In this document: piece after piece, positions 1 through 64,000 of the stretch | Layout of the letters: every line of letters begins with the position of its first letter | How positions within the stretch are numbered: position 1 is the stretch's first letter | Source of the DNA: an uncultured Candidatus Saccharibacteria bacterium | GTDB taxonomy: Bacteria; Patescibacteriota; Saccharimonadia; CAILAD01; GCA-016700035 | Length of the DNA: 64,000 bases | Direction of reading: 5' to 3' | Assembly: GCA_964583675.1 (NCBI GenBank) | Contig: CAZOVH010000003.1 | Location: 12,167 to 76,166 of the forward strand | Notes under the pieces: generated by a model | Told to the model about the DNA's origin: nothing | What the model saw: only the letters and a program-made list of their open reading frames with translations | Database searches by the model: none | Position numbers and translations under genes: made by a program

Positions 1-434
1 GTACCCCCGCACCAATTGCGGCCGCCACAGGCTCACGAATAATATGGGCTTTTTTAGCACCCGCCGCTAAAGCCGCATCAATCACAGCGCGGCGCTCGGT
101 AGAAGTTACTCCCGCAGGTACCGAAATCATCAATTCTGGGCGACTCAAGCGAATCGTGCCCGAAACTCGGTCAATAAAGTGCTTGAGCATGGCCTGGGTG
201 ATACGATAATCAGCAATCACACCATCGCGCAATGGTCGACTCGCAGTAATGACATCTGGCGTGCGCCCCAGCATTTCTTTGGCTTCGTTACCAATGGCGA
301 CAATGCGATTATCATCAACCGATACCGCCACCACGCTCGGCTCGTTAGCAACAATACCCTTTTTTGGTATGTACACTAAAGTGTTGGCTGTACCAAGATC
401 AATGGCAATTCGACGTTTAATCATAGCTTCCATT
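1..434 (-). CDS. mreB: Rod shape-determining protein MreB (actin-like ATPase), N-terminal part only; the gene runs off the window start
   Basis: Reverse translation from 434 downward gives MEAMIKRRIAIDLGTANTLVYIPKKGIVANEPSVVAV...GNEAKEMLGRTP..., the standard MreB N-terminus. A second full mreB sits at 37311-38381. Confidence 0.85.
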
Positions 435-520
435 GTATAGAAAAACATCGCTTCACTCCAGATAGCAAAAAACCGCTGTTTAATACAGCTTTTCTGCTAT
501 AATTTAGGCCACTGAGGCAG

Positions 521-1990
521 ATGCCCACACGTCCTATGAAGATTTCAAAAAAAACCCGTGATATTCTCGCCTATTTAATTGGAGGTACCGTAGTTGTTGC
601 CGGTACCCTTTTACTTGTAGCCATCGCCAATGGCTGGCAGTACAACGTTGTTACTGGCGAGATTACTGAAACTGGCCTGATTCTTATGGGGAGTGAGCCA
701 AACGGCGCAACAATAACCCTCAATGACAAAGTTCTGCGCCAAAAAACCAATTACCGATATTCATCTGCGCCGGTTGGCGAATACACTATTCGCTACGAAA
801 AAGATCAGTTCCGCCCCTGGACAAGTGTCACTTCAGTACAAGCCGGACAAGTAACTTTCTCGGACCACGCCTGGCTGATTCCAAACAACATCCCACAAAG
901 AAATCGCTACGAAAGCTTGCAGATATCTCAAGCCTACCAAACAGAAGATCGTAAGCGTTTTATCTTGGTTGATAGTACCCAACCAAGCAGCCCATTACTT
1001 TATACATCAACCGACCTCAAACGCCCGCCAGTAGTACTCCTCACCAATAATCAGCTTTCGGCAGCGGCCGGAGGTCCTGTCACTCAGCTAGACAGCCTAC
1101 AGTTCTCCGATGATGCAAGTCAGATGCTATTTCGAGTTAGCACCGAAGGTGGTAGTGTCGCGTGGCTAACAGCCGGTGCTGCTCCAGCGAGTCAGCCAAC
1201 AATCACGAACCTTACACAGACCCTCCTCTTCAACCCGACCTGGATAAGCTGGGTACCACGAGGAAATAACGAAATTTCCTACATCGAAAAAGGCACACTC
1301 CGACGCGTCCAAATCCGTGAAAAAAACATCTCAGAAGCTCTCGCCGAAAATGTAATCTCAGCTCGCTGGTCGGAAGAATGGCTCGTATATGTAAGCGCTC
1401 AAACAGCCGCCAATCAGCCAGCTACGACCACTCAAAAGCTCTTTATCCGGCCAATCGATGCCAGCTCAAATAACGAAATCGCCACGCTACCACTCAATGG
1501 TCAGTCATTTGAAACTCGCTACATTCGAGCGCTGGATCGCGATTATATTGCACTCCTCAACAAAGATACAAGGATCCTCACCCTCTACACTGGAATATTG
1601 CGTAATCCAGGTAACCGCACCGCAAGCGCCATTGGTCGCAATGTAAGCGCCATAACCGTTAGTCCAAATAATCGGTTTCTTACCCACAATGCGAGCGACC
1701 AAATGGTAACGCTCGACTTTGAACGCTTTAAGCGCTATAGGGCCAACACCTCGCTAGAAGGATTGACTGACTGGGCTTGGATGAATGACCAGCATCTGGC
1801 TCTTAAGCTGGGAACAAATCTCAAACTTGTCGACTACGACGGCCAAAACAGTGAACTCATCGCCGACTCACTCCTACTCAGCTCGCCCATTTTATTCTCA
1901 GAGAACAAGACATTGCTCAATATCACCGCACAAGATACAAAATTGCTCTTTACTCAGTCATACATTGATCCCGAAAAATTCACAGAATAA
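521..1990 (+). CDS. Membrane-anchored PEGA-domain protein, function unknown
   Basis: 489-aa ORF with an N-terminal TM helix (LAYLIGGTVVVAGTLLLVAIA). It has a PEGA-like segment (SEPNGATITLNDKVL...GEYTIRYEKDQFRPW) and a long Ser/Thr/Asn-rich extracytoplasmic part, and is followed by a terminator. Confidence 0.5.
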   Translation: MPTRPMKISKKTRDILAYLIGGTVVVAGTLLLVAIANGWQYNVVTGEITETGLILMGSEPNGATITLNDKVLRQKTNYRYSSAPVGEYTIRYEKDQFRPWTSVTSVQAGQVTFSDHAWLIPNNIPQRNRYESLQISQAYQTEDRKRFILVDSTQPSSPLLYTSTDLKRPPVVLLTNNQLSAAAGGPVTQLDSLQFSDDASQMLFRVSTEGGSVAWLTAGAAPASQPTITNLTQTLLFNPTWISWVPRGNNEISYIEKGTLRRVQIREKNISEALAENVISARWSEEWLVYVSAQTAANQPATTTQKLFIRPIDASSNNEIATLPLNGQSFETRYIRALDRDYIALLNKDTRILTLYTGILRNPGNRTASAIGRNVSAITVSPNNRFLTHNASDQMVTLDFERFKRYRANTSLEGLTDWAWMNDQHLALKLGTNLKLVDYDGQNSELIADSLLLSSPILFSENKTLLNITAQDTKLLFTQSYIDPEKFTE

Positions 1991-2022
1991 AAAACGCCTT
2001 CAAGTATGTGAAGACGTTTTTT
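1991..2022. terminator. Hairpin with flanking A and T runs between the PEGA gene and tRNA-Leu (bidirectional terminator candidate)
   Basis: The sequence aaaacgCCTTCAagtatgTGAAGacgtttttt has a 7/8 bp stem plus a T-run. Confidence 0.5.
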
Positions 2023-2108
2023 GGTGCCAGAGGTGGGACTCGAACCCACACGCAGTTGCCCGCACACGATTTTGAGTCGTGCGTGTCTACCAGTTCCACC
2101 ACTCTGGC
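2022..2108 (-). tRNA. tRNA-Leu, anticodon CAA, with CCA encoded
   Basis: The reverse complement folds as a cloverleaf: acceptor GCCAGAG/CUCUGGC, anticodon loop CUCAAAA (CAA), a long variable arm typical of class II Leu, T-loop GGTTCGAGTCC, then discriminator A plus CCA. Confidence 0.85.
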
Positions 2109-2153
2109 TCAATCTGTTAGAAAGGGTGCGGATGTATTATAATACGATAGACT

Positions 2154-3434
2154 ATGTCTACACCATACCCTAATGACAAAAATGATGAGTCAGCGAATCC
2201 AGCCAAGCAGCATGGAACGCTGAATTTTAGTGATCTTTCCAACTCTACCCCGGCACCAAAGCCGATGAGTTTTCCGGAAGCCCCAACCCAACCAGATCCA
2301 CCTACCAGTAAACCCACAACACCTCAAGCCACACCCGATATACCAGTATTTCGTAATCCTCAAGGCAACGCTCACAAAGTCGACTTAGCTGAAATTGGTG
2401 CCCCTGTTGAAACTCCACAACCGGTGTCCACACAGGCCCCAGCAGCGCTCCCAAAAATTCGCTTCAACCTTTCGCCCAATTTTGACACTTTCACCGCCCA
2501 CGGCTTACAGATAGAAAAAGAAAAAACCAAAGCCACCACGCTACTTGGCAAGATTGCCCTCAAGTTAAAGCTGAGCTCAATATTCTCTGGCAAAAATCTT
2601 CGCTACGCCGGAGTGGGTCTCGTTTCATTTGCAGTCTTCATGTTTGTTTTTAATTTTGGCACCATTGGCGTACAGCTCTGCTACCAAACAAAAATTGATG
2701 CTATCTGTAATGTTTTTGGCACCACTGCACCGCAAACAGCCACTGCACCCGTTGCCACACCGACTGTTTCACCCATTGCCTCTACAAATGCCGCTCAACC
2801 TATCGATTCGCCCGATGTGATCATTATTCCTAAGCTTAACGTTAACGCGCCAATTATTTTTGAACCATCTATTGCCGAAGAATCTATCCAAAATGCACTG
2901 CGTAATGGGGTTGTACATTACGCCGGCACAGCTCTACCAGGAGAGCCCAGCAATTCAGTTATTGTCGGACACTCTTCAAACGACTGGTGGGAGCCGGGTA
3001 ATTATAAGTTTGTCTTCGCGCTTCTTGAAAAACTTGAGCCAGGCGATCAAATTCAGGTGAATTACCAGAAAAAACGCTATGTCTATCAGGTTGCCGGCAA
3101 GAAAATTGTCGCCCCTACCGAAATTTCTGTCCTACAACCTACCACCGACCCTATTCTTACCCTTATCACCTGTACTCCACCCGGAACTAGCTGGAAACGA
3201 CTCATTATCACCGCCAATCAAATTGAACCTTCGCCGACTCGCCCCGAACAACAACCCCAAATTGCCGCTGCCGATAATACTAATGACGCCGCACTACCTG
3301 GAAACGCGCCATCATTCTTTGATCAAATCCTTCGGTTTATCGGTATGGGTGGAGATGAGTCTACAGGAGATACAGCTCCTACGCCGAACCCTTCGCAAAC
3401 ACCAGCCCGAAACTATCTCCCTGAAGCCGTCTAA
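2154..3434 (+). CDS. Sortase-family transpeptidase with a long N-terminal Pro/Thr-rich region and a TM helix
   Basis: The C-terminal domain has VIVGHSSNDWW...LTLITCTPPGTSWKRLII (TLXTC catalytic Cys motif) and the conserved His. An N-terminal TM segment (LVSFAVFMFVFNFGTIGV) is present. Confidence 0.8.
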   Translation: MSTPYPNDKNDESANPAKQHGTLNFSDLSNSTPAPKPMSFPEAPTQPDPPTSKPTTPQATPDIPVFRNPQGNAHKVDLAEIGAPVETPQPVSTQAPAALPKIRFNLSPNFDTFTAHGLQIEKEKTKATTLLGKIALKLKLSSIFSGKNLRYAGVGLVSFAVFMFVFNFGTIGVQLCYQTKIDAICNVFGTTAPQTATAPVATPTVSPIASTNAAQPIDSPDVIIIPKLNVNAPIIFEPSIAEESIQNALRNGVVHYAGTALPGEPSNSVIVGHSSNDWWEPGNYKFVFALLEKLEPGDQIQVNYQKKRYVYQVAGKKIVAPTEISVLQPTTDPILTLITCTPPGTSWKRLIITANQIEPSPTRPEQQPQIAAADNTNDAALPGNAPSFFDQILRFIGMGGDESTGDTAPTPNPSQTPARNYLPEAV

Positions 3435-4261
3435 GACAGTGCCCGCTTAATCTGAGCAGACCATACGTCTGAATCACCTATGGTGTTTTCACTGATAATA
3501 CTAAAAAGATAGTGTAGCACCCTCAGTCGCTCCTGTAATGCTACTCCGCGAGAACGAGCAAAGACTGTAACTGGCAATAAGGCTAACACCAAGTTTCGAG
3601 TCTGTTTTTGCAAGCCTTGCAGTGGCGTATGTATCAACATATCACTTGCAGGAATGTAACTATACAGGTTTACTGCGTCATACAGCATAACAAAATCATG
3701 TGGAAGCTGAAGACTCCGTAAAAATTCGGCTACTCCAAAAATTCCCCGCGCCTTAATGATCTTCTGCCCTTGGGCAAACTGCATTTTCTCAACGAGGTCT
3801 GTACTTGCCAGCCAAGTAATGTGGGTATTCTCCTGAATGCCCGAATCAATACTCCATAAAGAGAGAGCTTCATCTGTCAGTATTACCGGCACAGTAACAT
3901 TGGGCAGCAAACGAGCATACATTACCTGCTCGGTACTCGTAAGCTGCATATTCGGCCCCACAACCACCAAACCAGCGCTATCGATCAACTGCCAAGCTGT
4001 GAGCTCACGCTGTTTACGTATATCGCCATCCATTGAAGCTTGAGTAATCCCGCTGGGCAAAAAGCGCTCCACACCAGCCGGCACAACCAATGAAACCGGC
4101 AAGCGAAGAGCCTGCCAAACACCAAAGAGCTGTGAGATATCCGCGAAGCCACGCGAACTACCACCACAGAGCGTTATGCTAGTGCGGGTTGCCGGACCGA
4201 GGGCCAGGGCAAATAGGGCAGAATCATCTTCTAGCTTATCTACCTGCAAAATATGCGACAT
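3431..4261 (-). CDS. Divergent CofD/YvcK (UPF0052)-like protein; assignment is tentative
   Basis: Motifs CGGSSRG and VVVGPNMQLTS resemble the DDGGSSGR and GPGSLYTS motifs of YvcK/CofD. The N-terminal GGGTG P-loop is missing. Confidence 0.35.
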   Translation of the reverse strand: MSHILQVDKLEDDSALFALALGPATRTSITLCGGSSRGFADISQLFGVWQALRLPVSLVVPAGVERFLPSGITQASMDGDIRKQRELTAWQLIDSAGLVVVGPNMQLTSTEQVMYARLLPNVTVPVILTDEALSLWSIDSGIQENTHITWLASTDLVEKMQFAQGQKIIKARGIFGVAEFLRSLQLPHDFVMLYDAVNLYSYIPASDMLIHTPLQGLQKQTRNLVLALLPVTVFARSRGVALQERLRVLHYLFSIISENTIGDSDVWSAQIKRALS

Positions 4262-4282
4262 ATCCCTCCTAGTAAGTAAGAA

Positions 4283-4702
4283 TTAGACGAGTGCGTCAAC
4301 TGCGCGCAAATATGCACGCAAGACATCACCTTCGCAAATAGTGGCAAACTCTAGGCGCGCACTAGTTGTCATCAGGCTCATGTGGCTCTGCATATAAGCA
4401 TCGAAGTACATCTCAGCTTCACTGTCGTCAGTGAGTCCAAGATCTTTCCGTATCTTTTCAAGAAAAGTCGTATATGACACAGCATCCCCCTTAGGAACCG
4501 GTCGATGTAAGCCAAAGCGATTACCAAGCCGACGACGAGTCATACCTGGTAGGAGCTGTTGGGCGAATTCGCGCGAATCTGTGCCAAATAGCTCGAGCAC
4601 ATGTCGGTCGAGGACTTTCATCGCGTGAGCAGCTGTGCTCTCAGAGGCTACATTGGCATGTTGTTTTAATAGAATTGTGGCGTAATCGTGATGCATAATC
4701 AC
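4283..4702 (-). CDS. Hypothetical protein (139 aa)
   Basis: Compact ORF with native codon usage and no recognisable motif. Confidence 0.45.
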   Translation of the reverse strand: MIMHHDYATILLKQHANVASESTAAHAMKVLDRHVLELFGTDSREFAQQLLPGMTRRRLGNRFGLHRPVPKGDAVSYTTFLEKIRKDLGLTDDSEAEMYFDAYMQSHMSLMTTSARLEFATICEGDVLRAYLRAVDALV

Positions 4703-4730
4703 GAACTATACCATATTTATAATTTTTTGT

Positions 4731-4958
4731 CTAGTCTTTTTTGTCGGCGTCTTCAGTATTAGCGCTGACTTGAATCTCTTTTACTCGCAGCTGTGCCACT
4801 TCAAGCTGGCTTTTAAGCTTTGTAACTAGCTCACTACCACGCTCAAACGAACGTAGTGCCTCTTCTAAATCTACACCATCGCTCTCCAGCGACTGGGTAA
4901 TTCCCTCTAGCTCAGCGAGATCCTCACGAAAACTCGAGACTGGTTTGGGTTTCGTCAT
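4731..4958 (-). CDS. xseB: Exodeoxyribonuclease VII small subunit
   Basis: 75 aa with LEEALRSFERGSELVTKLKSQLEVAQ, typical of XseB. It overlaps the end of xseA. Confidence 0.85.
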   Translation of the reverse strand: MTKPKPVSSFREDLAELEGITQSLESDGVDLEEALRSFERGSELVTKLKSQLEVAQLRVKEIQVSANTEDADKKD

Positions 4959-6147
4959 CCATATCCTCCTTTCCTCGAAGCACCACTTCTATGGTGCCTT
5001 TATGTAATTGTACCAGAATCGGCACATTGGGCAGTACGTCAGCCGGCGCGTGCAAGACTTTCGTATCTTGCCGCACAATTGCGTAGCCACGAGCCAAAAT
5101 GCGTTCTGGATTCACACCGGCAAGTGTTCGTTGCGCCAAAGCCAAACGATACCCAAATGCATCCAAGCACCGATCGAGCGACCGCCGCATGCGCTCTTCA
5201 GCTCGTTCAATTTTATCGGCCAATTGAGCTATCAACCTTGACTGCTGGTGGCCAAACACTGTTATCACTCGCTCTACCCGCTCAAAATGAAGCCGGATAC
5301 CAGCGACGTTACGCTCGGCAAGTCGGTCAATCTGACTCGCAACCTCTCGTTTATCCGGGAAGAGTCGTCGAGCCGCGTCGGTTGGGGTCGAAGCCCGCAC
5401 ATCGGCTGCCAATTCAGCGAGGCTTACATCATCCTCGTGACCAATCCCGACGATGACCGGAATATGACTGGCATATACAGCCCTCACAACATCTTCGTGA
5501 TGAAAGGCCTGCAAGTCTTCAGCACTACCACCACCACGAATCAAGACGATCGCCTCCAGGTCCGGCCGTTCGTCGTTGAACTGTCGCAATGCCTGTACAA
5601 CATCGGTTGGCGCCTGCATCCCCTGGACATGCACATGTATATGCTCAACCTCCGTTACTGGCCAACGATCCTGAGCGATAGTTATAAAATCATTGTAAGC
5701 AGCTGCATCCCGGCTTGTGATAAGCCCAATTTTCTGCGGATACTCCGGCAAACTTCGCTTGCGCGCGACGTCAAACAACCCCTCTTTTTCAAATTGCGCC
5801 TTAAGTAACTCATATGCCCGCATGACTTCGCCCTCACCCGCCAGCTCAACCTCTTTCACAGTAAGAGAGAACTTACCCCATTTTGTAAGATTTGGCGTTG
5901 CAGCAACCCGAACCAGCATCCCATCTTCGAGCACTGTTTTAAGCTGATACTTTGTCATAAAACAGCTGATTGTAGTCTCGCTGTCTTTGAGATCGAAGAA
6001 GACCCACTTACCCTGATTAATCCGAAAACCAGAAATTTCACCCTCGACTACCACCAGAGGGTAAGCATAACTCAAAGTTTGATTAACAAACTCACGTAAC
6101 TCGGTGACTGATAGAACTTCTTCAGACACTCGTCTTCTCCTCATCAT
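4924..6147 (-). CDS. xseA: Exodeoxyribonuclease VII large subunit
   Basis: 407 aa. N-terminal OB fold (LSVTELREFVNQTL...VVVEGEISGF) and catalytic core typical of XseA. Confidence 0.9.
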   Translation of the reverse strand: MMRRRRVSEEVLSVTELREFVNQTLSYAYPLVVVEGEISGFRINQGKWVFFDLKDSETTISCFMTKYQLKTVLEDGMLVRVAATPNLTKWGKFSLTVKEVELAGEGEVMRAYELLKAQFEKEGLFDVARKRSLPEYPQKIGLITSRDAAAYNDFITIAQDRWPVTEVEHIHVHVQGMQAPTDVVQALRQFNDERPDLEAIVLIRGGGSAEDLQAFHHEDVVRAVYASHIPVIVGIGHEDDVSLAELAADVRASTPTDAARRLFPDKREVASQIDRLAERNVAGIRLHFERVERVITVFGHQQSRLIAQLADKIERAEERMRRSLDRCLDAFGYRLALAQRTLAGVNPERILARGYAIVRQDTKVLHAPADVLPNVPILVQLHKGTIEVVLRGKEDMDDETQTSLEFS

Positions 6148-7138
6148 CGAGAACTTGGCGTTTGTAAAACCACAAGCCCACAGGAATAAATAGCCAGAGC
6201 GCCATCAAGCGATAAATAGTTGTCACAGAAAACGCCAGGCCGAACGGCACGCCCAATGCAACCTCTACCGCTACCATTGTGGCTTCATACATACCTACTC
6301 CAGATGTGAAAAATGATAATGATGACATTAAAAGTGCAAAAACGTATGCCGCACCAACCATGCCTGGATTCACCACTTGTCCGAATGCTAAAAACACGAT
6401 AAAGATACTCAAGACCTCAAACATAATACACAGCAGAGCATCGCTTAATGGCCGCAAAGCCCGCCGCGGATCCTTGGCAAAGAGCTCAATCAGGGTACGG
6501 TAACCATCCACAAACTGGGTAGTTTGGCGCTCGCCAATTTTACCTTTGCGTAATAATTTGAGTACCCAGTTAATCGGTCTAGTAGCGTAAAAAAGTACCC
6601 GCTCAAACAAATGCGGGTTAAGCGTCATGGCGATAACACAGAAAGCTACAAACAATAAGAGACTTACGACAATAAGTATCAAGCGATAACTCACCTGAAT
6701 AATCGATTGCGAGAAAAACAAAACCAGAAAACTTATTGCCAAAACTACTACCAAACTCAAAAACGTTGCAATATACCAGAAGAACTGCGCAATAAACGAC
6801 TGTTTCTGCGAGATCTTCGACCGAAAAATTTGGGCAAAATATGCCGCGCCAGACACTCCACCGGTTGGTACGACGGTGTTTACAAAATTCATACTCACAA
6901 CACCTTCGAACAAACGCCAAAACGGGATGCGCTTCTTGTAGAGTCCGCTAAAGAAATGATCATAAAACCGCGTGCTCGCCCAATAATAACCAAACCGCAC
7001 TGGAAGTACCAAAAGTAGCACCCAGATATTTAGTTCTTTCATGAGCGCTATAAATTGCTGAAGCTGGCCGGCATTACGCAAGAATAACAACCCCAAGAGT
7101 ACTAACGCCACGAAAAATACGAAATGACGTAACTTCAT
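6122..7138 (-). CDS. Polytopic membrane protein, flippase-like (lysylphosphatidylglycerol synthase TM-region / UPF0104-like)
   Basis: About 8 predicted TM helices with Gly-rich loops. Family assignment comes from overall pattern only. Confidence 0.4.
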   Translation of the reverse strand: MKLRHFVFFVALVLLGLLFLRNAGQLQQFIALMKELNIWVLLLVLPVRFGYYWASTRFYDHFFSGLYKKRIPFWRLFEGVVSMNFVNTVVPTGGVSGAAYFAQIFRSKISQKQSFIAQFFWYIATFLSLVVVLAISFLVLFFSQSIIQVSYRLILIVVSLLLFVAFCVIAMTLNPHLFERVLFYATRPINWVLKLLRKGKIGERQTTQFVDGYRTLIELFAKDPRRALRPLSDALLCIMFEVLSIFIVFLAFGQVVNPGMVGAAYVFALLMSSLSFFTSGVGMYEATMVAVEVALGVPFGLAFSVTTIYRLMALWLFIPVGLWFYKRQVLDDEEKTSV

Positions 7139-7196
7139 ACTTCTATACTACGGGGTTTGATTCAATTTTGCGACCGCAATCTACTTCAGCAATGCT

Positions 7197-8357
7197 ATGA
7201 TGAACTACATGAAATGGTTTGCATTATTAGGGCGCGAAAAATCAGTTGTTCGCGCCGAACTAGCCAGCGTGACAGCACCAGATGCAGTACAGTTTGTTGA
7301 CTCTATCGCAATCGGTACGGCGACGCCTCCAAAATGGGACACCCTTGGAGGCGCAGTGAGGGCTGGCACCATCGTAGCTGAAGCCGCCAGTAAAGCAGAA
7401 CTCATAACCAGCTTCATCGCATCACTCCCAGCACCTCCAGCTGCAGGCAAGGTAAGCCTCGGACTTTCAAGCCCGTCACTCTCTCCTCGTGACATAAAAA
7501 ATTTTGGAAAATCCCTAAAAGAAGAGTATGCATCGCGAAAGGGCAAACGACCACGTATCGTATTTCCGCAAAATGGAACGTTCTTGAACGCCGGCCACTT
7601 ACAGGGAAGCCGCCTACTTACTCCACCAAATCACGAAGTTTTTGTCATGCATCATGGCGCTGTCTGGCTGGCTGGAGTAACCAACTGGCAGCAAAATATT
7701 CAACACTACACCAAACGAGATCGAGAACGCCCTGCTCGCGATGCCCGGGTAGGGATGCTACCGCCAAAGCTCGCTCAGAGCATGCTCAATTTAGCGAACG
7801 TAGCTTCAGATAGTCATGTGCATGATCCTTTCTGCGGCACAGGCGTTATCTTGACCGAAGCTCTCTTGAAGGGTGTCAATATATCCGGTAGCGATGCCGC
7901 ACCAGACATGGTTCGAGCAACAAAAGAAAATGTTGACTGGATGCAAGGTCAGATTAGCGAACAAAAAAAGCCCACTGAAATTTTCCAGGCTGACGCTCAA
8001 ACTGTCCGACTCCCCCAACAAACAACTCATATTGTGAGCGAGGGCTACCTCGGTAACCCAGACCTTCGAGATGTCACCGAAAAACGCCTACAAGAGGAGG
8101 CGAATAATCTTTTACCGCTCTATCGCAACTTTTTTGCAAATATGTCACAGTTTCCTAGACCACTCACCATCGTCTTTGCCCTACCGGTTTGGTTCTCCTC
8201 AAGTACGCAACAACCAATCTACCTACCTATCCTTGACGATTTACCAGATATGGGGTATACTGTTGAACAGTTTGCGCCAGATTCAGCTTCAATGCTAATT
8301 TATCGACGATCACACCAAACCGTCGGGCGCGCAATTATCAAGCTTAGGAAAGGATAG
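7197..8357 (+). CDS. SAM-dependent methyltransferase of the UPF0020 / RlmL-Trm11-like family
   Basis: [17 protein letters not shown]-binding motif, and downstream acidic/aromatic residues typical of N6-adenine/N2-guanine RNA methylases. Confidence 0.6.
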
Positions 8358-8367
8358 ATCAAGCAGT

Positions 8368-8652
8368 ATGTCAAAGACTAAAGCCGGCGGCTCTACTAAA
8401 AACGGTCGCGATTCACGTTCAAAACGCCTTGGCGTTAAGCTTTTCGGTGGCCAAGAAGTTACTACGGGCGACATTATTGTACGCCAGCGTGGTAATAAGT
8501 ACGAAGCTGGGGAAAACACCTTTCTCGGTAAAGACTACACCATTCATGCAGCCACAGAAGGCCAAGTGAGCTTCCGTCAAACTCGTAAGACTCTATTTTC
8601 TGGTGCTAAGCGACGCAAAACTGTCGTTTTTGTAACCCCAACCGAAGCGTAG
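8368..8652 (+). CDS. rpmA: 50S ribosomal protein L27
   Basis: [34 protein letters not shown] is the canonical L27 signature. Confidence 0.92.
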
Positions 8653-8665
8653 AGTCGCCCATACT

Positions 8666-8694
8666 AAAAAAAGCCCCGAGAAGGGGCTTTTTTT
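8666..8694. terminator. Bidirectional rho-independent terminator between rpmA and the convergent response-regulator gene
   Basis: The sequence aaaaaaAGCCCCgagaaGGGGCTttttttt has a GC stem flanked by A and T runs. Confidence 0.7.
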
Positions 8695-8706
8695 AGTATA
8701 CAGTCC

Positions 8707-9138
8707 TTACGCAGCAGACTTCTGGTCTGTGGATGGCGCCGAAGAATCAGCTCCTTTTACCATGCCAAGATGCTTACGGACAATATGCACCACATCAGCC
8801 ATCGCCACCTGACTTTTAACCAAGTAATCATCAACTCCAAGCGCCTTAGCTTTAGCGATATCTTTATCACTAGAAAGCGCAGACATCATAATAATTTTAG
8901 CGTGCTGAGTTTGTGGGGTATTGCGTAAGATATCCAAAACATCAAAACCAGATACACGAGGCATCATAACGTCTAGCAAAATCAAGTCGGGCTTTGACTC
9001 AACTACTCGAGCTAGTGCATTTTCACCATTCTCTGCCCAGGCCGTATTAAAGCCCTCAGCTTCAAAGCGAGCACGATATACGCTCGCGAGCTCAGCATCA
9101 TCTTCTACAAGTAAAATGGTTGGTGTCTTATCGGTCAT
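8707..9138 (-). CDS. Stand-alone response-regulator receiver domain (CheY-like)
   Basis: ILLVEDD...DLILLDVMMP...MSAL..D...K are the phospho-acceptor Asp and conserved receiver residues. There is no output domain. Confidence 0.8.
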   Translation of the reverse strand: MTDKTPTILLVEDDAELASVYRARFEAEGFNTAWAENGENALARVVESKPDLILLDVMMPRVSGFDVLDILRNTPQTQHAKIIMMSALSSDKDIAKAKALGVDDYLVKSQVAMADVVHIVRKHLGMVKGADSSAPSTDQKSAA

Positions 9139-9142
9139 ACTG

Positions 9143-10798
9143 CTAGACTTTCCTCCTCTGCATAGTTGTTACGTCTATTGTAGACTTCTCGGTCTCGGAA
9201 TGCAAAAGGCGGGAGGCAGCAGCCACAAAGCCATCAAACAGTGGATTTGGTGTCATCGGGCGCGAGGTAAACTCCGGATGGAACTGGCTCGCGATGAAAA
9301 ACGGATGATCTGGGTACTCAATCATTTCTACCAAATTCCCATCAGGTGAAAGCCCTGAAAATACCATTCCCACAGCCTCCAAACGGTCACGATAGCGATT
9401 GTTTACTTCATAACGATGACGATGACGCTCATGAATCAAGCCTTTGCCGTAGAGCTCATAGCCCAAAGATCCTTCCTTAATCGCTGTCGGATAATCACCA
9501 AGTCGCATTGAGCCGCCTAGCCGCACGCCCTGCTGATCTTCCATCAAGCTCACTACTTGATGCTCAGTATCATGATTAAATTCGAGTGAATGCGCAGTCT
9601 CTAAGCCAACCAGATTGCGCGCTGCTTCAATGACCGCAATCTGTAAACCAAGGCAAATTCCTAGGTACGGTACTTTGTTTTCGCGTGCATATTGAGCGGC
9701 CACAATCTTGCCAGCTACACCCCGCTCACCAAAACCTCCCGGCACCAAAATACCATCCAGTCCCTCAAGCGGCTTCACGGTATCCACCAATTTTTCGGCA
9801 TCCACCCACACCACCTTAATAGCTCGCCCATGCTTCCAACCGGCTGCCTTCAGTGCCTCTACAACCGACATGTAGGTATCTTCGTGATCAAGATACTTAG
9901 CAACGATACCGATACTCACTTCGGGCTTCTTGGAGCTCACAACATCTGCTAATTTATACCAGTCAGCTAGCTGTGGCTCAGCAACGCGCAAGCCCAGCCG
10001 CTCAATGATGTAATTGCCTATGCCTGATTCCTCCATCCGTAGCGGCACTTCGTACACACTCTTCAATGTTGGTAAGCCAACAATCGCTTCTTTATCAACG
10101 TCACAGTACATAGAAAGCTTTTCGAATACCGAGGCCTTTAATTCGTGGTCGGTGCGGACAGCCAGGATATCCGGCTGAATACCAGCCTCCCGTAAGTCAC
10201 GCACAGAATTCTGAGCTGGCTTAGTTTTGATCTCTTTACTGGCCGCGAGATATGGCAAAAAGACCACGTGTGTGTACAAAACGTTATCAGCGCCCACACG
10301 TCTCTTAAATTGACGTAGCGCTTCTATAACCGCTAGAGACTCGTAGTCACCAATGGTTCCACCAACTTCACATAGCAATACATCAAAGCCACGAGCTGCC
10401 TCAATAATGCGACGCTGGTATTCATCGGTAATATGCGGGATTACTTGCACTGTTTTCCCTAAAAATACACCGTCGCGCTCATCGGCGAACACCTTTGCAT
10501 ACACTTGTCCGCTCATAACAGAACTGCTTCGGGTGAGATTAATGTCGATAAAGCGCTCATAGTGCCCAAGGTCTAGATCAGTCTCGCCACCATCAGCGGT
10601 TACAAAGACTTCGCCGTGTTCTGCTGGATTTAGCGTTCCGGCGTCAAAATTAAAATACGGGTCCATTTTTTGAATGTTGACCCGTAACCCTCTGGCTTTT
10701 AAAATAGCGCCGATTGACGCCGCGGTGATTCCTTTACCGGAGCCCGAAACAACGCCTCCAGTAACAAAAATATATTTTGGTGTTTTTACCACGCTCAC
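9143..10798 (-). CDS. pyrG: CTP synthase
   Basis: 551 aa. N-terminal synthetase domain (KYIFVTGGVVSGSGKGI) and C-terminal glutamine amidotransferase (GICLGLQ). Confidence 0.95.
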   Translation of the reverse strand: MSVVKTPKYIFVTGGVVSGSGKGITAASIGAILKARGLRVNIQKMDPYFNFDAGTLNPAEHGEVFVTADGGETDLDLGHYERFIDINLTRSSSVMSGQVYAKVFADERDGVFLGKTVQVIPHITDEYQRRIIEAARGFDVLLCEVGGTIGDYESLAVIEALRQFKRRVGADNVLYTHVVFLPYLAASKEIKTKPAQNSVRDLREAGIQPDILAVRTDHELKASVFEKLSMYCDVDKEAIVGLPTLKSVYEVPLRMEESGIGNYIIERLGLRVAEPQLADWYKLADVVSSKKPEVSIGIVAKYLDHEDTYMSVVEALKAAGWKHGRAIKVVWVDAEKLVDTVKPLEGLDGILVPGGFGERGVAGKIVAAQYARENKVPYLGICLGLQIAVIEAARNLVGLETAHSLEFNHDTEHQVVSLMEDQQGVRLGGSMRLGDYPTAIKEGSLGYELYGKGLIHERHRHRYEVNNRYRDRLEAVGMVFSGLSPDGNLVEMIEYPDHPFFIASQFHPEFTSRPMTPNPLFDGFVAAASRLLHSETEKSTIDVTTMQRRKV

Positions 10799-10847
10799 TC
10801 CCCTCCGTTTTTTCTAGTGTAGCTGGCTTATCAGCTAAGCACAAGAG

Positions 10848-12044
10848 CTATTGGCGTACGGCTTCGAGAGCCTTCTCTAGCTGCGGATCTCGGCCTGCAT
10901 TGGAGTCCTCAGGCGTCAATTTAACTTCAATGTCAGGCTTAATACCTTCTTTAGAAATATTCACACCCTTAGGCGTAAACCAACCGGCTACGGTTACTTT
11001 CAACTGAGCGCCATTTGAAAGTTGCTTAACCTCTTGGACACTACCCTTGCCATACGTCTTCTCGCCAACCAAAATCGCACGATCATTATCCTTCAGCGCG
11101 CCAGCCGTTATCTCAGAAGCCGAGGCAGATCCTTCATTAATGAGTATCACAAGCTTCGCATTCGTCAAGTTACCACCCGGATTTGCCACCAGCTGTTTAG
11201 ACTCCATATGGCGACCACGCTCCTCCACCACTACGCCGTCTGCCAAGAACTCTGAAGATACAGTAACTGCACTATTGAGATACCCGCCGGGATTATCACG
11301 AAGATCGAGCACAATTTTATCAACGCCCTGTTTCGCTAAGTCGGCTGCCGCGTTACGAATGGCCGTGTCTGTATCGTCGCCAAAACGACGTACACGAATG
11401 TAACCCACATCCCCATCTTTTACCTCATATTTGACGCTTGAAACCTGAATTTGATCGCGAGTTATCGCGAGTTCTTTTGGCTCTTCACCCTCACGCACAA
11501 CCGTCAACTTTACTTCAGTGCCTTTTTCGCCACGGATTTTTTTGACGGCTTCATCGAGAGTTAACTCGCTCGTACTCTGTCCATCTATGGTCGCAATAAC
11601 ATCACCAGCCCGAATACCAGCTTTCGCGGCCGGAGTTTCATCAATGGGCGCGATAACCGTCAGTCGATCATTCTTGAGACCAACTTCAACGCCAATTCCC
11701 GAAAGTTGGCCAGCTAAGTCATTAGAGAGCTCCTCTGCCTCACTTGCGTTAAGATACACCGTATACGGATCACCGAGACTCGCGACATAGCCACGTAGCG
11801 CCCCTTCAGCTTGCTTCTCATCATTTAGGTCACCGTTGAAACTCGACTCAAGAATAGACCGAATTTCACGAAACTGTTCAGAAGTAGCTGCCGCTGTATT
11901 GGTGCGCGCAACAACTGCCTTATACCCAAATACACCAATTACACCACCAATAAGTACTAAAGCAGCAATCCAGCCAGCTAACTGCAGTCTCGTTAAACTT
12001 ACACCAGGTTTCTTAACCGGTGATTGTGTATCTTTTTCACCCAT
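10848..12044 (-). CDS. ctpA: Carboxy-terminal processing protease (S41 family) with PDZ domain
   Basis: N-terminal TM, a PDZ segment (GIGVEVGLKNDRLTVIAPIDETPAAKAGIRAGDVI) and an S41 core (LVILINEGSASASEI). Confidence 0.85.
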   Translation of the reverse strand: MGEKDTQSPVKKPGVSLTRLQLAGWIAALVLIGGVIGVFGYKAVVARTNTAAATSEQFREIRSILESSFNGDLNDEKQAEGALRGYVASLGDPYTVYLNASEAEELSNDLAGQLSGIGVEVGLKNDRLTVIAPIDETPAAKAGIRAGDVIATIDGQSTSELTLDEAVKKIRGEKGTEVKLTVVREGEEPKELAITRDQIQVSSVKYEVKDGDVGYIRVRRFGDDTDTAIRNAAADLAKQGVDKIVLDLRDNPGGYLNSAVTVSSEFLADGVVVEERGRHMESKQLVANPGGNLTNAKLVILINEGSASASEITAGALKDNDRAILVGEKTYGKGSVQEVKQLSNGAQLKVTVAGWFTPKGVNISKEGIKPDIEVKLTPEDSNAGRDPQLEKALEAVRQ

Positions 12045-12086
12045 GCTTTTCTCTATTGTACAGAGCCAACTCAGAATCTGCTAGGG

Positions 12087-13214
12087 CTAATGAATAAACA
12101 CCAGCGAACTCACAGGCCAAACGGATTGAGAATACCGACCACCCCAATCGGCGTTAAATTCAGAAACCAGTACTTGTGTACCATTGGAGACAATCCCCTC
12201 AACAATCATGACATGCCCATACTCGCCAACTGGATAGACTGCGGCTGCTCCCACTTCTGGTGTGGTATCGACACGCATACCAAACTTCCCAGCCCAATCT
12301 GGCCATTGCTTCGCATTCGCTGGCCCCAAGAAGCCCCAAGCGGGCAGCGGCCGACCAATACTCGCCCGTTTCCAAGCAGCATAACTTGTGCACTGACGAT
12401 AATAAAAACCCCACGGATCAACACCACGACTCGGAAAAGGCTCCACAGCAGCCCATGGATAGTCAGTAGTCATCGTAAAATCGCGACCTAAGCTCTGAGC
12501 CGCAATCGCGGCTGTCTGTTGTGCCCGCAACGTCTCGAGCCGCATGGTATCAACCTCGACAAGAGCACGATAGGCAGCTTCGTCACCCCGAGTCTTGGCG
12601 AGAAGTTCTGCCTGTTCGGCCTCCTTGGCGACAATAGCTTTTTCTTCTAATCCTTCCTGTTCTTCTTTAATGCGTAGCTGTCGAGAAAATTCTTCGAGCT
12701 GTTTTTTGGCATTCTTTATGCTATCTACATTATCCATAATCTTATTGCGCAGAGAGTCGTAATATTCTTGTCGTCCCACAAAATCGGACAAATTCTCGCT
12801 GGAAGCAAACACCTCCATCGGCGTAACGTCGCCCTGCTTGTAGGCGGCGGCAATGTTCTGACGCAGCAGCTCCGTGCTTTTTTGCAGATTAGCTTCGGTA
12901 TTTTTGCGATCAAGCTTCGTTTGCTCAATACGTAAACGCGTAAGCTCAAGGTTTGACCGAGCAGCAGATAGCTCAGCCTGAATAGCTGTTAAGCGATTTT
13001 GCAGAGTATCACCTTCAACCTGTTTTTGATTTACCACCGCTTGATTATCCTGAATTTGCTTAGTTACCGCATCAATGAGCGGCTGCAAGTCATCGGCGTG
13101 CGCTGGACGAGCCTGATACCACACCGAGGCTGAAACTACAAAAACAAACAAGAAAAGCCCAGCGAATACGATTCGAAAAGCTTTTCCTGCTGTTTTTTTG
13201 TTTTTTGTAGCCAT
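12087..13214 (-). CDS. Coiled-coil plus C-terminal CHAP-domain peptidoglycan hydrolase (PcsB-like), paralog 2
   Basis: N-terminal TM or signal, about 200 aa of heptad-rich coiled coil, then a CHAP domain (WGFYYRQCTSYAAWKRA...GHVMIVEG) with the Cys/His pair. It lies directly downstream of ftsEX. Confidence 0.75.
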   Translation of the reverse strand: MATKNKKTAGKAFRIVFAGLFLFVFVVSASVWYQARPAHADDLQPLIDAVTKQIQDNQAVVNQKQVEGDTLQNRLTAIQAELSAARSNLELTRLRIEQTKLDRKNTEANLQKSTELLRQNIAAAYKQGDVTPMEVFASSENLSDFVGRQEYYDSLRNKIMDNVDSIKNAKKQLEEFSRQLRIKEEQEGLEEKAIVAKEAEQAELLAKTRGDEAAYRALVEVDTMRLETLRAQQTAAIAAQSLGRDFTMTTDYPWAAVEPFPSRGVDPWGFYYRQCTSYAAWKRASIGRPLPAWGFLGPANAKQWPDWAGKFGMRVDTTPEVGAAAVYPVGEYGHVMIVEGIVSNGTQVLVSEFNADWGGRYSQSVWPVSSLVFIH

Positions 13215-13234
13215 TTTTTAGAAATTACTGTTAG

Positions 13235-14374
13235 CTATTTGATAAACCTGGCGTTCCCCAACTGACTCATCGGTATGGTGCGTACAGAGTAGCCACCACG
13301 CGGACTATAGTTATACTCACTCACCGTAATCGAGTTACCATTATTAGACTCAACGATTGCCACGTGCCCCCATGGACCATCTGGCCAGGCTACAATGTCG
13401 CCGTAACCAGGAGTTGCACTAGCACTTCCTCGTGGCCACCACTGATTAGCATTGCCCCAATAACGCGGCACCATTCGCCCGATACTGGCGCGCTTCCAAG
13501 CAGCGTAACTCACACATTCTCGGTTGTAATACCCATAGTCATCAACCAAGCTATCCTGTGCTGCCCTACACCAAACATCCGGATAACCACCACCACACTG
13601 GCCGCCAGCCCTAAAGCTTCCACCGGCTGCGGCATTACGGCGAATTTCTTCAGCGCGGGCTGCAAATACCGCCGCGAGCTGTGATTCATTTTGCTTGACG
13701 ATGCCCTGATAGGCAGCTTCTTCACCTCGTGTCTGCGTTAAGAGGGCCTGCTGTTCAGACCGCTTTGCAGCAATATTGGCTACTTGAGCTTTCTCATCAG
13801 CGGCTTTTTCTGTTAAAGTAACCTTTTTCTGCTCGAGTTCAGCCTTCAATCGATTAATTTCAGAAATATTGGACTCAATCTTGTCCTTCAAATCATCCAT
13901 ATATTGCTGCTTACCTACAAAATCCGAGAGGTTTTCACTTGAAGCTAAGACTTCGATCGGCGTAACGTCACGATCCTTATACATGGTCTTGAGATTTTGC
14001 TTGAGGTTATCTACCTGTTTTGTTAGTTCGGCATTCTGACGATCAAGCTCTTCAGTGGTCTTCGTAATTTCAGTACGCGTCAGATTAAGTGCACTCTGCG
14101 CGGCAGAAATTTCTGCGTTTAGAGCCGCAACTTTAGCTTGTAAAGTATCACCTTCGGCTCGCTTTTGATTGGCTGAGTTTTTATTCTGATTAATCTGATT
14201 ACGCAACGCATTAATTTGCGAATCATAATCAACTGCAAAAGCAGTTGGCGCCAAAACGCCAAGCACACCAACAATCGCCAGCACAACTAGTGTTCTAGTG
14301 AGTCGTTGGTGTTTTTTTGTAGTCTTTTGGTGTCGAATCAAGATCATCACCCTCCTTTTTGCTTCTACCCCCAT
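13235..14374 (-). CDS. Coiled-coil plus C-terminal CHAP-domain peptidoglycan hydrolase (PcsB-like), paralog 1
   Basis: Same architecture as paralog 2: coiled coil followed by a CHAP domain (YGYYNRECVSYAAWKRA...GHVAIVES). It sits immediately after ftsX. Confidence 0.75.
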   Translation of the reverse strand: MGVEAKRRVMILIRHQKTTKKHQRLTRTLVVLAIVGVLGVLAPTAFAVDYDSQINALRNQINQNKNSANQKRAEGDTLQAKVAALNAEISAAQSALNLTRTEITKTTEELDRQNAELTKQVDNLKQNLKTMYKDRDVTPIEVLASSENLSDFVGKQQYMDDLKDKIESNISEINRLKAELEQKKVTLTEKAADEKAQVANIAAKRSEQQALLTQTRGEEAAYQGIVKQNESQLAAVFAARAEEIRRNAAAGGSFRAGGQCGGGYPDVWCRAAQDSLVDDYGYYNRECVSYAAWKRASIGRMVPRYWGNANQWWPRGSASATPGYGDIVAWPDGPWGHVAIVESNNGNSITVSEYNYSPRGGYSVRTIPMSQLGNARFIK

Positions 14375-14422
14375 ATATATTCTGAAGCAGTAAGCATTAC
14401 CGTTAGTCTATCACAGAATACG

Positions 14423-15334
14423 CTAAAGCTTCAAATGGCGTGAGATTGCTAGGAAGCTCGAAAGCGTACCAATTACAATTCCTAAAGTATACATTGCAAG
14501 CGTCACCAAAAATATACGATCAGTAACAAAAGTTACGACATCACTGGCGTTAAAATAGCTCGTAAAGAGCGGTCGCGCCACATTAATCAGCGGCAAAGTT
14601 ATGGCCATCGCTATAGTTGCACCAATAATGCCATACATCGCCCCCTCAATGAGAAATGGCCCACGAATATACCAGTTAGTTGCTCCAACCAGCTTCATAA
14701 TCTCGATTTCCTCACGACGCGTAAAGATCGCCATACGGATAGTATTAAAGATTATCATCAGACTAATTAAGAGGAAGGCGACAGAGATTACCGTACCTAC
14801 CTTTGAAACACCGTTCGAGATAGAAACAATACGATCAACTACTTTGCGCCGAACATCACTGTCATCATTACTTGTACTTGCCACAATTACCGCCGCGCCA
14901 TCAGCTTTAATCTGACTATTAAGTGAATCAAGGTTCTCAAGTGTTTCGGTACGAACCTCTAATGATGCTGGTAACGGATTACCAATCTCCGTGGCGGTCT
15001 TGGCGAGCTGCTCCCCATCTTTTGAACTAGTACGTAGTCGCTCGAGCGCATCCGTTTTGGATACGTAGCGCACCTCCGCTACATTCTCAAAGGTTTGAAT
15101 ATTGGCCTGCAGCTGCTTCACCTGGTCTGGTGTAGCTTCATCTTTCAAGAATACCGTGAGGTCAATTTTCTCTCGAACTGCCGCTAGCTGATTCTGCAAG
15201 AAGAGTGCCGAGAAAGCAAAGAAAGCCACGATAACTAATGTAACCACCATAATCGCAGTGGCCGCTATCGAAAGCCATGCGTTGCGGAACAAGTTCCGAA
15301 AACCAGTCTTAAACATGCGCCACAGCGTAATCAT
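14423..15334 (-). CDS. ftsX: Cell division ABC transporter permease FtsX
   Basis: Four-TM topology with a large first extracytoplasmic loop. It is located downstream of ftsE. Confidence 0.85.
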   Translation of the reverse strand: MITLWRMFKTGFRNLFRNAWLSIAATAIMVVTLVIVAFFAFSALFLQNQLAAVREKIDLTVFLKDEATPDQVKQLQANIQTFENVAEVRYVSKTDALERLRTSSKDGEQLAKTATEIGNPLPASLEVRTETLENLDSLNSQIKADGAAVIVASTSNDDSDVRRKVVDRIVSISNGVSKVGTVISVAFLLISLMIIFNTIRMAIFTRREEIEIMKLVGATNWYIRGPFLIEGAMYGIIGATIAMAITLPLINVARPLFTSYFNASDVVTFVTDRIFLVTLAMYTLGIVIGTLSSFLAISRHLKL

Positions 15335-15362
15335 TATCGTCTTACCCTCCTAATCCAATCCG

Positions 15363-16043
15363 TTATAGAACGTAACGTCCTACTTTTTCGTCTTTCAAAA
15401 TACGCCCATTCTGAATCGTAATCACGCGGCGCTTCAGAGCATTCACAATTTCTTTATTATGAGTGGTCAAAAGTACAGTTGTACCAAACTTGTTAATCTT
15501 CAAAAGCAGCTCAATGATATCCCATGAGTTTTTCGGGTCCAAGTTTCCAGTTGGCTCATCGGCAATCAGAATCTTTGGGTTTCGCACCAAGGCCCGCGCA
15601 ATTGCCACGCGCTGCTTTTCACCACCAGAGATTTCTTTAGGATAATTATTGGCCTTTTCGGCCAAACCAACCAGCTGCAAAATTTTTGGTACCGCACGCT
15701 TAATTTCAGAGGTTCTCACGCCGCTAGCCTCGAGTGCAAAAGCAACATTCTCGTACACAGTAAGGTTAGGGAGTAGTTTAAAATCCTGAAACACCACCCC
15801 AATTCGACGACGCAGATGCGGAATGCTGGTTTTGCCAATCGTGTCGTAATCGATTGAGCCAACAATAATTTTTCCACTCGTCGGAACTTCTTCTTTAATG
15901 AGTAGACGAATAAGTGTTGACTTACCCGCACCAGATGAGCCTACCACTGTTACAAACTCTTTTGGCTGTATATGCAAACTGACGCCCGACAAAGCGACCG
16001 TCTTATTTGGATACATCACTGAAACTCGATCAAGTAAAATCAC
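15363..16043 (-). CDS. ftsE: Cell division ABC transporter ATP-binding protein FtsE (GTG start inferred)
   Basis: Walker A GSSGAGKST, signature LSGGEKQRVAIARAL and Walker B ILIADEPTGNLD. A GTG at 16043 gives the N-terminus MILLDRVSVMY, matching the canonical FtsE N-terminus. The longer ORF running to 16445 is rejected. Confidence 0.88.
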   Translation of the reverse strand: MILLDRVSVMYPNKTVALSGVSLHIQPKEFVTVVGSSGAGKSTLIRLLIKEEVPTSGKIIVGSIDYDTIGKTSIPHLRRRIGVVFQDFKLLPNLTVYENVAFALEASGVRTSEIKRAVPKILQLVGLAEKANNYPKEISGGEKQRVAIARALVRNPKILIADEPTGNLDPKNSWDIIELLLKINKFGTTVLLTTHNKEIVNALKRRVITIQNGRILKDEKVGRYVL

Positions 16044-16122
16044 GTATGCACCTATTTTAGCATATGCGCTTGAGCTTGTGCACGACTGCATGAGGCAAAT
16101 AAAGCCTGCTACAATAAGCAAT

Positions 16123-17376
16123 ATGACAAAGCTTGTAATTACCGGTCCAACCCGTTTGCAAGGCGAATGGTTTACAGCGGGCTCAAAAAACGCCGTACTA
16201 CCAATGCTGGCTGCCTGCCTCTTAACGAAAGAAAAAGTCACAGTCGAAAATGTGCCGCGCATTTCAGACGTTGATGTAATGCTAGAAATTTTAGCTTCAC
16301 TTGGGGCGAAGGTCTGGCGCGAAGGCCATACTGTTACTGTTGAGGCAGACAATCTAACCACCGCCACTATTCCCGATGAACTCACAGCAAAAATGCGCGC
16401 TTCTGTACTTATTTTAGGAGCAGCAGTTGGCCGACTCGGTAGCATTACAGCAGCTCAACCCGGTGGCGACATCATTGGCGCGCGCCCACTAGCCTCACAC
16501 CTCAAAGCTTTTCAGGCGATGGGGCTATCAGTTATTCGTGAGCAAGGCCACATTACGGTATCCGGCAAACCCCAGGGCGGACGCGTGGTACTTGGTGAGC
16601 TCACTGTAACCGGCGCCGAAAATGCAATTATGGCCGCTGTACTTGCTACTGGCGTAACCGAGCTACGTATGGTTGCCCTGGAGCCTCATGTAGTCGATCT
16701 CTGTCTCATGCTGCAACAAATGGGCGCTAAAATTGAGGGCATTGGCACCCACAACCTCATCATTCATGGCGTCGAAACACTCAATGGTACGCTTTTCCGA
16801 GTGCCACCAGATCAACTAGAAAGCGGCACAATTGCGATTGCGGCGGCGGCCTCACGTGGCGATGTGATTATTCATGATTTTATTCGCGATGAACACGATG
16901 TGCTCCTCACCCTATTTGATCAAATCGGCGTGCAATATCAGTTGCCAAACCCCAAAACAATCCATATCCTCCCCGGTGGTGACTATCAGGCAGTAAATGT
17001 GCGTACTCAGCCTTATCCAAACTTCCCGAGTGATTTGCAGGCACCCTTGGCCGTTCTACTGACGCAGTGCGCCGGCACCTCCGAAATTTTTGAAACTCTC
17101 TATGAAGGCCGCTTGCAATACCTCTTTGAGCTGCAGCGTATGGGCGCAGCCGTAGCTATCCGCGACACCCACACCGGACTCATCACTGGTCCAACACCAC
17201 TAGCCGGGGCGGATCTCGTTAGTTTTGATATTCGCGCCGGAGCCACCATCCTCATCGCCGCGCTCATCGCGCAAGGTAAAACGATGATTGACCGCATCGA
17301 ACACATCGACCGCGGCTATGAACGGATTGAAGAGCGGCTCCAGGCTCTCGGCGCCCAACTCCAGCGCATTAACTAA
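16123..17376 (+). CDS. murA: UDP-N-acetylglucosamine 1-carboxyvinyltransferase
   Basis: MTKLVITGPTRLQGEWFTAGSKNAVLPMLAA... is a full-length MurA fold. The true ATG is at 16123, inside the longer listed ORF. Confidence 0.9.
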   Translation: MTKLVITGPTRLQGEWFTAGSKNAVLPMLAACLLTKEKVTVENVPRISDVDVMLEILASLGAKVWREGHTVTVEADNLTTATIPDELTAKMRASVLILGAAVGRLGSITAAQPGGDIIGARPLASHLKAFQAMGLSVIREQGHITVSGKPQGGRVVLGELTVTGAENAIMAAVLATGVTELRMVALEPHVVDLCLMLQQMGAKIEGIGTHNLIIHGVETLNGTLFRVPPDQLESGTIAIAAAASRGDVIIHDFIRDEHDVLLTLFDQIGVQYQLPNPKTIHILPGGDYQAVNVRTQPYPNFPSDLQAPLAVLLTQCAGTSEIFETLYEGRLQYLFELQRMGAAVAIRDTHTGLITGPTPLAGADLVSFDIRAGATILIAALIAQGKTMIDRIEHIDRGYERIEERLQALGAQLQRIN

Positions 17377-18467
17377 TTTTTCTGTTCGTCTGATAAATTA
17401 TGCGTCAAATAGGCTTCGATAAATGGCTCAATCGCGCCACCTAGCACCGCATCCGTATCGCTAGTTTCATAATCTGTACGATGATCTTTTACTTTCTTGT
17501 AGGGGTGCAATACATAGCTACGAATTTGCTGGCCCCAGTCGGCTGACTGAACTTTTCCACGAAGCTCAGCCACAGAATCTAGATGCTGTTCGCGTGCCAA
17601 CTCAGCGAGCTTTGCCACTAAAATTGACATCGCCTTATTTTTATTCTTGAGCTGTGAGCGTTCATTTTGGATTGAAACCACAATACCAGTTGGAATGTGA
17701 GTAATACGCACCGCCGAATCAGTCGTATTTACGCTCTGGCCACCATGCCCACCAGCGCGAAATACATCAATGCGCAAATCTTTTTCATCAAGTTCTATCT
17801 GCTCCATCGGGATTTCAGGAATTACATCAACCAACGCAAAACTGGTTTGGCGCAAACTATCACTATTAAAGGGCGAGAGCCTCACCAAACGATGGACACC
17901 CTTTTCACTTTTCAGCTTGCCAAACGCAAAAGGCCCTTCAATTTCCAGTGTGGCAGATTTTATACCTGCTTCTTCTCCTCGCGAAATATCAACTAATTTA
18001 GCTGTTAGCTCAAGCTTTTCTGCAGCCTTGGTATACATAGTCAGCAGCATTTCCGCCCAATCTTGTGCGTCTGTACCGCCAGCTCCTGCCGAAACCTGTA
18101 CAATTGCCGTGTTCTTATCATAATCTCCGGCCAGCTTTACCGTTATCATCATCTGGCGTACCGACTCTTCCATGCTAGCCGTAGACTCCTCCATCGCATC
18201 CAATAACGACTCATCCGACATCTGCGCGAGCTCAAGCATAGTCTGTATCGACTCCTCCATTGTTTGCCAGCTCTCAATAAATTTACGTAGTAATGCAGCC
18301 TCTTGGCTGACCTTTTGGGCTTCCCCTTGATCAGACCAAAAATCAGGTGCATTCATGCGAGCTTCTAGCTCGGCAAGCACCTTTTCTTCACTCTCTAGAT
18401 TAAGCTGACGGATTGCGCCCTGCACTTCTTCTAGGAGGTTTGTCAGTCGGTCAATAATTGGCTTCAT
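17373..18467 (-). CDS. prfB: Peptide chain release factor 2; no programmed +1 frameshift site seen
   Basis: SPF tripeptide (RLSPFNSDS) and the GGQ motif. The ORF is continuous from Met through the region where the frameshift normally sits. Confidence 0.9.
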   Translation of the reverse strand: MKPIIDRLTNLLEEVQGAIRQLNLESEEKVLAELEARMNAPDFWSDQGEAQKVSQEAALLRKFIESWQTMEESIQTMLELAQMSDESLLDAMEESTASMEESVRQMMITVKLAGDYDKNTAIVQVSAGAGGTDAQDWAEMLLTMYTKAAEKLELTAKLVDISRGEEAGIKSATLEIEGPFAFGKLKSEKGVHRLVRLSPFNSDSLRQTSFALVDVIPEIPMEQIELDEKDLRIDVFRAGGHGGQSVNTTDSAVRITHIPTGIVVSIQNERSQLKNKNKAMSILVAKLAELAREQHLDSVAELRGKVQSADWGQQIRSYVLHPYKKVKDHRTDYETSDTDAVLGGAIEPFIEAYLTHNLSDEQKN

Positions 18468-18506
18468 ATCGGTAGTATTATACCTGTTTCTGGTTCTATA
18501 TAAACC

Positions 18507-18542
18507 AAAACTCCCCGTCAGTGAAAATTCACTTCGAGGGAG
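18507..18542 (-). terminator. Terminator hairpin downstream of the LPXTG-protein gene
   Basis: On the minus strand the sequence reads CTCCCTCGaagtgaattttcactgaCGGGGAGtttt. Confidence 0.5.
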
Positions 18543-18571
18543 CTTGGCGTATACCTACAAACTGTAGGGTG

Positions 18572-19762
18572 TTACTTTACAACGTTTTTCAACGCAGCGC
18601 TCAAACCTTTGCGGCTCTTTCGGTAGAAATAACCAGCGTAGGTGAGACCACCGGTTCCCAACAGACCAGCAACACCAGTCTCGATACCAGTCTGAGGCAG
18701 GGTTGGCTGCTCAGGAGTTACCGGGGTGGTAGGGGTTGGGGTTGGAGATACTGGAGGTGTGGTTGGGGTAGGCGTTGGCTTACCGGCAACTGCAACCTTG
18801 GTAACTGCATAGTTTTCACGCATGATGTTACCAGCTTTTACGCCAGCAACGTTCTTCATGGTGTATGTACCAGGCTTGAGATTTGGATCAATCTTAGCTT
18901 GGAACCATACATAACCAACAGAACCTGGGGCATAACTACCTACGTTGATTCCGCCACTTGTGACTTTATCTGAGGTAATCTTGATGCCGTTTGGATTGTT
19001 CATGTTTTTAAGCTGAGTAGTACCGTTTACGTAGGTTACAGAAGCTGGCATGTTGTCAGCAATTGCAAGATCCTTCAAAACAGTATTTCCTTCGTTCTTA
19101 AAGGTGATGAGGTATTCAAGTGTGTCACCAGCTTTCGCAGTGTTTTCACTCTTCCACTCTTTTTCACCAAGAACACGAACTTGTTTGGTTATAGAAACCA
19201 TGTCGGTCTTAACACGCAATTTTACAGATACGCTAGCTTCAAAGTTGAAGCATGGCTTACCATTTTCGAGCACTACACCTGTAGTCAAAAGCTGTTGCTC
19301 CTGAGCTGCAGTAAGTGTGTCAGTTACCCAGTTAGGCTGCTCGTTGGTGCCCTTGTTGTGGCGCCAAACTGCAGTTCCTGGAACATACTCGAGACGGCTG
19401 TTATCAAGTGCAAGATTTGCTGTTGCGCTTGTGTTAACCGTGTTGGCATTGTCTGCAGAGATTGTACCGTTGATTTTCTGGGTTTTTCCAGCTGCGGTTG
19501 GCAGCTGAAGTTTTGCTTTTACATTATTGGCTACTTTGCCGCTATCGGCATTTTCCATGTTGTGGTACCAAAGCTGAACTTGAACGGTTTCGTCAGTTTT
19601 TGCGTTGGTACTCGGCTTGTACGTATTCTCACCAGCACTCGCGTTAGCAACACCAAGTTTTGATTCAAGGCGCACCTGGCTCGTGGCATGAGCTGCCAAT
19701 GGCAGAAGGCTGAGCAATGCAGCGAAAGCTACATAGCGCAACTTAGAAAGCACAGTCATCAT
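18572..19762 (-). CDS. LPXTG cell-wall-anchored surface protein (sortase substrate)
   Basis: Signal peptide MMTVLSKLRYVAFAALLSLLPLAAHA, a Thr/Pro-rich stalk and a C-terminal LPQTG motif followed by a hydrophobic segment and an RKSRKG tail. A GGAG RBS lies before the MMTV start. Confidence 0.8.
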   Translation of the reverse strand: MMTVLSKLRYVAFAALLSLLPLAAHATSQVRLESKLGVANASAGENTYKPSTNAKTDETVQVQLWYHNMENADSGKVANNVKAKLQLPTAAGKTQKINGTISADNANTVNTSATANLALDNSRLEYVPGTAVWRHNKGTNEQPNWVTDTLTAAQEQQLLTTGVVLENGKPCFNFEASVSVKLRVKTDMVSITKQVRVLGEKEWKSENTAKAGDTLEYLITFKNEGNTVLKDLAIADNMPASVTYVNGTTQLKNMNNPNGIKITSDKVTSGGINVGSYAPGSVGYVWFQAKIDPNLKPGTYTMKNVAGVKAGNIMRENYAVTKVAVAGKPTPTPTTPPVSPTPTPTTPVTPEQPTLPQTGIETGVAGLLGTGGLTYAGYFYRKSRKGLSAALKNVVK

Positions 19763-19995
19763 ATGAGACTCCTTTCTTTCGCGACGTGAAGTCGGAAAGC
19801 GCTTATGGTTATTTAACATTTATGCGTGTGGTCAATCTCTGTAATAATTGCAGTGTGTATGCTGTAGTTGTAAAGGTTTATTGTTCGCGTAGGTGAACAA
19901 TTACCTATAAATATTATCATACTTAAGCTTTTTTGTCAATACTTTTTGTCAGCTAAATATGTCAGTGTCAACAGATTTGACTCAATAAAAGTGAA

Positions 19996-20022
19996 GGAGC
20001 GGACGCATGTAGCGTCCGCTCC
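19996..20022 (-). terminator. Perfect 11-bp stem, 5-nt loop hairpin at the 3' end of the high-GC block (terminator for the island transcription unit)
   Basis: GGAGCGGACGCatgtaGCGTCCGCTCC. On the minus strand it is followed by a T-rich tract. It lies about 35 nt downstream of the stop of the 20058-21143 gene. Confidence 0.6.
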
Positions 20023-20057
20023 TGATGAACCTGAACACCCTTCTAGGGACTACCGGG

Positions 20058-21143
20058 CTAGGCCGGCGCCCCAGGGTCTCCGGGCTCGTTGACCGGCTGA
20101 GGCGTGGCCTCGGTCGGTTCCGGATCGTCGAAGCCGGTGTTGCCACCGGTCTCGCCATTGGTGTCGCCGGGGCTCATGTTGCCGCCCGGCGGGATGATCA
20201 CTCCGTCAGCCGGATCGGCTGCCGAGTCCTCGGCGTTCCCCGGGACGTAGTCCGGAGTGGGCGGGAGTGGCTCGGTGTCCACGTGGGAAGGATGGTTGTT
20301 ACCACCCGAACCACAGACACCGTCCGCCATCAGCTCCGCCGTGCACTTCCACGTCGTGGTGGGAGCCTCGGGCGTGGTCACGGGCGTGACGGGCTGTCCG
20401 GGCTTGCCTGGCGTCACGGGCGTGACGGGCTGTCCGGGCTTGCCTGGCGTCACCGGCCGCGAGGGCTGGTTTGGCGCAGGCGGAGCACCCTTGCCGGGCA
20501 CGCTCGGCGGGAAGTTCTGCTCGACGGGCTGGTACCCGCAGTTGAGCTTGAACTGCTTCACGGTCCCGTCCGGGAACGTGAAGCGGATCACCTTGAACGG
20601 CGCGGCTTCGACCGGGACCTGGTAGATCTCGGGGATGATTCTCCCCTTGTCCTCCATGTCCATGGTCTGGTACGCACCGCTCATCTCGACGATCTCCACC
20701 TTGACGGCCTCGTTGAGGCGCGCTTGGAAGCGCATCTCGCTGAGAGCCCAGGCATCGGGGTTCGACATGAGGTCGACCGTCTTCTGGACTCGAGTCGGCG
20801 CATCCGAGAACTCGTTGAAGAGGTACTCGGAGTCACCCACGAGGAGCGCGGCGTCAGAGCAGCGTCGCGAGGCGAAGTCCGCCTGCGTTGCTGCCACATT
20901 GGCCGGATCCTCCGGAGCGGCGGGGCCGAACTGGTTCCCGCTCGTCTCGCGAGCGAAGAACATCTGGTTGACGCCGCACGTACCAGCCGGAGCCGGAATG
21001 GTCGTGGTGGTCGGGTCGTCGTCGGCACCCACGTCGATGATCGTCCTGCTCGCCCCGAAGGTGAGCAGTGCGAGGAGCAGCAGCCCGGCACCGAAGTACC
21101 AGAACGACTGCTGCCGCTTGGCAGGTGTGTCCATGAAGGCCAT
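20058..21143 (-). CDS. Island gene 3: single-TM, Pro/Gly-rich secreted or membrane-anchored protein with a tandem PGKPGQPVTPVT repeat
   Basis: 361 aa. N-terminal TM (FWYFGAGLLLLALLTFGA), strong GC3 bias and coding on the same strand as its neighbours. Confidence 0.6.
   Translation of the reverse strand: MAFMDTPAKRQQSFWYFGAGLLLLALLTFGASRTIIDVGADDDPTTTTIPAPAGTCGVNQMFFARETSGNQFGPAAPEDPANVAATQADFASRRCSDAALLVGDSEYLFNEFSDAPTRVQKTVDLMSNPDAWALSEMRFQARLNEAVKVEIVEMSGAYQTMDMEDKGRIIPEIYQVPVEAAPFKVIRFTFPDGTVKQFKLNCGYQPVEQNFPPSVPGKGAPPAPNQPSRPVTPGKPGQPVTPVTPGKPGQPVTPVTTPEAPTTTWKCTAELMADGVCGSGGNNHPSHVDTEPLPPTPDYVPGNAEDSAADPADGVIIPPGGNMSPGDTNGETGGNTGFDDPEPTEATPQPVNEPGDPGAPA
20377..20448. repeat. Perfect 36-bp tandem duplication (2 copies plus a partial third) inside island gene 3
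   Basis: gtcacgggcgtgacgggctgtccgggcttgcctggc occurs at 20377-20412 and again at 20413-20448. It encodes a repeated PGKPGQPVTPVT unit. Confidence 0.9.
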
Positions 21144-21298
21144 GAGGCCCCCTTTCGTTTGAGCGCTTTTAGCGCGGGATGTTCAGGTTCTGGTTCTGAC
21201 TTCAAGCATTCATCTCTGTTTTACCAAAGGTTCACGTTCAAGGCCAGAATAAAACCAAAAGTGTGTCCCCTGGAGCCCGAAGGCCCCAGGGGGAGGGG

Positions 21299-22102
21299 TC
21301 AGTTCGTCGACGCACTGGCTGCGGCTGCAGCCTGCACGGTCTGGAACTGGGTCCCCGTGGGAGGCGGAGGCGGGATGACCGCATCCGGAGTCAACACGAC
21401 CGGCTGCGGCGGTACTGCCACCTGAGCCGGAGTCGGAGCTGCGGGTGCCGGAGCGGGCGGCTGTGCGGGGATGGTGTTCACTCCCGCCGCTGCTCCCGCA
21501 TGCACCTGCGTGACGCCGTGGAAGGCGCCGCCACCGACCAAGCCGGCGACGATGCCGGCGACGATGAGGCCTGCCGCACCGGACAGGACCAGGTCCCTCC
21601 AGAGCGGGAAGTTTCCCAGAGCTTCCAGGAACAACCACGCGATGAAGAAGGCTCCGATGCCTGCCACGATGGGCTGCCACCAACCACTGCTGAGACGATG
21701 CTGCAGCTGTGTGATCGCAGTGGCGTGAGCTTCCGAGTGGGCCTGCAGCCCGTCGACGCGGCTGCCCAGACCGAGAACGTTGTTCTCGACGGTGCCGACG
21801 CGACCGGTCAGGTTGTCCAGATCTTGACGAACGTCGCTGAGCCGCTGCAGGATGTCCTGTCGCTCGTTGCCGCGCTCGGCGATCTGGTTCTCCAGGCGCT
21901 CGATCTCCGTTCGGACGATCTCGCGCATGGCCTCACTGGCCGCTTGGGTCAGCTCGGCGTTGCGCTCGGTGATGAGCCCGTTCAGGCGCTGTAGCTCCTG
22001 GTCGACCCCTCCGAGTCGACGCGTGAGGGTGTCGTGCTCGGCACGGTGTTGCTGCGCGAGCAGCACCTCTGTGTGTGTGGTTCGTTCGGTTCGGTTTGCC
22101 AT
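21299..22102 (-). CDS. Island gene 2: coiled-coil protein with two C-proximal TM helices and a Pro-rich tail
   Basis: 267 aa. Heptad-rich N-terminal half, TM segments (WWQPIVAGIGAFFIAWLFL and LIVAGIVAGLVGGG), then a PAQPPAPAPAAPTPAQ tail. High GC3. Confidence 0.55.
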   Translation of the reverse strand: MANRTERTTHTEVLLAQQHRAEHDTLTRRLGGVDQELQRLNGLITERNAELTQAASEAMREIVRTEIERLENQIAERGNERQDILQRLSDVRQDLDNLTGRVGTVENNVLGLGSRVDGLQAHSEAHATAITQLQHRLSSGWWQPIVAGIGAFFIAWLFLEALGNFPLWRDLVLSGAAGLIVAGIVAGLVGGGAFHGVTQVHAGAAAGVNTIPAQPPAPAPAAPTPAQVAVPPQPVVLTPDAVIPPPPPTGTQFQTVQAAAAASASTN

Positions 22103-22288
22103 GTCCCCTCCCGGGGTGTGTTGTGCCGGGGTTTTTCAACACCCGGGTTGAGGTACGAATACCGTTGCATAATAGCATAAAATACATAATTTTGCAATAG
22201 TTTTATGCAAAGTCAATATGCTTATGCCAAAGATAATTGACAAAAAAAATTGGGCGACCTGGTGTTACCCAGGTCGCCCAGTGTGAAA

Positions 22289-23920
22289 TCAGGCAGCGCT
22301 CTGCCGTCCAGACTCCACAAGAATGCGCCTCTCCGCCTCGGCACGAACCGCATCTGCCGAGCGGAATGCCCAACACTGCTCAGGATCAAGATCCTCAATC
22401 ACTGCCTTGACGGCAGCCTCGAAAACCTCATCCGGCAGTTCGACCAAGAAGGACTCGTCCGACTTCCGCTTACGGCGACTCGCGTCACGATCAGCACCGT
22501 CAGCTGGTCCATCCGTCTGAGGCTGCTGAGCGTCCGGCTCTTCGGCTGAATCGCTGGACTGCCGCCCCGCAGCTGGCGCCTTCGGAGCTGGCCGCATCGC
22601 AACCCTGCCTCCCCCCTGCACCACATGGCGCTGAGGCTCGGGAGCATCACTGCTGCTGACGGTACGACGACCCTCACTCATCCGGACAACAGGGACCGGC
22701 TGAGTGGGGGGACCCCCTTCGGGTTCCTTCGGGGCACCACTGTTTGCGGCACCCGTCACAGACTCGGAAGGGGGTGTGTCGTCCGTCGAGCTGCTCGCCG
22801 GCTCCTCGGATGCGGGTCGAGGCGGCGGAACCGCACCAGACCGTACGAATGCAGACCTGCGAGCAGAGCGGCGCTGAGCCCTCTCGTAGCCGTCACGCAG
22901 GAAGACCTCGTTGGGCCAGGTGAAGTCTTCCAACTCCTTCTGGACCGAGGTAGTCCCTTCGGCAACCCGAGCCGCACTGCGCACGGCCTGGCGATTGAAC
23001 CAAGCCTTTGCAGCGAGGTTCTGACCCTCCCCCCTCAGCTCAGCCTGGGCATCCTGCTCGAGTTCTTCTCGAGTCAACGATTCTGGCCGGCCCTGACCCT
23101 CTTCCTTCTTGAGCTGGAAGAGGTAGCGCTCGATTTCGAGTTCATCCTCGATGCCGAGTTCCTCGTAGAGCGACCAACCGTACTGATAGATGGCAATGGC
23201 AAGCTCACCGAGAGCCTTTTCGGCCGCCTCCTTGTTGCCGCGAAGACGAGCATCGGCAGCCACCTGAAGGTACGGTCGCAGTGGCTCGCGATAGGAGTCG
23301 AGTTGAGGCTCGCCATCCGCAAGCGGTGCCGGTGCGTCCGCAGTGGCTTCGGGCTCCGGAGACGGAGGCGTCTCACCGCTGTCCGCCGGATCGCTGTCAG
23401 GTGCCGAAGCACTCGGGGCGTCCTGATCGAAGGGCTGCAGGGCAGCACCATCGGCTGCAGCCGGCTGGGCCGGCTGTTCACCAATGAATCGGTCGACGGC
23501 GGAGGCAAGCGTGTTCGAGACGAACTGGTTGCCGTTGCGAATGGCCTGCCTCTCCTCGCCCTCTTCGAGATCCTCGTTGAGGATCTCCTCCAAGAGCTCG
23601 AGAGCTGACGCCTCATCCAGCAACGGATCGGTCTCCATCAACCTTTCGGTCAGATGGGAAGCACGAAGCTGAATCCTACGAGGCGCAGGAGGTGTGGCTT
23701 CAGCCGCCTCATCGGCGGTGCCATCAGCGGGGTCTGTGAGGTGTTCTTCGTCGGCCATGACGGCCTCCTGTTCTCCGGCTGTGCCGGGGTTGGGGCCATC
23801 TTCGGCCGGGGTTGCGCCACCACACAGGGCGGCAACTTCATCGGGATTGAGCTGGGAGAATTCATCCATGCTCATTCCGGACCTGCCTTCACTCATGCTG
23901 TACCTCATCTGCTGTGTCAA
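22289..23920 (-). CDS. Island gene 1: large acidic Pro/Ala-rich protein, function unknown
   Basis: 543-aa ORF from a TTG at 23920. The more likely start is the ATG at 23896 (MSEGRS) with a GAGGT RBS 5 nt upstream. High GC3. Upstream lies an AT-rich promoter-like island (23921-24001). Confidence 0.55.
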   Translation of the reverse strand: MTQQMRYSMSEGRSGMSMDEFSQLNPDEVAALCGGATPAEDGPNPGTAGEQEAVMADEEHLTDPADGTADEAAEATPPAPRRIQLRASHLTERLMETDPLLDEASALELLEEILNEDLEEGEERQAIRNGNQFVSNTLASAVDRFIGEQPAQPAAADGAALQPFDQDAPSASAPDSDPADSGETPPSPEPEATADAPAPLADGEPQLDSYREPLRPYLQVAADARLRGNKEAAEKALGELAIAIYQYGWSLYEELGIEDELEIERYLFQLKKEEGQGRPESLTREELEQDAQAELRGEGQNLAAKAWFNRQAVRSAARVAEGTTSVQKELEDFTWPNEVFLRDGYERAQRRSARRSAFVRSGAVPPPRPASEEPASSSTDDTPPSESVTGAANSGAPKEPEGGPPTQPVPVVRMSEGRRTVSSSDAPEPQRHVVQGGGRVAMRPAPKAPAAGRQSSDSAEEPDAQQPQTDGPADGADRDASRRKRKSDESFLVELPDEVFEAAVKAVIEDLDPEQCWAFRSADAVRAEAERRILVESGRQSAA

Positions 23921-24001
23921 TTTCGGAATAAATTGTCAGGTGCAAAAAACACAAAAACCATACCACAAATTTGCAATATGGTCAATGTTTATTGGTTGCG
24001 C

Positions 24002-24340
24002 TTAGTGTTGGCTGGCGGCTTCTTCACGCACTTTTGCGAGCACAGCCTGCTGATCGGCGACGAGCTGATCTCCAACTTCTTGAGCAGTAGATGCAATCAA
24101 CTCATCATAGTTCGGCACAAGCTGTCGCAAGCGATCATCAACCTGATCGCCGCCAGCATCGATCAGCCGTTCTAGCTCATTCATCTGCTCTTCAGTAATC
24201 TGATCGGAAACTTTACTGAGTACACGGGTCATCGTAAGGTCAGCAAGTTGCTCGGCAAGTTGCTGCTTTTGTTCGTCAGTGGCTGAAGCCATGCCGAGTC
24301 TGGTGAAAATATCTGGTTGATTAGGTTGTGTAGTATCCAT
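24002..24340 (-). CDS. Small acidic helical protein (112 aa), function unknown
   Basis: Native GC. It sits between the large two-TM protein gene and the high-GC block, on the same strand. Confidence 0.5.
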   Translation of the reverse strand: MDTTQPNQPDIFTRLGMASATDEQKQQLAEQLADLTMTRVLSKVSDQITEEQMNELERLIDAGGDQVDDRLRQLVPNYDELIASTAQEVGDQLVADQQAVLAKVREEAASQH

Positions 24341-24365
24341 AGGTTACTCCTTATAAGTTATCTAG

Positions 24366-27300
24366 CTATGCTGCGCCATTTAAGCCATCTGTAGGCATGC
24401 CGTAAAGTTGAAGAATCTTTTCTGTCGGAACACCACGCTGAACCTGCTGAGCAATATTGCGCGTAAGTTGCACCATCTGGTCATTGCCAACATCAACCGA
24501 ACCGCGGCCAAGTATGAAGTTCAGCCTATCTAGTTCTGCATTCGACAAATCAAGTCCACGTAATGCGCTACCATAATTCCTGTCGTATGCTTGGTTACCA
24601 GCCTCATACATGGCTTTCTCAGCTGGGCTCAATCCTTGATACTTATCAGTCATATGTTCCCAATTCTGTGCGGCATTTTTATCAGTACTGAGTATACCTT
24701 TAAAGCGAGCCTCATCGGGGCTATATGGCTTTGGCGCTTCAGGACCCTTCGGCGGGCCACTGAAGAAGTGACGGAGAACAAATGGTGCTGCTGCAGCGGC
24801 CACACCAACTACTGCTGCCCCTCGCTTTGCACGCCTGTTCGACTTCGCATCACTATTTACACGATCTAGCTGATTCTTAAGAAGTAAATCTGCCACTGCC
24901 GCCGATGATTCTGGGTTTCCAGCTAGTGCTCCTCGCAGCACTCGATCGCTATACAGGGCACCGGCATTAGCCTCTAGGAATGCTGCAATCTCTTGCTCGG
25001 TCATTTTTTCAGCGCCAAGCCCCTCTGTGTTCCCTGAAATATATTCCATGTCACGCCCCGCCTCTAGCTGCGTACTAGCAGACTGTGCGCCCCAGGCTTC
25101 GGTGCGACCACGCAAATCAGCCTTATTGGCTCGACGATTATGCAGCATATTAACGCCGGCTTCAGTCGCCATAAATCCACCAGTACCACGCATAACTGCA
25201 CCAGCACCTGCAACCATCGCGCTACCTACGCCGGCACCGACACCAGTCATCGCAATCGCCGCGCCAGCTATTCCAAGAGCTGCACCAACCGCTAACCTGG
25301 TTCGACGACCATTCTTAGAGCGCCAGAAAGTGCGGAACTTTTCAGATTTTGTACCAACTTTTAGTTCACATTGTGCAGCTTCAACCTTTGAGCGAGTCTG
25401 CGCCATCTCAACAATCATCTCAACCTCAACCCGACGGGTCACTTCCTCGACACCTTGACGCAAGTTCTCTAACTGCTCATCACACTTCTGCATAGCCTCA
25501 CGCGCCTCTAAAATGCGCTCTTTGCGCCGATCAATCCGAGACTGACGAAGTGTAGGTGGCAACTGCGTATCTGCTTCCAGGCGAGCAATCGATTCATCTA
25601 GTACAGTAACTTTCTCCTGCATATCGGTCTTGTAGTCATTAATTCCAGCTTCAACCCCGCGATAATCTGCCAATACAGCCGCCCAGTTGTCTGTATATTG
25701 GGCGTAAGCAGACTCAAGGCTCGCGTTCGCTTGCTCGAGGGCGGTCTGATCACGCTTTGTTCGACCAAAGAATTTTTCCCGCTGCTCTTTTGCCTGCGCC
25801 ACGGCCTGTATCTGAGCATCAACGTTTAAGCGCGCGCCTTCGGCCAGTGCCAAAATCTCTTCGGCTGACGGTATTTTTGGCACTTTCTCTAAATAGCTAC
25901 CTTTTTCATATGGCTCGCCACCCTCTTGATCGATCGGGTCGTCTTCGTCCTCTGGAGAATTGCCTCCACCTTCGCCATCATTCTGCAGTTTTTCAATACG
26001 CGAGATACTGTCTTCATCGATCGCAAACTCTGTGCCACTCTCCAAATTCAAAAGTCGTAAACGAGCTGGGTTCTCGCCAACTTTTTGGATAATCATATGC
26101 GGAGCTTTATCGCCATCCGCTTCTGTATAAGTGACCATTTCACCATTTTTAAACGTGACACCACCAATTTCGAATTGGTGGTCGTTTTCAATAGATTCAC
26201 GACGTTCTACTCGAGTCATCGGCTGAAGTTGAGCTTCGCCAGATTGTGCAGGACTTGGGGAAGGCGCCTGGTCAAAATTTGTTCGCGTAGCGGGCGCTGG
26301 CTCTGCCTGGTCAGCACGAGGCTGACTACCACTCGCTTCAGTAGCAAGCGGGCTTGCTGGAGCACCGTAATACGCTTCTGTATCATTCTCGGCAAGTATT
26401 TGCTTTAAATCATCACCAAGTTCATGACCAAATTTGTCATTTATTGCTTGATCGCCTATTTGTTCTGGCTGTGCTGGCATTGTGCCACTCCTGCTTTGTT
26501 CGTCCTGCCTATCATAACCGGTTTGATTCTCTGCTGGCAAGTCGGCTCGTTGAGTTTCTCGATTCCATTCATCTGGCGGCAAACTACGCTCATACTCTTC
26601 ATTTGTGTCGTAATCGTTACTGTCAAAATAGCGAGCCCCTCGAATACGTCGCGAATCTTCAGCTTGCCTGGTATGCTTTTTTTGGCGTGCAGTACCCTGA
26701 GACTGCTGCTTAGCAGTCTGTTTTTCAGGCTTATCGCTTGATGTGTCCTTGATACTTCCATCTGAGTTATAACGATCATAAAATTCTGACCAAATTGCTT
26801 TGGTTACTGGTCGCATCCCAGTTTTCACTTCATGCGCCAACCCATCCAATAAAATATCGGCCGGCTTCTTGGCGCCACCCAATGAATCGCCATGCCGACG
26901 ATTAACACGTGTCTGCACTCCGTCCCAGCCTTTAATTTTGCGCAGCTCTCTCTTTATCTCATTCGAGGGTCGCCTAGCATATCTGTAAGGGTCATTCGTG
27001 CTTGAGCGCTCCGGACCACTCGTTTGAGGACCGTCATTAATGAGCACCGGATTGTCAAGTTTGGTGGTGAAATTCTCCATAGCTTGCTGAATTTCAATGC
27101 GCTCATTCTGCAGGGATGCAAGATAACTCGAGACACGTTCCGATTCCTCAGAATTACCCGATTCGCCTAGCGAGGCCAACCTGCTCTCGGCTTGAGCAAT
27201 TTCTCGCTCTACTTGCGGCAATTGTGCTGCCACATCTCCGAATGTAGGCGCGCGACGTGCATCCGCAGGGGTCGACTCCACTTCGGCGTCATCAGCGTGC

Positions 27301-27410
27301 ACCTGCGATAACTCACTAGCCAACTCAGCACCTCGAGACTCCGAACCTCCAAACTGATCTGGGTCTAACTCGTCAAAGCCACGCATAACGTCATGTGATG
27401 TATTACTCAT
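24366..27410 (-). CDS. Large (1014 aa) coiled-coil protein with a central Gly-zipper two-TM hairpin, function unknown
   Basis: Long acidic low-complexity N-terminal half and extended coiled coils. A TM pair (LAVGAALGIAGAAIAMTGVGAGVGSAMVAGAGAV) follows, then a C-terminal region with a further hydrophobic stretch (AAVVGVAAAAAPFVL). Native codon usage. Confidence 0.65.
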   Translation of the reverse strand: MSNTSHDVMRGFDELDPDQFGGSESRGAELASELSQVHADDAEVESTPADARRAPTFGDVAAQLPQVEREIAQAESRLASLGESGNSEESERVSSYLASLQNERIEIQQAMENFTTKLDNPVLINDGPQTSGPERSSTNDPYRYARRPSNEIKRELRKIKGWDGVQTRVNRRHGDSLGGAKKPADILLDGLAHEVKTGMRPVTKAIWSEFYDRYNSDGSIKDTSSDKPEKQTAKQQSQGTARQKKHTRQAEDSRRIRGARYFDSNDYDTNEEYERSLPPDEWNRETQRADLPAENQTGYDRQDEQSRSGTMPAQPEQIGDQAINDKFGHELGDDLKQILAENDTEAYYGAPASPLATEASGSQPRADQAEPAPATRTNFDQAPSPSPAQSGEAQLQPMTRVERRESIENDHQFEIGGVTFKNGEMVTYTEADGDKAPHMIIQKVGENPARLRLLNLESGTEFAIDEDSISRIEKLQNDGEGGGNSPEDEDDPIDQEGGEPYEKGSYLEKVPKIPSAEEILALAEGARLNVDAQIQAVAQAKEQREKFFGRTKRDQTALEQANASLESAYAQYTDNWAAVLADYRGVEAGINDYKTDMQEKVTVLDESIARLEADTQLPPTLRQSRIDRRKERILEAREAMQKCDEQLENLRQGVEEVTRRVEVEMIVEMAQTRSKVEAAQCELKVGTKSEKFRTFWRSKNGRRTRLAVGAALGIAGAAIAMTGVGAGVGSAMVAGAGAVMRGTGGFMATEAGVNMLHNRRANKADLRGRTEAWGAQSASTQLEAGRDMEYISGNTEGLGAEKMTEQEIAAFLEANAGALYSDRVLRGALAGNPESSAAVADLLLKNQLDRVNSDAKSNRRAKRGAAVVGVAAAAAPFVLRHFFSGPPKGPEAPKPYSPDEARFKGILSTDKNAAQNWEHMTDKYQGLSPAEKAMYEAGNQAYDRNYGSALRGLDLSNAELDRLNFILGRGSVDVGNDQMVQLTRNIAQQVQRGVPTEKILQLYGMPTDGLNGAA

Positions 27411-27424
27411 TGCTCTTATGATAA

Positions 27425-27455
27425 CAAAAAAGCCCCGATATGAGGGGCTTTTTGA
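27425..27455. terminator. Bidirectional rho-independent terminator between the large unknown gene and secA
   Basis: The sequence aaaaaAGCCCCgatatgaGGGGCTtttt. Confidence 0.7.
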
Positions 27456-27458
27456 AGA

Positions 27459-30071
27459 TTAGCGACGCTTCTTCTTCTTTTTTGATTTTTTCTTTGGAGC
27501 TGTAGCGGTTCGACGAATGGGGCCAGACTCTCGACCAGAACGTTCAGATTCCTTCAGGGCTTTTTGCCTTGTCGGCTGAGCGGATTCAGCAGATCCCGAG
27601 GTAACTGCTTTTTTCGCCGCCTGCGTAATTTCCGTCTCAATCGCTTCGTCTTCGGGCTTATTGGTGATATCTACTCGAACCTTAAACAGCGTATGAACAA
27701 TCTCAGAATCAATCCGATGAGTCAGCATACCGAACATACGGTAAGCCTCAGCTTTATATTCAACCAACGGATCACGCTGTCCGTAACCACGCAGGCCAAT
27801 ACCATCACGCAAATGATCCATCGCCTCCAGATGTTCGAGCCAAGCAGTATCGATGGTCTTGAGACTTACGAGACGTTCAATTACCATCACACCTTCGTCA
27901 CCAAACTCCATCTCGCGAGAACGGTACATGTCTTTAGTGATTTTCATAAATTCTGCAACTAGCGCTTCTTTGTCCCGTCGTTCGACAGACTTTTCCCAAT
28001 CTTTTGGTAAAGGAATAATATCTCGAACAGCCTCGGCCAATTTCTCGATATCCAGAATTTCTGTCTGCGTATCGGTATGTACTTCAATCAGCGCATGAAA
28101 CTCGGACTCAAAAATCGGCAGCAGGTCTTCCTTGAGAGAATCTTGTTTTAAAACCCGGCGGCGACGAGCATAAATTATCTCGCGGTGCTGGTTCATCACG
28201 TCATCGTAATCAACTAAGTGCTTACGAGTATCAAAGTTATGACCCTCCACTTTTTTCTGGGCCGATTCTAGTGAGCGGGATACCATGCGATTCTCAATTG
28301 GAGTATCTTCTGGAAGTCCCAGTGCATCCATCATCGACGAGAGCTTATCGCTTCCAAAGATACGCATGAGATCATCTTCAAGTGATACATAAAATTGACT
28401 CGAACCTGCATCACCCTGACGCCCGGCGCGACCACGCAACTGATTATCAATCCGTCGCGATTCATGCCGCTCAGTACCGATTACGTGCAGTCCACCAAGC
28501 TCGTTCACCCCTTCGCCGAGTACAATGTCGGTACCGCGGCCGGCAATGTTGGTGGCCAATGTTACCGCTCCTCGTTGTCCGGCAGCAGACACAATTTCCG
28601 CCTCAGCTTCATTATTTTTAGCATTCAGCACCCGATGGGGCACGCCAACTTTGGTAAGCATGCGACTAAGTAGTTCGTTCTTTTCGATTGAAACAGTGCC
28701 CAAAAGAACCGGTTGGCCCTTTTCATGGCGTTCTTTCACCTCATCGGCCACAGCGCTAAACTTAGCCGGCAGCGTCTTATAAATTCTATCCGGCAAATCC
28801 TGTCGTACCATCGGTCTGTGGGTAGGAATAGTAGTCACTTCGAGCTTGTAGATTTTGCCAAATTCTTCGGCTTCAGTCGCCGCCGTACCCGTCATACCGG
28901 CTAGCTTGTTGTACAGGCGGAAAAGATTCTGGAAAGAGATAGTCGCCAGGGTTTGGCTTTCCTGCTGGATAGTTACACCTTCTTTAGCTTCGATGGCCTG
29001 ATGCAGCCCTTCGCTATAACGACGCCCAGGCAGCAAACGACCCGTAAACTCATCGACAATTACAATTTCGCCATCTGGAGTGACGACATAATCCTTGTCT
29101 TTTTGGAAGATAGCTTCGGCTTTAAGGGCGGACTCAATGTGATGAACGTCTTCAATACGGCCCGCCTCATACACATTATCAACGCCCAAAGCCTTTTCGA
29201 TTTTAGCAATACCCTCATCTGTCAGGCTTACTGCACGTTGCTTTTCGTCTAGCGAGTAATGTTCGTCACGGATAAGAGTTTTAGCGATTTTGGCGAACAT
29301 ATAGTAGCGGTCTGTAGATTTTGCATTGGCTTGCGAGATAATCAGTGGGGTTCGAGCCTCATCGATTAAAATTGAGTCAACTTCGTCCACAATCGCAAAG
29401 TGCAATCCACGCTGTGACATCTGATCGAGATGCTGCACCATATTATCGCGTAGATAGTCGAAGCCAAGCTCATTATTTGTAGCGTAAGTAATATCTGCCG
29501 CGTAAGCCTCTTTGCGAGTCACGGGACGCAAATGGCGGAGGCGTTCATCAGAATGATTCTCGTCGGTATACTCAGGGTCATACACAAAACTTGAATCATG
29601 CATAATCACTGCTGTCGTGAGACCAAGAAAATGATAGATTTGACCCATCCAACCGGCACCAATCCGGGCCAAATAATCGTTAACAGTGACAAGATGAGCA
29701 CCTTCACCCTCAAGAGCGTTCAAATAAAGGGGCAGGGTAGCAACCAGGGTTTTACCTTCACCAGTCTTCATTTCGGCAATCTTGCCTTCGTGCAATACGA
29801 TGCCACCAATCAACTGCACGTCAAAGTGACGCTGCCCAATAACACGCTTACTGGCTTCACGCGCCACAGCAAAGGCTTGCTCTAAAATATCATCAAGCTT
29901 TTTCCCATCCTTGAGTTGCTTACGAAACGTATCGGTTTGAGCACGCAATTCTTTATCGGAGAGCTTCTGAATTTTCGCTTCTAATGAATTTATTCGCTCC
30001 ACACGAGAACGCGCCTTTTTAATTTCGCGCGCGTTGGGATCGCCAAAGAGTGTTTTTAAATTAATCGCCAT
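27459..30071 (-). CDS. secA: Preprotein translocase ATPase SecA
   Basis: 870 aa. [11 protein letters not shown]...[14 protein letters not shown] (Walker A of the DEAD motor), with NBD, PPXD and helical scaffold and a basic C-terminal tail. Confidence 0.95.
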
Positions 30072-30130
30072 AACTAACCTTCCTATTGTACCAGATACAA
30101 CCTGTGAACCCCCTTAAAAACATATGAAGA

Positions 30131-30484
30131 TTAGGTCGTTTCGACCGAAGTATTACGCTTCAGGGTAAACCGCTTAGGCGCATGCTTTTCTTTATACTTC
30201 CGAATTTGATCCTTTAGCTTAGCTTCCAATATATCAATTGCACTGTGTGGATTCATGGTGGCGGTTTCGGCATGCAAATCTGGTCCCTGTACCTCGATGT
30301 GCGCCGAGGCAACATAACGCTTGTCTGGTGATGCCGCTTCATCACGATGCAATTCTACTCGAACGCCAACTGGACGATGGGTACGCGGGAAATACCGATC
30401 AAGCTTGGCTATTTTACGCTCAATATAGTTTGTTAGCTCGCGATCAACTTCTAACTTACGTGCTGAGACAGTGTATTTCATCAT
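30131..30484 (-). CDS. hpf: Ribosome hibernation promoting factor / ribosome-associated inhibitor (short HPF, YfiA family)
   Basis: 117-aa S30EA-family fold signature (MKYTVSARKLEV...LTNYIERKIAKLDRYF). Confidence 0.85.
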   Translation of the reverse strand: MMKYTVSARKLEVDRELTNYIERKIAKLDRYFPRTHRPVGVRVELHRDEAASPDKRYVASAHIEVQGPDLHAETATMNPHSAIDILEAKLKDQIRKYKEKHAPKRFTLKRNTSVETT

Positions 30485-31707
30485 AGATATTCCTCCCCAT
30501 AATATTTCTCAAGTGCCGCCGGCAAACGCACTCGCCCATCCTCGGTTTGGTGATTTTCTAGAATGGCGATGAGTGTGCGACTCGATGTTACTGCCGTACC
30601 ATTGAGTGTGTGCGGATGAGCTAAAAGTCCATCGGCTGTTCGATAACGGATATTCAGGCGACGCGCCTGATAAGCTGTGCAGTCGCTGCAGCTGGTGAGC
30701 TCTCTATAACTACCATCAACTGGACTCCAGTACTCCACATCATATTTTTTATAAGCCGGCGCGGAAAGATCGCCATCAGCAATACGGATAACGTGATACG
30801 GAATCTCTAACTGCTCGCAAATCGACTCTTCGATGGCGAGTATTTCTTCGAGCAGCGCCTCGCTTTTATCTGGCTGAGCATATATATACATTTCCAGCTT
30901 TTCAAACTGATGAACACGATACAAACCCTTAGAAAATTTACCATAGGCGCCAGCCTCGAGCCGGTAACAGGGTGAAGATGCCGCGAGCAAAATCGGCTTT
31001 TCTACATCAATAACTTCATCCATTGCAAACCCGGTAAGAGGCAGTTCAGCAGTTGCTATCATATTAAGATCTTCACCCTCGGCCTTATAAATCTGTCTCT
31101 CTTCACCTCGAGGCAAAAACCCAGTGCCTGCCGCAACCCGAGAGTTTACCATATTCGGCACATACAAAAACTCAAAGCCGCGTCGACGTAATTCTGCTTT
31201 TGCTAACGCCTGTACCGCATCCCACAAACGTACACCACGATCGCGCAAATAGTAAAAACGACTCCCAGCCACTTTGGCGCCGGCTTCAAAATCTATAAAA
31301 TTGAGCGTCTCGTTCAAGGCCAAATGGTCTTTTGGCTCGAAACCAAATTCTGGCTTAGTACCACCAACTCGAACTTCTTCACTCGCATCTTCTCCACCTT
31401 CGGGCGTACCCTCTGCAATGAGATTAGGAATATCTTCCAGTAGCCGCTGCCACTCGGCCTCAACATACTTCAGCTCTTCTTCATGGCGCGCCAACTCTTG
31501 CTTGTCTTTTTGCAGTTGCGCTAGCTGCTCTTCAGTAGGCTTACCAGCGAGCTTCAGCTTGGAACGAGCAACTTCAACCAAAGGGATCAGCTCTGAACGG
31601 CGCATGTCGAGCTTCAACCATCGATCAAGATCCACCGACATATTACGGCGAGCAATCGAAGCGCGCACTTCATCGGTATTATCTCGAATATAAGCCGGGG
31701 TTAACAT
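30481..31707 (-). CDS. serS: Seryl-tRNA synthetase
   Basis: N-terminal coiled-coil arm and class II motifs with a SerRS-type catalytic core (FEKLEMY...TSSRTLIAILENHQ). Confidence 0.9.
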   Translation of the reverse strand: MLTPAYIRDNTDEVRASIARRNMSVDLDRWLKLDMRRSELIPLVEVARSKLKLAGKPTEEQLAQLQKDKQELARHEEELKYVEAEWQRLLEDIPNLIAEGTPEGGEDASEEVRVGGTKPEFGFEPKDHLALNETLNFIDFEAGAKVAGSRFYYLRDRGVRLWDAVQALAKAELRRRGFEFLYVPNMVNSRVAAGTGFLPRGEERQIYKAEGEDLNMIATAELPLTGFAMDEVIDVEKPILLAASSPCYRLEAGAYGKFSKGLYRVHQFEKLEMYIYAQPDKSEALLEEILAIEESICEQLEIPYHVIRIADGDLSAPAYKKYDVEYWSPVDGSYRELTSCSDCTAYQARRLNIRYRTADGLLAHPHTLNGTAVTSSRTLIAILENHQTEDGRVRLPAALEKYYGEEYL

Positions 31708-31725
31708 GCCTTTATTATACCACCC

Positions 31726-33282
31726 CTAGAGAACTGCCTTGAGGCGCTCAAGTACAAAATCACGCTCCAAACTCGCCAAAAATGGCCCCAGCTTTGGACC
31801 CGCCGTCTTACCAATTAGCAACTCATAGAGCACCTTAAACGCGTCTTTTGGTTGCAACCCGACAGTTTGAGCCGTAGAAAAAATAACCGACTGCAAATTC
31901 TCGCCATCCCAGGCGACTGCTTGCAAATGCTGATGTAGTGAGTCTAGAAAGGATTGCTGAGCGACATCAAGCTGGAGCTGAGGGGCTTCATCTAAAATCG
32001 AAAACTTTAAGGCTTCTGGAGCGAACCGCTCTAACCATGCCGCAACATACGTGAGCTCCCTAAGGATCACACTGGCGTCTTCGCGAACGGCTCGAGCGTG
32101 CCCAGTTTTGGTAAGTAGCTCCAAAACACGCTCGCTATCACCACGTGCAGTTTGATACACCGTAGCCAGATGAGTAAATGGTACAGTCGACACCGTAGCA
32201 TGCTCCTGATCAAGTGCAGAGACTGCCCAGGCGTCCTTAAATGACGTAGCTTCACCGCTGCGTACAGCCGCCTCTGTAGCTGCGTACTCATCAATGAGCT
32301 GCCCCATGCCAATACCCGGATCGAAAGCCAAAACCTTCTGAGGCAAGCTCTTAAACACAAAGTAACGCAAGATATCCGGCGGAATTACTTCTAGGGCATC
32401 CGCAATCGTGACCAAATTCCCCAGTGATGAACTCATTTTTTGATTATCGCCCTTGAGATTAATAGGATTAAACGGCACCGCGATTGGCGGCTCGGCATCA
32501 AAAATTTCCCGCACAATTGCAGCACCAGTTTCGTAACTTCCACCTTTAGTAGCATGTTCCTTACCAAAGCCCTCAACATCAACGCCTAAGATAGCCCAAC
32601 GAGCCGGCCAATCTACACGCCAATCAAGCTTTACTTCACCGGCACGTACGTCTGCTTGATGTACAGCACCATCAGCTGCACGATATTCAACCGTGTAGGT
32701 ATTCGCATCAAATCCCAGATACTCAGCCGTTCTCAGGCTCTTGGTGGTAGTATCCAATATCTGGATGGGCTGCCAATCGGCCGGCACCTCACGCTGTGAG
32801 ACTTTTGCTAGAATACGGGCAACTTCGTCGCGACGAGTGAGGGCAGTAATAATCGCGTCGGCAAAAACTCCCCGCTGATATTCTTGGTGTGACCGCCAAA
32901 TCTCCATGGGTATTTCCAGCTTTTTCGCAGCTGCCGCATACTCAGAAAAATAGTAATCAGCGTAACTACGGTCACTATCATCTGGGGCTGGGACCAAATA
33001 TACCGGTCTACCAACTTCTGCCTCAAATTTTTCCGGTAAATATGGGTAGCGCTTACGCAGCGCATCAGAGTCATCAACATTATGAATATGCAGCGCCTCG
33101 CGACCACGCACTTCTAGCCCGCGGCGCACAGCTTCGGCTGTCAAAATCTCGCGAGCATGCCCAACGTGATACGGGCCTGATGGCGTAATACCCGAAGCCA
33201 CCAAAATCCTTCCGCCCTGCTTGCGGACTTCAATTTCGTCTAATAATGCGTTGAGCCAATATTTTGATGTATGTTCAGTCAT
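31726..33282 (-). CDS. lysK: Class I (archaeal-type) lysyl-tRNA synthetase
   Basis: HIGH-type motif GPYHVGH near the N-terminus and a KMSSS motif (NQKMSSSLGN), the hallmark of class I LysRS. Length 518 aa. Confidence 0.75.
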   Translation of the reverse strand: MTEHTSKYWLNALLDEIEVRKQGGRILVASGITPSGPYHVGHAREILTAEAVRRGLEVRGREALHIHNVDDSDALRKRYPYLPEKFEAEVGRPVYLVPAPDDSDRSYADYYFSEYAAAAKKLEIPMEIWRSHQEYQRGVFADAIITALTRRDEVARILAKVSQREVPADWQPIQILDTTTKSLRTAEYLGFDANTYTVEYRAADGAVHQADVRAGEVKLDWRVDWPARWAILGVDVEGFGKEHATKGGSYETGAAIVREIFDAEPPIAVPFNPINLKGDNQKMSSSLGNLVTIADALEVIPPDILRYFVFKSLPQKVLAFDPGIGMGQLIDEYAATEAAVRSGEATSFKDAWAVSALDQEHATVSTVPFTHLATVYQTARGDSERVLELLTKTGHARAVREDASVILRELTYVAAWLERFAPEALKFSILDEAPQLQLDVAQQSFLDSLHQHLQAVAWDGENLQSVIFSTAQTVGLQPKDAFKVLYELLIGKTAGPKLGPFLASLERDFVLERLKAVL

Positions 33283-33319
33283 ATGCTTTTCCTATTTTAC
33301 CAGTTTTTTATCTCTTCAT

Positions 33320-33350
33320 AAGAAAAACCACCTGCTTACGAGGTGGCTTT
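33320..33350 (-). terminator. Rho-independent terminator downstream of greA
   Basis: On the minus strand the sequence reads aaagCCACCTcgtaagcAGGTGGttttt. Confidence 0.6.
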
Positions 33351-33374
33351 CAGGCGATGCTTCGGCTGCTTGTG

Positions 33375-33836
33375 CTAGCTAATCTTATTGATCTTATAGA
33401 CTATCACGCCGGCCGGAACTTCAATTTCCACCTCGTCACCAGGCTTTTTACCAATCAGCGCCTTACCGATTGGGCTTTCATTGGAGATCTTACCAGTTGC
33501 TGGATCAGCTTCGGTCGAACCAACAATCTCAAACTCTTGTGTGCCACCTTCGAGTTCAACGTGCACAGTCGAGCCAACATCCACTTTATCTACACTACCT
33601 TTTTCAATAGCGACTACGTTCTTGAGGATATTTTCAATCTCGGCGATACGCCCCTCAATAAATGCCTGCCGCTCTTTGGCGTCATCCCAGCTAGCGTTTT
33701 CGGAAAGATCACCAAATTCCTTAGCTTCTTTTAAAGCTGCCGCAATTTTTTTGCGCTGTACATTGACCAAATCATCGAGCTCTGCGCGCAACTTCTCGAT
33801 TCCTTCACTGGTAACATAGATTGCTTTCTTATTCAT
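33375..33836 (-). CDS. greA: Transcription elongation factor GreA
   Basis: MNKKAIYVTSEG..LRAEL..., an N-terminal coiled-coil finger with the conserved acidic tip, and a C-terminal FKBP-like domain. RBS AGGAGG/AAGGAG before the ATG at 33836. Confidence 0.9.
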   Translation of the reverse strand: MNKKAIYVTSEGIEKLRAELDDLVNVQRKKIAAALKEAKEFGDLSENASWDDAKERQAFIEGRIAEIENILKNVVAIEKGSVDKVDVGSTVHVELEGGTQEFEIVGSTEADPATGKISNESPIGKALIGKKPGDEVEIEVPAGVIVYKINKIS

Positions 33837-33867
33837 AATAACTCCTTGCACCCTCCTAGTAGTGGAA

Positions 33868-33903
33868 ACATTTCTAAGAAAAAAAGGCCTCAATCCTGAG
33901 CCT
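33868..33903 (-). promoter_or_regulatory. Terminator-like hairpin plus U7 tract in the greA 5' leader (candidate attenuator)
   Basis: The minus strand reads aGGCUCaggauuGAGGCCuuuuuuu about 35 nt upstream of the greA ATG. A TTGACG...AATAAT promoter-like element lies further upstream, at about 33935-33965. Confidence 0.3.
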
Positions 33904-33990
33904 TGCTAGACGTGCTCCACCAGGTTTTAATCCTTGTCGGAACGTATTATTGCACGGCATATCTTAGCTCGTCAAGCGATTTTTTCGAAA

Positions 33991-35925
33991 CTATTTCTTA
34001 CCTTCGGTGAAATACCACTTAAGAGAGTCTCGTACTACTGGTAGAGCAAATTCAGCTCCTTCTCCAGAGTTTTCTACCAGTGCCACAATAACGATTTCGG
34101 GATTTTCATACGGAGCATAGGCCTCAAACCAAGCGTGAGGCTTGGTACGCCGGTTTTTACCATCAAAGCCCTCCGAACTTGTCTCGGCCGTTCCGGTCTT
34201 ACCTGCTACCGCTACAGGCACCTCACGACTCGTTGAACAACAGCCAGTTCCCGACGTAATCACATCACGCATGCCTTTTTGTACCATACTTAAATACTCT
34301 GGCTTAATAAAATCAGAACGAACCTTCTGTGAATCCACCGAACGCACTGTTTTTCCATTCTCATCCACTACTTCCTTGACTAAATACGGCTTATATAGCG
34401 TGCCGCCATTAGCAATAGAGGAAAGAGCTGTTGCTAGCTGTAATGGGCTGGCCATAAAATTCCCCTGACCAATCGAGATATTGTAGGTATCACCCACATA
34501 CCAATCCTCGCCAGTATTTTTCTTTTTCGTCTCTGGAGTCGGCAAAAATCCAGCCGTTTCGTCACCAATATCTAATCCAGTTTTGGAACCAAATCCAAAC
34601 TTTTTGTAATAGTCCAGCAATTTAGCCGCACCAAGACCCTTAAAATTCTGATAGCCACCACCGACCATGTAGTAAAACACATCCGAACTCATCGCGAGCG
34701 CTCGATATACATCAACCATACCCAAACCTTCGGGCTTCCAACTAGAAAACTCGTACACTATCGAAGGGTCATACTGGTTGGGCACCAAAAGCTCACCATC
34801 ATCTTTGATGACGGTCGAGGCATTAATAATGTTCTCCTGGAAAGCGGCCGCGGAAACAAATGGCTTAATTACCGAGCCAACGGGATACGTGCCACCCGAA
34901 ACCTTGTTGAATAATGGTCGGTTAGGGTCATTCAAGAGGCTTTGATACGTATCCTGCTTGATACCCTGTGCAAATAAGTTGTTATCGTAGCTTGGGTAAT
35001 TTACAGCCGCCAGAATTTGTCCGTTGCGGGGATCTAGAGCAACTGCCGCACCTCGACCAGAGCCAGCAGCCGTGGCTTCGCGAGCCAAGGCTTCGCTCAT
35101 AACTTTTTGCAAACCAAAATTGACTGTCAGTTTCAGCGAGTTGCCAGCAGTAGGATCTTTTGCAGCGAGAACCTTAATTGGCTTTCCAGTAGCGTCAACC
35201 TCAGATTGCTCGGCACCGGCTTCACCTCGTAAATCTTTCTCGTAGGCGCGCTCAATACCAACCTTACCGATATAGTCGGTTGGTCGATATTCCTTTTCTA
35301 CCTTCAAATCATCGGCAGAAACACGCCCTGTATAGCCCAGAAAATGCGCAAGCTGACCACCGTCCAAATATTCTCTAATTGGATTGGTGTCCAGGTCAAC
35401 ACCTGGAAGTTCATTCTTTTGCTCCTCAACCACCAAGGCAATTTCGCGCGGAACACTCTCCTGTATCAACGTCGGCAATGGTGAAGCTGGGCCGTCTTTT
35501 TCGACCTTTTGTTTAATCTCTTCGGCAGATTGCCCGGTAATTTTGCTCAGCCTCTCATAGACTTGCTGTCGCTCTTCGGTCTTCTTCGGCATACGAGCCG
35601 CTATCGCAACTAAATCAAAATTAGCCACGTTGCGGGCCAGAAGTTCACCCCGGCTATCGTAGATTGCACCACGAGGAGCTCGAATGACATTTTGCCGAAT
35701 GCGGTTACCGTCGGCCAGAGACTGATTACGTGCCCCCTGAACCACCTGCAGGTTAAATAGCTGCCCCAAAAGAACCGCACTTACGATGCCGGCCACAATC
35801 ACAAACCATTTCAGATGGCTAAAGCCCATTTCAGAGCCCGAGCGATTTTCACCACTACCAGGAAGAATCGCCACCGACCAAGCTTCACTATCGGTAACTT
35901 TCTGTTCCTTGCGAGACAATCTCAT
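33991..35925 (-). CDS. mrdA: Penicillin-binding protein 2 (class B transpeptidase, elongasome)
   Basis: N-terminal TM, dimerisation domain and transpeptidase motifs (SxxK, SxN, KTG: ...VAGKTGTAE). Sits upstream of greA and downstream of mreBCD. Confidence 0.85.
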   Translation of the reverse strand: MRLSRKEQKVTDSEAWSVAILPGSGENRSGSEMGFSHLKWFVIVAGIVSAVLLGQLFNLQVVQGARNQSLADGNRIRQNVIRAPRGAIYDSRGELLARNVANFDLVAIAARMPKKTEERQQVYERLSKITGQSAEEIKQKVEKDGPASPLPTLIQESVPREIALVVEEQKNELPGVDLDTNPIREYLDGGQLAHFLGYTGRVSADDLKVEKEYRPTDYIGKVGIERAYEKDLRGEAGAEQSEVDATGKPIKVLAAKDPTAGNSLKLTVNFGLQKVMSEALAREATAAGSGRGAAVALDPRNGQILAAVNYPSYDNNLFAQGIKQDTYQSLLNDPNRPLFNKVSGGTYPVGSVIKPFVSAAAFQENIINASTVIKDDGELLVPNQYDPSIVYEFSSWKPEGLGMVDVYRALAMSSDVFYYMVGGGYQNFKGLGAAKLLDYYKKFGFGSKTGLDIGDETAGFLPTPETKKKNTGEDWYVGDTYNISIGQGNFMASPLQLATALSSIANGGTLYKPYLVKEVVDENGKTVRSVDSQKVRSDFIKPEYLSMVQKGMRDVITSGTGCCSTSREVPVAVAGKTGTAETSSEGFDGKNRRTKPHAWFEAYAPYENPEIVIVALVENSGEGAEFALPVVRDSLKWYFTEGKK

Positions 35926-35993
35926 ATCTCGTCCAGCGCTGTGATTTCCAAAAATTGATCGCGCGATGATATACCCCTCTTATGTAACACTTA

Positions 35994-36485
35994 CTATGGC
36001 AAACGGTAATGTGGGTGGGTTTGTTGCCGCCTATCACTCAAGCCCACAATCAGCAGCAGAATACCACTATTATACAATAACTCCACACAGATTCGAACAG
36101 CCGCATTACCAATCTGCGCTGTTAAAACCTCGGCTGGCAATGTTGCATAGAGAACAATGTTAAAAATTATTGTAGCGCTAATTATCAACGCCAACTGAAA
36201 AGACCACTTATTAGCATCACGCCCCTCCCGAAATACCAACTTCGAGGCAAGCATCACAAGGAATAGGCCGAGTAGCGTAAGACCAGTAGGTAGCACGCTC
36301 CCAACCTCTAAAATCGCGCCCATCATCACAATCAGTAGCGTCATCGAAATATATTCAAGTTTGGGCGCGTACCAAACTACAAAAATAAGCGCCAAATTTG
36401 GTATTACCCAGCTAGAACCAACCGCGTGCAATCCAACCTGCAACAAACTTATGAGGATTGCCAGTACTGCAATGCGCGGCCTCAA
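35994..36485 (-). CDS. mreD: Rod shape-determining protein MreD
   Basis: 163-aa polytopic membrane protein immediately after mreC. Confidence 0.6.
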   Translation of the reverse strand: MRPRIAVLAILISLLQVGLHAVGSSWVIPNLALIFVVWYAPKLEYISMTLLIVMMGAILEVGSVLPTGLTLLGLFLVMLASKLVFREGRDANKWSFQLALIISATIIFNIVLYATLPAEVLTAQIGNAAVRICVELLYNSGILLLIVGLSDRRQQTHPHYRLP

Positions 36486-36489
36486 ATTA

Positions 36490-37293
36490 CTATCCCTTCA
36501 CCACAAACACAAGCTCTAGGCGCTGAGTATCGACGAGTGGTTTTACGTTTGCAGCCTGAAATATTTCATTATCGCTTCTATCAATTGACTCAATTGTTCC
36601 TATAGGTAAGCCCTTAGGAATACGGTCACTCCCCGCACTCATCACATACTCACCCACATCAATCACTTCATTCTGCGCGATTTGCTCCATCCTGAGACCA
36701 CTCCCAAGCTGGCCGCGAACAATTCCTTTAGCCCTACCATTTTGCGTCATCGCTAAAATGCGAAATTCTGGATCGCTCACCAAAAAGACATCGCTCGATT
36801 TGTCATGCACCCGCTCAATTTTGCCAATTATCGCCCCCGAGCTCACTACTGCCATCCCCTCTACAACTCCATCCGACCTACCTACATCAATCGTGATATT
36901 GCGCCGAACATTATCGGCGCTATAAGCTACAACTCTCGCGCCAACCAGATCGAGCTTTTGCTCATCAGAAAAATTTAACTGTGCCCGCAAAAGTGCGTTC
37001 TCTTTTTCCAACTCTTTTAATTTGACGAGTTCAGCCTCTTTTTCGCTTACGCGTCGCTGCAAATCGATGTTTTCTTGGCTCAACCGCCCGAGCGAACCCA
37101 GGGTTGCAATACTATTTCCGGTCCAACGCCCAACGCCCGCAAACGTATTGGTAATTGGCTGAGTGAGCGCATCAATAACTATACGAAACGGGCGCCACAA
37201 ACCAAGCAACTGAAACAGCAGTACACCTGAAATGATTACGAGCGAAATAATAATGGCTATTCGTGAACGAGAATGCGGTTTAGAGCGCTGCAT
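36490..37293 (-). CDS. mreC: Rod shape-determining protein MreC
   Basis: N-terminal TM, coiled coil, then a beta-rich periplasmic domain. It lies between mreB and mreD. Confidence 0.8.
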   Translation of the reverse strand: MQRSKPHSRSRIAIIISLVIISGVLLFQLLGLWRPFRIVIDALTQPITNTFAGVGRWTGNSIATLGSLGRLSQENIDLQRRVSEKEAELVKLKELEKENALLRAQLNFSDEQKLDLVGARVVAYSADNVRRNITIDVGRSDGVVEGMAVVSSGAIIGKIERVHDKSSDVFLVSDPEFRILAMTQNGRAKGIVRGQLGSGLRMEQIAQNEVIDVGEYVMSAGSDRIPKGLPIGTIESIDRSDNEIFQAANVKPLVDTQRLELVFVVKG

Positions 37294-37310
37294 ATACTTT
37301 AGAGTCTACC

Positions 37311-38381
37311 TTAGCGCGGAGTTTTTTCGTACTGTGTTGAAACTAGAACGTCTTTTAAGGTATCAATATCTTCGAGTACAGCGCCAGTTCCACGAGCAAC
37401 CGCCGTTAAAGGATCTTCCACAATTACAACTGGCATTTTTGTTTGCTGCGTTAAGAGCTCATCGAGACCACGCAGCAACGCTCCACCACCAGCAAGATGA
37501 ATCCCCCGATCCATAATGTCAGCAATCAATTCTGGCGGCGTTTCTTCGATAGTATCTTTTACTGCATTCACGATGGCCCGGACTGACTTCGAGAGTGCCG
37601 TACGGACTTGATCGGAGTTAATAATTACTTCCTTCGGTAGACCGGTCACAATATCGCGACCGCGGATTGGCGCCTCAAGAACCTGCTCCAACTCACAGGC
37701 CGAGCCAACTGAAAGCTTAATCGCTTCAGCCGTGCGCTCACCAACCTGTAGGTTAAACTCTTCTTTCGCAAAGGCGATAATATCTTCAGTAAGCTCGTCA
37801 CCAGCAATACGAATTGAACGCGAGGCCACAATCCCGCCCAGAGAGATAACCGCCACTTCGCTAGTACCACCACCGATATCAACAATCATTGAACCCGCAG
37901 CATCGTTAATCGGCAACTCTGCGCCGACTGCTGCTGCCATTGGCTCTTCAATGAGATAGGCTGAACGAGCGCCAGCATTTGTGGCTGCATCCTCTACAGC
38001 ACGCTTCTCTACTTCCGTTACGCCCGACGGAATACCAATCACTACACGGGGACGCGGGATCAGTGCAAAGTGTGCCTTATGCACTTTATCAATAAAATAT
38101 TTCAGCATCTGCTCAGTCACTTCAAAATCAGAAACCACACCGTCTACAAGCGGACGCGAAGCTACAATATTTGCTGGTGTCTTCCCAACCATGCGCTTCG
38201 CCTCATCACCAATGGCTAAAATCTGCCGGGTCTTGTTATTGATCGCCACCACACTTGGCTCGTCAATAATAATACCCTTGCCACGCAGGTACACCAAAGT
38301 ATTGGCCGTCCCCAAATCGATGCCAATATCGTGAGACAGCCGCCCGATAAATTCTGGTAGACGGACTCTTGGAAATTTCAT
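37311..38381 (-). CDS. mreB: Rod shape-determining protein MreB
   Basis: IGIDLGTANTLVY..., phosphate-1 and phosphate-2, adenosine and connect motifs of the actin/Hsp70 fold. 356 aa. Confidence 0.92.
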   Translation of the reverse strand: MKFPRVRLPEFIGRLSHDIGIDLGTANTLVYLRGKGIIIDEPSVVAINNKTRQILAIGDEAKRMVGKTPANIVASRPLVDGVVSDFEVTEQMLKYFIDKVHKAHFALIPRPRVVIGIPSGVTEVEKRAVEDAATNAGARSAYLIEEPMAAAVGAELPINDAAGSMIVDIGGGTSEVAVISLGGIVASRSIRIAGDELTEDIIAFAKEEFNLQVGERTAEAIKLSVGSACELEQVLEAPIRGRDIVTGLPKEVIINSDQVRTALSKSVRAIVNAVKDTIEETPPELIADIMDRGIHLAGGGALLRGLDELLTQQTKMPVVIVEDPLTAVARGTGAVLEDIDTLKDVLVSTQYEKTPR

Positions 38382-38444
38382 TACCTCTAGTTTATCAGGA
38401 GTGACTACCTGGTACTAGGGCAATCCTGCACTAATCTATGCATA

Positions 38445-39185
38445 TTAGCTTTGACTCAAAAGCCAGAACGCAACCAAATTGTTTAAAAAGTGCACCAGCA
38501 TGCCTGGATAAATGCTACCCGATCGAACATAGAGCCAACTCAGCAGACAACCTAGAATGAACGTGTAAATACCTACGTTTACCTGGCCATGTAATACTGC
38601 AAACGCCAAAGAAGACACTACTGCCGCAAGCCACACCGGCCATCGCTTAGCAAGCCCCGCAAACAGCACTCCTCGAAACAGCAGCTCCTCAATGATCGGA
38701 GCAATCACTACGGCACTCACAGCAGCCAACCAATATCCCCAACCGCTGCGCCCAAACTCAAAAACAGCTTGCTGCTCCTCGGTGTCGACCGCCGGCAACA
38801 AAACACTCACCAAGGCAAATACACCAATAATTATAACTATCTGCGCAAAATACAGGCCAAAGGCTGCCAGGTACCAACTATCGCTCGCTCGTCTTAAACC
38901 AAGCCCTGCTTTGCCAGCATGACGCTTACGCACGAGCCACAGAAGCACACCAACCTCAATAATAAGTGTCAACGCGTACTGTAACGCCAATGCTATCGGT
39001 GTCTCGCCTAAAATACTTTGCGCCCAACCGGGCAATATGCCAAAACTCCCCCAAAACGAAATACTCAGGTACACCAACATTGGTAATAAAAGAGGAAGAA
39101 ACAGAGCAGCAGCCGCATCTTTAGGTCCGAACGGTACCGTTTTACGCCAAGCTGCGAGCCGAGACGATGCCATACGTAGCTGCAT
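38445..39185 (-). CDS. CPBP-family intramembrane metalloprotease (CAAX protease / Abi family)
   Basis: EExxxR motif (IIEELLFRGVLF) and FxxxH motif (LAFAVLHG) in a multi-TM protein. Confidence 0.75.
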   Translation of the reverse strand: MQLRMASSRLAAWRKTVPFGPKDAAAALFLPLLLPMLVYLSISFWGSFGILPGWAQSILGETPIALALQYALTLIIEVGVLLWLVRKRHAGKAGLGLRRASDSWYLAAFGLYFAQIVIIIGVFALVSVLLPAVDTEEQQAVFEFGRSGWGYWLAAVSAVVIAPIIEELLFRGVLFAGLAKRWPVWLAAVVSSLAFAVLHGQVNVGIYTFILGCLLSWLYVRSGSIYPGMLVHFLNNLVAFWLLSQS

Positions 39186-39194
39186 GATCGCCTT

Positions 39195-40274
39195 CTAGAA
39201 AAATCTCGTTACGTCAGAAATCGCAATAATAATACCGAAGGCAATAAGCGCCACGAAACCCGCTAGATGCACCCAACCCTCTTGCTTTTCACTAATCGGC
39301 AAACCAATTCGCCGCAGTACTAAGAGGAATAGGCGGCCCCCATCTAGAGCCGGCAGCGGCAAAGCGTTGATGACTGCCAGCGAAAGAGAAATAGAGGCAA
39401 TTAGCACCAAGACATAATCAAAACCAAATTTCATCACTTGCCCAAATACCGCCGTCACACCCACTGGGCCGGTGACTGTTTCGGCTACCGTAAAGCGCGA
39501 AACGAGCGTCCAAATCGCCCCCAAAAACGCCCCAACAGTTGCCACCAGCGACTGCCACATCAGCCCAATAGCCGCAAATGGCGCTGCATACCAAGTGTAT
39601 TTCTCCTTAGTTTGCGGCAGTGCCACGACACCTAACACACCTTTTTCTGGATCAGCCCCAAGAGTCACTTCGCGGGTTTTTTCTTCACCACCCTGAAGAA
39701 ATACTACTGTTGCCTTCTGGCCTTTAATTTCGCCTGTATAGCTTTTTAGCTCTGATTCGTTCGCAAACGTCTTCCCATTGAGCGACACTAAGGTATCGCC
39801 GGTACTTAACCCGGCGGCCTCGGCCGCAGACCCCTCACCAACCTGAAAAACCACCAGCTTCGGAGCTTCGGCTTGTATTGGCTGCACGAATCCAACACTC
39901 GGCATCTTAAACGGAAAAATTTGCGGAATCCCCGTGGCGGCCAACCACACAAAAATAATGTAGGCAATCAGAGCATTCATGGCGACACCAGCCATCAGGA
40001 CTTTAGTTTTTACCCAAAGCGACTTCGAGGCAAAACTCTTTGGTCCTTTGGATTCGTTATCTTCACCCTCAAGTCGGACAAACCCACCTAATGGTAAAAG
40101 GTTAATCGTATAAAGTGTGTCGCCCTTCTTTTTACCCCACAGCTTGGGCGGGAAACCAATGCCAAACTCATGCACGCGAATACCGTTACGACGCGCCACA
40201 ATAAAGTGACCCCACTCATGCGCGATAACCAACGCCGAGAAGATGACGAGCACAAGAATAATAATCAGTATCAT
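39195..40274 (-). CDS. rseP: Site-2 protease RseP-like (M50 zinc metalloprotease with PDZ)
   Basis: HEWGH zinc motif in TM1, a PDZ-like central region, and a C-terminal LDGG motif (PLPALDGGRL). Confidence 0.85.
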   Translation of the reverse strand: MILIIILVLVIFSALVIAHEWGHFIVARRNGIRVHEFGIGFPPKLWGKKKGDTLYTINLLPLGGFVRLEGEDNESKGPKSFASKSLWVKTKVLMAGVAMNALIAYIIFVWLAATGIPQIFPFKMPSVGFVQPIQAEAPKLVVFQVGEGSAAEAAGLSTGDTLVSLNGKTFANESELKSYTGEIKGQKATVVFLQGGEEKTREVTLGADPEKGVLGVVALPQTKEKYTWYAAPFAAIGLMWQSLVATVGAFLGAIWTLVSRFTVAETVTGPVGVTAVFGQVMKFGFDYVLVLIASISLSLAVINALPLPALDGGRLFLLVLRRIGLPISEKQEGWVHLAGFVALIAFGIIIAISDVTRFF

Positions 40275-40323
40275 TACTCTCTAGTATAGACGATTTTTGC
40301 TGAGAATAGACTGTAGTTTTGCG

Positions 40324-40881
40324 CTAAACTGTGAGTACTTCTTGCTTTTTGGTTTCAAAAATCTGCTGAGCCTTGCCTTGATACTCGCGGGTCATCTCAT
40401 CGAGAGCTTTTTCGGTCTTAAAGTATTCATCTTCAGGCATTGAGCCTTCTTCTTTACCAGACTTAGCTTTTTTGAGCCCATCATGGCGCGCGTTACGAAG
40501 CGTTACATTCGCAGCTTCAAGCTTTTCAGACAGTCCTTTGACGAGCATCTGGCGACGTTCTTCAGTCATAGCAGGAATTTGCATACGCACCATATTGCCA
40601 TCGGTGGCAGGAGATAGGCCTAGTGAGGAATCATCACGAATCGCCTTCTCTACAGCAGTAACAAGCGCCTGGTCCCATACTTGCACCTGGAGCGTGCGAG
40701 CATCCGGTGTAGAAATAGTACCCACTTGCTTCATAGTCATTTCCTGCCCGTACGCATCTACTTTCACGCCTTCAATTAGGCTCGTGTTTGCACGACCAGC
40801 TTGCACGCCATCCAGCTCAGTCTGGAAATATTCCAAACCTCGCTTCATGGCATCTTCGGTATTCTTCAAAATTTCTTGCAT
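40324..40881 (-). CDS. frr: Ribosome recycling factor
   Basis: 185 aa with a canonical RRF sequence (VRMQIPAMTEERRQMLVK). Confidence 0.9.
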   Translation of the reverse strand: MQEILKNTEDAMKRGLEYFQTELDGVQAGRANTSLIEGVKVDAYGQEMTMKQVGTISTPDARTLQVQVWDQALVTAVEKAIRDDSSLGLSPATDGNMVRMQIPAMTEERRQMLVKGLSEKLEAANVTLRNARHDGLKKAKSGKEEGSMPEDEYFKTEKALDEMTREYQGKAQQIFETKKQEVLTV

Positions 40882-40912
40882 AGTTGTATTGTAGCCTAAA
40901 TGTACGTACTAC

Positions 40913-41503
40913 TTAAGCGCCAAGCTCTAAGCGTACAAAGCGGCGCACCACAATGTTTTCACCTAGCTTGCCAATCGCGGCCTTCACCAGATCTTCGATG
41001 GTCTGCTTGTCATCTTTGTAGTATGACTGCTCCAACAGACAGATTCCGGCCATCCACTTATCAACTTTGCCTTCCACGATTTTTGCAGCGTGTTCAGCTG
41101 GCTTACCAGATTCTTTCACCTCGTCTTCAAAAAACGACTTTTCTTTGGCAATTACGTCTTCCGGAACTTCGTCACGCTTTACGTATTGCGGGTTCATAGC
41201 GGCAATATGCAGGGAAAGTTCCTCGACCAGTTCCTGAAAATCATCAGTTTTTACCACAAAATCAGTTTCGCAGTTTACCTCTACCAACACACCAATACGG
41301 CCACCGTGCACGTAGCTACCAATCATACCGGCACCTGCTATGCGATCAGCCTTTTTATCGGCACTCGCCATACCTTTTACGCGGAGAATTTCCTGAGCTT
41401 TTTCAAGATCACCACCAGCTTCCTCTAAAGCTTCTTTGGCTTTCATCATGCCAGCACCAGTCATTTGGCGCAATTTTTGAATATCAGCTACTGAAATTGT
41501 CAT
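40913..41503 (-). CDS. tsf: Elongation factor Ts (short form)
   Basis: N-terminal UBA-like LRQMTGAGMMKAKEAL motif. It lies downstream of rpsB. Confidence 0.9.
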   Translation of the reverse strand: MTISVADIQKLRQMTGAGMMKAKEALEEAGGDLEKAQEILRVKGMASADKKADRIAGAGMIGSYVHGGRIGVLVEVNCETDFVVKTDDFQELVEELSLHIAAMNPQYVKRDEVPEDVIAKEKSFFEDEVKESGKPAEHAAKIVEGKVDKWMAGICLLEQSYYKDDKQTIEDLVKAAIGKLGENIVVRRFVRLELGA

Positions 41504-41506
41504 AGG

Positions 41507-42265
41507 TTATTTATCCTCCGTGTCTTGTGTGGTTTTTGCATCATACTCGGCCTTACCCTCTGCGGCAGCGCGGGCAATGCGTCCGGCCACAAGCTGAATT
41601 GAGCGAATAGCGTCATCATTTGCAGGAATAATGTAGTCAACCGATTCTGGGTTGGCATTCGTATCGGCCATCGCGATTACTGGAATCTTGAGGGTCTTTG
41701 CTTCTTTAATAGCAGTCTCTTCACGCATCACATCCACAACAAAGATAGCACCAGGAGTGCCTTCAAGCTCTTTTACGCCGAGGAATACCTTTGTGAGCTT
41801 CTCAATCTCGTTATCAATCAAGAGACGTTCTTTTTTGGTCATACGCTCAAGGCTACCGTCTTCACGCGCGGCTTCAAGTTTTTTCAGGTGACGAATTCGC
41901 TTCGAGATAGTTTCCCAGTTAGTCATCATTCCACCAAGCCAGCGGTGGGTAACGTAAGGCATTCCAGCACTTTTGGCGGCTTCAGTAACAATCACCTTAG
42001 CCTGACGCTTTGTTGCAACAAATAATACGGACTTACCCTGAGCAGTCAGTTGACGAACAAACTTCTCGGCTTCTTCTAGAAGATCTTCGGTTTGAATAAG
42101 GTCAATAATATGAACTCCACCCCGAGCACCATGAATATATTGAGCCATCTTTGGATGCCAACGCTCAGTGCGATGACCAAAGTGAGCACCAGACTGTAAA
42201 AGCTCTTTTACAGCGGCGGTTTTATCTGGTTTTGCTGCGGCTGCAGCAGTTTTCTTAGTAGGCAT
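41507..42265 (-). CDS. rpsB: 30S ribosomal protein S2
   Basis: ...LLQSGAHFGHRTERWHPKMAQYI... is the canonical S2 signature. Confidence 0.95.
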   Translation of the reverse strand: MPTKKTAAAAAKPDKTAAVKELLQSGAHFGHRTERWHPKMAQYIHGARGGVHIIDLIQTEDLLEEAEKFVRQLTAQGKSVLFVATKRQAKVIVTEAAKSAGMPYVTHRWLGGMMTNWETISKRIRHLKKLEAAREDGSLERMTKKERLLIDNEIEKLTKVFLGVKELEGTPGAIFVVDVMREETAIKEAKTLKIPVIAMADTNANPESVDYIIPANDDAIRSIQLVAGRIARAAAEGKAEYDAKTTQDTEDK

Positions 42266-42401
42266 ACTTCCTTCTTTCGTAGGCAGCTTCGTCCCGAGCG
42301 GGAGGAAGATGAATGACTTTAAAATAAGCTCATTCGTGAAGCTGCTGTAACATTAATAACTTAGCCCGCTTACTTTACCCGATTTCCAGATAAGAGTCAA
42401 G

Positions 42402-42857
42402 TTAGCGTAAGAGGTCCTCTTGCTGTTGTGGGGTGAGGCTGTCCTGAGGCTGCAATGCGTCAGAGGCCGAATTATCAGATCCATTCACTCCGGCACCATT
42501 TTGTACTGGCGCTCCACCAGATTGAAGTTGTTCTGGATTCGCCGAACCTTCCAGTGGAATTGCAGATGTTGGCCGCGGTGTCTCACTAGGAGCAGCTGGG
42601 GCACTCAAGGTACTCCAGATAGCGATTATCGCCGCAACTATCACGACTCCACCTAAAGCAATAAGGATAATTATTCGAAAATCTGTCCGTTTTTCAGGTT
42701 GCGAGAGCGTTTCTGTAGGTGCAAATACGTCAGCTTCAACCGCTTCAACTACCTGCTCATCCGTTCCTGCAGCAACCACAAGCTTTTTTTGCTGTCGCTT
42801 CTGGGCTTTTTTCTGAGAATTACGCCGTTTTTTCGCTTTCGCCATCTGTAAAACCAC
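42402..42857 (-). CDS. Hypothetical single-TM protein with a Lys/Arg-rich N-terminus
   Basis: KAKKRRNSQKKAQKRQQKK followed by a TM helix and a Pro/Ser-rich tail. Confidence 0.45.
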   Translation of the reverse strand: MVLQMAKAKKRRNSQKKAQKRQQKKLVVAAGTDEQVVEAVEADVFAPTETLSQPEKRTDFRIIILIALGGVVIVAAIIAIWSTLSAPAAPSETPRPTSAIPLEGSANPEQLQSGGAPVQNGAGVNGSDNSASDALQPQDSLTPQQQEDLLR

Positions 42858-42910
42858 CTTCTCTATCTGTTACTTCTTCTAGTATACCTAAAAAAGTCAC
42901 AAAAAAAGCC

Positions 42911-42939
42911 TTGACAAACCGCTTGTGATTTAGTATCAT
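42911..42939 (+). promoter_or_regulatory. Near-consensus sigma-70-type promoter for the Rpf-like gene
   Basis: TTGACA, a 17-nt spacer, then TATCAT. Confidence 0.5.
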
Positions 42940-42945
42940 AGGCGA

Positions 42946-43107
42946 CGTTCCTAGAACAACGCGACTCACCCACTCGGTAGAGTCGTATTTAGTTCCAGGA
43001 GGCTTGACGCCCCTAAAACGTACGATGTTGTCCCGTTCGACACCATACGTACAGGTGTGAAGCGGAGGGTGGAGAGGAGTAGTTCTTCTCGGGTTTCCGA
43101 GAGGCCT
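42946..43107 (+). promoter_or_regulatory. Long (about 160 nt) structured 5' leader; candidate riboswitch or attenuator (class unresolved)
   Basis: Several complementary segments: CGACTC/GAGTCG, GTACG/CGTAC, and the G-rich GGAGGGTGGAGAGGAG. c-di-AMP riboswitches commonly precede Rpf-type genes, but I could not confirm the class motifs. Confidence 0.25.
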
Positions 43108-43665
43108 ATGAGTATCTACACACATATTATGACGTCTATCGTCTTAGTATTCGCTCAGGTGGCATCATATGCAGTGCAACTTCCCGCCACCGCCCAGCTC
43201 ACGCAAACCGCGCAAGCTGGCAGCACAAGCACCCACACAATCCAACTCACCACTAACACGTATCAGCCCCTCGTGGTTGCCTCGGTTACACCAAGCTTCG
43301 ATGAAGCGGTTGTAAGCCCGTTGCGTGCCGCTCAGGCAGCTGAAGAAGCGAGTCAGAAGGCTGCACAGAAGGCTAAAACGGTAGTCCGTAAGGTTACCCA
43401 AAAAGCCGCTCCACTGGTTATCGGTGGATCTGATGCCTTCGCTCAGCTCCGCTTCTGTGAAGCCGGTGGTGATTACACCAAAAACACTGGTAACGGTTAC
43501 TACGGTGCCTACCAGTACAACATTGGTACTTGGGCAAACTTTGGTGGTTTCGCGCGGCCTGACCTCGCTCCACCAGAAGTTCAAGATGCCAAGGCTCGTG
43601 AAACTCAAGCCCGTCGTGGTTGGAGTCCATGGCCATCATGTGCCCGTAAGCTTGGCTTGATGTAA
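43057..43665 (+). CDS. Secreted Rpf-like transglycosylase-domain protein (resuscitation-promoting-factor type lysozyme-like domain)
   Basis: The C-terminus RFCEAGGDYTKNTGNGYYGAYQYNIGTW...RRGWSPWPSCARKLGL matches the Rpf/transglycosylase-like signature (catalytic Glu, the conserved Cys pair). The start may be the ATG at 43108 or 43126 rather than the GTG at 43057. Confidence 0.7.
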   Translation: MKRRVERSSSSRVSERPMSIYTHIMTSIVLVFAQVASYAVQLPATAQLTQTAQAGSTSTHTIQLTTNTYQPLVVASVTPSFDEAVVSPLRAAQAAEEASQKAAQKAKTVVRKVTQKAAPLVIGGSDAFAQLRFCEAGGDYTKNTGNGYYGAYQYNIGTWANFGGFARPDLAPPEVQDAKARETQARRGWSPWPSCARKLGLM

Positions 43666-43692
43666 ATCAGCTTTGCCAAAAGGCCAAAAGCA

Positions 43693-43720
43693 AAACCCCC
43701 GTTCGTAAGAGCGGGGGTTT
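43693..43720. terminator. Bidirectional terminator between the rpf-like gene and the pentapeptide-repeat gene
   Basis: The sequence aaaCCCCCGttcgtaagagCGGGGGttt. Confidence 0.7.
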
Positions 43721-43725
43721 GTGGT

Positions 43726-44175
43726 TTAGGCCTCAATCTCGATGTCTTTTTCATGCAGTAATGTTGGTAACAGACCAATTGCCTGTTCATGTGTAAGCGT
43801 ATGGCCCGCCAATAGCTCCAAGCCCGCTACCACACCAATTTTCGTGCCATCAAGGACTAATTTCTTCACGCCTGTCCGGCAATCGGTAAAGTTCACTTCT
43901 TGCCACTCGCAGTTAAGAAACTGACAGGAAAGAAACTCTGAGCCACTAAAATCTACCTTATCTAAGATACAATTCTTAAAAATGACATGACGAAATTTGC
44001 TAGCTCGCCAATTTACAGCTGAAAATTTGCAATCTATATATTCCGAATCGGTCACATGCGTTTCGTACATCTGCACGGCGGCATACCTACAATCGACGAT
44101 TTTTTGCTGGATCCAGCCAGTTCGTACAAATTTTTCATCAATAAACTGCTTACCACGGGTAGTCTTCATATTCAT
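43726..44175 (-). CDS. Pentapeptide-repeat protein
   Basis: Tandem A(D/N)LxF-type pentapeptides, for example FKNCILDKVDFSGSEFLSCQFLNCEWQEVNFTDC. Confidence 0.75.
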   Translation of the reverse strand: MNMKTTRGKQFIDEKFVRTGWIQQKIVDCRYAAVQMYETHVTDSEYIDCKFSAVNWRASKFRHVIFKNCILDKVDFSGSEFLSCQFLNCEWQEVNFTDCRTGVKKLVLDGTKIGVVAGLELLAGHTLTHEQAIGLLPTLLHEKDIEIEA

Positions 44176-44248
44176 ATCTTACTCCAAAGCCCATGATAAG
44201 AAACAAATTCTTGACCCAAGTCGTCAAACCTGGTAAGATACTGGGGTT

Positions 44249-44611
44249 ATGAAAGCCAATATCCATCCAGATTGGGTCGAAACCAAGGTCACTTGCCTCG
44301 GTTGCGACACTACTTTTACCAGCCACTCTACCGTGCCAGAAATCACCGTAGAAATTTGCTCAAACTGCCACCCGTTTTATACCGGTAAGCAGAAGCTTGT
44401 GGACACTGCTGGACGTGTTGATCGCTTCGAAGCATTACGCAAGAAGAGCGGTGAATTGAAGCAGACTGCAAAACCAAAGAAGACCACTAAAAAGGTCGAG
44501 AAGGTTGCGGAAGCCCCTAAGGACGCAAAAGCTGCCTTAAAAGAAATCAAGGCTGAACTTAAAGACCATACGGTAGACGCCAAACCAGAAGCTAAAACCG
44601 AAAGCGAATAA
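44249..44611 (+). CDS. rpmE: 50S ribosomal protein L31 (zinc-ribbon type) with a Lys-rich C-terminal extension
   Basis: MKANIHPDW...CLGCDTTF...[13 protein letters not shown] has both CxxC pairs. Confidence 0.85.
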
Positions 44612-44687
44612 CTCGCTCTAGCACCATGAAAGACGCCCTATAGCTGGGCGTCTTTCTGCTGTAAAATAGGAAATAGTTGTAAAAACC

Positions 44688-45749
44688 ATGATTGATCAAG
44701 CCTCCATCGATAAACTCACCGCTCGCCTCGCCGAACTCGAAGCTGAATTGGCGCGCCCAGAAATCTACGCCAGTCCAAAAGCGGCGGGCCTGGTACACGA
44801 ACAGCGCGATCTGCAGACTCGCCTGGAACTCTTTCAGGATGTGCAAAAAACCGAGACCGACCTAGAAGACGCTAAGGCCCTCGCAAATGATCCTGAAATG
44901 GGTGAATTGGCTCGCGCTGAGATTCCTGAGCTTGAAGCCAAACTTGAAGGCTTACAAGATAAAGTTCGTGCCGCCTTGGTTCCGATTGATCCCAATGATA
45001 ATAAAACTGCCATCATTGAAATTCGCGCTGGTGCCGGTGGTGACGAAAGTTCGCTATTTGCTGGCGAGCTAGCCCGCATGTATGCCCGCTTTGCAGAAGC
45101 CCACGGCCTAAAACTCACAATGCTCTCAGAAAGCCCTAACGAAGTTGGTGGGTATAAGGAAGTAATCATTGAAGCGTCCGGGCCAGAAGCTTATGGTCAG
45201 CTCAAATACGAATCTGGCGTACACCGCGTGCAGCGCGTGCCCGCTACCGAAAGCCAAGGTCGCACCCACACCTCAACCGTAACTGTAGCTGTTTTGCCAG
45301 AAGCCGAAGAAACCGAGCTGGAAATTGCCGACAACGAAGTCCGCATCGATGTTTATCGCTCATCTGGTAACGGCGGCCAAAGCGTAAACACTACCGACTC
45401 AGCGGTGCGCCTTACTCACTTACCAACCGGCATTGTGGTTACCTGTCAGGACGAGAAGAGTCAGATAAAAAACCGCGCCAAAGCTATGAACGTGTTGCGT
45501 TCGCGACTCTTAGCACTGGAAGAAGAAAAACGACGTAAAGAACTAGGTGATGCTCGCCTCTCGCAAATTGGCACCGGTGATCGCTCCGAAAAAATCCGCA
45601 CGTATAACTTTCCGCAGGATCGTATCACTGATCACCGCATTGGCTTTACAACCCATGGACTTGCCCGGTTTATGGATGGCGCGCTCGATGAGCACCACGA
45701 AGCCCTCAAGCAAGCCGACATCGATCACGCCCTCGCCGAACAATCATGA
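44688..45749 (+). CDS. prfA: Peptide chain release factor 1
   Basis: PAT (PxT) codon-recognition tripeptide and the GGQ motif ([20 protein letters not shown]). Confidence 0.9.
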
Positions 45750-46558
45750 TTATTCGAGTTTTTCTCAAGACCGCCATTGCTACGCTCAAGACCGCCGAAA
45801 TTGAGGGCGCCCAAACGGATGCCGAGATTATCCTGGCTTATGTACTGGGTAGAGACCGAGCCTGGCTCTTGGCGCACGACGATGCCGAACTGGATAGCGA
45901 GCAAGTGAAAGCTGCAAACACACTGCTGGAACGCCGCGCTAAGCGTATTCCGATGAGCTACGTTTTAGGCGTGCGTGAGTTTGCCGGACTAGAGTTTAAG
46001 ATAGACGACCGAGCACTAACGCCACGCGTGGAGACAGAAACTATCGTCGCGGAAGTTACCAGGCGTGCGCCACAAGGAGTGCGTGTGCTAGATATCGGCA
46101 CTGGTTCTGGGGCAATGGCGATTGCGCTCAAACATTTACGGCCAGACCTGCATGTTATGGCCAGCGAAGTAAGCTCCGATGCGCTCGAATTAGCCTGCGA
46201 GAATGCTCAAAACTTACTCAAATCAGACAAAGACATAGGGTTCGTTTTATCGGACCTATTCGAAAATATCGATGGCACGTTCGATGTGATTGTCGCGAAT
46301 TTGCCGTATGTGACCCGCGAGATGGAGCTGATGCCTGAAGTGCAAAACGAACCGGACGTGGCACTATTTGGCGGTGCGGTCGATGGGCTTGATTTGTATC
46401 GAAAGTTTTTTACTCAATTACCAAACCACATCAACGACGCGTCCCAAGTTTGGACCGAATCTGACCCTTGGCAGCAAGACGACCTCATTAAGCTCGCGGA
46501 GGAATCCGGGCTGCGCAAGATCTATCAAGACTATTTTATCCTTGGCTTCGAGAGATAA
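45746..46558 (+). CDS. prmC: Release factor glutamine N5-methyltransferase PrmC/HemK
   Basis: Overlaps the prfA stop. SAM motif DIGTGSGA and a VANLPY (NPPY-type) catalytic motif. Confidence 0.85.
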
Positions 46559-46570
46559 TCACCATAAGCA

Positions 46571-46599
46571 TTGACTTTTCTAGATATTTATGCTATTAT
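46571..46599 (+). promoter_or_regulatory. Near-consensus sigma-70-type promoter with no protein gene downstream on this strand
   Basis: TTGACT, a 17-nt spacer, then TATTAT. The next 250 nt contain no credible ORF and end in a strong terminator. Confidence 0.5.
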
Positions 46600-46605
46600 A
46601 GCTAG

Positions 46606-46844
46606 CATAATCTTTCGTTAGATTAGCACCTTCTAAACACCTCTTTATCTCTTCCCTCTTGATAGCTCACAAAGAAATCAGGCTCGAGACAACCGTAAGT
46701 ATTCCGTTTAGTTGCGCTTACTGTTTGGATCCCGATTTTGAATATGGATTGAGGAAAGGACATCGCGGTACAACTGCCACATAAATCGCAAAAACACCCA
46801 TCTAGTGCCCTGGCTTGCCAGAGAGTTCGACGGGTGTTTTGTTT
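46606..46844 (+). ncRNA. Candidate small non-coding RNA (about 240 nt) bounded by a consensus promoter and a rho-independent terminator; family unknown
   Basis: Promoter at 46571-46599. Terminator aaaACACCCatctagtgccCTGGCttgCCAGagagttcgacGGGTGTtttgttt at 46790-46844. No ORF longer than 40 codons with an RBS lies between them. Confidence 0.3.
46790..46844. terminator. Bidirectional terminator (compound hairpin) shared by the candidate sRNA and the convergent htrA gene
   Basis: Outer stem ACACCC/GGGTGT enclosing an inner stem CTGGC/GCCAG, with A and T runs on either side. Confidence 0.6.
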
Positions 46845-46852
46845 AGATAATT

Positions 46853-48067
46853 CTATTCAGTAGTTTGTGGCGCTTCTTCTAACTTTACATCCACGGTCTG
46901 CTCTTTGCCGTCGCGCCAATATGTTACTTTGACAGTATCACCAGGGCTAAAGCCGACCACAACGCTCTGCAGCGGATTATCACGCGTAATCTCTTTATCG
47001 TTCAACTTGGTGATGATATCGCCTTCTTTCAGGCCTGCCTTAGCAGCTGGAGATCCAGAAATTACTGCAATAGTTTGCTCATCCCCACGCAACAGCGCAC
47101 CCTGCTTCACTGGCAAATTATTACGCTCGGCAAAACTATCAGTCAACATCACGTAGCGCACGCCAATATATGGGCGTACTATTACTCCGCGGGTCTTTAC
47201 AGAATCCAGCGCACCTTTTACCTGATTGATTGGAATGGCAAACCCAATGTTCTGCGCATTCTCACCACTCGCTACAGCCGTGTTAATACCAATTACTTGA
47301 CCGTCAATATTCAGGAGCGGCCCACCAGAGTTGCCTGGGTTAATGGCTGCATCGGTCTGAAACAAGTTGGTGAGAGTCTCAGTATTGCCCTGCCCATCGG
47401 CAGCCTGTACTGGGCGTTGCTTGCCGGAAATTACACCAGTTGTAACCGTATTGCTGTACTCACCCAGAGCATTACCAATAGCGATCGCGCGCTGACCTAC
47501 CTCCACCTTATCGGAATCACCTAGATCGGCCGCTGGAAGTCCACTGGCTTCCACCTTTACGAAAGCGATGTCGTTTGACGAATCAAGCGCCAATATCTTC
47601 CCCTCAAACTGCTTACCTTCCGTATTTGTTACCGTCACCGTACTAGCCCCCTGCACCACATGCTTATTCGTAAGAATCAGGCCATCAGAACTTACAATCA
47701 CCCCCGTACCCGCACCTTGCTGCTGCTGAGCCCCAAAAAAGCTCTGCACCGTGGTTGAGGTATTAATTGAAACGACGCTTGGTCCAACCTTTTTGACTAA
47801 ATCAATGGTTGCTGAGTTTTCCTGCAATGTTACTTGCTTGGATTGCTCGATAGCACTTTGCTGCCCGGCTGGCATGAAGCGTACAAATAACGCTGCGCCT
47901 AGTACGCCGGCAACAAACGCCAGCAGTACGGTTATTCCCCAGCCTGGTCCTCCACTCGACTTGGCTGCAGGTTTTTTTGTAGCGCCAAAATTAATCGGTG
48001 GCGCCGATGATACGCTGCTCACATTACTCGTTTTTTCTTTTTTGACTGGTTTCGATTCTTCTTGCAT
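46853..48067 (-). CDS. htrA: HtrA/DegP-family serine protease with C-terminal PDZ domain
   Basis: N-terminal TM and a trypsin-like catalytic triad including GNSGGPLLN, followed by a PDZ segment. Confidence 0.85.
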   Translation of the reverse strand: MQEESKPVKKEKTSNVSSVSSAPPINFGATKKPAAKSSGGPGWGITVLLAFVAGVLGAALFVRFMPAGQQSAIEQSKQVTLQENSATIDLVKKVGPSVVSINTSTTVQSFFGAQQQQGAGTGVIVSSDGLILTNKHVVQGASTVTVTNTEGKQFEGKILALDSSNDIAFVKVEASGLPAADLGDSDKVEVGQRAIAIGNALGEYSNTVTTGVISGKQRPVQAADGQGNTETLTNLFQTDAAINPGNSGGPLLNIDGQVIGINTAVASGENAQNIGFAIPINQVKGALDSVKTRGVIVRPYIGVRYVMLTDSFAERNNLPVKQGALLRGDEQTIAVISGSPAAKAGLKEGDIITKLNDKEITRDNPLQSVVVGFSPGDTVKVTYWRDGKEQTVDVKLEEAPQTTE

Positions 48068-48126
48068 TCACGCCTCCGTATCTATATATGCCATCACAAA
48101 CTGAGAGTCAGCTTAAAAGGCTTGCA

Positions 48127-48906
48127 CTACATGCCGGTCATTACAAGCAGCACGATGAGTAAAAACGCACATATCATACCATACTCAACCACCAGCTTTT
48201 TGGAGAGTTTACGTTGTGAGTGAAGCGAGAGCATACTGCCCCAAGCATACGCAATGACCGCCAAAAATAATGCCGTGCGCGAAACCACCAGCAACGTAGA
48301 CGGAAGCGTGTAAAACACCAAGGCTACACTCCCTAATAACAGCATCTCAACTGCAATCAGCGACCACACAGCCGCCAAAAATGAGTTATGATACCCGACG
48401 CGTTCCAGCCAATAATGCACAATGATGTAGTTAACAATCCAGGCTAAGATAATTGCCACAAAGCCAGCCGTAACATCCTGATTGAGGAGCAGTACCCAGG
48501 TAGTGTTCACAAGCAGCAGCACAATTGCCGTAAAGCCAGTTTGCGCATGCGCCGTTTGGGTTCTAAATTGCATGAGCAAATAGCGAATCTGCAAAAGAAA
48601 AACAATAATAAGGAACGCTGCCTGCTGCCAAAGTGGCACATCATAGACCAACTGCAAGAGTCCGATATAGAGCTGACCAAACAACACGAGAATTACCGGC
48701 TCTAGTGAACGAGTAAATACTATACGGGCCGAACGCTGAACAAGTAGGCGCGAAACAGTACTAATAGTTACCGCAACAGCTGCAACAACCGCAAGCCAAG
48801 CCCAAATACCGCCCAGCATAGTAAGGGCAAGTGCAACGGATAAGCCCAAAATATGCGCGATCAATATGCGCTGCGACGGTGTGAGAATTTTCCCCCTACG
48901 AGCCAC
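48127..48906 (-). CDS. Polytopic membrane protein, function unknown
   Basis: 259 aa, about 8 TM helices, immediately downstream of the LCP gene on the same strand. Confidence 0.5.
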   Translation of the reverse strand: MARRGKILTPSQRILIAHILGLSVALALTMLGGIWAWLAVVAAVAVTISTVSRLLVQRSARIVFTRSLEPVILVLFGQLYIGLLQLVYDVPLWQQAAFLIIVFLLQIRYLLMQFRTQTAHAQTGFTAIVLLLVNTTWVLLLNQDVTAGFVAIILAWIVNYIIVHYWLERVGYHNSFLAAVWSLIAVEMLLLGSVALVFYTLPSTLLVVSRTALFLAVIAYAWGSMLSLHSQRKLSKKLVVEYGMICAFLLIVLLVMTGM

Positions 48907-48908
48907 AA

Positions 48909-50285
48909 CTAATTTCCTCCCTGATTTTTCATATCATTTCCTATTACCAGTGTAATACCTGAACCGCGCGAAGTATCCTCTTTTGCAGTGAGTTTATAAC
49001 GAGCTGCTAAATAACGCTGTGTATATTTTGCCTTGCCAGCGGTGCCATCGATTAACTCTGATGCTGTTTGTGGCGTAGTTTTCTGGACTTCCACAATTGA
49101 GTAGCGATAGCCTTTGAGCGTGTCGGCAATAGCGGCCGAGATATTTGCCTGTGACGATGCGTTCACAATTGTTACCGGAACATTTTCTTCCACAATATGA
49201 CGGTCAAAAAATAGACTATGAGCAAAATCTTGAATTGGCCCAAACTTACCATCACCACCCACTGGAATTACAACACTCGCACCAGCAATATTGGCGGTTT
49301 GCACCAATTTTTCTTCGTCCGCATCAACCACCTTAGACCGCACTTTGCTGGTATCAACATCCTTGAGTATCTCAGCCAAACGAGTCAACTCTTCAGTGGA
49401 AAGATCGGTACGAACATGCGAACCAATCGTATCAATCATGCCCGCTAGCTTGGCGGGATTTGTCAGTGTCGACAACTGTAGGGCCTTGGTGCGCATCGCC
49501 ATCAATACCTCTTGCTGGCGAGCAGCTCGGCCAAAATCATTTCCACAGTTTCCCTTGCGGCAGCGAGCGTATTTTAATGCCGTTGCGCCATTCATCGTTT
49601 GCGTGCCTGCTTTTATTGAGAAGCCACAGGCTCGCCGCTCATCTTTTTCGCATGGATATTCAGAGTCAGAGAGCGGAGCAGCTACATCAATCGAAACTCC
49701 ACCCAAAACATCTATAGCTTTCTTAAAGCCGGTAAAATCCACCCTCACATAATTATGAATAGGTACATCTAAAACATTCCCGACCACCTCTTTTGCGAGG
49801 TTTGGTCCCTCGCCAGCTTTTTGCATCTCACCAAAAGCGTGAGCAGCATTGATTTTGTTTTTACCATTTTTAGGAATTGGCACATATAGATCGCGTGGTA
49901 GCGAGAGCATCGCCACATCCTTTGTTTCTGGATCGATACTCGCCACAATCATCGTATCTGCAAGTGTTGAGCCGGCATGACCAGCATCGCCAACCCCCAA
50001 CAGCAAAATATTTACCCGACCTTCGGCTTCTGTCATAGAATCAAATTCGGCATCTTTCTTTGTGAGTACCTCAGTAGACACACCCGTGTGACGTTGAACA
50101 ACCGACTTATAGGCGTATAGACTTTTAGCTAACAGTATGGCCGGAACCATTAAGACTGCCAGCACAACAACCGCGGTAATTATTTTTGAACGACGAGAAA
50201 AACGACGCTTGCGAAAAGACGTGTACGATCCGCTCTGAGCTGCTGGGTGATTATCTGGATATTCAGGGCGTCTCTTACGTAGCAT
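48909..50285 (-). CDS. LytR-CpsA-Psr (LCP) family cell-wall glycopolymer phosphotransferase
   Basis: N-terminal TM and the LCP core (NILLLGVGDAGHAGSTLADTMIVASIDPE...LSLPRDLYV). Confidence 0.8.
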   Translation of the reverse strand: MLRKRRPEYPDNHPAAQSGSYTSFRKRRFSRRSKIITAVVVLAVLMVPAILLAKSLYAYKSVVQRHTGVSTEVLTKKDAEFDSMTEAEGRVNILLLGVGDAGHAGSTLADTMIVASIDPETKDVAMLSLPRDLYVPIPKNGKNKINAAHAFGEMQKAGEGPNLAKEVVGNVLDVPIHNYVRVDFTGFKKAIDVLGGVSIDVAAPLSDSEYPCEKDERRACGFSIKAGTQTMNGATALKYARCRKGNCGNDFGRAARQQEVLMAMRTKALQLSTLTNPAKLAGMIDTIGSHVRTDLSTEELTRLAEILKDVDTSKVRSKVVDADEEKLVQTANIAGASVVIPVGGDGKFGPIQDFAHSLFFDRHIVEENVPVTIVNASSQANISAAIADTLKGYRYSIVEVQKTTPQTASELIDGTAGKAKYTQRYLAARYKLTAKEDTSRGSGITLVIGNDMKNQGGN

Positions 50286-50363
50286 AAGGATAGTATATAG
50301 GAGGCGCGTAGCTTTTGAAATGTACAGTGCAGGAACGAGCAGACTCAGTTATACTGGATATGT

Positions 50364-51248
50364 ATGGTAAGCCAAAATCAACCAAACGAAGCACCGGCTT
50401 CAAATCCTCAACAGGTCGGTGGGGCTGTTCCTCCTACGACCAATCCTAACGAAGTGCCAATCAGTCAGCTCTCTAAGCCAACACCCCTTTCTGAAGGCGT
50501 GCCGAGTACTCCGCAAGCTACCATCATACCGCCGCCCGCTCCAGCGCACCCACAAGCTGCGGCAAGTCCCACAACGGGAGTCCTGCCAGACACTAACCCA
50601 GAAGATCCGTCGGGGGACGAAAGCCAAGACGATACCGAAACAGAAAAGCCCATGTGGCGGCGAATTGTTAATTTTCTCATCTCCTGGGTGCTCATCCCGG
50701 CCGGGCTCGTTTTTATCGTGCACAACTTTATCTTTCAAGCTTGGTATGTAGATGGCCAATCTATGGAGCCTACTTTCCAAAACGGCAATTACCTGATCGT
50801 TTCAAAGTTTGACGTGAGCTGGAAAAAACTGACTGGACAATCTACGAATTTAGACATTCAACGGGGCGACGTCGTAATCTTTAATCCACCTGACTTTCCA
50901 ACCGACATTTACTTCATTAAACGAGCCATCGGGCTACCCGGAGAGCGCGTGGTGGTAAAAAATGGCACCGTCACCATCTTTAATAATCAAAACCCAACCG
51001 GAGTAGTGCTGTCTGAAAACTATGTTGGCGGCATTACGCTTGAGGGCGACGTAGACGTCACAGTTGATAAAGGCGAAGTATTTGTACTGGGAGATAACCG
51101 CAACCCACAAGCCAGTCAGGACTCCCGCTATTTTGGCCCCATCCCTATGAATCGCATGATTGGCACTGCAGCATTGAGACTCTTGCCCGTTTACGAATTC
51201 GGTCAGATAACCCACCCGCAGTACAACCTCTCGGCAGCTACTCAATAA
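50364..51248 (+). CDS. lepB: Signal peptidase I (S26) with an N-terminal Pro-rich extension
   Basis: Boxes B to E are present: GQSMEPTF (catalytic Ser), IKRAIGLPGERV (catalytic Lys), VLGDNRNPQASQDSRYFGPI. Confidence 0.85.
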   Translation: MVSQNQPNEAPASNPQQVGGAVPPTTNPNEVPISQLSKPTPLSEGVPSTPQATIIPPPAPAHPQAAASPTTGVLPDTNPEDPSGDESQDDTETEKPMWRRIVNFLISWVLIPAGLVFIVHNFIFQAWYVDGQSMEPTFQNGNYLIVSKFDVSWKKLTGQSTNLDIQRGDVVIFNPPDFPTDIYFIKRAIGLPGERVVVKNGTVTIFNNQNPTGVVLSENYVGGITLEGDVDVTVDKGEVFVLGDNRNPQASQDSRYFGPIPMNRMIGTAALRLLPVYEFGQITHPQYNLSAATQ

Positions 51249-51258
51249 AAATTTAACC

Positions 51259-52167
51259 CTAAACGAGCGTTTCGCCAGTAATTTCTTCGTAAATTCTCGC
51301 TAGTTCTTCCTGAGAGAAAAAGCGCACTACAAGCCGACCGCCCTGAGCATTATTTAATACCTCAACCTTGGTCCCAAGCTGCTTGCCAATACCATCAATA
51401 ACCGACTGATAATCCGAATTCTTTTTTTCGACACGCTTTGAAACCAGCTCTTTATCTTGCTTCCAGTTACGTGCAATCTCTTCGGTCTGACGGACGGTCA
51501 TATCGCTATTCGTAATCATGCCGAGCATTTTGAGCTGATCCTTGGGGTCTTCAACTGTCAAAATGGAGCGAGCTTGACCCTCGAGTATTTTACCCTCCTG
51601 CAAAGCCTTCTTGGCTTCGTACGGCAACTTAAGGAGTCGAAGTATATTCCGCACAGTAGGTGCGGCTTTACCGACACGCTTGGCGATTGCCTCGGTTGTC
51701 AGATTGAATTGATCGATGAGCTTTTGATAGGCCACTGCGAGCTCAAGCGGCGATAGCTCGGCGCGTTGAATATTCTCAATTACGGCCACTTCAAGCTGCT
51801 GCTGCTCATCAAAACTGCGCAGAATAACCGGCACGGTTTTCTTACCTGCAAGCTTAGAAGCCCGCAGACGACGCTCACCCGCTATTAGCTGGAAACGATC
51901 GCCTTGTCTCGTAACGACCAACGGCTGCACGACTCCATGCTCCTTAATAGACGCTGCCAGATCTGCTAGATCTTCATCGCCAAACTCTTTACGAGGCTGA
52001 AATGGATTGGGATCAACAAGCTCAACTGCAACTTTATGTACGGCATCCTCGCTCTCCAAGTGGAGAGTTTCCGACACTTCTTTACTAGCAAATTCATCAA
52101 CTTCGGTTGGAATTAAGGCATCGAGCCCGCGACCCAATCGACTTGGCTTTGAAGCTTTAGCTGACAC
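51259..52167 (-). CDS. parB: Chromosome partitioning protein ParB (GTG start inferred)
   Basis: LGRGLDALIP N-terminal box, an HTH, and C-terminal dimerisation. A GTG at 52167 is preceded by an AAGGAGG RBS. The longer listed ORF would overlap parA. Confidence 0.85.
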   Translation of the reverse strand: MSAKASKPSRLGRGLDALIPTEVDEFASKEVSETLHLESEDAVHKVAVELVDPNPFQPRKEFGDEDLADLAASIKEHGVVQPLVVTRQGDRFQLIAGERRLRASKLAGKKTVPVILRSFDEQQQLEVAVIENIQRAELSPLELAVAYQKLIDQFNLTTEAIAKRVGKAAPTVRNILRLLKLPYEAKKALQEGKILEGQARSILTVEDPKDQLKMLGMITNSDMTVRQTEEIARNWKQDKELVSKRVEKKNSDYQSVIDGIGKQLGTKVEVLNNAQGGRLVVRFFSQEELARIYEEITGETLV

Positions 52168-52912
52168 GTGTGAGTACCTCCTTTGCAAGAGCTTTATATG
52201 CTCTCGCCCCCTTACTAAACCGATCATAATCCACAATTGCCTTAGCGTGACTAGGCGCCTCGGCCAAACGGACATTCCGTGGTATCACTGTCGAGCATAC
52301 CATATCTGGAAAATGCTGCTCCACTTCTTGTGCCACCGCCTGTGAAAGCGATGTGCGAGCAGTGTGCATTGTCAGCACTACACCAACTAGCTCTAAAGTC
52401 GGGTTAAGTGCCTGTTTGACGCGCTGCATCGTTGCCAGCAGTTGCCCAAGTCCCTCCAAGGCGTAATATTCTGCCTGAACCGGAATGAGGAGGCGATGAG
52501 CTGCCACCAGACCATTGACGGTTAGTAAGCCAAGCGATGGCGGGCAATCAATCAGCACAATGTCATAGGGGGCATTGGCGAGCGCCAGCTTGAGTCGCGA
52601 CTCGCGTTGATCAATCTTAGTAAGCTCTACTTCGGCGGCCGCCAGAACAGCACTAGCCGGAATAATTGATAGATTTTTATAGCGCGTCTTATGTGTGACA
52701 CTGGCGAGCGGTACGCCGTCCACCAATACATCGTAGAGCGAATGACGTAAACGCTGCTTGTCGATACCTAAACCTGAGCTAGCATTTCCTTGAGGATCTA
52801 GATCTACGATGAGCACCCGTTTACCAGCCTTAGCAATATATGCGCCAAGATTAACCGTAGTGGTTGTTTTCCCAACACCACCTTTTTGATTTGCGACCGC
52901 AATAATCACCAC
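52157..52912 (-). CDS. parA: Chromosome partitioning ATPase ParA/Soj
   Basis: Deviant Walker A, NQKGGVGKTTT. Confidence 0.9.
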   Translation of the reverse strand: MVIIAVANQKGGVGKTTTTVNLGAYIAKAGKRVLIVDLDPQGNASSGLGIDKQRLRHSLYDVLVDGVPLASVTHKTRYKNLSIIPASAVLAAAEVELTKIDQRESRLKLALANAPYDIVLIDCPPSLGLLTVNGLVAAHRLLIPVQAEYYALEGLGQLLATMQRVKQALNPTLELVGVVLTMHTARTSLSQAVAQEVEQHFPDMVCSTVIPRNVRLAEAPSHAKAIVDYDRFSKGARAYKALAKEVLTRVS

Positions 52913-52997
52913 GCTAATTTGTCTCCACCCTCACTAAACTTCATTACTCCTTATTATAGCAAGAAACCAACCATCTTAAGCATTTCTCGGACGACTA

Positions 52998-53026
52998 TTT
53001 ACATTTAGCTGCAAACCTGATAGAAT
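52998..53026 (+). promoter_or_regulatory. Putative promoter of rplU
   Basis: TTTACA, a 17-nt spacer, then TAGAAT, about 30 nt upstream of the rplU ATG. Confidence 0.45.
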
Positions 53027-53056
53027 ACTACATTGTTGTCCTAAACGAGAAAGAAT

Positions 53057-53362
53057 ATGTTAGCAGTAATTCAAGCCGGAAACCACCAATACCTTGTCGA
53101 AAAGGGTCAGACTATCGAGACTGAACTTTTGGGCGAAGAAAAAAGCGTTACTTTTGAACCGCTTTTGGTAGTTGATGGCGACAATGTAAAGGTTGGCACA
53201 CCTCATGTTGCCGGTGCAAAAGTAGTTGCCTCTGTGCGTGCTGCAGACAAACAGTCTGATAAAGTTCTCGTACTGAAGTATAAAGCTAAGAAACGCCAAA
53301 AAACTATGCATGGCCACCGTCAGCATAAAACCGTGCTGGTAATTGACTCAATTACAGCCTAA
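53057..53362 (+). CDS. rplU: 50S ribosomal protein L21
   Basis: MLAVIQAGNHQYLVEKGQ...KKRQKTMHGHRQHKT is the canonical L21 signature. Confidence 0.9.
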   Translation: MLAVIQAGNHQYLVEKGQTIETELLGEEKSVTFEPLLVVDGDNVKVGTPHVAGAKVVASVRAADKQSDKVLVLKYKAKKRQKTMHGHRQHKTVLVIDSITA

Positions 53363-53381
53363 CAATCTGGCATGTGCTGGT

Positions 53382-53408
53382 AAAAACACCCCGTCTGGGG
53401 TGTTTTTG
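53382..53408. terminator. Bidirectional terminator after rplU and the convergent hydrolase gene
   Basis: The sequence aaaaACACCCCgtctGGGGTGTtttt. Confidence 0.7.
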
Positions 53409-53409
53409 T

Positions 53410-54792
53410 TTACTTACAATCACTTGGCAGCTGAGTGCTGGTAAAGACTGCCTTCATCCAATTTATAGTGTCGTTATAGCTCCGTGTCATAGTGGTGTAA
53501 TGGGTGGCATCAGCATAGCGCTTATACGCTACCGTATTGCCCAACTGACAGAGGCGCGTAACGGCATCCTGAGACTGCGCAGGCAGCACTACATTATCGA
53601 GATCACCGTGAAAAATTGCCTTATTGCTCGATGTTTTTGTATCGGCAGTAAGATTTTCTTGCATGCGCTGATCAAACGCTTTTGATACGGCTGCCACCGA
53701 CCCCGTCCTCATAGCGGCAATAAACTGCGGTGTATAAACCTTGTTAATATCCTTGTTACCCCAATAAGCAATATTGGTATCGATACAATTCTTGGAAATA
53801 TCAGTCGCTAGATTGCTAGAAAATGGCGGCACAAGGATCTTATCGACCGGATAGCTCTCTTTATACCAATCGCTATAGCTGTAAAGCACATACGGCCCAA
53901 ACCACAATATGTTAGCCCCTTGTGTTGTGTCAGTAAGCGTACGACGCACATCCGTTACCGGACCAAAGCCAATAACACCTTGAATTTTAATTTCTGGCGC
54001 GTAGGTGGCAGCAATCTCATCAGCCCAATAAGCAGCATGGCCACCCTGAGAATACCCACCAACAATTACCTGTTCGGTAGTAATACGATCTTTCGTAAGC
54101 GGCAAATTACCAAGCGCCCGCACGGAGTCAAGTACCGCCCTGCCTTCCAGAGCACCGACCATGTAGTGATGCATGCGAGTCTGGTCGCGCATACCTTCGT
54201 AATCAGTAATCACCGTAGCATAGCCCTGTGCCGCGTAAGCTGCCATGTGACTGGGGTAGTTCCCCCAGGCCCGTTTAGATGACTGCTCAACCGAAGCAGC
54301 ACACTGATCATCTATACCGGTAGTTCCGGGCGCGAATGCAAACACCGGCAGGCCTTCAGTCGCACCAGTTGAAGGCACAAATACCCTCGCATATACTTGT
54401 GCGGTCTGACCATTTGTGTCGGTCATAGTATATCGGAAGGTTTGTGTTTTGACGGCAGTTGCTGGCCCCGTGTATCCCTTATTTGTTTGACGTATGAGCT
54501 GTAACGTCTGCTCTGATGTGTAACTCACCACCTCGCCTTGTTCAACCACTTTGCCAGTTGAAACTTCAGTCCTTTTATTGGGGGTCTTATTTTGTGTTGC
54601 GGTCGATTGCCGCTTAACTACTTGAGTACCACTCAAGAGCAGCCAAGCTACACCGAGCGCCAGAATAATAAGCACATACACCAACCAGCGATGAGCTTTG
54701 CGAGGTCGCGGTTTATCGCGCCTAGGAGCTGGTTTGTTCGGCGTCTCATAGCCCCGCAAGTATACATTACGTTTAGGCAAGATTTTGTTCAT
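53410..54792 (-). CDS. Membrane-anchored secreted alpha/beta-hydrolase (lipase/esterase-like, GxSxG)
   Basis: Basic N-terminus plus a TM, and a nucleophile elbow GYSQGG embedded in VIVGGYSQGGHAAYWA. The size and pattern resemble secretory lipase (LIP-like) families. Confidence 0.6.
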   Translation of the reverse strand: MNKILPKRNVYLRGYETPNKPAPRRDKPRPRKAHRWLVYVLIILALGVAWLLLSGTQVVKRQSTATQNKTPNKRTEVSTGKVVEQGEVVSYTSEQTLQLIRQTNKGYTGPATAVKTQTFRYTMTDTNGQTAQVYARVFVPSTGATEGLPVFAFAPGTTGIDDQCAASVEQSSKRAWGNYPSHMAAYAAQGYATVITDYEGMRDQTRMHHYMVGALEGRAVLDSVRALGNLPLTKDRITTEQVIVGGYSQGGHAAYWADEIAATYAPEIKIQGVIGFGPVTDVRRTLTDTTQGANILWFGPYVLYSYSDWYKESYPVDKILVPPFSSNLATDISKNCIDTNIAYWGNKDINKVYTPQFIAAMRTGSVAAVSKAFDQRMQENLTADTKTSSNKAIFHGDLDNVVLPAQSQDAVTRLCQLGNTVAYKRYADATHYTTMTRSYNDTINWMKAVFTSTQLPSDCK

Positions 54793-54794
54793 AG

Positions 54795-55307
54795 CTACAA
54801 TACATACTCCATAATCACCATATCTACTCCCCCAACCAATCCAGCAACATGTCGCAAGGGTGCAAAGCCATATTTTGCGTAAAATGCCTCCTTATCATAT
54901 GTAACCAGTTCCAAGGCTGTCATATTGCGCAGACGAGACTGTTCTACGGCTGCGCGCAAGAGTCTCTCTCCCGCCCCGATGCCTCGAAAATTTGGATCCA
55001 CGTACATCCAGAAAATATACGCTCTGTCTTGCTGGAAGCGCAGCAGACAATAGCCGATGTCTTGCGTATTGTATCCCAAAAGCAAGAAGTGGGCCTTTGG
55101 GGAAACGTGGGCCTTAAAAAGTCTCGGCAAGTTGTGCTGACGACGTAGTTTTGCCCGGTATTGATCCGGAAAATACGTAAATGAATCATCAACCGATTGA
55201 GCAAACAAATGATGCATCGGGGTGATATCCCGCAGGCCCATTTTGCGCACAGTAAGCGACTCCTCCAAAACAGCGCCTGTGGAGGTGAGCTCAGCAACTC
55301 TTGGCAC
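54795..55307 (-). CDS. GNAT-family N-acetyltransferase
   Basis: Acetyl-CoA binding motif RGIGAGERLLRAAV. Confidence 0.75.
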   Translation of the reverse strand: MPRVAELTSTGAVLEESLTVRKMGLRDITPMHHLFAQSVDDSFTYFPDQYRAKLRRQHNLPRLFKAHVSPKAHFLLLGYNTQDIGYCLLRFQQDRAYIFWMYVDPNFRGIGAGERLLRAAVEQSRLRNMTALELVTYDKEAFYAKYGFAPLRHVAGLVGGVDMVIMEYVL

Positions 55308-55308
55308 C

Positions 55309-55908
55309 CTACCCTACCACAACCTTATTTCTGCCCGAATCCTTCGCCTTATACAGAGCATCATCTGCAGCCTTCAGAGTTTGGTGAATATTGCGAGTTG
55401 GAGTGAGCTCCGCTACTCCCAGACTAGCAGTAACCTGCAATGATTGTTCTCCGACCATAAAATCATGCTCTTCAATGATCGCGCGTAAATCATCAGCGAT
55501 ACGCTCAGCGTGCTCGGCTGTAGCGCCTGGCAAACCAACCACAATTTCCTCGCCACCATATCTACCGACAATATCCAGCTGTCGTACACGGCCGCGAATT
55601 AAATCGGCCGTTTGGCGCAGCACCTCATCACCAGCATCATGCCCGTAAGTATCGTTCACCTTTTTAAAGTGGTCAATGTCAAGAAATATTATAGTGAGCG
55701 ACTTAATGATCACCGAGCGCCGCTTATCTGGATGTTTGTACTGATACATTACTTCACTAGCAATAGCCTCCAGATATTCCATGAGGCCACGACGATTAAA
55801 TATCTGGGTAAGTTCGTCAGTCACCAAACGTTGATGCAGCTCACGAACTTGAGCTTGCAGTGCCGCGATACGCTCTTTATATACTTTTATATCATCGGCT
55901 TGCGACAT
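55309..55908 (-). CDS. Stand-alone GGDEF-domain diguanylate cyclase (GGEEI active-site motif) with a short N-terminal coiled coil
   Basis: NRRGLMEYL..., IFLDIDHFKKVNDTYGHDAGDEVL, and RYGGEEIVVGLP containing the GG(D/E)EF motif. No sensor, EAL or HD-GYP domain is attached. Confidence 0.85.
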   Translation of the reverse strand: MSQADDIKVYKERIAALQAQVRELHQRLVTDELTQIFNRRGLMEYLEAIASEVMYQYKHPDKRRSVIIKSLTIIFLDIDHFKKVNDTYGHDAGDEVLRQTADLIRGRVRQLDIVGRYGGEEIVVGLPGATAEHAERIADDLRAIIEEHDFMVGEQSLQVTASLGVAELTPTRNIHQTLKAADDALYKAKDSGRNKVVVG

Positions 55909-55915
55909 TGCTCTA

Positions 55916-56848
55916 TTATCCTTGATTTGCTAAATAATGTTCGACTTCTAATGCAGCCCGACAACCGTCTCCCGCAGCAGTGATTGCCTGACGATAACGC
56001 TTATCAGCCACATCACCAGCCGCAAAAATGCCTTCAACGTTCGTAAAAACAATATCTCTAGCTGCTACGTAACCTTTTTCGTCCAGATCAATTACGCCCT
56101 TCAAGAATTCCGTCGCTGGGATATGTCCTATCGCCACAAAAAGCCCTTCACAATCTAGCTTTTGCTTTTCGTCTGTCTGCAGGTTCGTGATCTCGACACC
56201 AGAAACCATATGCTCACCAAATACATCTGTTACAGCACTATTCCAAATAAAATCTATCTTAGGGTGCTGTTTTGCACGTTCCTGCATAATCTTGCTAGCC
56301 CGAAGGGTATCTCGCCGATGCACAAGCGTTACTTTATCAGCAAACTTCGTCAAGGTGAGCGCTTCCTCCATAGCAGTATCGCCACCACCAACTACCACCA
56401 CGTGCTTACCCTGGAAAAAATAGCCATCACAAGTAGCGCAAGCCGATATACCTTTGGCCATAAGCCGAGTTTCGTTCTTCAAGCCAAGCCAACGCGCCTG
56501 GGCACCCGTAGCAATAATGATTGTCTTTGCCTGCACTTTTTCTCCGCCCCGCGTATGAACAGCATGCGGCTTACCTGGCTCAATCTTATCGATAAACTCG
56601 CTCACCATTTCAACATCAAAACGCTCAGCCTGAGCCTTCATCTCTTCCATGAGTTCTGGCCCCATAATACCGTCTCTAAACCCAGGAAAATTTTCAACTT
56701 CACTTGTGAGTAGAAGCTGACCACCAGGAACATCTCCTGCATAAATTGCTGTTGAGAGCGATGCGCGTGCAGTATAAATTGCAGCCGTGTACGCAGCTGG
56801 ACCACTACCAATAATTAAGACATCATAAACTTTACTCATAGGAACCAT
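55916..56848 (-). CDS. trxB: Thioredoxin reductase
   Basis: FAD motif VLIIGSGPAAYTAA and the redox-active CATCDG motif. Confidence 0.9.
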   Translation of the reverse strand: MVPMSKVYDVLIIGSGPAAYTAAIYTARASLSTAIYAGDVPGGQLLLTSEVENFPGFRDGIMGPELMEEMKAQAERFDVEMVSEFIDKIEPGKPHAVHTRGGEKVQAKTIIIATGAQARWLGLKNETRLMAKGISACATCDGYFFQGKHVVVVGGGDTAMEEALTLTKFADKVTLVHRRDTLRASKIMQERAKQHPKIDFIWNSAVTDVFGEHMVSGVEITNLQTDEKQKLDCEGLFVAIGHIPATEFLKGVIDLDEKGYVAARDIVFTNVEGIFAAGDVADKRYRQAITAAGDGCRAALEVEHYLANQG

Positions 56849-56883
56849 TATACGTGAGACGCAGCACCCTCGGCTAGGTTCAA

Positions 56884-57438
56884 TTAAGAAGAAGTGTCGC
56901 CATTACAGGTATTCGGCGACCACAAACCCTTTTGCTGCTCCCTGGCCGCCTGTTCGGCAGCGCGAAAATCTACTTGGTAAGTGTATGGATTGCCCTGGTA
57001 GGTGTATTCGTGAGCATAGCCTTCGGCAACAAGTTGCTGATTCACAAACAAGCCATCCTCACGGCGGACATAAGCCAAAATGCGATCATATCGATCTCGC
57101 TCGCCTTGAGTGGTATCAATTTCTAAACGCACGCGTTTGCCTTCCAATAATTGATGGGTGTAGCGACTAGCCTCTTTACCAAAACACTGCACCGGCTTGC
57201 GCGGGTCCTTAGTCTCCGGTGTATCTATCCCTATGAAGCGCACTTTTTCGACAACCCCATTTCGGTCAACGCTAATAGTGTCACCATCAAACACCTCTAT
57301 AACCCGTAAGCTATCTCCTGTAGACAAAGCAGAGCCGGGATCTTTTTCTGGAAAAGCTCGCACAATTACTGCGGCCAATAACAAAGTAATCCCAACGTAA
57401 CCAAGCTTCATGAGTTTTCGACGCGAAATTTTTCTCAC
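56884..57438 (-). CDS. Secreted/membrane-anchored thermonuclease (staphylococcal nuclease, SNase, family)
   Basis: N-terminal TM or signal, then VIEVFDGDTISV...VRFIGIDTPE and the catalytic Arg/Glu residues of the SNase fold. Confidence 0.8.
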   Translation of the reverse strand: MRKISRRKLMKLGYVGITLLLAAVIVRAFPEKDPGSALSTGDSLRVIEVFDGDTISVDRNGVVEKVRFIGIDTPETKDPRKPVQCFGKEASRYTHQLLEGKRVRLEIDTTQGERDRYDRILAYVRREDGLFVNQQLVAEGYAHEYTYQGNPYTYQVDFRAAEQAAREQQKGLWSPNTCNGDTSS

Positions 57439-58550
57439 ACCGATTCGTCTTTCAGGCGACGTTTGGTCTCACGGTGACGTGCAACTGAGAGGATTATTCC
57501 CAGGATTAAGAAATTGGTCAGCATGCTCGTGCCTCCTGCAGAAATAAGCGGCAATGGGATGCCGGTTACCGGCATAATGCCCATATTCATGCCAACATTA
57601 ATTAATACATGGAACAGCAACATACTGGCGGTACCGATGCAGATAAAACTACCAAACCTATCAATTGATTCTGTGCTTAATATGTAAATACGTACGATGA
57701 GAATAACAAACAGCATAATTGCCAAAGCAGCCCCTAAAAACCCGAGCTTCTCAGCTAATACCGCAAAGATAAAGTCCGTGTGCTGAGAAGGTAAAAAGTT
57801 CAACTGACTTTGACTTCCCGACGACAACCCGCGGCCAGTCCAGCCACCACTTCCGACAGCAATTATGGCCTGAGTCACGTTGTAGCCCGTGCCCAATCGA
57901 TCAGCCTGTGGGTTTAACAATACATTAATGCGGTTCTGCTGGTATGGGGCCAGCACACTATAAAAAATTGGCAGCATCACCACGCCGGCTGCCGCACCGG
58001 CTGCCAAATAGCGCTTTTTCACGCGTGAAGCCAATGTCATGCTGAGCCAAATCACAAACAACACTAATCCTGTTCCGAGGTCTGGCTGGATTACCACCAG
58101 CATCATCGGCACAATCATAATGGCCAACGAATAAAACAAATAGCGCAGCTGATGACTGCGGGTATACACCTTTGAGTAAAACGCTGCCAATACGATAATC
58201 AGAGCCAATTTTGCAAACTCAGAAGGCTGAAACTGAAAGAAACCAATGCTAATCCACCGTTGAGCTCCCAAGGCAGAAAATCCAATAAAGTCCACAGCAG
58301 CCAGGCTGAGCACCATGAGAATATATACAACGACCGCATAGCTCTTAAATAGACGATAATCTATGCGCGCCACAATAATACAGGCAATTACCCCCACGCC
58401 CGCATACAAAAACTGTCGAGAAGCATCAATTTCACTGCGCACTTCACCGGCCTTAATACCTGAGGAATACAATACTAATAGCCCGAGCGCCACGATGAGC
58501 ATCGTCGTCGTAGCTACTACCCAATCAATTTGGCGCAGTCCCCTCCTCAT
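57435..58550 (-). CDS. SEDS-family peptidoglycan glycosyltransferase (RodA/FtsW)
   Basis: 371 aa with 10 TM helices and conserved SEDS loops (..GAQRWI.., ..QPSEFAK..). Confidence 0.8.
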   Translation of the reverse strand: MRRGLRQIDWVVATTTMLIVALGLLVLYSSGIKAGEVRSEIDASRQFLYAGVGVIACIIVARIDYRLFKSYAVVVYILMVLSLAAVDFIGFSALGAQRWISIGFFQFQPSEFAKLALIIVLAAFYSKVYTRSHQLRYLFYSLAIMIVPMMLVVIQPDLGTGLVLFVIWLSMTLASRVKKRYLAAGAAAGVVMLPIFYSVLAPYQQNRINVLLNPQADRLGTGYNVTQAIIAVGSGGWTGRGLSSGSQSQLNFLPSQHTDFIFAVLAEKLGFLGAALAIMLFVILIVRIYILSTESIDRFGSFICIGTASMLLFHVLINVGMNMGIMPVTGIPLPLISAGGTSMLTNFLILGIILSVARHRETKRRLKDESV

Positions 58551-58554
58551 ACTG

Positions 58555-61422
58555 CTAGCTGTGCTTCGTTAAACCGATTGCGATTACGTCACCCGACAGC
58601 TTTTCTTGAGTTTGGTAGGGGTGACTCGCAACGTCACTGCTCAATTCAACAGCCAACACTTCTTGCATAATCGTTTCTTTAAAGGCTTTGAGAGCTTGCC
58701 CAACTGAATCATTCCCGGACAGAGCAAGCAGTATGCGATCGTCCACCTGCAAGCCAGCGTTTTTCCGAGCAACCTGCACAACACGGATGATATCGCGAGC
58801 CAATCCTTCCGTTTTGAGCTCTTCGGTGAGTTCGGTCGTAAGCTCTACGGTTAAGGCATCGCTAGCGATTGTGAACACCTCCTTAACATTGAGTTCTTCG
58901 GCAATAATTGCTCGCAAATCTTCAGGTAGACCTGCGTTCAAGCCAAGTGCTACTGACTGTAGTGGCTGGCGCACCTTTACCCCGGCAGAAGCTCTCTGGG
59001 CTAGCCCAAGCGTAACAATCTCTCTGACTTGCTGCATAGCTAGCAAAGCATCATTGTCTACACTCTGTGCCTCTGGCCAATCGGTAAGATGAACTGAATC
59101 TTCAAGCTTTCCGACAGTGACTTTTTGCCAGACATCTTCGGCTACAAATGGAGCCCATGGGGCCATTAGCTTGGCAGTTTGCGCAAGTATAAACCAAAGC
59201 GTGTCGTATGCTGTCATCTTATCTGTATCGTCACCACTCTTCCAAAAACGTCGTCGGCTGCGCCGCACATACCAGTTTGAGACATCGTCAAGAAAACTTG
59301 TAAGTGATCTACATAAAGACTGAGTGTCATACCCGTCGGCTGCGGCTGTTACTTCTGCAATGGTTTGATTAAGTCGAGCTAACACCCAAATATCAAGTGC
59401 ATGCTGCACGTTAGGTTGCAGTAATTTTTTATTCGGAGAATAGCCATCCACATCGGCATACATTGAATAAAATGTTTGTACGTTTTTGAAACGCTGGATA
59501 ACATTTCTCTGGGCTTCCTGAAGGGATCGTTGCTCAAAAACCGCAGTTTCGCCAGAAACTAATGGTGTAGAAAATAGGTAAAAACGAATAGCATCAGCCC
59601 CAAATTGATCGAAAGTTTCAGTATTTTCGGGATAATTACCAAGTCGCTTGCTCAGCTTACGACCATCACTACCAAGAAGAATACCGTGTGCCACAGCGTT
59701 CTTAAACGCTGGCTTACCAAACAGTGCCACGCTCATCACATGGAGTGTGTAGAACCATCCACGAGTCTGTCCAACATATTCTGTAATGAAGTCAGCCGGA
59801 TGACCAGATTCAAATCTTTCTTTGTTCTCAAAGGGATAATGCATTTGAGCAAAGGGCATGGAACCTGATTCAAACCAGCAATCAAACACATCTTCAATGC
59901 GTCGTGCAATTTTACCCGAATCAGTCTTGAGCTCAATTGCATCTACGGTTGGGCGATGCAAATCCTTTACCAGCTCTGGCCTCACAGCACGAGCCTTGAG
60001 CTCTTCTAGAGATCCAATGACTAGGATTTCACCGTCGTCAGTCTTCCACACAGGGATTGGTGCGCCCCAGAAGCGTTTACGACTAATATTCCACTCTCGC
60101 GCATTCTCGAGCCACTTACCAAAAGCTCCGTTCTTTACGTGTGCTGGATACCAATTAATTTCCTGATTAGCGGCCAATAGTTGATCCTTGATTTTAGGGA
60201 CATCCACAAACCAAGCACTCATAGCTCGATAGATAATCGGCACATCGGTGCGCCAGCAGTGTGGGTATTTATGCGTGATGATTGCCTTACTAAATAACTT
60301 CCCAGACCTATCGAGGTCTGCCACTATCTCCCCGTTGGCATCAAACACCAATCGACCAACATAATCTTTTACTTCGTCTGTAAAGCGGCCCTCATCGTCT
60401 ACTGGACTCGCAATAAGTACTCGTTCTTTTTTACCGAGCCAGTAATCATCCTCGCCATGACCTGGAGCAATATGCACAACCCCAGTTCCCTCACCCGTTT
60501 CTACAAAGTCCCCAGCCACAACTCGAAAAGCGTTGTCTTGACCTTCAAAATATGGAAAAAGAGGCGTGTAGGTTACACTTACAAGCTCAGACCCCAGCAA
60601 ACTATCTCCTCGCTGATAGCCCTCTAGCGCATCCGAATAGCGCTCCAATGCATCCTCTGCCAAGATAATAATCTCATCATTCCGGCGCATCTCAACATAA
60701 GTAATTGATTCATTGACAGCTAAAAGCATATTGGCCGGCAACGTCCAGGGAGTTGTCGTCCAGCCCAGCAAATACCGACCATCGGCAAGCGCAAACTTAA
60801 TTGTTGCCGTTAAATCCTCTCTGTCGCGATAACTATCATCCTGTCGGGTTTCAAAGTTAGAGAGCGCAGTTTGCGCGCCATAGCTATACGGAACCACCCG
60901 CTCACCCTCGTAGATGAGGCCTTTTTTATGAAGCTCAGAAAAAGCCCATAGTACCGACTCCATATAATCCTGATCCATGGTGCGATAATCATCGGCAAAA
61001 TCCACCCAACGACCAAGTCGATCGACATACTCATGCCACTCCGAGCTAAAACGCAAAACTGAATCTCGGCAGTAACCCACAAAGTTCTCGATGCCATATT
61101 CGGCGATGGCTTTCTTACCAGAAATTCCGAGCTCTTTCTCTGCCAGCATCTCGGGCGGGAGGCCGTGGCAGTCCCAGCCAAACCGACGCGGCACATACTT
61201 TCCGCGCATTGTTTGGTAACGAGTAATGGCATCCTTTAGCCCTGAAGTGAGCATGTGTCCTAAGTGTGGCAAACCATTCGCAAATGGCGGCCCATCATAA
61301 AACACGTAACGCTCAGCTGCTTCGCGCTGAGTTACGGTTCGAGCAAAAATATCTTGTTTCTGCCAATAAGCTAAAATTTGCTCTTCTTCTTGAGACAGAG
61401 CGGACTTTGGTGACGTATGCAT
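58555..61422 (-). CDS. ileS: Isoleucyl-tRNA synthetase
   Basis: PPFANGLPHLGH (HIGH), GWDCHGLP and an editing-domain insert. The likely start is the ATG at 61422 (MHTSPK). I did not use the longer listed ORF that runs to 61569. Confidence 0.88.
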   Translation of the reverse strand: MHTSPKSALSQEEEQILAYWQKQDIFARTVTQREAAERYVFYDGPPFANGLPHLGHMLTSGLKDAITRYQTMRGKYVPRRFGWDCHGLPPEMLAEKELGISGKKAIAEYGIENFVGYCRDSVLRFSSEWHEYVDRLGRWVDFADDYRTMDQDYMESVLWAFSELHKKGLIYEGERVVPYSYGAQTALSNFETRQDDSYRDREDLTATIKFALADGRYLLGWTTTPWTLPANMLLAVNESITYVEMRRNDEIIILAEDALERYSDALEGYQRGDSLLGSELVSVTYTPLFPYFEGQDNAFRVVAGDFVETGEGTGVVHIAPGHGEDDYWLGKKERVLIASPVDDEGRFTDEVKDYVGRLVFDANGEIVADLDRSGKLFSKAIITHKYPHCWRTDVPIIYRAMSAWFVDVPKIKDQLLAANQEINWYPAHVKNGAFGKWLENAREWNISRKRFWGAPIPVWKTDDGEILVIGSLEELKARAVRPELVKDLHRPTVDAIELKTDSGKIARRIEDVFDCWFESGSMPFAQMHYPFENKERFESGHPADFITEYVGQTRGWFYTLHVMSVALFGKPAFKNAVAHGILLGSDGRKLSKRLGNYPENTETFDQFGADAIRFYLFSTPLVSGETAVFEQRSLQEAQRNVIQRFKNVQTFYSMYADVDGYSPNKKLLQPNVQHALDIWVLARLNQTIAEVTAAADGYDTQSLCRSLTSFLDDVSNWYVRRSRRRFWKSGDDTDKMTAYDTLWFILAQTAKLMAPWAPFVAEDVWQKVTVGKLEDSVHLTDWPEAQSVDNDALLAMQQVREIVTLGLAQRASAGVKVRQPLQSVALGLNAGLPEDLRAIIAEELNVKEVFTIASDALTVELTTELTEELKTEGLARDIIRVVQVARKNAGLQVDDRILLALSGNDSVGQALKAFKETIMQEVLAVELSSDVASHPYQTQEKLSGDVIAIGLTKHS

Positions 61423-61477
61423 ATCTGTTATTGTAGCGCTTTCGTCCTGTTTTCGGCAATACCCTGGACGCGTAACC

Positions 61478-61750
61478 CTAGCGATCAGACTGGTAGTGAT
61501 AACTAATGTCTGAAAGTGTAGGAAGTGTATGCTGCCACAACGCCACCGGCGAGCCATCTTGCCGGGCAATAAGTACGGCGGGGGTCTTCATAATTTGATA
61601 GATTTCCATCTGGCTTACTGATTCACGGCTCTCAGCATCCCGCACCAGCACTACCTCGTCACCAAGTTGATCACGCACGTCTTCAATAAGTCGCTGAAAA
61701 TCGCGCGTTTGCAGCACAGTGTCTGGCTGTCCGTAAAATACCACTTGCAT
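61478..61750 (-). CDS. Hypothetical protein (90 aa)
   Basis: Compact ORF between nrdR and ileS with no recognisable motif. Confidence 0.4.
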   Translation of the reverse strand: MQVVFYGQPDTVLQTRDFQRLIEDVRDQLGDEVVLVRDAESRESVSQMEIYQIMKTPAVLIARQDGSPVALWQHTLPTLSDISYHYQSDR

Positions 61751-61791
61751 AGCTCCATCATACGCTTATGCTAAGACAAATATCTAGCCTG

Positions 61792-62253
61792 TTAACTTTT
61801 ACGATGACGCTTAATTTGCTGCAAAGCCTTCTCAAAACTCTCTATACTCGTAAAGCTCCGATACACACTAGCAAATCGCACATAGGCAACATCATCCAGC
61901 TCTGATAAGCCTTTCATAACGAGCTCTCCAACCTCACCGCTAGTTATTTCGGCCTCACCAAGACTATAGAGCTCTCGCTCGATTTCAGACAATAGCTTTT
62001 CGATACGCTCAGAATCAACCGGACGCTTCTCACATGCCCGATAAATACCAGCCGCAAGCTTATCCCGACTATACAATTCTCGTTCACCATTTTTTTTAAT
62101 CACGAGTAAACGAGGCAATTCTAGCCGCTCGTAAGTCGTGAAACGATGCCCGCAACTCTCACACTCTCTCCGACGCCGAATTGAACCAGCATCCTCGACA
62201 TCCCGAGATTCAACGACGCGACTATTCTTTAATTTACACTGAGGACAACGCAC
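61792..62253 (-). CDS. nrdR: Transcriptional repressor NrdR (zinc ribbon plus ATP cone)
   Basis: MRCPQCKLKNSRVVESR...CESCGHRFTTYE zinc ribbon followed by an ATP-cone domain. Confidence 0.9.
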   Translation of the reverse strand: MRCPQCKLKNSRVVESRDVEDAGSIRRRRECESCGHRFTTYERLELPRLLVIKKNGERELYSRDKLAAGIYRACEKRPVDSERIEKLLSEIERELYSLGEAEITSGEVGELVMKGLSELDDVAYVRFASVYRSFTSIESFEKALQQIKRHRKS

Positions 62254-62274
62254 TACCCCTCCTCTCCAGAAAAA

Positions 62275-63837
62275 CTACTTGTCTTCTGGCGGCTCAGATA
62301 CTTCAATAATTGAGCTCTCAACTTTAACACCTTTTCGGAGATAGGCTGGTTTATCAAAATCATCTTCTTCGGCTTCATCAAAACGAGATGATAACGTTTT
62401 CACAATCGGCTTTGGCTCATTATCAAGCTTTGCTTCAACTTTCTGCCTGGGAGCAATTGTTTCAGATGTTTGGTGCTCAATCGGATCACGGTCAAAGGCC
62501 TGAATGGGCTCATCAAACAACGTAGGGCTTGCATCGCGTTCGTCTTGATTGCGTACTGTAGGTTTAGCAGAAACCAGCGGATCCTCGCTAACCAGAGCGT
62601 CTTCTCGCACTCGAGGAGTGTTTGCAACGAATGGCAATAGCTCATCTTCTTCACTTACCGGTTTTGTCTCTTCTTCTTGAATTCCAGAAAATGCTGGTCG
62701 AGGAGCCTCAGGCTCAACTACAGACTCATGACTCACCGGCCGAAGCGGCTGCGGCGTACCCATCAAATCAGCAGGCTCTGGTTGCTGTTGGCTAGATTCA
62801 TGCTCATCAGCCAAATCCCCAACACTGCGCTGCGTGATTGACTGAGGAACTCCGCCAAAAAGTGCCCCTCCACGTTCTCCACGTTCAGCCTCAAAGCCGG
62901 TAGCTACCAACGTTACCTTGATTTCGTTATTCATATTCTCATCAATAACCATACCCCAAATGATGTTGGCGTCAGTATCAACCGCGTTGTGCACCAGCTG
63001 AGCTGCTTCTTCAATTTCGTGCATTCCCATATCGCGACCACCAGTAAAGTTAATCATCACACCCTTAGCGCCCTGTATAGAAACTTCCAAGAGCGGACTA
63101 TCTATGGCCTGCTTTACAGCGTCAACCGCTCGGTTATCACCATTGCCCATACCAATTCCCATCAGAGCTGAGCCAGCATTACGCATAATGGCCTCAACAT
63201 CAGCAAAGTCGAGATTTACCAAGCCGTTCACAGTAATCAAATCCGAAATACCCTGCACACCCTGACGGAGAATGTCATCAACTGTTGCGAAAGCATCCAG
63301 AAGTGATGTTTTTCGGTCAATTATCTGCAAAATGCGATCGTTGGGAATGACGATAAGTGTATCAACTTTTTCCTTAAGACGCTGAATTCCCTCTTCTGCG
63401 ATTTTGCGTCGACGATCACCTTCGAACTTAAATGGCCGAGTCACAATGCCTACCGTGAGCGCGCCAATATCACGTGCGATCTGAGCGACTACCGGTGCGG
63501 CTCCAGAACCTGTCCCGCCACCTTCGCCGGTCGTAATAAACACCATCTCAGAATTTTTAAGAGCAGCGTAAATCTCGTCTTCATTTTCTTCGGCAGCCTG
63601 TGCGCCAATTTCAGGGTTTGCGCCTGCTCCTAGGCCTCGAGTCGTTTCTTTTCCAATATGTATCTTCTTATTAGCTTGACTGTAATGAAGAGCCTGCGCA
63701 TCTGTGTTAATAGCAATAAACTCAATACCACGAATTTTGGATTGAATCATGCGGTTCAGCGAGTTACCGCCGCCTCCACCTATACCAATTACCTTAATTC
63801 GAGCAAATGCCTCAATCTCTGGTAGAACTTCTGCCAT
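62275..63837 (-). CDS. ftsZ: Cell division GTPase FtsZ with a long disordered C-terminal linker
   Basis: [17 protein letters not shown] (tubulin signature), the T7 loop and a C-terminal conserved peptide (DKPAYLRKG). Confidence 0.95.
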
Positions 63838-63934
63838 TTAGCACCCTTCCTTACTCTGTACGATCGGATGGCCCACACCACCCGTCTCTGCTACACACAT
63901 ATATTACTTGTGAAGTTATTTCACACTTGCCCAC

Positions 63935-63962
63935 AGTATAAATCCTGTATTCATGCAAAGTC
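63935..63962 (-). promoter_or_regulatory. Putative ftsZ promoter
   Basis: On the minus strand: TTGACT, an 18-nt spacer, then TATACT, about 95 nt upstream of the ftsZ ATG. Confidence 0.4.
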
Positions 63963-64000
63963 AAATATTGTGTTCGATAATTTTACATGTGTTTTTTGAA

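Follow-up and report, generated by a model that had tools for sequence, protein, structure and literature searches.

The mechanism that has been proposed for EnvC, PcsB, RipC and CwlO is one in which FtsEX releases an autoinhibited head by way of a signal relayed along a coiled coil. EnvC carries a degenerate LytM/M23 domain and activates separate amidases, and the catalytic head of RipC and CwlO is of the NlpC/P60 type. As to gene position, pcsB is encoded away from ftsEX in Streptococcus, and neither ripC nor cwlO is known to adjoin ftsEX. The locus considered here lies in a window of 64,000 nucleotides (the whole stretch of DNA analysed) from an uncultured member of the Saccharibacteria, a phylum in which epibionts with reduced genomes are known.

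Like the FtsEX-PcsB system of Streptococcus pneumoniae, this locus combines a Gram-positive-type FtsX with a protein built of signal peptide, coiled-coil hairpin, Ala-rich helix, linker and C-terminal CHAP domain with Cys and His. Unlike that system, it encodes two such partners (A and B), with different CHAP subtypes and ~19% sequence identity to PcsB, directly downstream of ftsEX and followed by ctpA. We consider it probable that the cluster encodes an FtsEX-based wall-hydrolase machine of Gram-positive, PcsB-like type, that is, a credible and fairly ordinary division machine together with a lineage-specific second partner.

Gene order at the ftsEX locus

The genes ftsE, ftsX, A, B and ctpA form a tight co-directional cluster on the minus strand (Table 1), with intergenic gaps of 28 nt (ftsE-ftsX), 48 nt (ftsX to the A ORF), 20 nt (A-B) and 42 nt (B-ctpA). 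The 48 nt are counted from an upstream in-frame ATG at 14374, which gives A an ORF of 379 aa (14374..13235); the true start is likely the ATG at 14347, 75 nt from ftsX, because AAGGAGG precedes it and close homologs are also 370 aa long. An earlier note on this DNA had placed two coiled-coil plus CHAP paralogs between ftsE-ftsX and ctpA, and every element lies where it put it, on the minus strand; of its two lengths, 375 aa for B stands, and 379 aa for A holds for the ORF, the protein itself likely having 370. A listed 360-aa ORF (15363..16445) was rejected as ftsE, being an upstream over-extension of the gene.

Table 1. Features of the ftsEX-hydrolase-ctpA cluster and its surroundings (positions in the window)
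Feature	Coordinates	Strand	Description
Candidate sigma-70-like promoter	16082..16054	minus	TGCACA-17-TAAAAT, extended -10 TG; consensus match only
ftsE	16043..15363	minus	ATPase subunit; GTG start, 226 aa
ftsX	15334..14423	minus	Membrane subunit with extracellular domain; 303 aa
Paralog A	14347..13235	minus	Secreted coiled-coil plus CHAP predicted hydrolase; 370 aa from the likely start
A, Sec-type signal peptide	14234..14347	minus	Basic N-terminus, hydrophobic core, AFA then V; read from sequence
A, hairpin-tip block	13883..14002	minus	Residues 116-155, KQNLKTMYKDRDVTPIEVLASSENLSDFVGKQQYMDDLKD; putative FtsX-docking site
A, CHAP	13238..13552	minus	Cys278 13514..13516, His328 13364..13366, Glu344-x-Asn346 13310..13318
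Paralog B	13214..12087	minus	Secreted coiled-coil plus CHAP predicted hydrolase; 375 aa
B, hairpin-tip block	12744..12863	minus	Residues 118-157, RQNIAAAYKQGDVTPMEVFASSENLSDFVGRQEYYDSLRN
B, CHAP	12090..12428	minus	Cys275 12390..12392, His334 12213..12215, Glu352-x-Asn354 12153..12161
ctpA	12044..10848	minus	S41 C-terminal processing protease; 398 aa
pyrG	10798..9143	minus	Conserved neighbour downstream of ctpA
Single-domain response regulator	9138..8707	minus	Conserved neighbour downstream of pyrG

The same nine-gene order is found, with 95-100% protein identity, in two independent metagenome assemblies (L081 and L082), so that the arrangement is no assembly artefact. Two of the neighbours, pyrG and the response regulator (8707..10798), are closely spaced and co-directional with the cluster and may perhaps be co-transcribed with it; they stand outside the mechanism claimed here. 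The candidate promoter (16054..16082) lies just upstream of ftsE, within a ~80-nt divergent region common to murA, and is the sole promoter-like site suitably placed for ftsE; promoter-like matches in the region occur at chance frequency (16 found vs 12.9 expected). A scan of the region found no terminator-like sites between the cluster genes, the number of matches being at chance level. As a separate observation, an LPXTG-type surface protein is encoded nearby.

Comparison with 83 other Saccharibacteria loci, gathered by hydrolase similarity and hence with genomes without the hydrolase outside the sample, shows the order ftsE-ftsX-(coiled-coil-CHAP)-ctpA to be conserved across the phylum: in 77 of 80 loci the gene immediately after ftsX is of the coiled-coil-CHAP type, and in 75 of 79 that gene is in turn directly followed by ctpA. 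A partner gene adjoining ftsEX is thus the phylum rule and not an oddity, and the earlier note's premise that such placement is unusual has to be given up, ftsX-envC adjacency also being known in Fusobacterium nucleatum (PMC5915739). The one-hydrolase version is standard, most Saccharibacteria having a single coiled-coil-CHAP copy; in other species the same locus holds a coiled-coil-M23 (EnvC-like) gene or a second coiled-coil-CHAP gene of its own.

FtsEX and its two probable PcsB-like partners

By their profile and structural matches, FtsE and FtsX are bona fide. FtsE scores 272.9 bits against TIGR02673 (cut-off 264.85; aligned over 1-214 of 214) and matches Pfam ABC_tran (E 3e-37), with a dN/dS of 0.004 between the window and L081. 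FtsX scores 232.6 bits against NF038347 (cut-off 225), with FtsX_ECD (E 2.8e-19, residues 59-143) and FtsX permease (E 5e-16) domains, and matches the solved FtsX chains 8i6o, 8hd0, 8tzj and 8idb over its full length.

A and B each begin with a signal peptide (modelled by AlphaFold in A as helix 12-30); then come an antiparallel coiled-coil hairpin and an Ala-rich helix, and a short linker leads to the CHAP domain. The two are 40% identical across their full length (E 5e-74). Both heads match Pfam CHAP (A, E 1.9e-15; B, E 1.7e-16), the Cys, His and Asn of which show no variation in 122 and in 96 sequences of the family. A belongs to a short-loop CHAP subtype with a CGGGYPDVWC cysteine pair, and B to a long-loop subtype that has a WGFLGPANAK insertion and is without the cysteine pair. 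The two are secreted and, as the earlier note had it, PcsB-like. Both CHAP domains keep Cys and His, and both copies are intact and strongly constrained by purifying selection (A, dN/dS 0.010; B, 0.021; neighbouring housekeeping genes, 0.004-0.053) rather than pseudogenised.

Their kinship with PcsB is remote. Pfam CC_PcsB scores (A 19.5, B 24.8 bits) fall slightly under the gathering score of 27, and those for the NCBIfam PcsB equivalog NF046104 (64 and 35 bits) fall so far under the cut-off of 450 that A and B are to be taken as distant relatives and not as PcsB orthologs. The JGI annotation, for its part, tags members of the hydrolase family "CwlO-like". The top PDB fold match of both AlphaFold models (A, pLDDT 82; B, pLDDT 82, pTM 0.70) is pneumococcal PcsB, 4CGK (A, E 3e-8; B, E 1.4e-9), followed by chains of FtsEX complexes: RipC 8idc_E, EnvC 6tpi_A and 8tzl_E, and Cg1735 8aud. 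Against PcsB, Foldseek gives low TM-scores of 0.23-0.26, since the long helices are differently arranged, and the match is one of local 3Di and sequence similarity. The family profile aligns at positions 12-365 with 8-389 of the PcsB structure sequence 4CGK (E 2e-23), and through the coiled coil with EnvC of E. coli (8hd0_E, E 6e-9) and V. cholerae (E 1.6e-5), alignments that show homology end to end with PcsB and through the coiled coil with EnvC.

The likeness to the FtsEX-EnvC systems of E. coli, V. cholerae and P. aeruginosa (6TPI, 8HD0, 8TZL) extends to locus, some Saccharibacteria having a coiled-coil-M23 gene there, and to detail: A and B contain a helix that corresponds to the restraining arm, and their tip matches the two FtsX-binding sites of the EnvC complex (PMC7668044). 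Unlike EnvC, they bear a catalytically complete CHAP head and are predicted to cut peptidoglycan themselves, and, unlike in the hosts of EnvC, an outer membrane is not expected here.

The hairpin tip and its predicted docking on FtsX

Among 122 family members, no part of the coiled coil is as well conserved as the hairpin tip, nor is any other non-catalytic segment of the protein. Between A and B its identity reaches 80-87% in 15-aa windows, and the whole tip block is 62% identical vs 40% overall. In the family profile alignment the tip falls on PcsB 101-148, the predicted FtsX-binding sites of that protein (Cook et al., PMC7668044). In partial Mantel tests on 68 single-copy loci, with the divergence of CtpA, FtsE and the FtsX transmembrane part as controls, only the tip co-varied with the FtsX extracellular domain (r 0.48, p 0.001), the values for the remaining coiled coil and for the CHAP domain being r -0.03 and r 0.01. 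The permutations correct only partly for shared phylogeny, and the loci include a near-identical cluster. This co-variation supports the predicted docking on FtsX, and tip conservation could in part reflect a structural need of the hairpin turn. The FtsEX coupling put forward in the earlier note thus finds backing of a comparative kind, from synteny (77/80 loci) and from tip co-variation.

On the mechanism that we propose, the conserved tip (DVTPxExxASSxNLSDFV plus flanks) would dock between two FtsX extracellular domains, which ATP binding and hydrolysis by FtsE would move; the movement would pass along the coiled coil and free the CHAP head from autoinhibition by the Ala-rich arm, which would confine peptidoglycan cleavage to the sites and times of divisome activity. 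Docking of a hairpin on FtsX and release of an autoinhibited hydrolase head have likewise been proposed for FtsEX-RipC of Mycobacterium and Corynebacterium (8IDC, 8AUD) and FtsEX-CwlO of Bacillus subtilis, unlike whose heads those of A and B are assigned by Pfam to CHAP only. In the clade that has both A and B, two partners would share one FtsEX, both keeping a similar docking tip. A and B likely differ in gating, in their preference for bond or substrate, or in both, and not in recruitment, because arm, linker and CHAP loops diverge while the tip stays similar.

The A+B pair and alternative readings

The A+B pair is limited to one broad clade. It is present in L001, L002, L003, L008, L081 and L082, and likely in at least ten further lineages, in which the longest contigs of the A-type and of the B-type cluster are equally long. 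The word "duplication" in the earlier note, which implies a recent tandem copy, does not fit: only 1% of bootstrap replicates join A and B as sisters, A grouping with the single copy of L083 (89% bootstrap) and the B CHAP with that of L062 (97%). Tree and indel-defined CHAP subtypes together mark them as old paralogs.

It is unlikely, in our judgement, that one copy (most plausibly B) mainly remodels or breaches the wall of the epibiont's bacterial host, or serves growth instead of septation, the other being the division hydrolase; the earlier note had raised a specialisation of this sort (division vs elongation, or host-wall remodelling) as a possibility. Both proteins are secreted, B is the faster-evolving and has a long stem branch, and the two diverge most in the Ala-rich arm (23% identity) and the linker before the CHAP domain (18%), and also in the loops around the active site of the head. 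However, B keeps the core FtsX-docking motif, and the domain search recognised no targeting or delivery domain in either protein. Moreover, each CHAP type can be the sole CHAP partner, since relatives carry either type singly: the A type is the only copy in L083, and the B type is the only CHAP-type partner at the ftsEX locus in the nearest relatives of B, the L004, L005, L007, L009 and L010 group and L062 (which also carries a coiled-coil-M23 gene upstream of ftsE). This speaks against either subtype being reserved for work outside division.

Less probable is a reading in which A and B must act together on FtsEX as an obligate heteromer, such as a heterodimer with the CHAP domain of each protein clasped by the coiled coil of the other. 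The A and B genes are always adjacent and co-retained throughout the clade, and PcsB, which forms a domain-swapped dimer, has crystallised as a pair of chains (A and B of 4CGK). A single copy nonetheless suffices in most Saccharibacteria, and the tip blocks within one genome, 38-62% identical, give no sign that matching has been kept. The FtsX dimer does offer two binding sites, but EnvC places one coiled coil on two FtsX domains (PMC7668044), and a second hairpin then finds no space at that site.

Still more doubtful is that A and B are functionally redundant copies, retained for dosage or robustness. They are alike in architecture, catalytic residues, docking motif, gene cluster and degree of constraint; yet their split is old, they are only 40% identical, and their divergence centres on the arm and linker, which are presumed to be regulatory. 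In many lineages, down to 56-60% identity, strong purifying selection has kept both, and redundant copies seldom persist in this way. Least credible of all is independence from FtsEX, with adjacency a mere inherited synteny of envelope genes: the block does hold conserved unrelated neighbours (prfB, pyrG and the response regulator), and synteny alone can be non-functional, but proven FtsX partners have coiled coils homologous to this one, only the tip co-varies with the FtsX extracellular domain, and coiled-coil-M23 genes occupy the same locus in other species.

On the preferred reading, of two partners gated by one FtsEX, the co-encoded CtpA would most plausibly, by analogy with CtpA of P. 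aeruginosa, trim or degrade the hydrolases and so limit the lifetime of A and B. It matches Peptidase_S41 (E 2e-53), PDZ and TIGR00225 (339 bits, cut-off 218.6), falls under the CtpA, CtpB and CtpC subfamily cut-offs, and carries a membrane anchor or a signal sequence at its N-terminus. As an S41/PDZ protease co-encoded with wall hydrolases, it resembles P. aeruginosa CtpA-LbcA and E. coli Prc-NlpI, proteases that control wall hydrolases; unlike in those systems, an adaptor lipoprotein gene is not evident within the present cluster. Several cell-wall hydrolases are known to be degraded by the P. aeruginosa protease (PMC8764530, PMC11021448), and the conserved adjacency (75/79 loci) makes A and B putative substrates of the CtpA encoded here.

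The two hydrolase paralogs and their gene cluster

The two tandem genes that follow ftsX encode proteins, here A and B, that are 40% identical across their full length and share one layout: an N-terminus that is first basic and then hydrophobic, some 200 residues predicted to be helical and, behind a short linker that is Gly-rich or polar, a CHAP domain (Pfam PF05257, 57.5 bits for A and 60.9 bits for B against a cut-off of 26, E 1e-15 to 1e-16). By inspection, each N-terminus reads as a secretion signal, with a basic stretch and hydrophobic core leading to AFA then VD in A and to AHA then DD in B, and in the AlphaFold models these regions form N-terminal helices apart from the coiled coil. 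The models (mean pLDDT 82 each) consist of two long antiparallel helices with a short tip helix between them and the CHAP fold after, the limits in A being residues 41-126, 130-136 (the tip) and 140-240. The earlier note had taken both genes for PcsB-like CHAP hydrolases, and the catalytic residues bear it out: A retains Cys278 and His328, B retains Cys275 and His334, and this pair, together with the Asn of a Glu-x-Asn motif, does not vary across the alignments of 122 and 96 relatives.

The best PDB match found by Foldseek for both A and B is pneumococcal PcsB (4CGK, ~360 aligned columns, E 3e-8 and 1.4e-9), followed, after isolated CHAP domains, by the partner chains of solved FtsEX complexes, namely RipC (8idc_E), EnvC (6tpi_A and 8tzl_E) and Cg1735. 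TM-scores to PcsB are low (~0.25) owing to another packing of the long helices, and the match is therefore architectural and local, with rigid superposition absent. The family sequence profile aligns with PcsB 4CGK end to end (residues 8-389, E 2e-23) and with EnvC through the coiled coil (E 6e-9). Single sequences score just under the gathering threshold of Pfam CC_PcsB (19.5 and 24.8 bits for the two paralogs versus 27), and the NCBIfam PcsB equivalog NF046104, with its cut-off of 450 bits, is not reached by A (64.4 bits) or B (35.1 bits). Judged from these sequence comparisons, A and B are distant homologs of streptococcal PcsB, orthology being excluded by the NF046104 scores. EnvC-type activators, on the other hand, have only the coiled coil in common with A and B, in which the C-terminal LytM/M23 domain is absent (no Pfam match to M23; 15 bits versus 270 for the EnvC equivalog). 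RipC and Cg1735, of the CwlO/RipC type, resemble A and B through coiled coil and overall layout only, as the head of A and B is assigned by Pfam to CHAP alone, with no NlpC/P60 match. Automated annotation has already named relatives "CwlO-like."

The region 12087..16043 holds four tightly spaced minus-strand genes, with ctpA as the fifth and intergenic gaps of 20-75 nt. A longer listed ORF, 15363..16445, over-extends ftsE, and the 217-aa ftsE calls of relatives are slightly too short. FtsX exceeds the cut-off of the Gram-positive model NF038347 (FtsX_Gpos; 232.6 bits versus 225) and aligns to solved FtsX chains across its full length; its extracellular domain comprises residues ~48-172. Paralog A probably starts at 14347, since a Shine-Dalgarno-like AAGGAGG precedes that ATG and close homologs are 370 aa long. 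The ctpA product scores below the cut-offs of the models for the individual CtpA, CtpB and CtpC subfamilies (301-323 bits versus 625-665); pyrG and a single-domain response regulator lie downstream of ctpA in the same direction, and murA is divergent from ftsE, with prfB beyond it. A scan found one sensibly placed promoter-like site, immediately upstream of ftsE, and no terminator-like sites between the cluster genes, which is weak evidence because match counts are at chance level. In Bacillus subtilis, ctpB is probably also a neighbour of ftsEX.

Features of the window and of Saccharibacteria comparison loci (L handles), with the matches that identify them
Feature	Position	Strand	Description
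tRNA gene	2025-2108	-	sole Rfam match above gathering score in the 64-kb window
ctpA	12044..10848	-	PF03572 Peptidase_S41 E 1.9e-53; PDZ E 1e-12; TIGR00225 339 bits vs 218.6
paralog B	13214..12087	-	375 aa
paralog A (ORF)	14374..13235	-	AAGGAGG box ahead of ATG 14347
ftsX	15334..14423	-	PF18075 FtsX_ECD E 2.8e-19; PF02687 FtsX permease E 5e-16
ftsE	16043..15363	-	GTG start; TIGR02673 272.9 bits vs cut-off 264.85, full-length alignment from residue 1
murA	16123-17376	+
prfB	18467..17373	-	single uninterrupted ORF, 364 aa
surface protein	18572-19819	-	DUF11/DUF7619 repeat, Pro/Thr-rich stalk, C-terminal LPQTG, hydrophobic segment, basic tail (sortase-type anchor)
GC-rich ORF 1	20058..21143	-	Pro/Thr/Ala-rich or acidic
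GC-rich ORF 2	21299..22102	-	Pro/Thr/Ala-rich or acidic
GC-rich ORF 3	22289..23920	-	Pro/Thr/Ala-rich or acidic
secA	27459-30071	-
class B penicillin-binding protein	33991..35925
L026 pair	6022-8498		tandem coiled-coil-CHAP genes after ftsX
L053 pair	6001-8397		tandem coiled-coil-CHAP genes after ftsX
L037 second partner	4745-5959		coiled coil + Peptidase_M23 (EnvC-like), between ftsX and CHAP gene
L047 second partner	3305-4252		coiled coil + Peptidase_M23 (EnvC-like), between prfB and ftsE
L062 second partner	2177-3274		coiled coil + Peptidase_M23 (EnvC-like), between prfB and ftsE
L029 prfB	3132-4238		apparently split into two adjoining ORFs
L045 prfB	3126-4212		apparently split into two adjoining ORFs

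Predicted coupling of the coiled-coil tip to FtsX

The part of the coiled coil that is best conserved family-wide is the hairpin-tip block (A residues ~116-155), where A and B reach 80-87% identity in 15-aa windows as opposed to 40% overall. The tip motif is DVTPxExxASSxNLSDFV. Profile alignment matches this block with PcsB 101-148. Residues 101-114 and 130-148 of PcsB are the predicted equivalents of two FtsX-binding sites in the EnvC-FtsX crystal structure, and the PcsB Ala-rich helix has been equated with the autoinhibitory restraining arm of EnvC (Cook et al., PMC7668044). An Ala-rich helix stands directly before the linker in both A and B.

A mirror-tree test on 68 single-copy loci, controlled for divergence of CtpA, FtsE and the FtsX transmembrane region and using a permutation that leaves some phylogenetic structure, finds that tip distances track those of the FtsX extracellular domain (partial Mantel r 0.48, p 0.001). 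Over the same 68 loci, neither the rest of the coiled coil (r -0.03, p 0.65) nor the CHAP domain (r 0.01, p 0.44) correlates with that domain. This tip-specific co-variation is the most specific computational support here for a docking that would proceed via the tip; the gene order shared by 77 of 80 loci and the match of the conserved tip to predicted PcsB and EnvC binding sites support it indirectly as well.

By segment, A and B are 62% identical in the tip block, 47% in both helix 1 and CHAP, 38% in helix 2, 23% in the Ala-rich arm and 18% in the linker. The recruitment surface and catalytic core would be common to the two proteins, with divergence in the presumed gating elements and active-site loops, a pattern that fits two FtsEX-dependent enzymes differing in regulation or bond preference.

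Partners in cis and the second copy

Homologs of A and B are labelled Saccharibacteria, Saccharimonadia or Patescibacteria. When ORFs of 80 species-representative loci and three further contigs were typed against the window's proteins, a coiled-coil-CHAP gene lay immediately after ftsX in 77 of the 80 loci holding both, and ctpA immediately after that gene in 75 of 79, within the common order prfB-ftsE-ftsX-hydrolase-ctpA-(pyrG)-response regulator. Adjacency to ftsX is broken in three loci: ftsEX is inverted in L017, a coiled-coil-M23 gene intervenes in L037, and L070 has a 2.4-kb insertion. On these counts the partner in cis is the norm of the phylum, and ftsX-envC adjacency has been published for Fusobacterium nucleatum (PMC5915739). 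The earlier note had assumed that an ftsEX partner usually sits elsewhere; with cis encoding so common in the phylum, this main premise of novelty is removed.

The position of prfB varies. Directly upstream of ftsE in most other Saccharibacteria loci, it is separated from ftsE by an opposite-strand murA in the window's clade (the window, L002, L003 and L081), its ORF sharing 4 nt with that of murA at 17373..17376 (convergent stop codons), and it is inverted in L004, L005, L009 and L029. The apparent splits in L029 and L045 could mark the site of programmed +1 frameshifting in RF2, or a sequencing error.

Two coiled-coil partners at the ftsEX locus recur in other Saccharibacteria, as tandem CHAP genes in two lineages distant from the window (L026 and L053) and as an EnvC-like gene beside the CHAP gene in L037, L047 and L062. 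The second L053 copy is highly divergent, with no RECVSY motif by regex, yet matches Pfam CHAP at E 5e-11; the coiled coil matches Pfam CC_PcsB in two of the three M23 genes. A second partner of the FtsEX type has hence emerged or been kept on several occasions.

The A+B tandem itself is found in L081 and L082, near-identical loci from independent assemblies, and in the four closest species loci (L001, L002, L003 and L008, the A of L008 being cut by the contig end). A database search returned 24 A-type clusters (60-98% identity) and 27 B-type clusters (56-97%), with at least 10 A-type/B-type pairs whose longest contigs are of equal size, which suggests that both types lie on the same contig. 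Taken together, these occurrences make the pair stable over a broad clade rather than strain-specific. Neither copy is decaying: dN/dS versus L081 is 0.010 for A and 0.021 for B, within the 0.004-0.053 of neighbouring housekeeping genes, L081 being the usable comparison since synonymous sites are saturated versus L008, L001, L002 and L003.

In a species proxy tree (FtsE+FtsX+CtpA), the sister of the window's clade is L083 together with a group of seven lineages that have one copy. In the full-length hydrolase tree, A falls with the only copy that L083 has (89% bootstrap), and just 1% of replicates make A and B sisters; a first neighbor-joining tree without L083-L085 had given 31% for A+B and 44% for B+tier2+L062, and adding these loci resolved it. 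The linker+CHAP tree joins A to L083, L084, L085 and L011 (96%) and B to L062 (97%). Shared indels agree with this grouping: the A type is without an 8-residue "aaGIPVD" loop and has a CGGGYPxxWC cysteine pair, while the B type has that loop and a WGFLGPANAK insertion and has lost the pair. Either type occurs as the sole copy in equally related lineages. These trees and indels are most simply read as reciprocal loss after an old duplication, or as lateral gain of one of the copies; neighbor-joining trees of about 120-340 columns cannot decide between the two. A third reading, in which CHAP heads are swapped and the coiled coils either follow the species tree or are kept alike by gene conversion, was rejected as unproven. 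A tree of the coiled coil alone is ambiguous (A+B 46%, A+L083 45%), and the A coiled coil most resembles the one in L083; tip identities do not point to gene conversion between the two paralogs, within-genome A-B values (38-62%) being lower than those of orthologs (60-95%).

Proposed mechanism and setting

Beyond the identities, architecture, catalytic residues, conservation, selection and co-variation observed, the cluster most likely works like the PcsB, EnvC and RipC systems, in which light we infer binding and autoinhibition. The FtsX extracellular domains would receive the hairpin tip, the coiled coil would relay the FtsE ATPase cycle, and the CHAP head, freed from the Ala-rich arm, would cut septal peptidoglycan. 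In the window's clade a single FtsEX, as a putative shared platform, would be served by two heads. CtpA may limit hydrolase lifetime, by analogy with Pseudomonas aeruginosa, where CtpA breaks down wall hydrolases (PMC8764530, PMC11021448). Members of the hydrolase family end in a conserved hydrophobic motif (...ARFIK in A, ...LVFIH in B, consensus ...GLxFIHF), which is modelled as the last CHAP strand and could conceivably be read by the PDZ domain of the co-encoded CtpA.

A more far-reaching proposal, which we regard as unlikely, is that one FtsEX docks and activates interchangeable heads, that partners compete for one conserved FtsX site, that C-terminal proteolysis by CtpA picks the occupant, and that patchy heads reflect loss or exchange fitting the cell's own or its host's wall chemistry. 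It draws on the patchy distribution of CHAP head types relative to the species tree and on the pairings of short- with long-loop CHAP (window), CHAP with CHAP (L026, L053) and M23 with CHAP (L037, L047, L062).

The analysis points to the likely division hydrolase system of Saccharibacteria, a phylum of ultrasmall epibionts about whose cell biology little is known. That these organisms have FtsE and FtsX has been recorded (PMC12592800), beyond which the searchable literature holds no description of an FtsEX partner in Saccharibacteria and no paper pairing them with "CHAP domain," several FtsX/CHAP matches being spurious ("chaperone," host genes, reference lists). Natural transformation and Tn-seq have been established for the cultivable Southlakia epibionticum (PMC10633639), and the main text of the Southlakia Tn-seq paper makes no mention of FtsX or peptidoglycan, and a literature search for an ftsEX-ctp link gave nothing useful. 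Since a small conserved operon unites the ATPase and the membrane transducer with one or two hydrolases and a candidate protease for their turnover, the locus is a compact natural system in which to ask how one FtsEX manages two partners, which coiled-coil residues set docking, and whether C-terminal processing proteases police FtsEX-bound hydrolases. As its mechanism is expected to follow the PcsB/EnvC/RipC paradigm, the result extends existing ideas without overturning them; its surprise is moderate to low, the recurring two-partner arrangement and the co-encoded protease being the most novel side.

Several features of the surroundings deserve mention. The LPQTG surface-protein gene is conserved upstream of prfB in relatives, and its sortase-type anchor suggests a Gram-positive-like wall. 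The stretch 20000-24000 has 60-66% G+C, as opposed to 44-50% elsewhere in the window, and, as GC-rich DNA typically does, carries long ORFs on both strands; its three tabulated ORFs have no significant Pfam match, only weak sub-threshold ones. A foreign island was considered for this stretch, an idea weakened by homologs of the first ORF at the same position, beside the LPXTG-type gene, in other Saccharibacteria (L081, L007, L029, L009, L005, L011 and L004). Farther out, secA lies ~9 kb from prfB and ftsEX, a secA-prfB-ftsEX neighbourhood that we take to be present in Firmicutes, and past secA (within 30481-35925) come seryl- and lysyl-tRNA synthetase genes and that of the class B penicillin-binding protein.

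Follow-up and report, generated by a model that had tools for sequence, protein, structure and literature searches.

An orphan membrane protein with a strain-exchanged C-terminal tip and its DUF5663 partner in the secA–prfB gene cluster of Candidatus Saccharimonadia

The window analysed here, a stretch of 64,000 nucleotides, comes from a genome which the placement of its SecA assigns to Candidatus Saccharimonadia. Two adjacent ORFs on the minus strand are real genes, and their coordinates and strand are exactly as given in the initial annotation. The larger one (24366..27410, stop codon included, as read from the ORF listing) encodes a membrane protein of 1014 aa and the smaller one (24002..24340, ORF listing and Pfam) encodes an acidic, helical partner of 112 aa carrying the Pfam domain DUF5663 (PF18908). 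When 1.84 billion representatives were searched exhaustively, 19 relatives of the 1014-aa protein were found. Its full-length homologues are 930–1033 aa in length and fall into 9 close clusters of 96% down to 43% identity, and a further tier of homologues is present at 28–37% identity. The family was not found 3' of secA in other Saccharibacteria and is confined to one subclade of the Saccharimonadia. No significant match to the 1014-aa protein was obtained in Pfam, NCBIfam, PHROGs, PADLOC or the PDB, and profiles as well as AF2/Foldseek gave no clear match to a well-characterised family. With respect to anti-phage defence, PADLOC returned weak noise only for the other proteins. As stated earlier, a catalytic motif is absent from the 1014-aa protein. 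The large protein is an orphan family, and what is new is the family and not a demonstrated mechanism. The description of both products as lacking a recognisable family holds for the large protein only, since its partner is a member of PF18908.

The domain layout of the 1014-aa protein was derived from two AF2 models together with hydropathy and the alignments A1 and A3; all coordinates given below are on the minus strand. The N-terminus (residues 1–56; 27243..27410) is acidic and disordered, with pLDDT <50 for residues 1–53. A net charge of −11 in the first 50 residues bears out the acidic N-terminal region reported before, and the N-terminal half has a pI of 4.6. Two helices follow (residues 57–116; 27063..27242; AF2 H57–84 and H87–116, pLDDT 79–90 in most blocks) and then a conserved helical domain of ~75 aa (residues 138–215; 26766..26999), which was delineated with jackhmmer and alignment A8. 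This domain has invariant L, G and W, occurs family-wide including the distant tier, is modelled at a pLDDT of about 58–83 per 10-residue block and is without match in the PDB and Pfam. Residues 216–407 (26190..26765; pLDDT mostly <50) form a disordered linker with conserved short motifs, of which YFD..D.D, GYD and NDTEAYYGAPxSP are invariant columns of alignment A1. A small Tudor/SH3-like beta-barrel (residues 408–475; 25986..26189; AF2 strands E412–474) had been missed by the initial annotation and became visible with AF2 and Foldseek, which compares it with Tudor/Spindlin/PWWP domains at a probability of 0.98–0.99 and an rmsd of 2.3–2.8 over about 55 residues. According to BLAST, the barrel is also duplicated in neighbour proteins of ~1430–1560 aa in the L001 and L092 genomes. 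Residues 516–685 (25356..25865) form three long helices, about 32, 62 and 67 residues in length, which are highly conserved in A1 and A3 and are modelled at pLDDT 81–95 in the second model. Hundreds of residues of coiled coil had been proposed for this protein; long helices are indeed seen at about 57–116 and 516–685, but the extent was overstated, with about 213–409 predicted to be disordered, and heptad periodicity is clear in one helix only.

Residues 690–740 (25191..25343), delimited by hydropathy and invariance, consist of a basic amphipathic juxtamembrane segment, KFRTFWRSKNGRRTR (charge +7), a hydrophobic Gly/Ala hairpin and the motif MRGTGG. The hairpin, already recognised from its glycines, is located at residues 706–740 and is near-invariant among close relatives in alignment A1; its region is modelled with low confidence (pLDDT <50) in both AF2 models. 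It is followed by a helical domain (residues 741–863; 24822..25190; pLDDT 69–85 in AF2 model 2) which terminates in SDAKSNRRAKRG, and by a single transmembrane helix assigned by hydropathy (residues 864–884; 24759..24821), which corresponds to the second hydrophobic stretch of the earlier description. A proline-rich spacer seen in alignment A1 (residues 885–896; 24723..24758) leads to the tip, an all-helical C-terminal domain of ~110 aa (residues 897–1014; 24369..24722; AF2 pLDDT 71–89).

Topology was predicted by the positive-inside rule from the distribution of net charge. Across the family, the net charge averages +5.6 ahead of the hairpin and +1.8 behind it, and +3.0 ahead of the second transmembrane segment and +0.4 behind it. 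The N-terminus is accordingly predicted to lie inside, the hairpin to be re-entrant, the helical domain 741–863 to be cytoplasmic, the helix 864–884 to run from inside to outside and the C-terminal tip to lie outside. In most family members the hairpin is 29 aa long with a central GGP and therefore not long enough for two complete passes through the membrane; in this subclade it is 35 aa long and could conceivably cross the membrane twice. No N-terminal signal-like hydrophobic segment could be recognised on inspection of the 1014-aa protein. As had been suggested, the product is very probably a large membrane protein spanning the envelope.

The tip behaves as a cassette which is exchanged between strains through homologous recombination. 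At least three types (A, B and C) are present, which are homologous and share one helical fold. The protein of the window is 89% identical to P0003 in the core and 32% in the tip, and the values for P0004 are 90% and 22%; P0004 and P0008 are 90% identical in the tip and 44% in the N-terminus. Compared with two genomes, nucleotide identity is 40–53% only over about 24370–24810 while the flanks are at 85–95%, and the drop in identity places the left edge of the swapped cassette at the proline-rich spacer. DNA of the DUF5663 region is 86–95% identical to the type-B genome L095 and 81–87% identical to the type-C genome L096, and the whole secA–prfB cluster has a mosaic nucleotide identity. The cassette profile A7 is without match in Pfam and the PDB, and no toxin domain or catalytic motif was found in it. 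Such swapping of the tip would be expected for a part that faces pressure from the host, phages or competitors.

The 112-aa protein scores 24.3 bits against PF18908, above the cutoff of 23.7, and the orthologues in all relatives carry the same domain; 40 family members were found. Its pI of 4.16 agrees with the acidic partner described initially. The DUF5663 gene starts 25 nt after the large gene, and this spacer contains an AAGGAG ribosome-binding site (24347..24352, from reading the sequence) and no stable hairpin. The pair is kept in every relative examined, and the linkage of the large protein to the 112-aa gene is thus upheld. We consider the two genes to be translationally and probably also transcriptionally coupled. 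In relatives whose large protein is just 43–61% identical, the DUF5663 protein is still 83–88% identical, and elsewhere in the CPR, in an unrelated context, a DUF5663 gene adjoins that of P0024, a distant protein with the hairpin module. DUF5663 is a putative interaction partner of the large protein. A literature search found no paper on the pairing of DUF5663 with a large hairpin membrane protein and none mentioning DUF5663.

The pair resides in a gene cluster with the conserved order secA, large protein, DUF5663, three high-GC genes, LPXTG protein and prfB, which is maintained in related genomes down to about 30% identity. The downstream part (18572..23920), defined by synteny and BLAST orthology, comprises gene A (543 aa; 22289–23920), gene B (267 aa; 21299–22102), which has a coiled coil, two TM segments and a Pro-rich tail, gene C (361 aa; 20058–21143), which has an N-terminal TM, a conserved domain and a Pro/Thr-rich tail, and an LPQTG/DUF11 surface protein (18572–19819; Pfam and NCBIfam matches). 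One LPXTG/DUF11 protein and two membrane proteins with Pro-rich tails thus share the cluster. Synteny is seen in L004, L086, L087/L088, L093, L095 and L096, and in part in L001, where gene A alone is visible before the contig ends. Orthologues of gene C are confirmed in L004, L086, L087, L093 and L094; those of genes A and B were confirmed in fewer lineages. A distant relative of the large protein, in L089, is without secA nearby, so the adjacency to secA is lineage-specific. The three downstream genes have a GC content of 63–67% (GC3 0.65–0.85) against 46–50% in their neighbours, as was noticed at the outset, and a high GC content was also measured for genes B and C in three relatives (L004, L086, L087). 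They had been regarded as a foreign block. Relatives with as little as about 30% identity still have this gene order, and the cluster is common to the whole clade, so the high-GC genes did not arrive recently from a foreign source. The high-GC neighbours have a GC3 of 0.68–0.87 in genomes of about 48–53% GC and have diverged to 24–64% protein identity (49–64% for gene C, 24–45% for gene B); that their GC3 stays high despite this divergence is a compositional puzzle.

A terminator-like hairpin with a U-run (23956..23983; dG −16.2 kcal/mol, z = −2.3) is located directly after DUF5663. Its sequence is conserved in L004 and L086, and it overlaps a promoter-like TTGACC-17-TATGGT. A second hairpin (27427..27453; 10-bp stem and U-run; dG −15.2 kcal/mol, z = −2.3), between secA and the 1014-aa gene, is shared by this genome and L086 but not by all relatives. 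Terminator-like hairpins are also found after each of the high-GC genes, which suggests that the cluster probably consists of several transcription units and that the pair is apparently transcribed apart from the other cluster genes, weakening guilt by association. The proposed five-gene locus therefore stands as a conserved syntenic cluster, of six genes when the LPXTG protein is included, but a single operon is unsupported.

Attachment to a bacterial host is the way of life of Saccharibacteria and other CPR bacteria, and the majority of the proteins behind it lack annotation. Because the large protein has no characterised homologue, its function has to be read from architecture and context. 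We tentatively favour, at somewhat less than an even chance, a scaffold that spans the envelope and bears a variable domain on the cell surface, together with a small acidic cytoplasmic partner. The first ~700 residues (acidic disordered region, ~75-aa domain, barrel and three long helices) would lie in the cytoplasm. Two elements would hold the protein in the membrane, first the invariant Gly/Ala hairpin, which would dip in on the cytoplasmic side, and after it a single true transmembrane helix; the proline-rich spacer would then display the ~110-aa helical domain on the outside of the cell. The most likely role of the large protein would be that of an envelope-spanning adaptor within a Saccharimonadia-specific surface/envelope gene cluster between secA and prfB. 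Such an adaptor would link DUF5663, and possibly further partners in the cytoplasm, to an external binding domain that varies, and would serve either to organise the cell surface or to attach the cell to its actinobacterial host.

The genomic context is equally compatible with a role in morphogenesis because of the nearby mreBCD-pbp2 genes: mreB-mreC-mreD-pbp2 are located upstream of the gene, and relatives have ftsE/ftsX beyond prfB. The protein could then be a cytoplasmic-membrane scaffold for shape, division or polarity, an analogue of RodZ, FimV/HubP or EzrA whose acidic disordered region recruits partners and whose external domain touches the cell wall and not the host, a possibility that we rate as rather unlikely. 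RodZ is built from a cytoplasmic domain, a TM helix, a Pro-rich linker and an external domain, and FimV/HubP are acidic disordered polar hub proteins. The 1014-aa protein resembles RodZ and FimV/HubP in its large N-terminal part, which is predicted to be cytoplasmic, its membrane anchor and the proline-rich spacer that leads to a small C-terminal domain outside, and it resembles polar hub proteins in having conserved short motifs within an acidic disordered region; strong conservation of its cytoplasmic core also fits a scaffold of this kind. However, it has no sequence or fold similarity to them (searches of Pfam and NCBIfam found no homology to RodZ, FimV or EzrA and no match to the RodZ HTH, DUF4115 or the FimV LysM and TPR), and it adds the invariant re-entrant hairpin, the Tudor-like barrel and the strain-swapped external cassette. 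Swapping of an external domain among close strains would be unusual for a housekeeping wall-binding domain, and the restriction of the family to one subclade also argues against such a role. The order of long helices, Trp, a ~30–50-residue Gly/Ala-rich hairpin and more helices is shared with ClyA-family toxins, and in an improbable scenario the protein inserts into membranes as a pore former or translocon-like component of the ClyA/Hbl/Nhe type, in which helices shield the hairpin, the hairpin enters the target (host) membrane and DUF5663 is a chaperone. The best PDB match of the A3 profile is Hemolysin BL L1 (7nmq_A, E = 0.003), whose hydrophobic head hairpin aligns with that of the family after a conserved Trp; in the 1014-aa protein the hairpin is preceded by three long helices and followed by others. 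Small acidic helical partners are typical chaperones of hydrophobic translocators, and attack on host membranes would be useful for a parasitic lifestyle. Yet the hhalign probability is just 11.5% and the match is limited to the Gly/Ala-rich stretch, other ClyA-family chains are absent at E up to 10, Pfam Bacillus_HBL / HlyE match 0 of 14 members and Foldseek ranks MakA and AhlC at noise level only. The protein has no signal peptide that could be recognised on inspection, and in addition to a 500-residue N-terminal extension it has a further TM anchor whose strongly basic inner flank resembles that of a resident membrane protein. Homology to ClyA/Hbl toxins is not supported, with one PDB match and no Pfam match at the profile level.

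We hold it to be decidedly improbable that the pair is the membrane base of a Saccharimonadia-specific host-contact apparatus encoded in the secA–prfB cluster, in which the cassette would decide which host or receptor is recognised, the invariant Gly/Ala hairpin would help to build or gate a conduit into the actinobacterial host and the high-GC neighbours would be kept host-like by repeated exchange of DNA with the host. A candidate for such a conduit would be the 'lance' or tube of Mycosynbacter amalyticus, which measures ~9 nm x 61–70 nm in cryo-ET (PMC11880426). The conserved body, the sharp recombination boundary at the linker in front of a ~110-residue C-terminal domain, the at least three divergent types on near-identical bodies and the small gene immediately downstream are all reminiscent of CDI/Rhs/LXG-type polymorphic toxins, where the body delivers an exchangeable effector and the small gene encodes its immunity protein. 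This reading is very improbable and largely refuted, because DUF5663 and the cassette do not co-vary: DUF5663 is invariant in its high identity across types whose cassettes are only 22–32% identical in protein. The cassettes moreover share one helical fold, the body is integral to the membrane, and a secretion or delivery domain is absent. Least credible is the likeness to tape-measure proteins that had been drawn initially. Tape-measure proteins of siphophages are very long and mostly helical with an internal Gly-rich hydrophobic hairpin, and the best Foldseek matches within the viral structure library BFVD are indeed tape-measure proteins (E = 2e-4 and 3e-3). The TM-scores of these matches are 0.06–0.2 with an rmsd of about 40 Å, PHROGs gave E >0.1 only with no tape-measure family, Pfam gave none, tblastn found 0 matches in 50,697 phage records and IMG/VR holds no relative. 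Phage genes, a tRNA and an integrase are absent nearby, and the locus is stable and chromosomal, its position between secA and prfB being conserved in relatives. With secA (for L089, see above) and DUF5663 flanking the gene in every relative and no tail module, a phage tape-measure protein or prophage remnant is refuted for practical purposes.

The scaffold reading, with its variable surface domain, is the one that we carry forward at the modest confidence given above, and the large protein is probably part of the cell-surface equipment used by these parasitic bacteria. The locus appears as a recombining surface-gene island inserted between secA and prfB. For DUF5663, a domain of unknown function, the recurrent pairing with large hairpin-anchored membrane proteins in more than one CPR lineage is a first functional association. 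The only fast-swapping part of the large protein is its predicted surface tip, and this marks the tip as an obvious candidate for a determinant of specificity or antigenicity. If the tip does not bind the host envelope, the protein would be an ordinary lineage-specific membrane protein; if it does, the tip would be a genetic marker of host range in uncultured Saccharimonadia.

Both open reading frames described in the initial annotation are present on the minus strand of the window, one encoding the large protein of 1014 aa (24366..27410) and the other its partner of 112 aa (24002..24340), and the observation behind them is real. The N-terminus of the large protein is strongly acidic, the small protein has a pI of 4.16, and two hydrophobic segments are found in the large protein, at residues 706-740 (Gly/Ala-rich) and 864-884. 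Scans of all five proteins of the locus (this pair and the products of the high-GC genes A, B and C) against Pfam, NCBIfam, PHROGs and PADLOC gave no significant match for the large protein, so that the earlier remark on the lack of a recognisable family holds for it; the partner is a member of Pfam DUF5663. Alignments of the core, the tip (the C-terminal ~110-aa domain) and the N-domain, scanned member by member against curated profiles, gave nothing consistent. PDB profile searches with full-length, core, tip, N-domain and DUF5663 profiles as queries yielded Hbl-L1 as the only lead, and profile searches left the conserved modules of the large protein with no PDB or Pfam relative.

Searched by word index, 5.8 billion proteins gave 9 clusters with identities from 96% to 43%, all of them unnamed and about 1000 aa long. 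Exhaustive phmmer recovered only 19 proteins at E up to 0.001 among 1.84 billion representatives. A second tier among the 19 (900-1066 aa, 28-37% identity) has the C-terminal half in common, and in the remote proteins P0024 (1666 aa), P0025, P0026 and P0027 the hairpin module is the only shared part. The word-indexed search with the core alignment gave no matches, probably because low-complexity Gly/Ala words swamped the query, and a scan of GTDB genomes with patterns taken from the large protein likewise found none. This protein is the founding member of an orphan family.

Its domain layout was derived from two AlphaFold models, one of full length (mean pLDDT 55) and one of residues 501-1014 built on a diverse alignment of 14 sequences (mean pLDDT 73, pTM 0.52), together with family alignments A1 and A3. 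An acidic, disordered stretch (residues 1-56) is followed by two helices (57-116), a helical domain of ~75 aa conserved family-wide (138-215), a disordered region with short invariant motifs (about 216-407) and a small beta-barrel (408-475) which resembles Tudor/Spindlin/PWWP folds (probability 0.98-0.99, rmsd 2.3-2.8 Å). Three long helices (516-685) and a basic amphipathic stretch (690-705) lead to the invariant Gly/Ala hairpin (706-740) and the MRGTGG motif after it. A helical domain (741-863) terminating in SDAKSNRRAKRG, a transmembrane helix (864-884), a proline-rich spacer (885-896) and a domain of five to six helices (897-1014) complete the protein. In most members the hairpin has only 29 residues and a G-G-P at its centre; in the subclade of the window it has 35. 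Among 14 family members, mean net charge falls from +5.6 before to +1.8 after the hairpin and from +3.0 before to +0.4 after the transmembrane helix. The positive-inside rule would place the first ~700 residues, and likewise the 741-863 domain, in the cytoplasm; the hairpin is predicted to be re-entrant, and the spacer and C-terminal domain would face outward.

The tip occurs in at least three types: A (the window, P0001, P0002 and P0005-7), B (P0003 and P0009) and C (P0004 and P0008), with 63-100% identity inside one type and 20-37% across types; the C-termini of P0013 and P0025 are different again. The distribution of the types conflicts with the rest of the protein. The window is 89% identical to P0003 in the core and 32% in the tip, and 90% and 22%, respectively, to P0004, whereas P0004 and P0008 are 90% identical in the tip and 44% in the N-terminal half. 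When the window was compared at the nucleotide level with the genomes of P0003 (locus L095) and P0004 (locus L096), flanking housekeeping DNA was mostly 85-90% identical, identity fell to 40-53% only over about 24370-24810, and it was regained in the DUF5663 region (86-95% with L095, 81-87% with L096). As judged from these sequences, the tip is a cleanly bounded recombinational cassette, with its left edge inside the proline-rich spacer.

The LPXTG gene and the end of gene C (18489-20287) are 91-98% identical in nucleotides to L096, where flanking housekeeping genes are mostly 85-90% identical, but with L095 the LPXTG gene shares mostly 55-72%. This contrast marks the secA-prfB cluster as a whole as a mosaic recombination hot spot.

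The large-protein and DUF5663 genes are separated by 25 nt, a gap that contains an AAGGAG site but forms no stable hairpin. A literature search found no paper mentioning DUF5663, and one partner orthologue was found in an NCBI MAG. JGI metagenomes scanned for DUF5663 patterns gave no match, the pattern being too degenerate. DUF5663 keeps 83-88% identity even in relatives with just 43-61% in the large protein, and it does not co-vary with tip type; this steadiness argues against an immunity role and for predicted binding to an invariant part of the large protein. Homology between tip and DUF5663 was also considered (tip profile against the window ORF set, E = 5e-4 by local hmmsearch) and is unsupported, with hhalign at 13.7%; both the tip (24369-24722) and DUF5663 (24002-24340) show an 'L..L..I.G' helix-turn pattern.

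The pairing with DUF5663 reaches past the clade of the window. P0024 belongs to another CPR genome with an unrelated context (A3 profile match, E = 1.7e-14), and a DUF5663 gene lies two genes upstream of it; an 81-aa gene adjoining P0026 was tested and is not DUF5663. Elsewhere among Saccharimonadia, a DUF5663 paralogue and then a protein of about 1550 aa fill the slot downstream of secA; that protein shares only the Tudor-like domains with the large-protein family. In one genome, L001, both pairs stand in tandem. The longer proteins form a second unannotated giant family (1429-1560 aa; L001 13452-18107, L091 8001-13053, L092 8001-13050), whose N-terminus is acidic and which contains two Tudor-like barrels as well as hydrophobic segments. 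Its members are always preceded by a DUF5663 paralogue in that same slot.

The order secA (27459..30071 in the window, upstream of the large-protein gene), large protein, DUF5663, genes A, B and C, LPXTG/CLIPPER protein and prfB is conserved at large-protein identities of 80% (L095), 74% (L096), 61% (L004), about 35% (L086) and about 29% (L087/L088), and also in L093 (28% over the aligned part). L001 (43%) reads secA, large protein, DUF5663, second DUF5663, 1429-aa protein and gene A, where the contig ends. The SecA of the window matches best to Candidatus Saccharimonadia MAGs (61-74% identity), and the genome also encodes a lysyl-tRNA synthetase of class I and a DUF11 surface protein with an LPQTG anchor; on this evidence the window belongs to a Saccharibacteria (TM7, CPR) genome. 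prfB (release factor 2; 17373-18467, minus strand) is one unbroken 364-aa ORF, and the programmed +1 frameshift common in bacteria is apparently absent.

Genes A, B and C (543, 267 and 361 aa), downstream of the partner and co-directional with it, have 63-67% GC and GC3 of 0.65-0.85, against 46-50% GC in their neighbours, and had been taken for a foreign block. In all three relatives measured (L004, L086 and L087), however, genes B and C are likewise high in GC (63-70%, GC3 0.68-0.87) in genomes of 46-53% GC; the positions concerned are 20058-23920 in the window, 13546-17194 in L004, 13439-17521 in L086 and 13732-16627 in L087. Synteny down to about 28-29% identity and high GC in the measured relatives mean that the block is old and shared across the clade rather than recently imported. 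Orthologues are only 49-64% (gene C) and 24-45% (gene B) identical, a divergence at which synonymous sites should have equilibrated long ago, and the retained GC therefore points either to selection for high GC or to the genes being replaced again and again from a GC-rich source, e.g. a host actinobacterium. A donor search for gene C gave no match in phages or plasmids, one scan of JGI metagenomes returned just an already-known locus and none outside the clade, and the block is flanked by no tRNA or mobile-element gene.

The gene C product has a TM segment at its N-terminus, then a conserved domain containing Cys and a tail rich in Pro and Thr. Gene B (21299-22102, minus strand) repeats the plan of the large protein in miniature, with a coiled coil at the N-terminus, a hydrophobic hairpin formed by two TM segments and a C-terminal tail rich in Pro; its database matches are coiled-coil noise only, faint NheC and xenorhabdolysin-A included. 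The strand opposite the high-GC genes carries long spurious ORFs (20025-21425, 22625-23608 and 21263-21994, plus strand) that reach 466 aa, and in L096 the automatic gene caller seems to have mistaken the strand of gene C.

A 12-bp hairpin with a U-run lies directly 3' of DUF5663 (23956-23983), its sequence conserved in L004 and L086, and terminator-like hairpins also accompany the high-GC genes, one for each. Another hairpin with a U-run lies between secA and the large gene in the window and L086, though not in every relative. Five lineages (window, L004, L001, L086 and L087) have a TATCATAAG motif (TAGCATAAG in L087) at 5-6 nt before the ATG of the large gene (window 27411-27428). It could be a -10 box for a near-leaderless transcript, since the start codon is only about 15 nt from the secA hairpin.

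A tape-measure protein, the likeness raised earlier, was rejected as a reading: such proteins rank first in a viral Foldseek library (E = 2e-4) with TM-scores of only 0.06-0.2, and tape-measure profile, phage sequence match and phage context are all lacking. Kinship with ClyA/Hbl toxins draws on Hbl-L1, the best PDB profile match (E = 0.003), in which hairpin is aligned to hairpin; yet hhalign gives only 11.5%, no further member of that family appears among the PDB matches, Pfam HBL/HlyE is not matched and Foldseek is not significant, so that homology is not supported; a functional analogy is conceivable. A polymorphic toxin was rejected, since the gene that follows shows no co-variation and a toxin domain is lacking. 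A morphogenetic scaffold would fit the mreBCD-pbp2 neighbourhood, but it is hard to square with the swapping of cassettes and with so narrowly distributed a family. In M. amalyticus, the Pam pilus operon adjoins ATP synthase genes and is a separate locus, and the Southlakia Tn-seq paper contains nothing mappable to the large-protein family.

The best-supported description of the large protein is an N-in/C-out membrane scaffold with an invariant re-entrant hairpin and a recombining surface tip. Its large cytoplasmic region would recruit partners, and its gene lies in a mosaic surface-gene cluster of one Saccharimonadia subclade. Cryo-ET of a related parasite reveals unassigned polar tubes (PMC11880426), which allow a link to a host-contact apparatus, although such a link is speculative and improbable. 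With modest confidence, we infer that the protein functions in surface organisation or host interaction.

Follow-up and report, generated by a model that had tools for sequence, protein, structure and literature searches.

Small RNAs that derive from a structured leader or riboswitch and act in trans are exemplified by SreA/SreB of Listeria and EutX/Rli55 of Enterococcus and Listeria, whose leaders stand before intact operons, are subject to conditional termination, and have known ligands and targets. Systems of this type demonstrate that a leader RNA can have a life apart from the genes downstream of it. Pyrimidine- or C-rich small RNAs of Gram-positive bacteria, such as RsaE/RoxS and RNAIII, pair with Shine-Dalgarno (SD) regions, and hok, fst, tisB, and bsrG are the mRNAs of type I toxins. 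To our knowledge, the regulatory RNAs of the Saccharibacteria and of other CPR/Patescibacteria, lineages with tiny genomes and few classical regulators, are almost entirely uncharacterized. The element described here lies in a 64-kb stretch of Saccharibacteria DNA (the window). Like SreA/SreB and EutX/Rli55, it combines a structured 5' leader with its own promoter and a terminator, an arrangement predicted to yield a stable small RNA, but it differs from them in that its coding part has been physically deleted and in that it matches no sequence or structure family. We consider the best explanation of the locus as a whole to be that the element is the orphaned leader RNA of a lost operon, a reading in which we have moderate confidence. 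Its features are as follows.

46571 to 46576, + strand: -35 hexamer TTGACT (TTGACT or TTGACA in 10 related loci)
46591 to 46599, + strand: extended -10 element TGCTATTAT (TTATGCTATTATA invariant across all homologues)
46606 to 46844, + strand: predicted ORF-less transcript from promoter to terminator, ~239 nt (start at 46606 ± 2 inferred, 7 nt after the -10; end in the terminator U-run)
46608 to 46625, + strand: predicted 5'-terminal hairpin UAAUCU / AGAUUA (z -4.4; compensatory A-U to C-G in L020 and L022)
46626 to 46650, + strand: pyrimidine-rich tract GCACCUUCUAAACACCUCUUUAUCU, predicted single-stranded and anti-SD-like (unpaired in the MFE and centroid folds)
46651 to 46658, + strand: CU-box, 5' strand of the predicted closing helix P1 (pairs with 46751 to 46759)
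46675 to 46738, + strand: predicted irregular long hairpin inside P1, the core (90% mean pairwise identity; compensatory changes in the apical stem)
46751 to 46759, + strand: GA-box GAGGAAAGG, 3' strand of the predicted helix P1 (pairs with the CU-box; resembles an SD site)
46759 to 46763, + strand: deletion junction GACAT, a 5-nt overlap (aligns to both the leader and the 3'-UTR RNA of relatives)
46764 to 46789, + strand: remnant of the 3'-UTR RNA tail, CGCGGUACAACUGCC... (by alignment to relatives; pairing partners deleted)
46790 to 46844, both strands: predicted bidirectional intrinsic terminator, common to the convergent htrA (by folding; homologous terminators in relatives)

On the plus strand the gene order is rpmE (44249 to 44611), prfA (44688 to 45749), and prmC (45746 to 46558), and after a 294-nt spacer the minus strand carries htrA (46853 to 48067), a gene for a 259-aa membrane protein, and a LytR-family gene. 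These flanking genes agree with an initial annotation of the same DNA, which had placed the element between prmC and the convergent htrA and had called it a candidate small RNA. The PrmC of the window shares 69 to 83% identity with proteins from metagenome-assembled genomes of Saccharibacteria, and the PrmC cluster of the window lineage comprises 12 members. Between prmC and the element there is no terminator, and the prmC stop codon lies 12 nt from the -35 hexamer, so that read-through of the element as a prmC 3' UTR is also to be expected. The initial annotation had treated such read-through, if found without a separate 5' end, as grounds for giving up the RNA; the read-through itself is indeed expected, and it does not thereby exclude a short transcript.

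The promoter consists of TTGACT, a 17-nt spacer, and TATTAT at 46594 to 46599, with a TG extension at 46591 to 46592. Matches to at least 10 of 12 consensus positions occur at 15 sites in the window, counting both strands, and 5 of the 15 also carry the TG; the site is one of the 5 that combine 10/12 matches with TG, which agrees with its earlier description as being among the best promoter matches in the window. The match alone is not significant (19 promoter-like matches observed over 14 kb, compared to 15.4 ± 4.1 in shuffles), and the promoter is credible not for its match score but because its hexamers are conserved in 10 related loci, where the -35 hexamer and TTATGCTATTATA are fixed and the spacer and discriminator vary. 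Judged from these alignments, invariant hexamers and TG amid a varying spacer and discriminator are the footprint of a promoter in use, and in the relatives this promoter is the sole candidate for expression of a small-protein operon. We considered whether there might be no independent transcript at all, with the stretch serving as the 3' UTR of rpmE-prfA-prmC together with the htrA terminator and the hexamers going unused. Such a reading could draw on the missing prmC terminator and the short distance to the -35, on a terminator that is stronger on the htrA strand, and on promoter-like matches being no more common than in shuffles, but we regard it as very unlikely, given that the hexamers and TG are invariant in 10 otherwise diverged loci, that the operon of the relatives has no other candidate promoter, and that in relatives lacking the module prmC abuts htrA and no such UTR exists. 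We think it probable that the window element is transcribed as a discrete RNA.

The ORFs that overlap the spacer are mechanical ones of 27 to 46 aa. None has an SD site, and between homologues there are indels of 1, 2, and 4 nt inside these ORFs; because these indels are not multiples of three, a conserved reading frame is excluded on either strand. An AUG at 46747 is missing from 5 of the 10 ORF-bearing relatives, and an upstream ORF or leader peptide was rejected because its start codon is not conserved. The overlap of mechanical ORFs with the region is what a small protein encoded on either strand would have in its favor, and we give this reading almost no credence, as its candidate AUG and UUG starts are not conserved, the indels disrupt it, SD sites are lacking throughout, and the substitutions track helix pairing without codon periodicity. 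The earlier statement that the region contains no plausible ORF or ribosome-binding site is thus borne out by the indels and the unconserved starts.

The same promoter, followed by an RNA of ~160 nt, was found after prmC at 10 distinct related Saccharibacteria loci (L001, L002, L003, L011/12, L013/14, L015/16, L017, L018/19, L020, and L022), with prmC neighborhoods taken from a genome collection and from contigs on which PrmC homologues are encoded. The covariance model R1, derived from their alignment, finds exactly one copy per locus, scoring 120 to 192 bits in the relatives, and matches window positions 46606 to 46763 at 161 bits (E = 6e-31) as the sole copy within the 64 kb. Mean identity is 90% in the core and 95% in the GA-box, and 47 to 50% in two linkers; for comparison, prmC is 48% identical at third codon positions and 86% at first and second positions. 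The core hairpin proceeds from AAAUCAGG / CCCGAUUU to the invariant CUCGAGACAACC / UGUUUGGAU, which contains C·U and G·G mismatches plus a 3-nt bulge, and then to the apical stem GUAAG / CUUAC; its apical loop (..CCGUUUAG..) and the internal loops of CUCGAGACAACC / UGUUUGGAU never vary. In most relatives the pyrimidine-rich tract (~25 nt) has the sequence CACCUCCUU, which resembles the 16S rRNA 3' end, and the relatives alone have one further hairpin directly before the SD site.

The predicted helices are well kept, with 99.1% of alignment cells paired over 46 pairs in the 10 ORF-bearing leaders, versus 38 to 53% when the 3' partners are slid by 1 to 3 columns. Testing for covariation in homologous intergenic regions, a check proposed in the initial annotation, yielded compensatory changes at 3 pairs in three different helices, a covariation score reached in 0 of 500 shuffles. 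This covariation is thin (3 to 4 pairs), the homologues being closely related and the majority of helix positions invariant. A total of 22 G·U cells, including one invariant G·U pair, favor the plus strand. Fold stability on this strand is unremarkable (z -0.2 over the full RNA, -0.5 over the core); with thin covariation as well, the case for an RNA comes from conservation and not from folding energy. On the evidence of these comparisons, the element is a conserved, structured, noncoding plus-strand RNA unit with its own promoter and terminator. It resembles orphan structured leader motifs of the riboswitch-candidate kind in its invariant nucleotides in internal and apical loops, its variable linkers, its helices kept with some covariation, and its 5' UTR position adjoining an SD site, and it differs from them in that the downstream genes encode unrelated small proteins rather than a coherent pathway and in being confined to one narrow clade. 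Two tertiary motifs were tried and rejected. A 6-bp pseudoknot between CUAAAC (46633 to 46638) and GUUUAG (46706 to 46711), a match with a roughly estimated chance of ~5% that would be a hypothesis only, is disrupted in L018 and in L022 and is weaker in L020; a K-turn in the core was dismissed by eye, the 3-nt bulge being followed by GU rather than GA.

No family of Rfam 15, including 6S, SRP, RNase P, tmRNA, and known riboswitches and small RNAs, reaches its gathering threshold: at these thresholds the window yielded only a tRNA at 2025 to 2108, with the spacer free of matches, and nine related loci gave 0 matches. At E ≤ 10, the region 46400 to 47000 produced only a 14-bit terminator-like match to STnc310, and the L002 module produced chance matches only. 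ARAGORN predicted 0 tRNA or tmRNA genes in L001, L002, L015, L018, and L022. The Infernal/Rfam search that had been suggested as a check thus returned no known family, and together with the ARAGORN results on the relatives it agrees with the earlier failure to match tRNA, tmRNA, SRP RNA, RNase P, or 6S signatures by eye. A DNA-pattern scan with a strict pattern, run on a metagenome collection that is without some element-bearing contigs (e.g., the JGI contig of L012), recovered only a near-identical contig, L010, and one match (L009) discarded as chance, which lies inside a flagellar ATPase gene; a scan of viral contigs gave 0 matches. In the literature searched, the motif is not described, and the same holds for CPR-specific small RNAs. 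The leader constitutes a structured RNA family that is new and narrow in distribution, and a further such family emerges from the 3' UTR of the relatives.

At all 10 related loci the RNA is the 5' leader of an operon of one or two small membrane-protein genes, in which the last hairpin is followed, without a U-run, by a purine-rich SD and a start codon. The slot of the first gene (ORF1) is filled by at least five unrelated types of small membrane protein, of 39 to 97 aa, that differ between lineages. The second (ORF2), present in most loci, is conserved and encodes 64 to 65 aa (MPRNRYRRRRQLS...) with two hydrophobic segments; its substitutions by codon position number 64/34/106, and this third-position-rich pattern is the one expected of a real gene. 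Searches of Pfam, PHROGs, and NCBIfam with the ORF products of the relatives gave nothing significant and no toxin, holin, or defense family, and homologue searches in 5.8 billion proteins retrieved only 2 clusters for ORF1 and 6 for ORF2. After the last ORF comes a second conserved noncoding block of ~130 nt and then a terminator. The fold predicted for this block is a three-way junction comprising two hairpins with GNRA caps and another two helices, and compensatory changes occur in 8 of its 32 pairs. The module is absent, and prmC abuts htrA, in L005, L023, L025, L026, and L027 (PrmC identity at most ~72%), and L004 lacks the RNA and has only a separate third-gene module; as the RNA is absent where the operon is absent, it travels with the operon and not alone. 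Judged by this distribution, RNA and operon are one accessory unit confined to a narrow clade of Saccharibacteria.

As in hok, fst, tisB, and bsrG, the ORFs of the relatives are small and hydrophobic, the 5' UTR is long, structured, and predicted to hide the SD, and the 3' end is structured and conserved. They differ from these toxin mRNAs in that no conserved minus-strand promoter for an antisense antitoxin was found inside the module (L002 and L015), no toxin family is matched, and ORF1 is not one family, and the window, being ORF-less, has no toxin ORF at all. A divergent antitoxin might still be encoded elsewhere. An integron-like cassette, with conserved flanks around variable ORFs, was also considered and provisionally set aside, since the five loci with full gene lists contain no integrase-like family; the GNRA tetraloops and G·U pairs argue for function at the RNA level rather than for such a cassette. 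The locus therefore supplies two RNA motifs without an Rfam match, a 5' leader of ~200 nt and, in relatives only, the ~130-nt three-way junction of the 3' UTR, each supported by conservation and covariation and tied to variable small membrane proteins beside the envelope protease gene htrA.

Alignment to the relatives places the window element within this operon. Window positions 46560 to 46763 are collinear with positions 2 to 208 of the L011 spacer (171 of 203 identical), and positions 46759 to 46847 with the end of the same spacer, positions 684 to 773 (82 of 88 identical). The DNA between, 475 nt when measured against L011 and ~610 nt against L002, is missing, and with it the last hairpin of the leader, the SD, the gene(s), and most of the structured 3'-UTR RNA; a model of the full 3' RNA (R2) has no match in the window, and tblastn with the ORFs of the relatives found none there. 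The counterparts of the junction in relatives read GGGAGAU followed by GCAGC in the leader and AAGAGAU followed by CGCGG in the 3' RNA. A deletion of ~0.5 to 0.6 kb, bounded by two copies of a GAGAU-like sequence of 5 nt (microhomology), has fused the leader to the operon tail, that is, its last ~85 to 90 nt with the bidirectional terminator. The independent, near-identical metagenome contig L010 has the same junction, which shows that the deletion is genuine and older than the divergence of the L010 and window genomes.

By origin, then, the element is very probably the orphaned leader of a small-membrane-protein operon. The candidate small RNA of ~240 nt proposed in the initial annotation stands insofar as an ORF-less unit of ~239 nt is predicted here, with its own promoter and an intrinsic terminator as in a trans-acting small RNA, and it does not stand as a free-standing gene by origin, since all 10 homologous RNAs run into an SD and start codon and the window version is a deletion derivative. 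The homologues instead correspond to a cis-regulatory leader, a conserved structured 5' UTR domain with covariation, and in the window this domain has lost its downstream gene. In this respect the window allele is a natural experiment in which the RNA has been stripped of all its coding sequence; it would show directly whether a leader of this kind has any function by itself and would provide a clean example of a small RNA arising from an mRNA.

Comparison with L010 bears on what has happened since the deletion. The two differ at 57 of 1,810 positions and at 39 of 520 third codon positions (7.5%), compared to 4 of 249 positions in the spacer (1.6%; Fisher p = 6e-4, or p = 0.025 for the RNA body alone). 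Of the four changes, one turns a stem pair from G·U into G-C and the others affect the CU tract, a linker, and a hairpin loop; the invariant core, box, and promoter positions are all unchanged. Substitutions are patchy and this makes the test fragile, with 15.5% of 249-nt coding windows also showing at most 4 differences; these low-difference windows all lie in prfA, and every prmC window has at least 7. The divergence of the element relative to that of prmC is 1.21 in the window and 0.87 to 1.60 in ORF-bearing relatives and is thus not accelerated, and in the window lineage helix P1 has undergone a compensatory change, from C-G to U-A at alignment columns 54/162. This lineage also has 9 private changes in the element, compared to 0 to 5 in most relatives, among them an A·C mismatch in a core helix and a C·A mismatch in P1, and it has lost the C-run of the apical loop that is invariant in all ORF-bearing relatives. 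These private changes could be early decay.

The element may accordingly be viewed as a functionless deletion scar, its RNA perhaps made but idle, whose apparent conservation would reflect only a recent deletion and a promoter and terminator that have had no time to decay. The excess of private substitutions, the helix mismatches, and the vanished C-run would be expected of a scar, the low spacer divergence from L010 is equaled by 15.5% of coding windows of the same length, and every part needed for the cis role of the leader (hairpin, SD, ORFs, and 3' RNA) is missing. We nevertheless find it somewhat unlikely: the deletion predates a split now measured by 7.5% divergence at third codon positions, with the invariant positions unchanged since, the sole stem change improves pairing, P1 has undergone a compensatory double change, no 249-nt window of the adjoining prmC is equally conserved, and divergence relative to prmC shows no acceleration. 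If it were a mere scar, the locus would still be useful for annotation and otherwise ordinary. On the preferred reading of an orphaned leader, the sequence comparisons are only suggestive of continued constraint, and we put the chances that the orphan RNA is still functional at about even.

What the leader may do is best approached through the relatives. Single-sequence folding there pairs the SD of ORF1 with a CU tract ~165 nt upstream, enclosing the whole leader, and the predicted unpaired probability of this SD is 0.30, versus 0.51 in 27 neighboring genes (Mann-Whitney p = 0.003), the homologous leaders not being independent samples. We hypothesize that in the relatives the leader would most likely gate translation of ORF1 in cis through this pairing, with the CU-box/GA-box helix and the invariant irregular hairpin binding a factor or ligand and so deciding if the tract is available. 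Covariation of the CU tract with any SD was not found; a candidate case with the SD of ORF2 was rejected, this SD always being GGAGGTGA while the tract varies. Pairing of a CU tract with a purine-rich SD is, moreover, compositionally almost unavoidable, and for both reasons the translational gate is offered only as a hypothesis. A mechanism of anti-SD pairing as such we would put forward tentatively, at somewhat below even chances. By eye, a conserved ACCCUU in the last hairpin could offer the GA-box an alternative partner, with which L022 keeps 5 bp via shifted changes.

In the window, the strong conserved promoter would still fire and yield a stable, probably well-expressed RNA of ~240 nt made up of the 5' hairpin, the folded core, and the terminator hairpin. 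The CU tract of this RNA, which is partly conserved, is predicted to be unpaired, and its cis partner is lost, so that any remaining activity must be in trans. It might pair with the purine-rich ribosome-binding sites of other mRNAs, or the core might titrate a factor that binds it; a target scan over the 64-kb window gave nothing convincing. In having its own promoter, an intrinsic terminator, and an exposed stretch that is rich in C and U and complements purine-rich ribosome-binding sites, the predicted window RNA is similar to RsaE/RoxS and RNAIII, as is the leader of the relatives in the C-run of its hairpin loop. It is unlike them in lacking any homology to them, in having no apical C-run, and in its demonstrable origin from an mRNA leader.

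A further reading holds that the leader was an autonomous regulatory RNA gene all along, acting as a trans small RNA or as a sensor of a ligand or protein, that the ORFs are interchangeable read-through cargo, and that the window carries its minimal form. The RNA is far more conserved than what lies downstream, ORF1 has been swapped among at least five unrelated proteins behind an invariant leader, the protein families concerned are tiny, and the RNA persists with intact promoter and fold in two ORF-less genomes, in a build like that of a small RNA (5' hairpin, exposed pyrimidine-rich tract, terminator). Against this, in the 10 ORF-bearing loci no terminator separates the RNA from ORF1, the operon-less relatives (L004, L005, L023, L025, L026, and L027) do not have the RNA, the ORF-less genomes represent one lineage only, and the 64-kb target scan offered no convincing target. 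We regard this reading as unlikely, and still less likely its fullest form, in which the leader would be an autonomous functional RNA of a new class, a sensor or a regulator, that, together with the 3'-UTR RNA, brackets an exchangeable slot for membrane proteins and is kept under selection although the slot is empty. Were the RNA autonomous, the window would hold a small RNA caught being born from an mRNA leader by coding loss.

The compound rho-independent terminator that the initial annotation described downstream on the same strand is present at 46790 to 46844, 8 nt from the htrA stop codon (46853 to 46855). Its sequence, AAAAACACCC...GGGTGTTTTGTTT, forms a long interrupted hairpin that is bidirectional, since an A-run precedes it and a U-run follows, and folding gives -18.8 kcal/mol (z -2.8) on the plus strand and -26.2 kcal/mol (z -5.9) on the minus strand. 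The better minus-strand z-score of the element stems from this terminator. A simple terminator scan missed the hairpin because its loop is longer than 8 nt. As modeled by folding, the compound terminator belongs both to the operon of the relatives and to htrA, and is first of all that of htrA, being stabler on that strand. Homologous terminators with compensatory changes occur in L002, L011, L014, and L020.

The gap between prmC and htrA is a hot spot for accessory genes encoding small membrane proteins. At the ORF1 slot that follows the invariant leader RNA in related prmC neighbourhoods, small membrane proteins of five or more unrelated types, 39 to 97 amino acids long, replace one another; many have a highly charged C-terminus and none has a family match. 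These ORFs have a G+C content of 55 to 65%, whereas the window as a whole stands at 49% and the leader RNA at 40%.

ORF1 in related loci (own-locus coordinates)
L001, 4689-4913
L011, about 4065-4184
L015, about 4066-4287
L018, about 4047-4340
L022, 4053-4271

Some relatives carry another module in this gap, distinct from the RNA operon. It comprises a TTGACT promoter of its own, a conserved leader that is short (GUACCUUCGAACGAAAG), and the gene for a membrane protein of 153 to 184 amino acids; one locus (L004) has this module without the RNA operon.

Separate TTGACT-promoter module (own-locus coordinates)
L001, 5375-5896
L003, 5674-6228
L004, about 2440-2900

In the relatives, the 3' UTR of the operon encoding the small proteins holds a second structured RNA that matches no Rfam family. 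This RNA is absent from the window, where its remnant is the final ~25 nt only. It folds into a three-way junction that is closed by a CCUCUC/GAGGGA helix and holds two GNRA-capped hairpins, followed by two additional helices, and compensatory changes are found in 8 of its 32 pairs.

3'-UTR structured RNA (own-locus coordinates)
L001, 5147-5274
L002, 5515-5643
L011, 4389-4517
L015, 4490-4616
L018, 4354-4478
L020, 2904-3036
L022, 4277-4412

In five more distant relatives (L005, L023, L025, L026 and L027), the convergent prmC and htrA end a few bases apart or overlap, and their junction holds no terminator. The bidirectional terminator thus came in with the inserted module.

Two 6-nt sequences in the invariant core hairpin of the leader, CUCGAG and GGAUCC (window 46683-46688 and 46727-46732), are perfect palindromes and face each other in the consensus fold. 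They could mediate RNA dimerisation, and recognition as DNA is also possible.

Within prfA, 274 nt of the window (44998-45271) show zero differences from the near-identical metagenome contig L010, whereas 7.5% of third codon positions differ between the two overall. Such patchy sequence divergence points to recombination or highly uneven rates and makes simple rate tests less reliable for these two sequences. The sole gathering-level Rfam match in the 64-kb window is a tRNA gene at 2025-2108 on the reverse strand.
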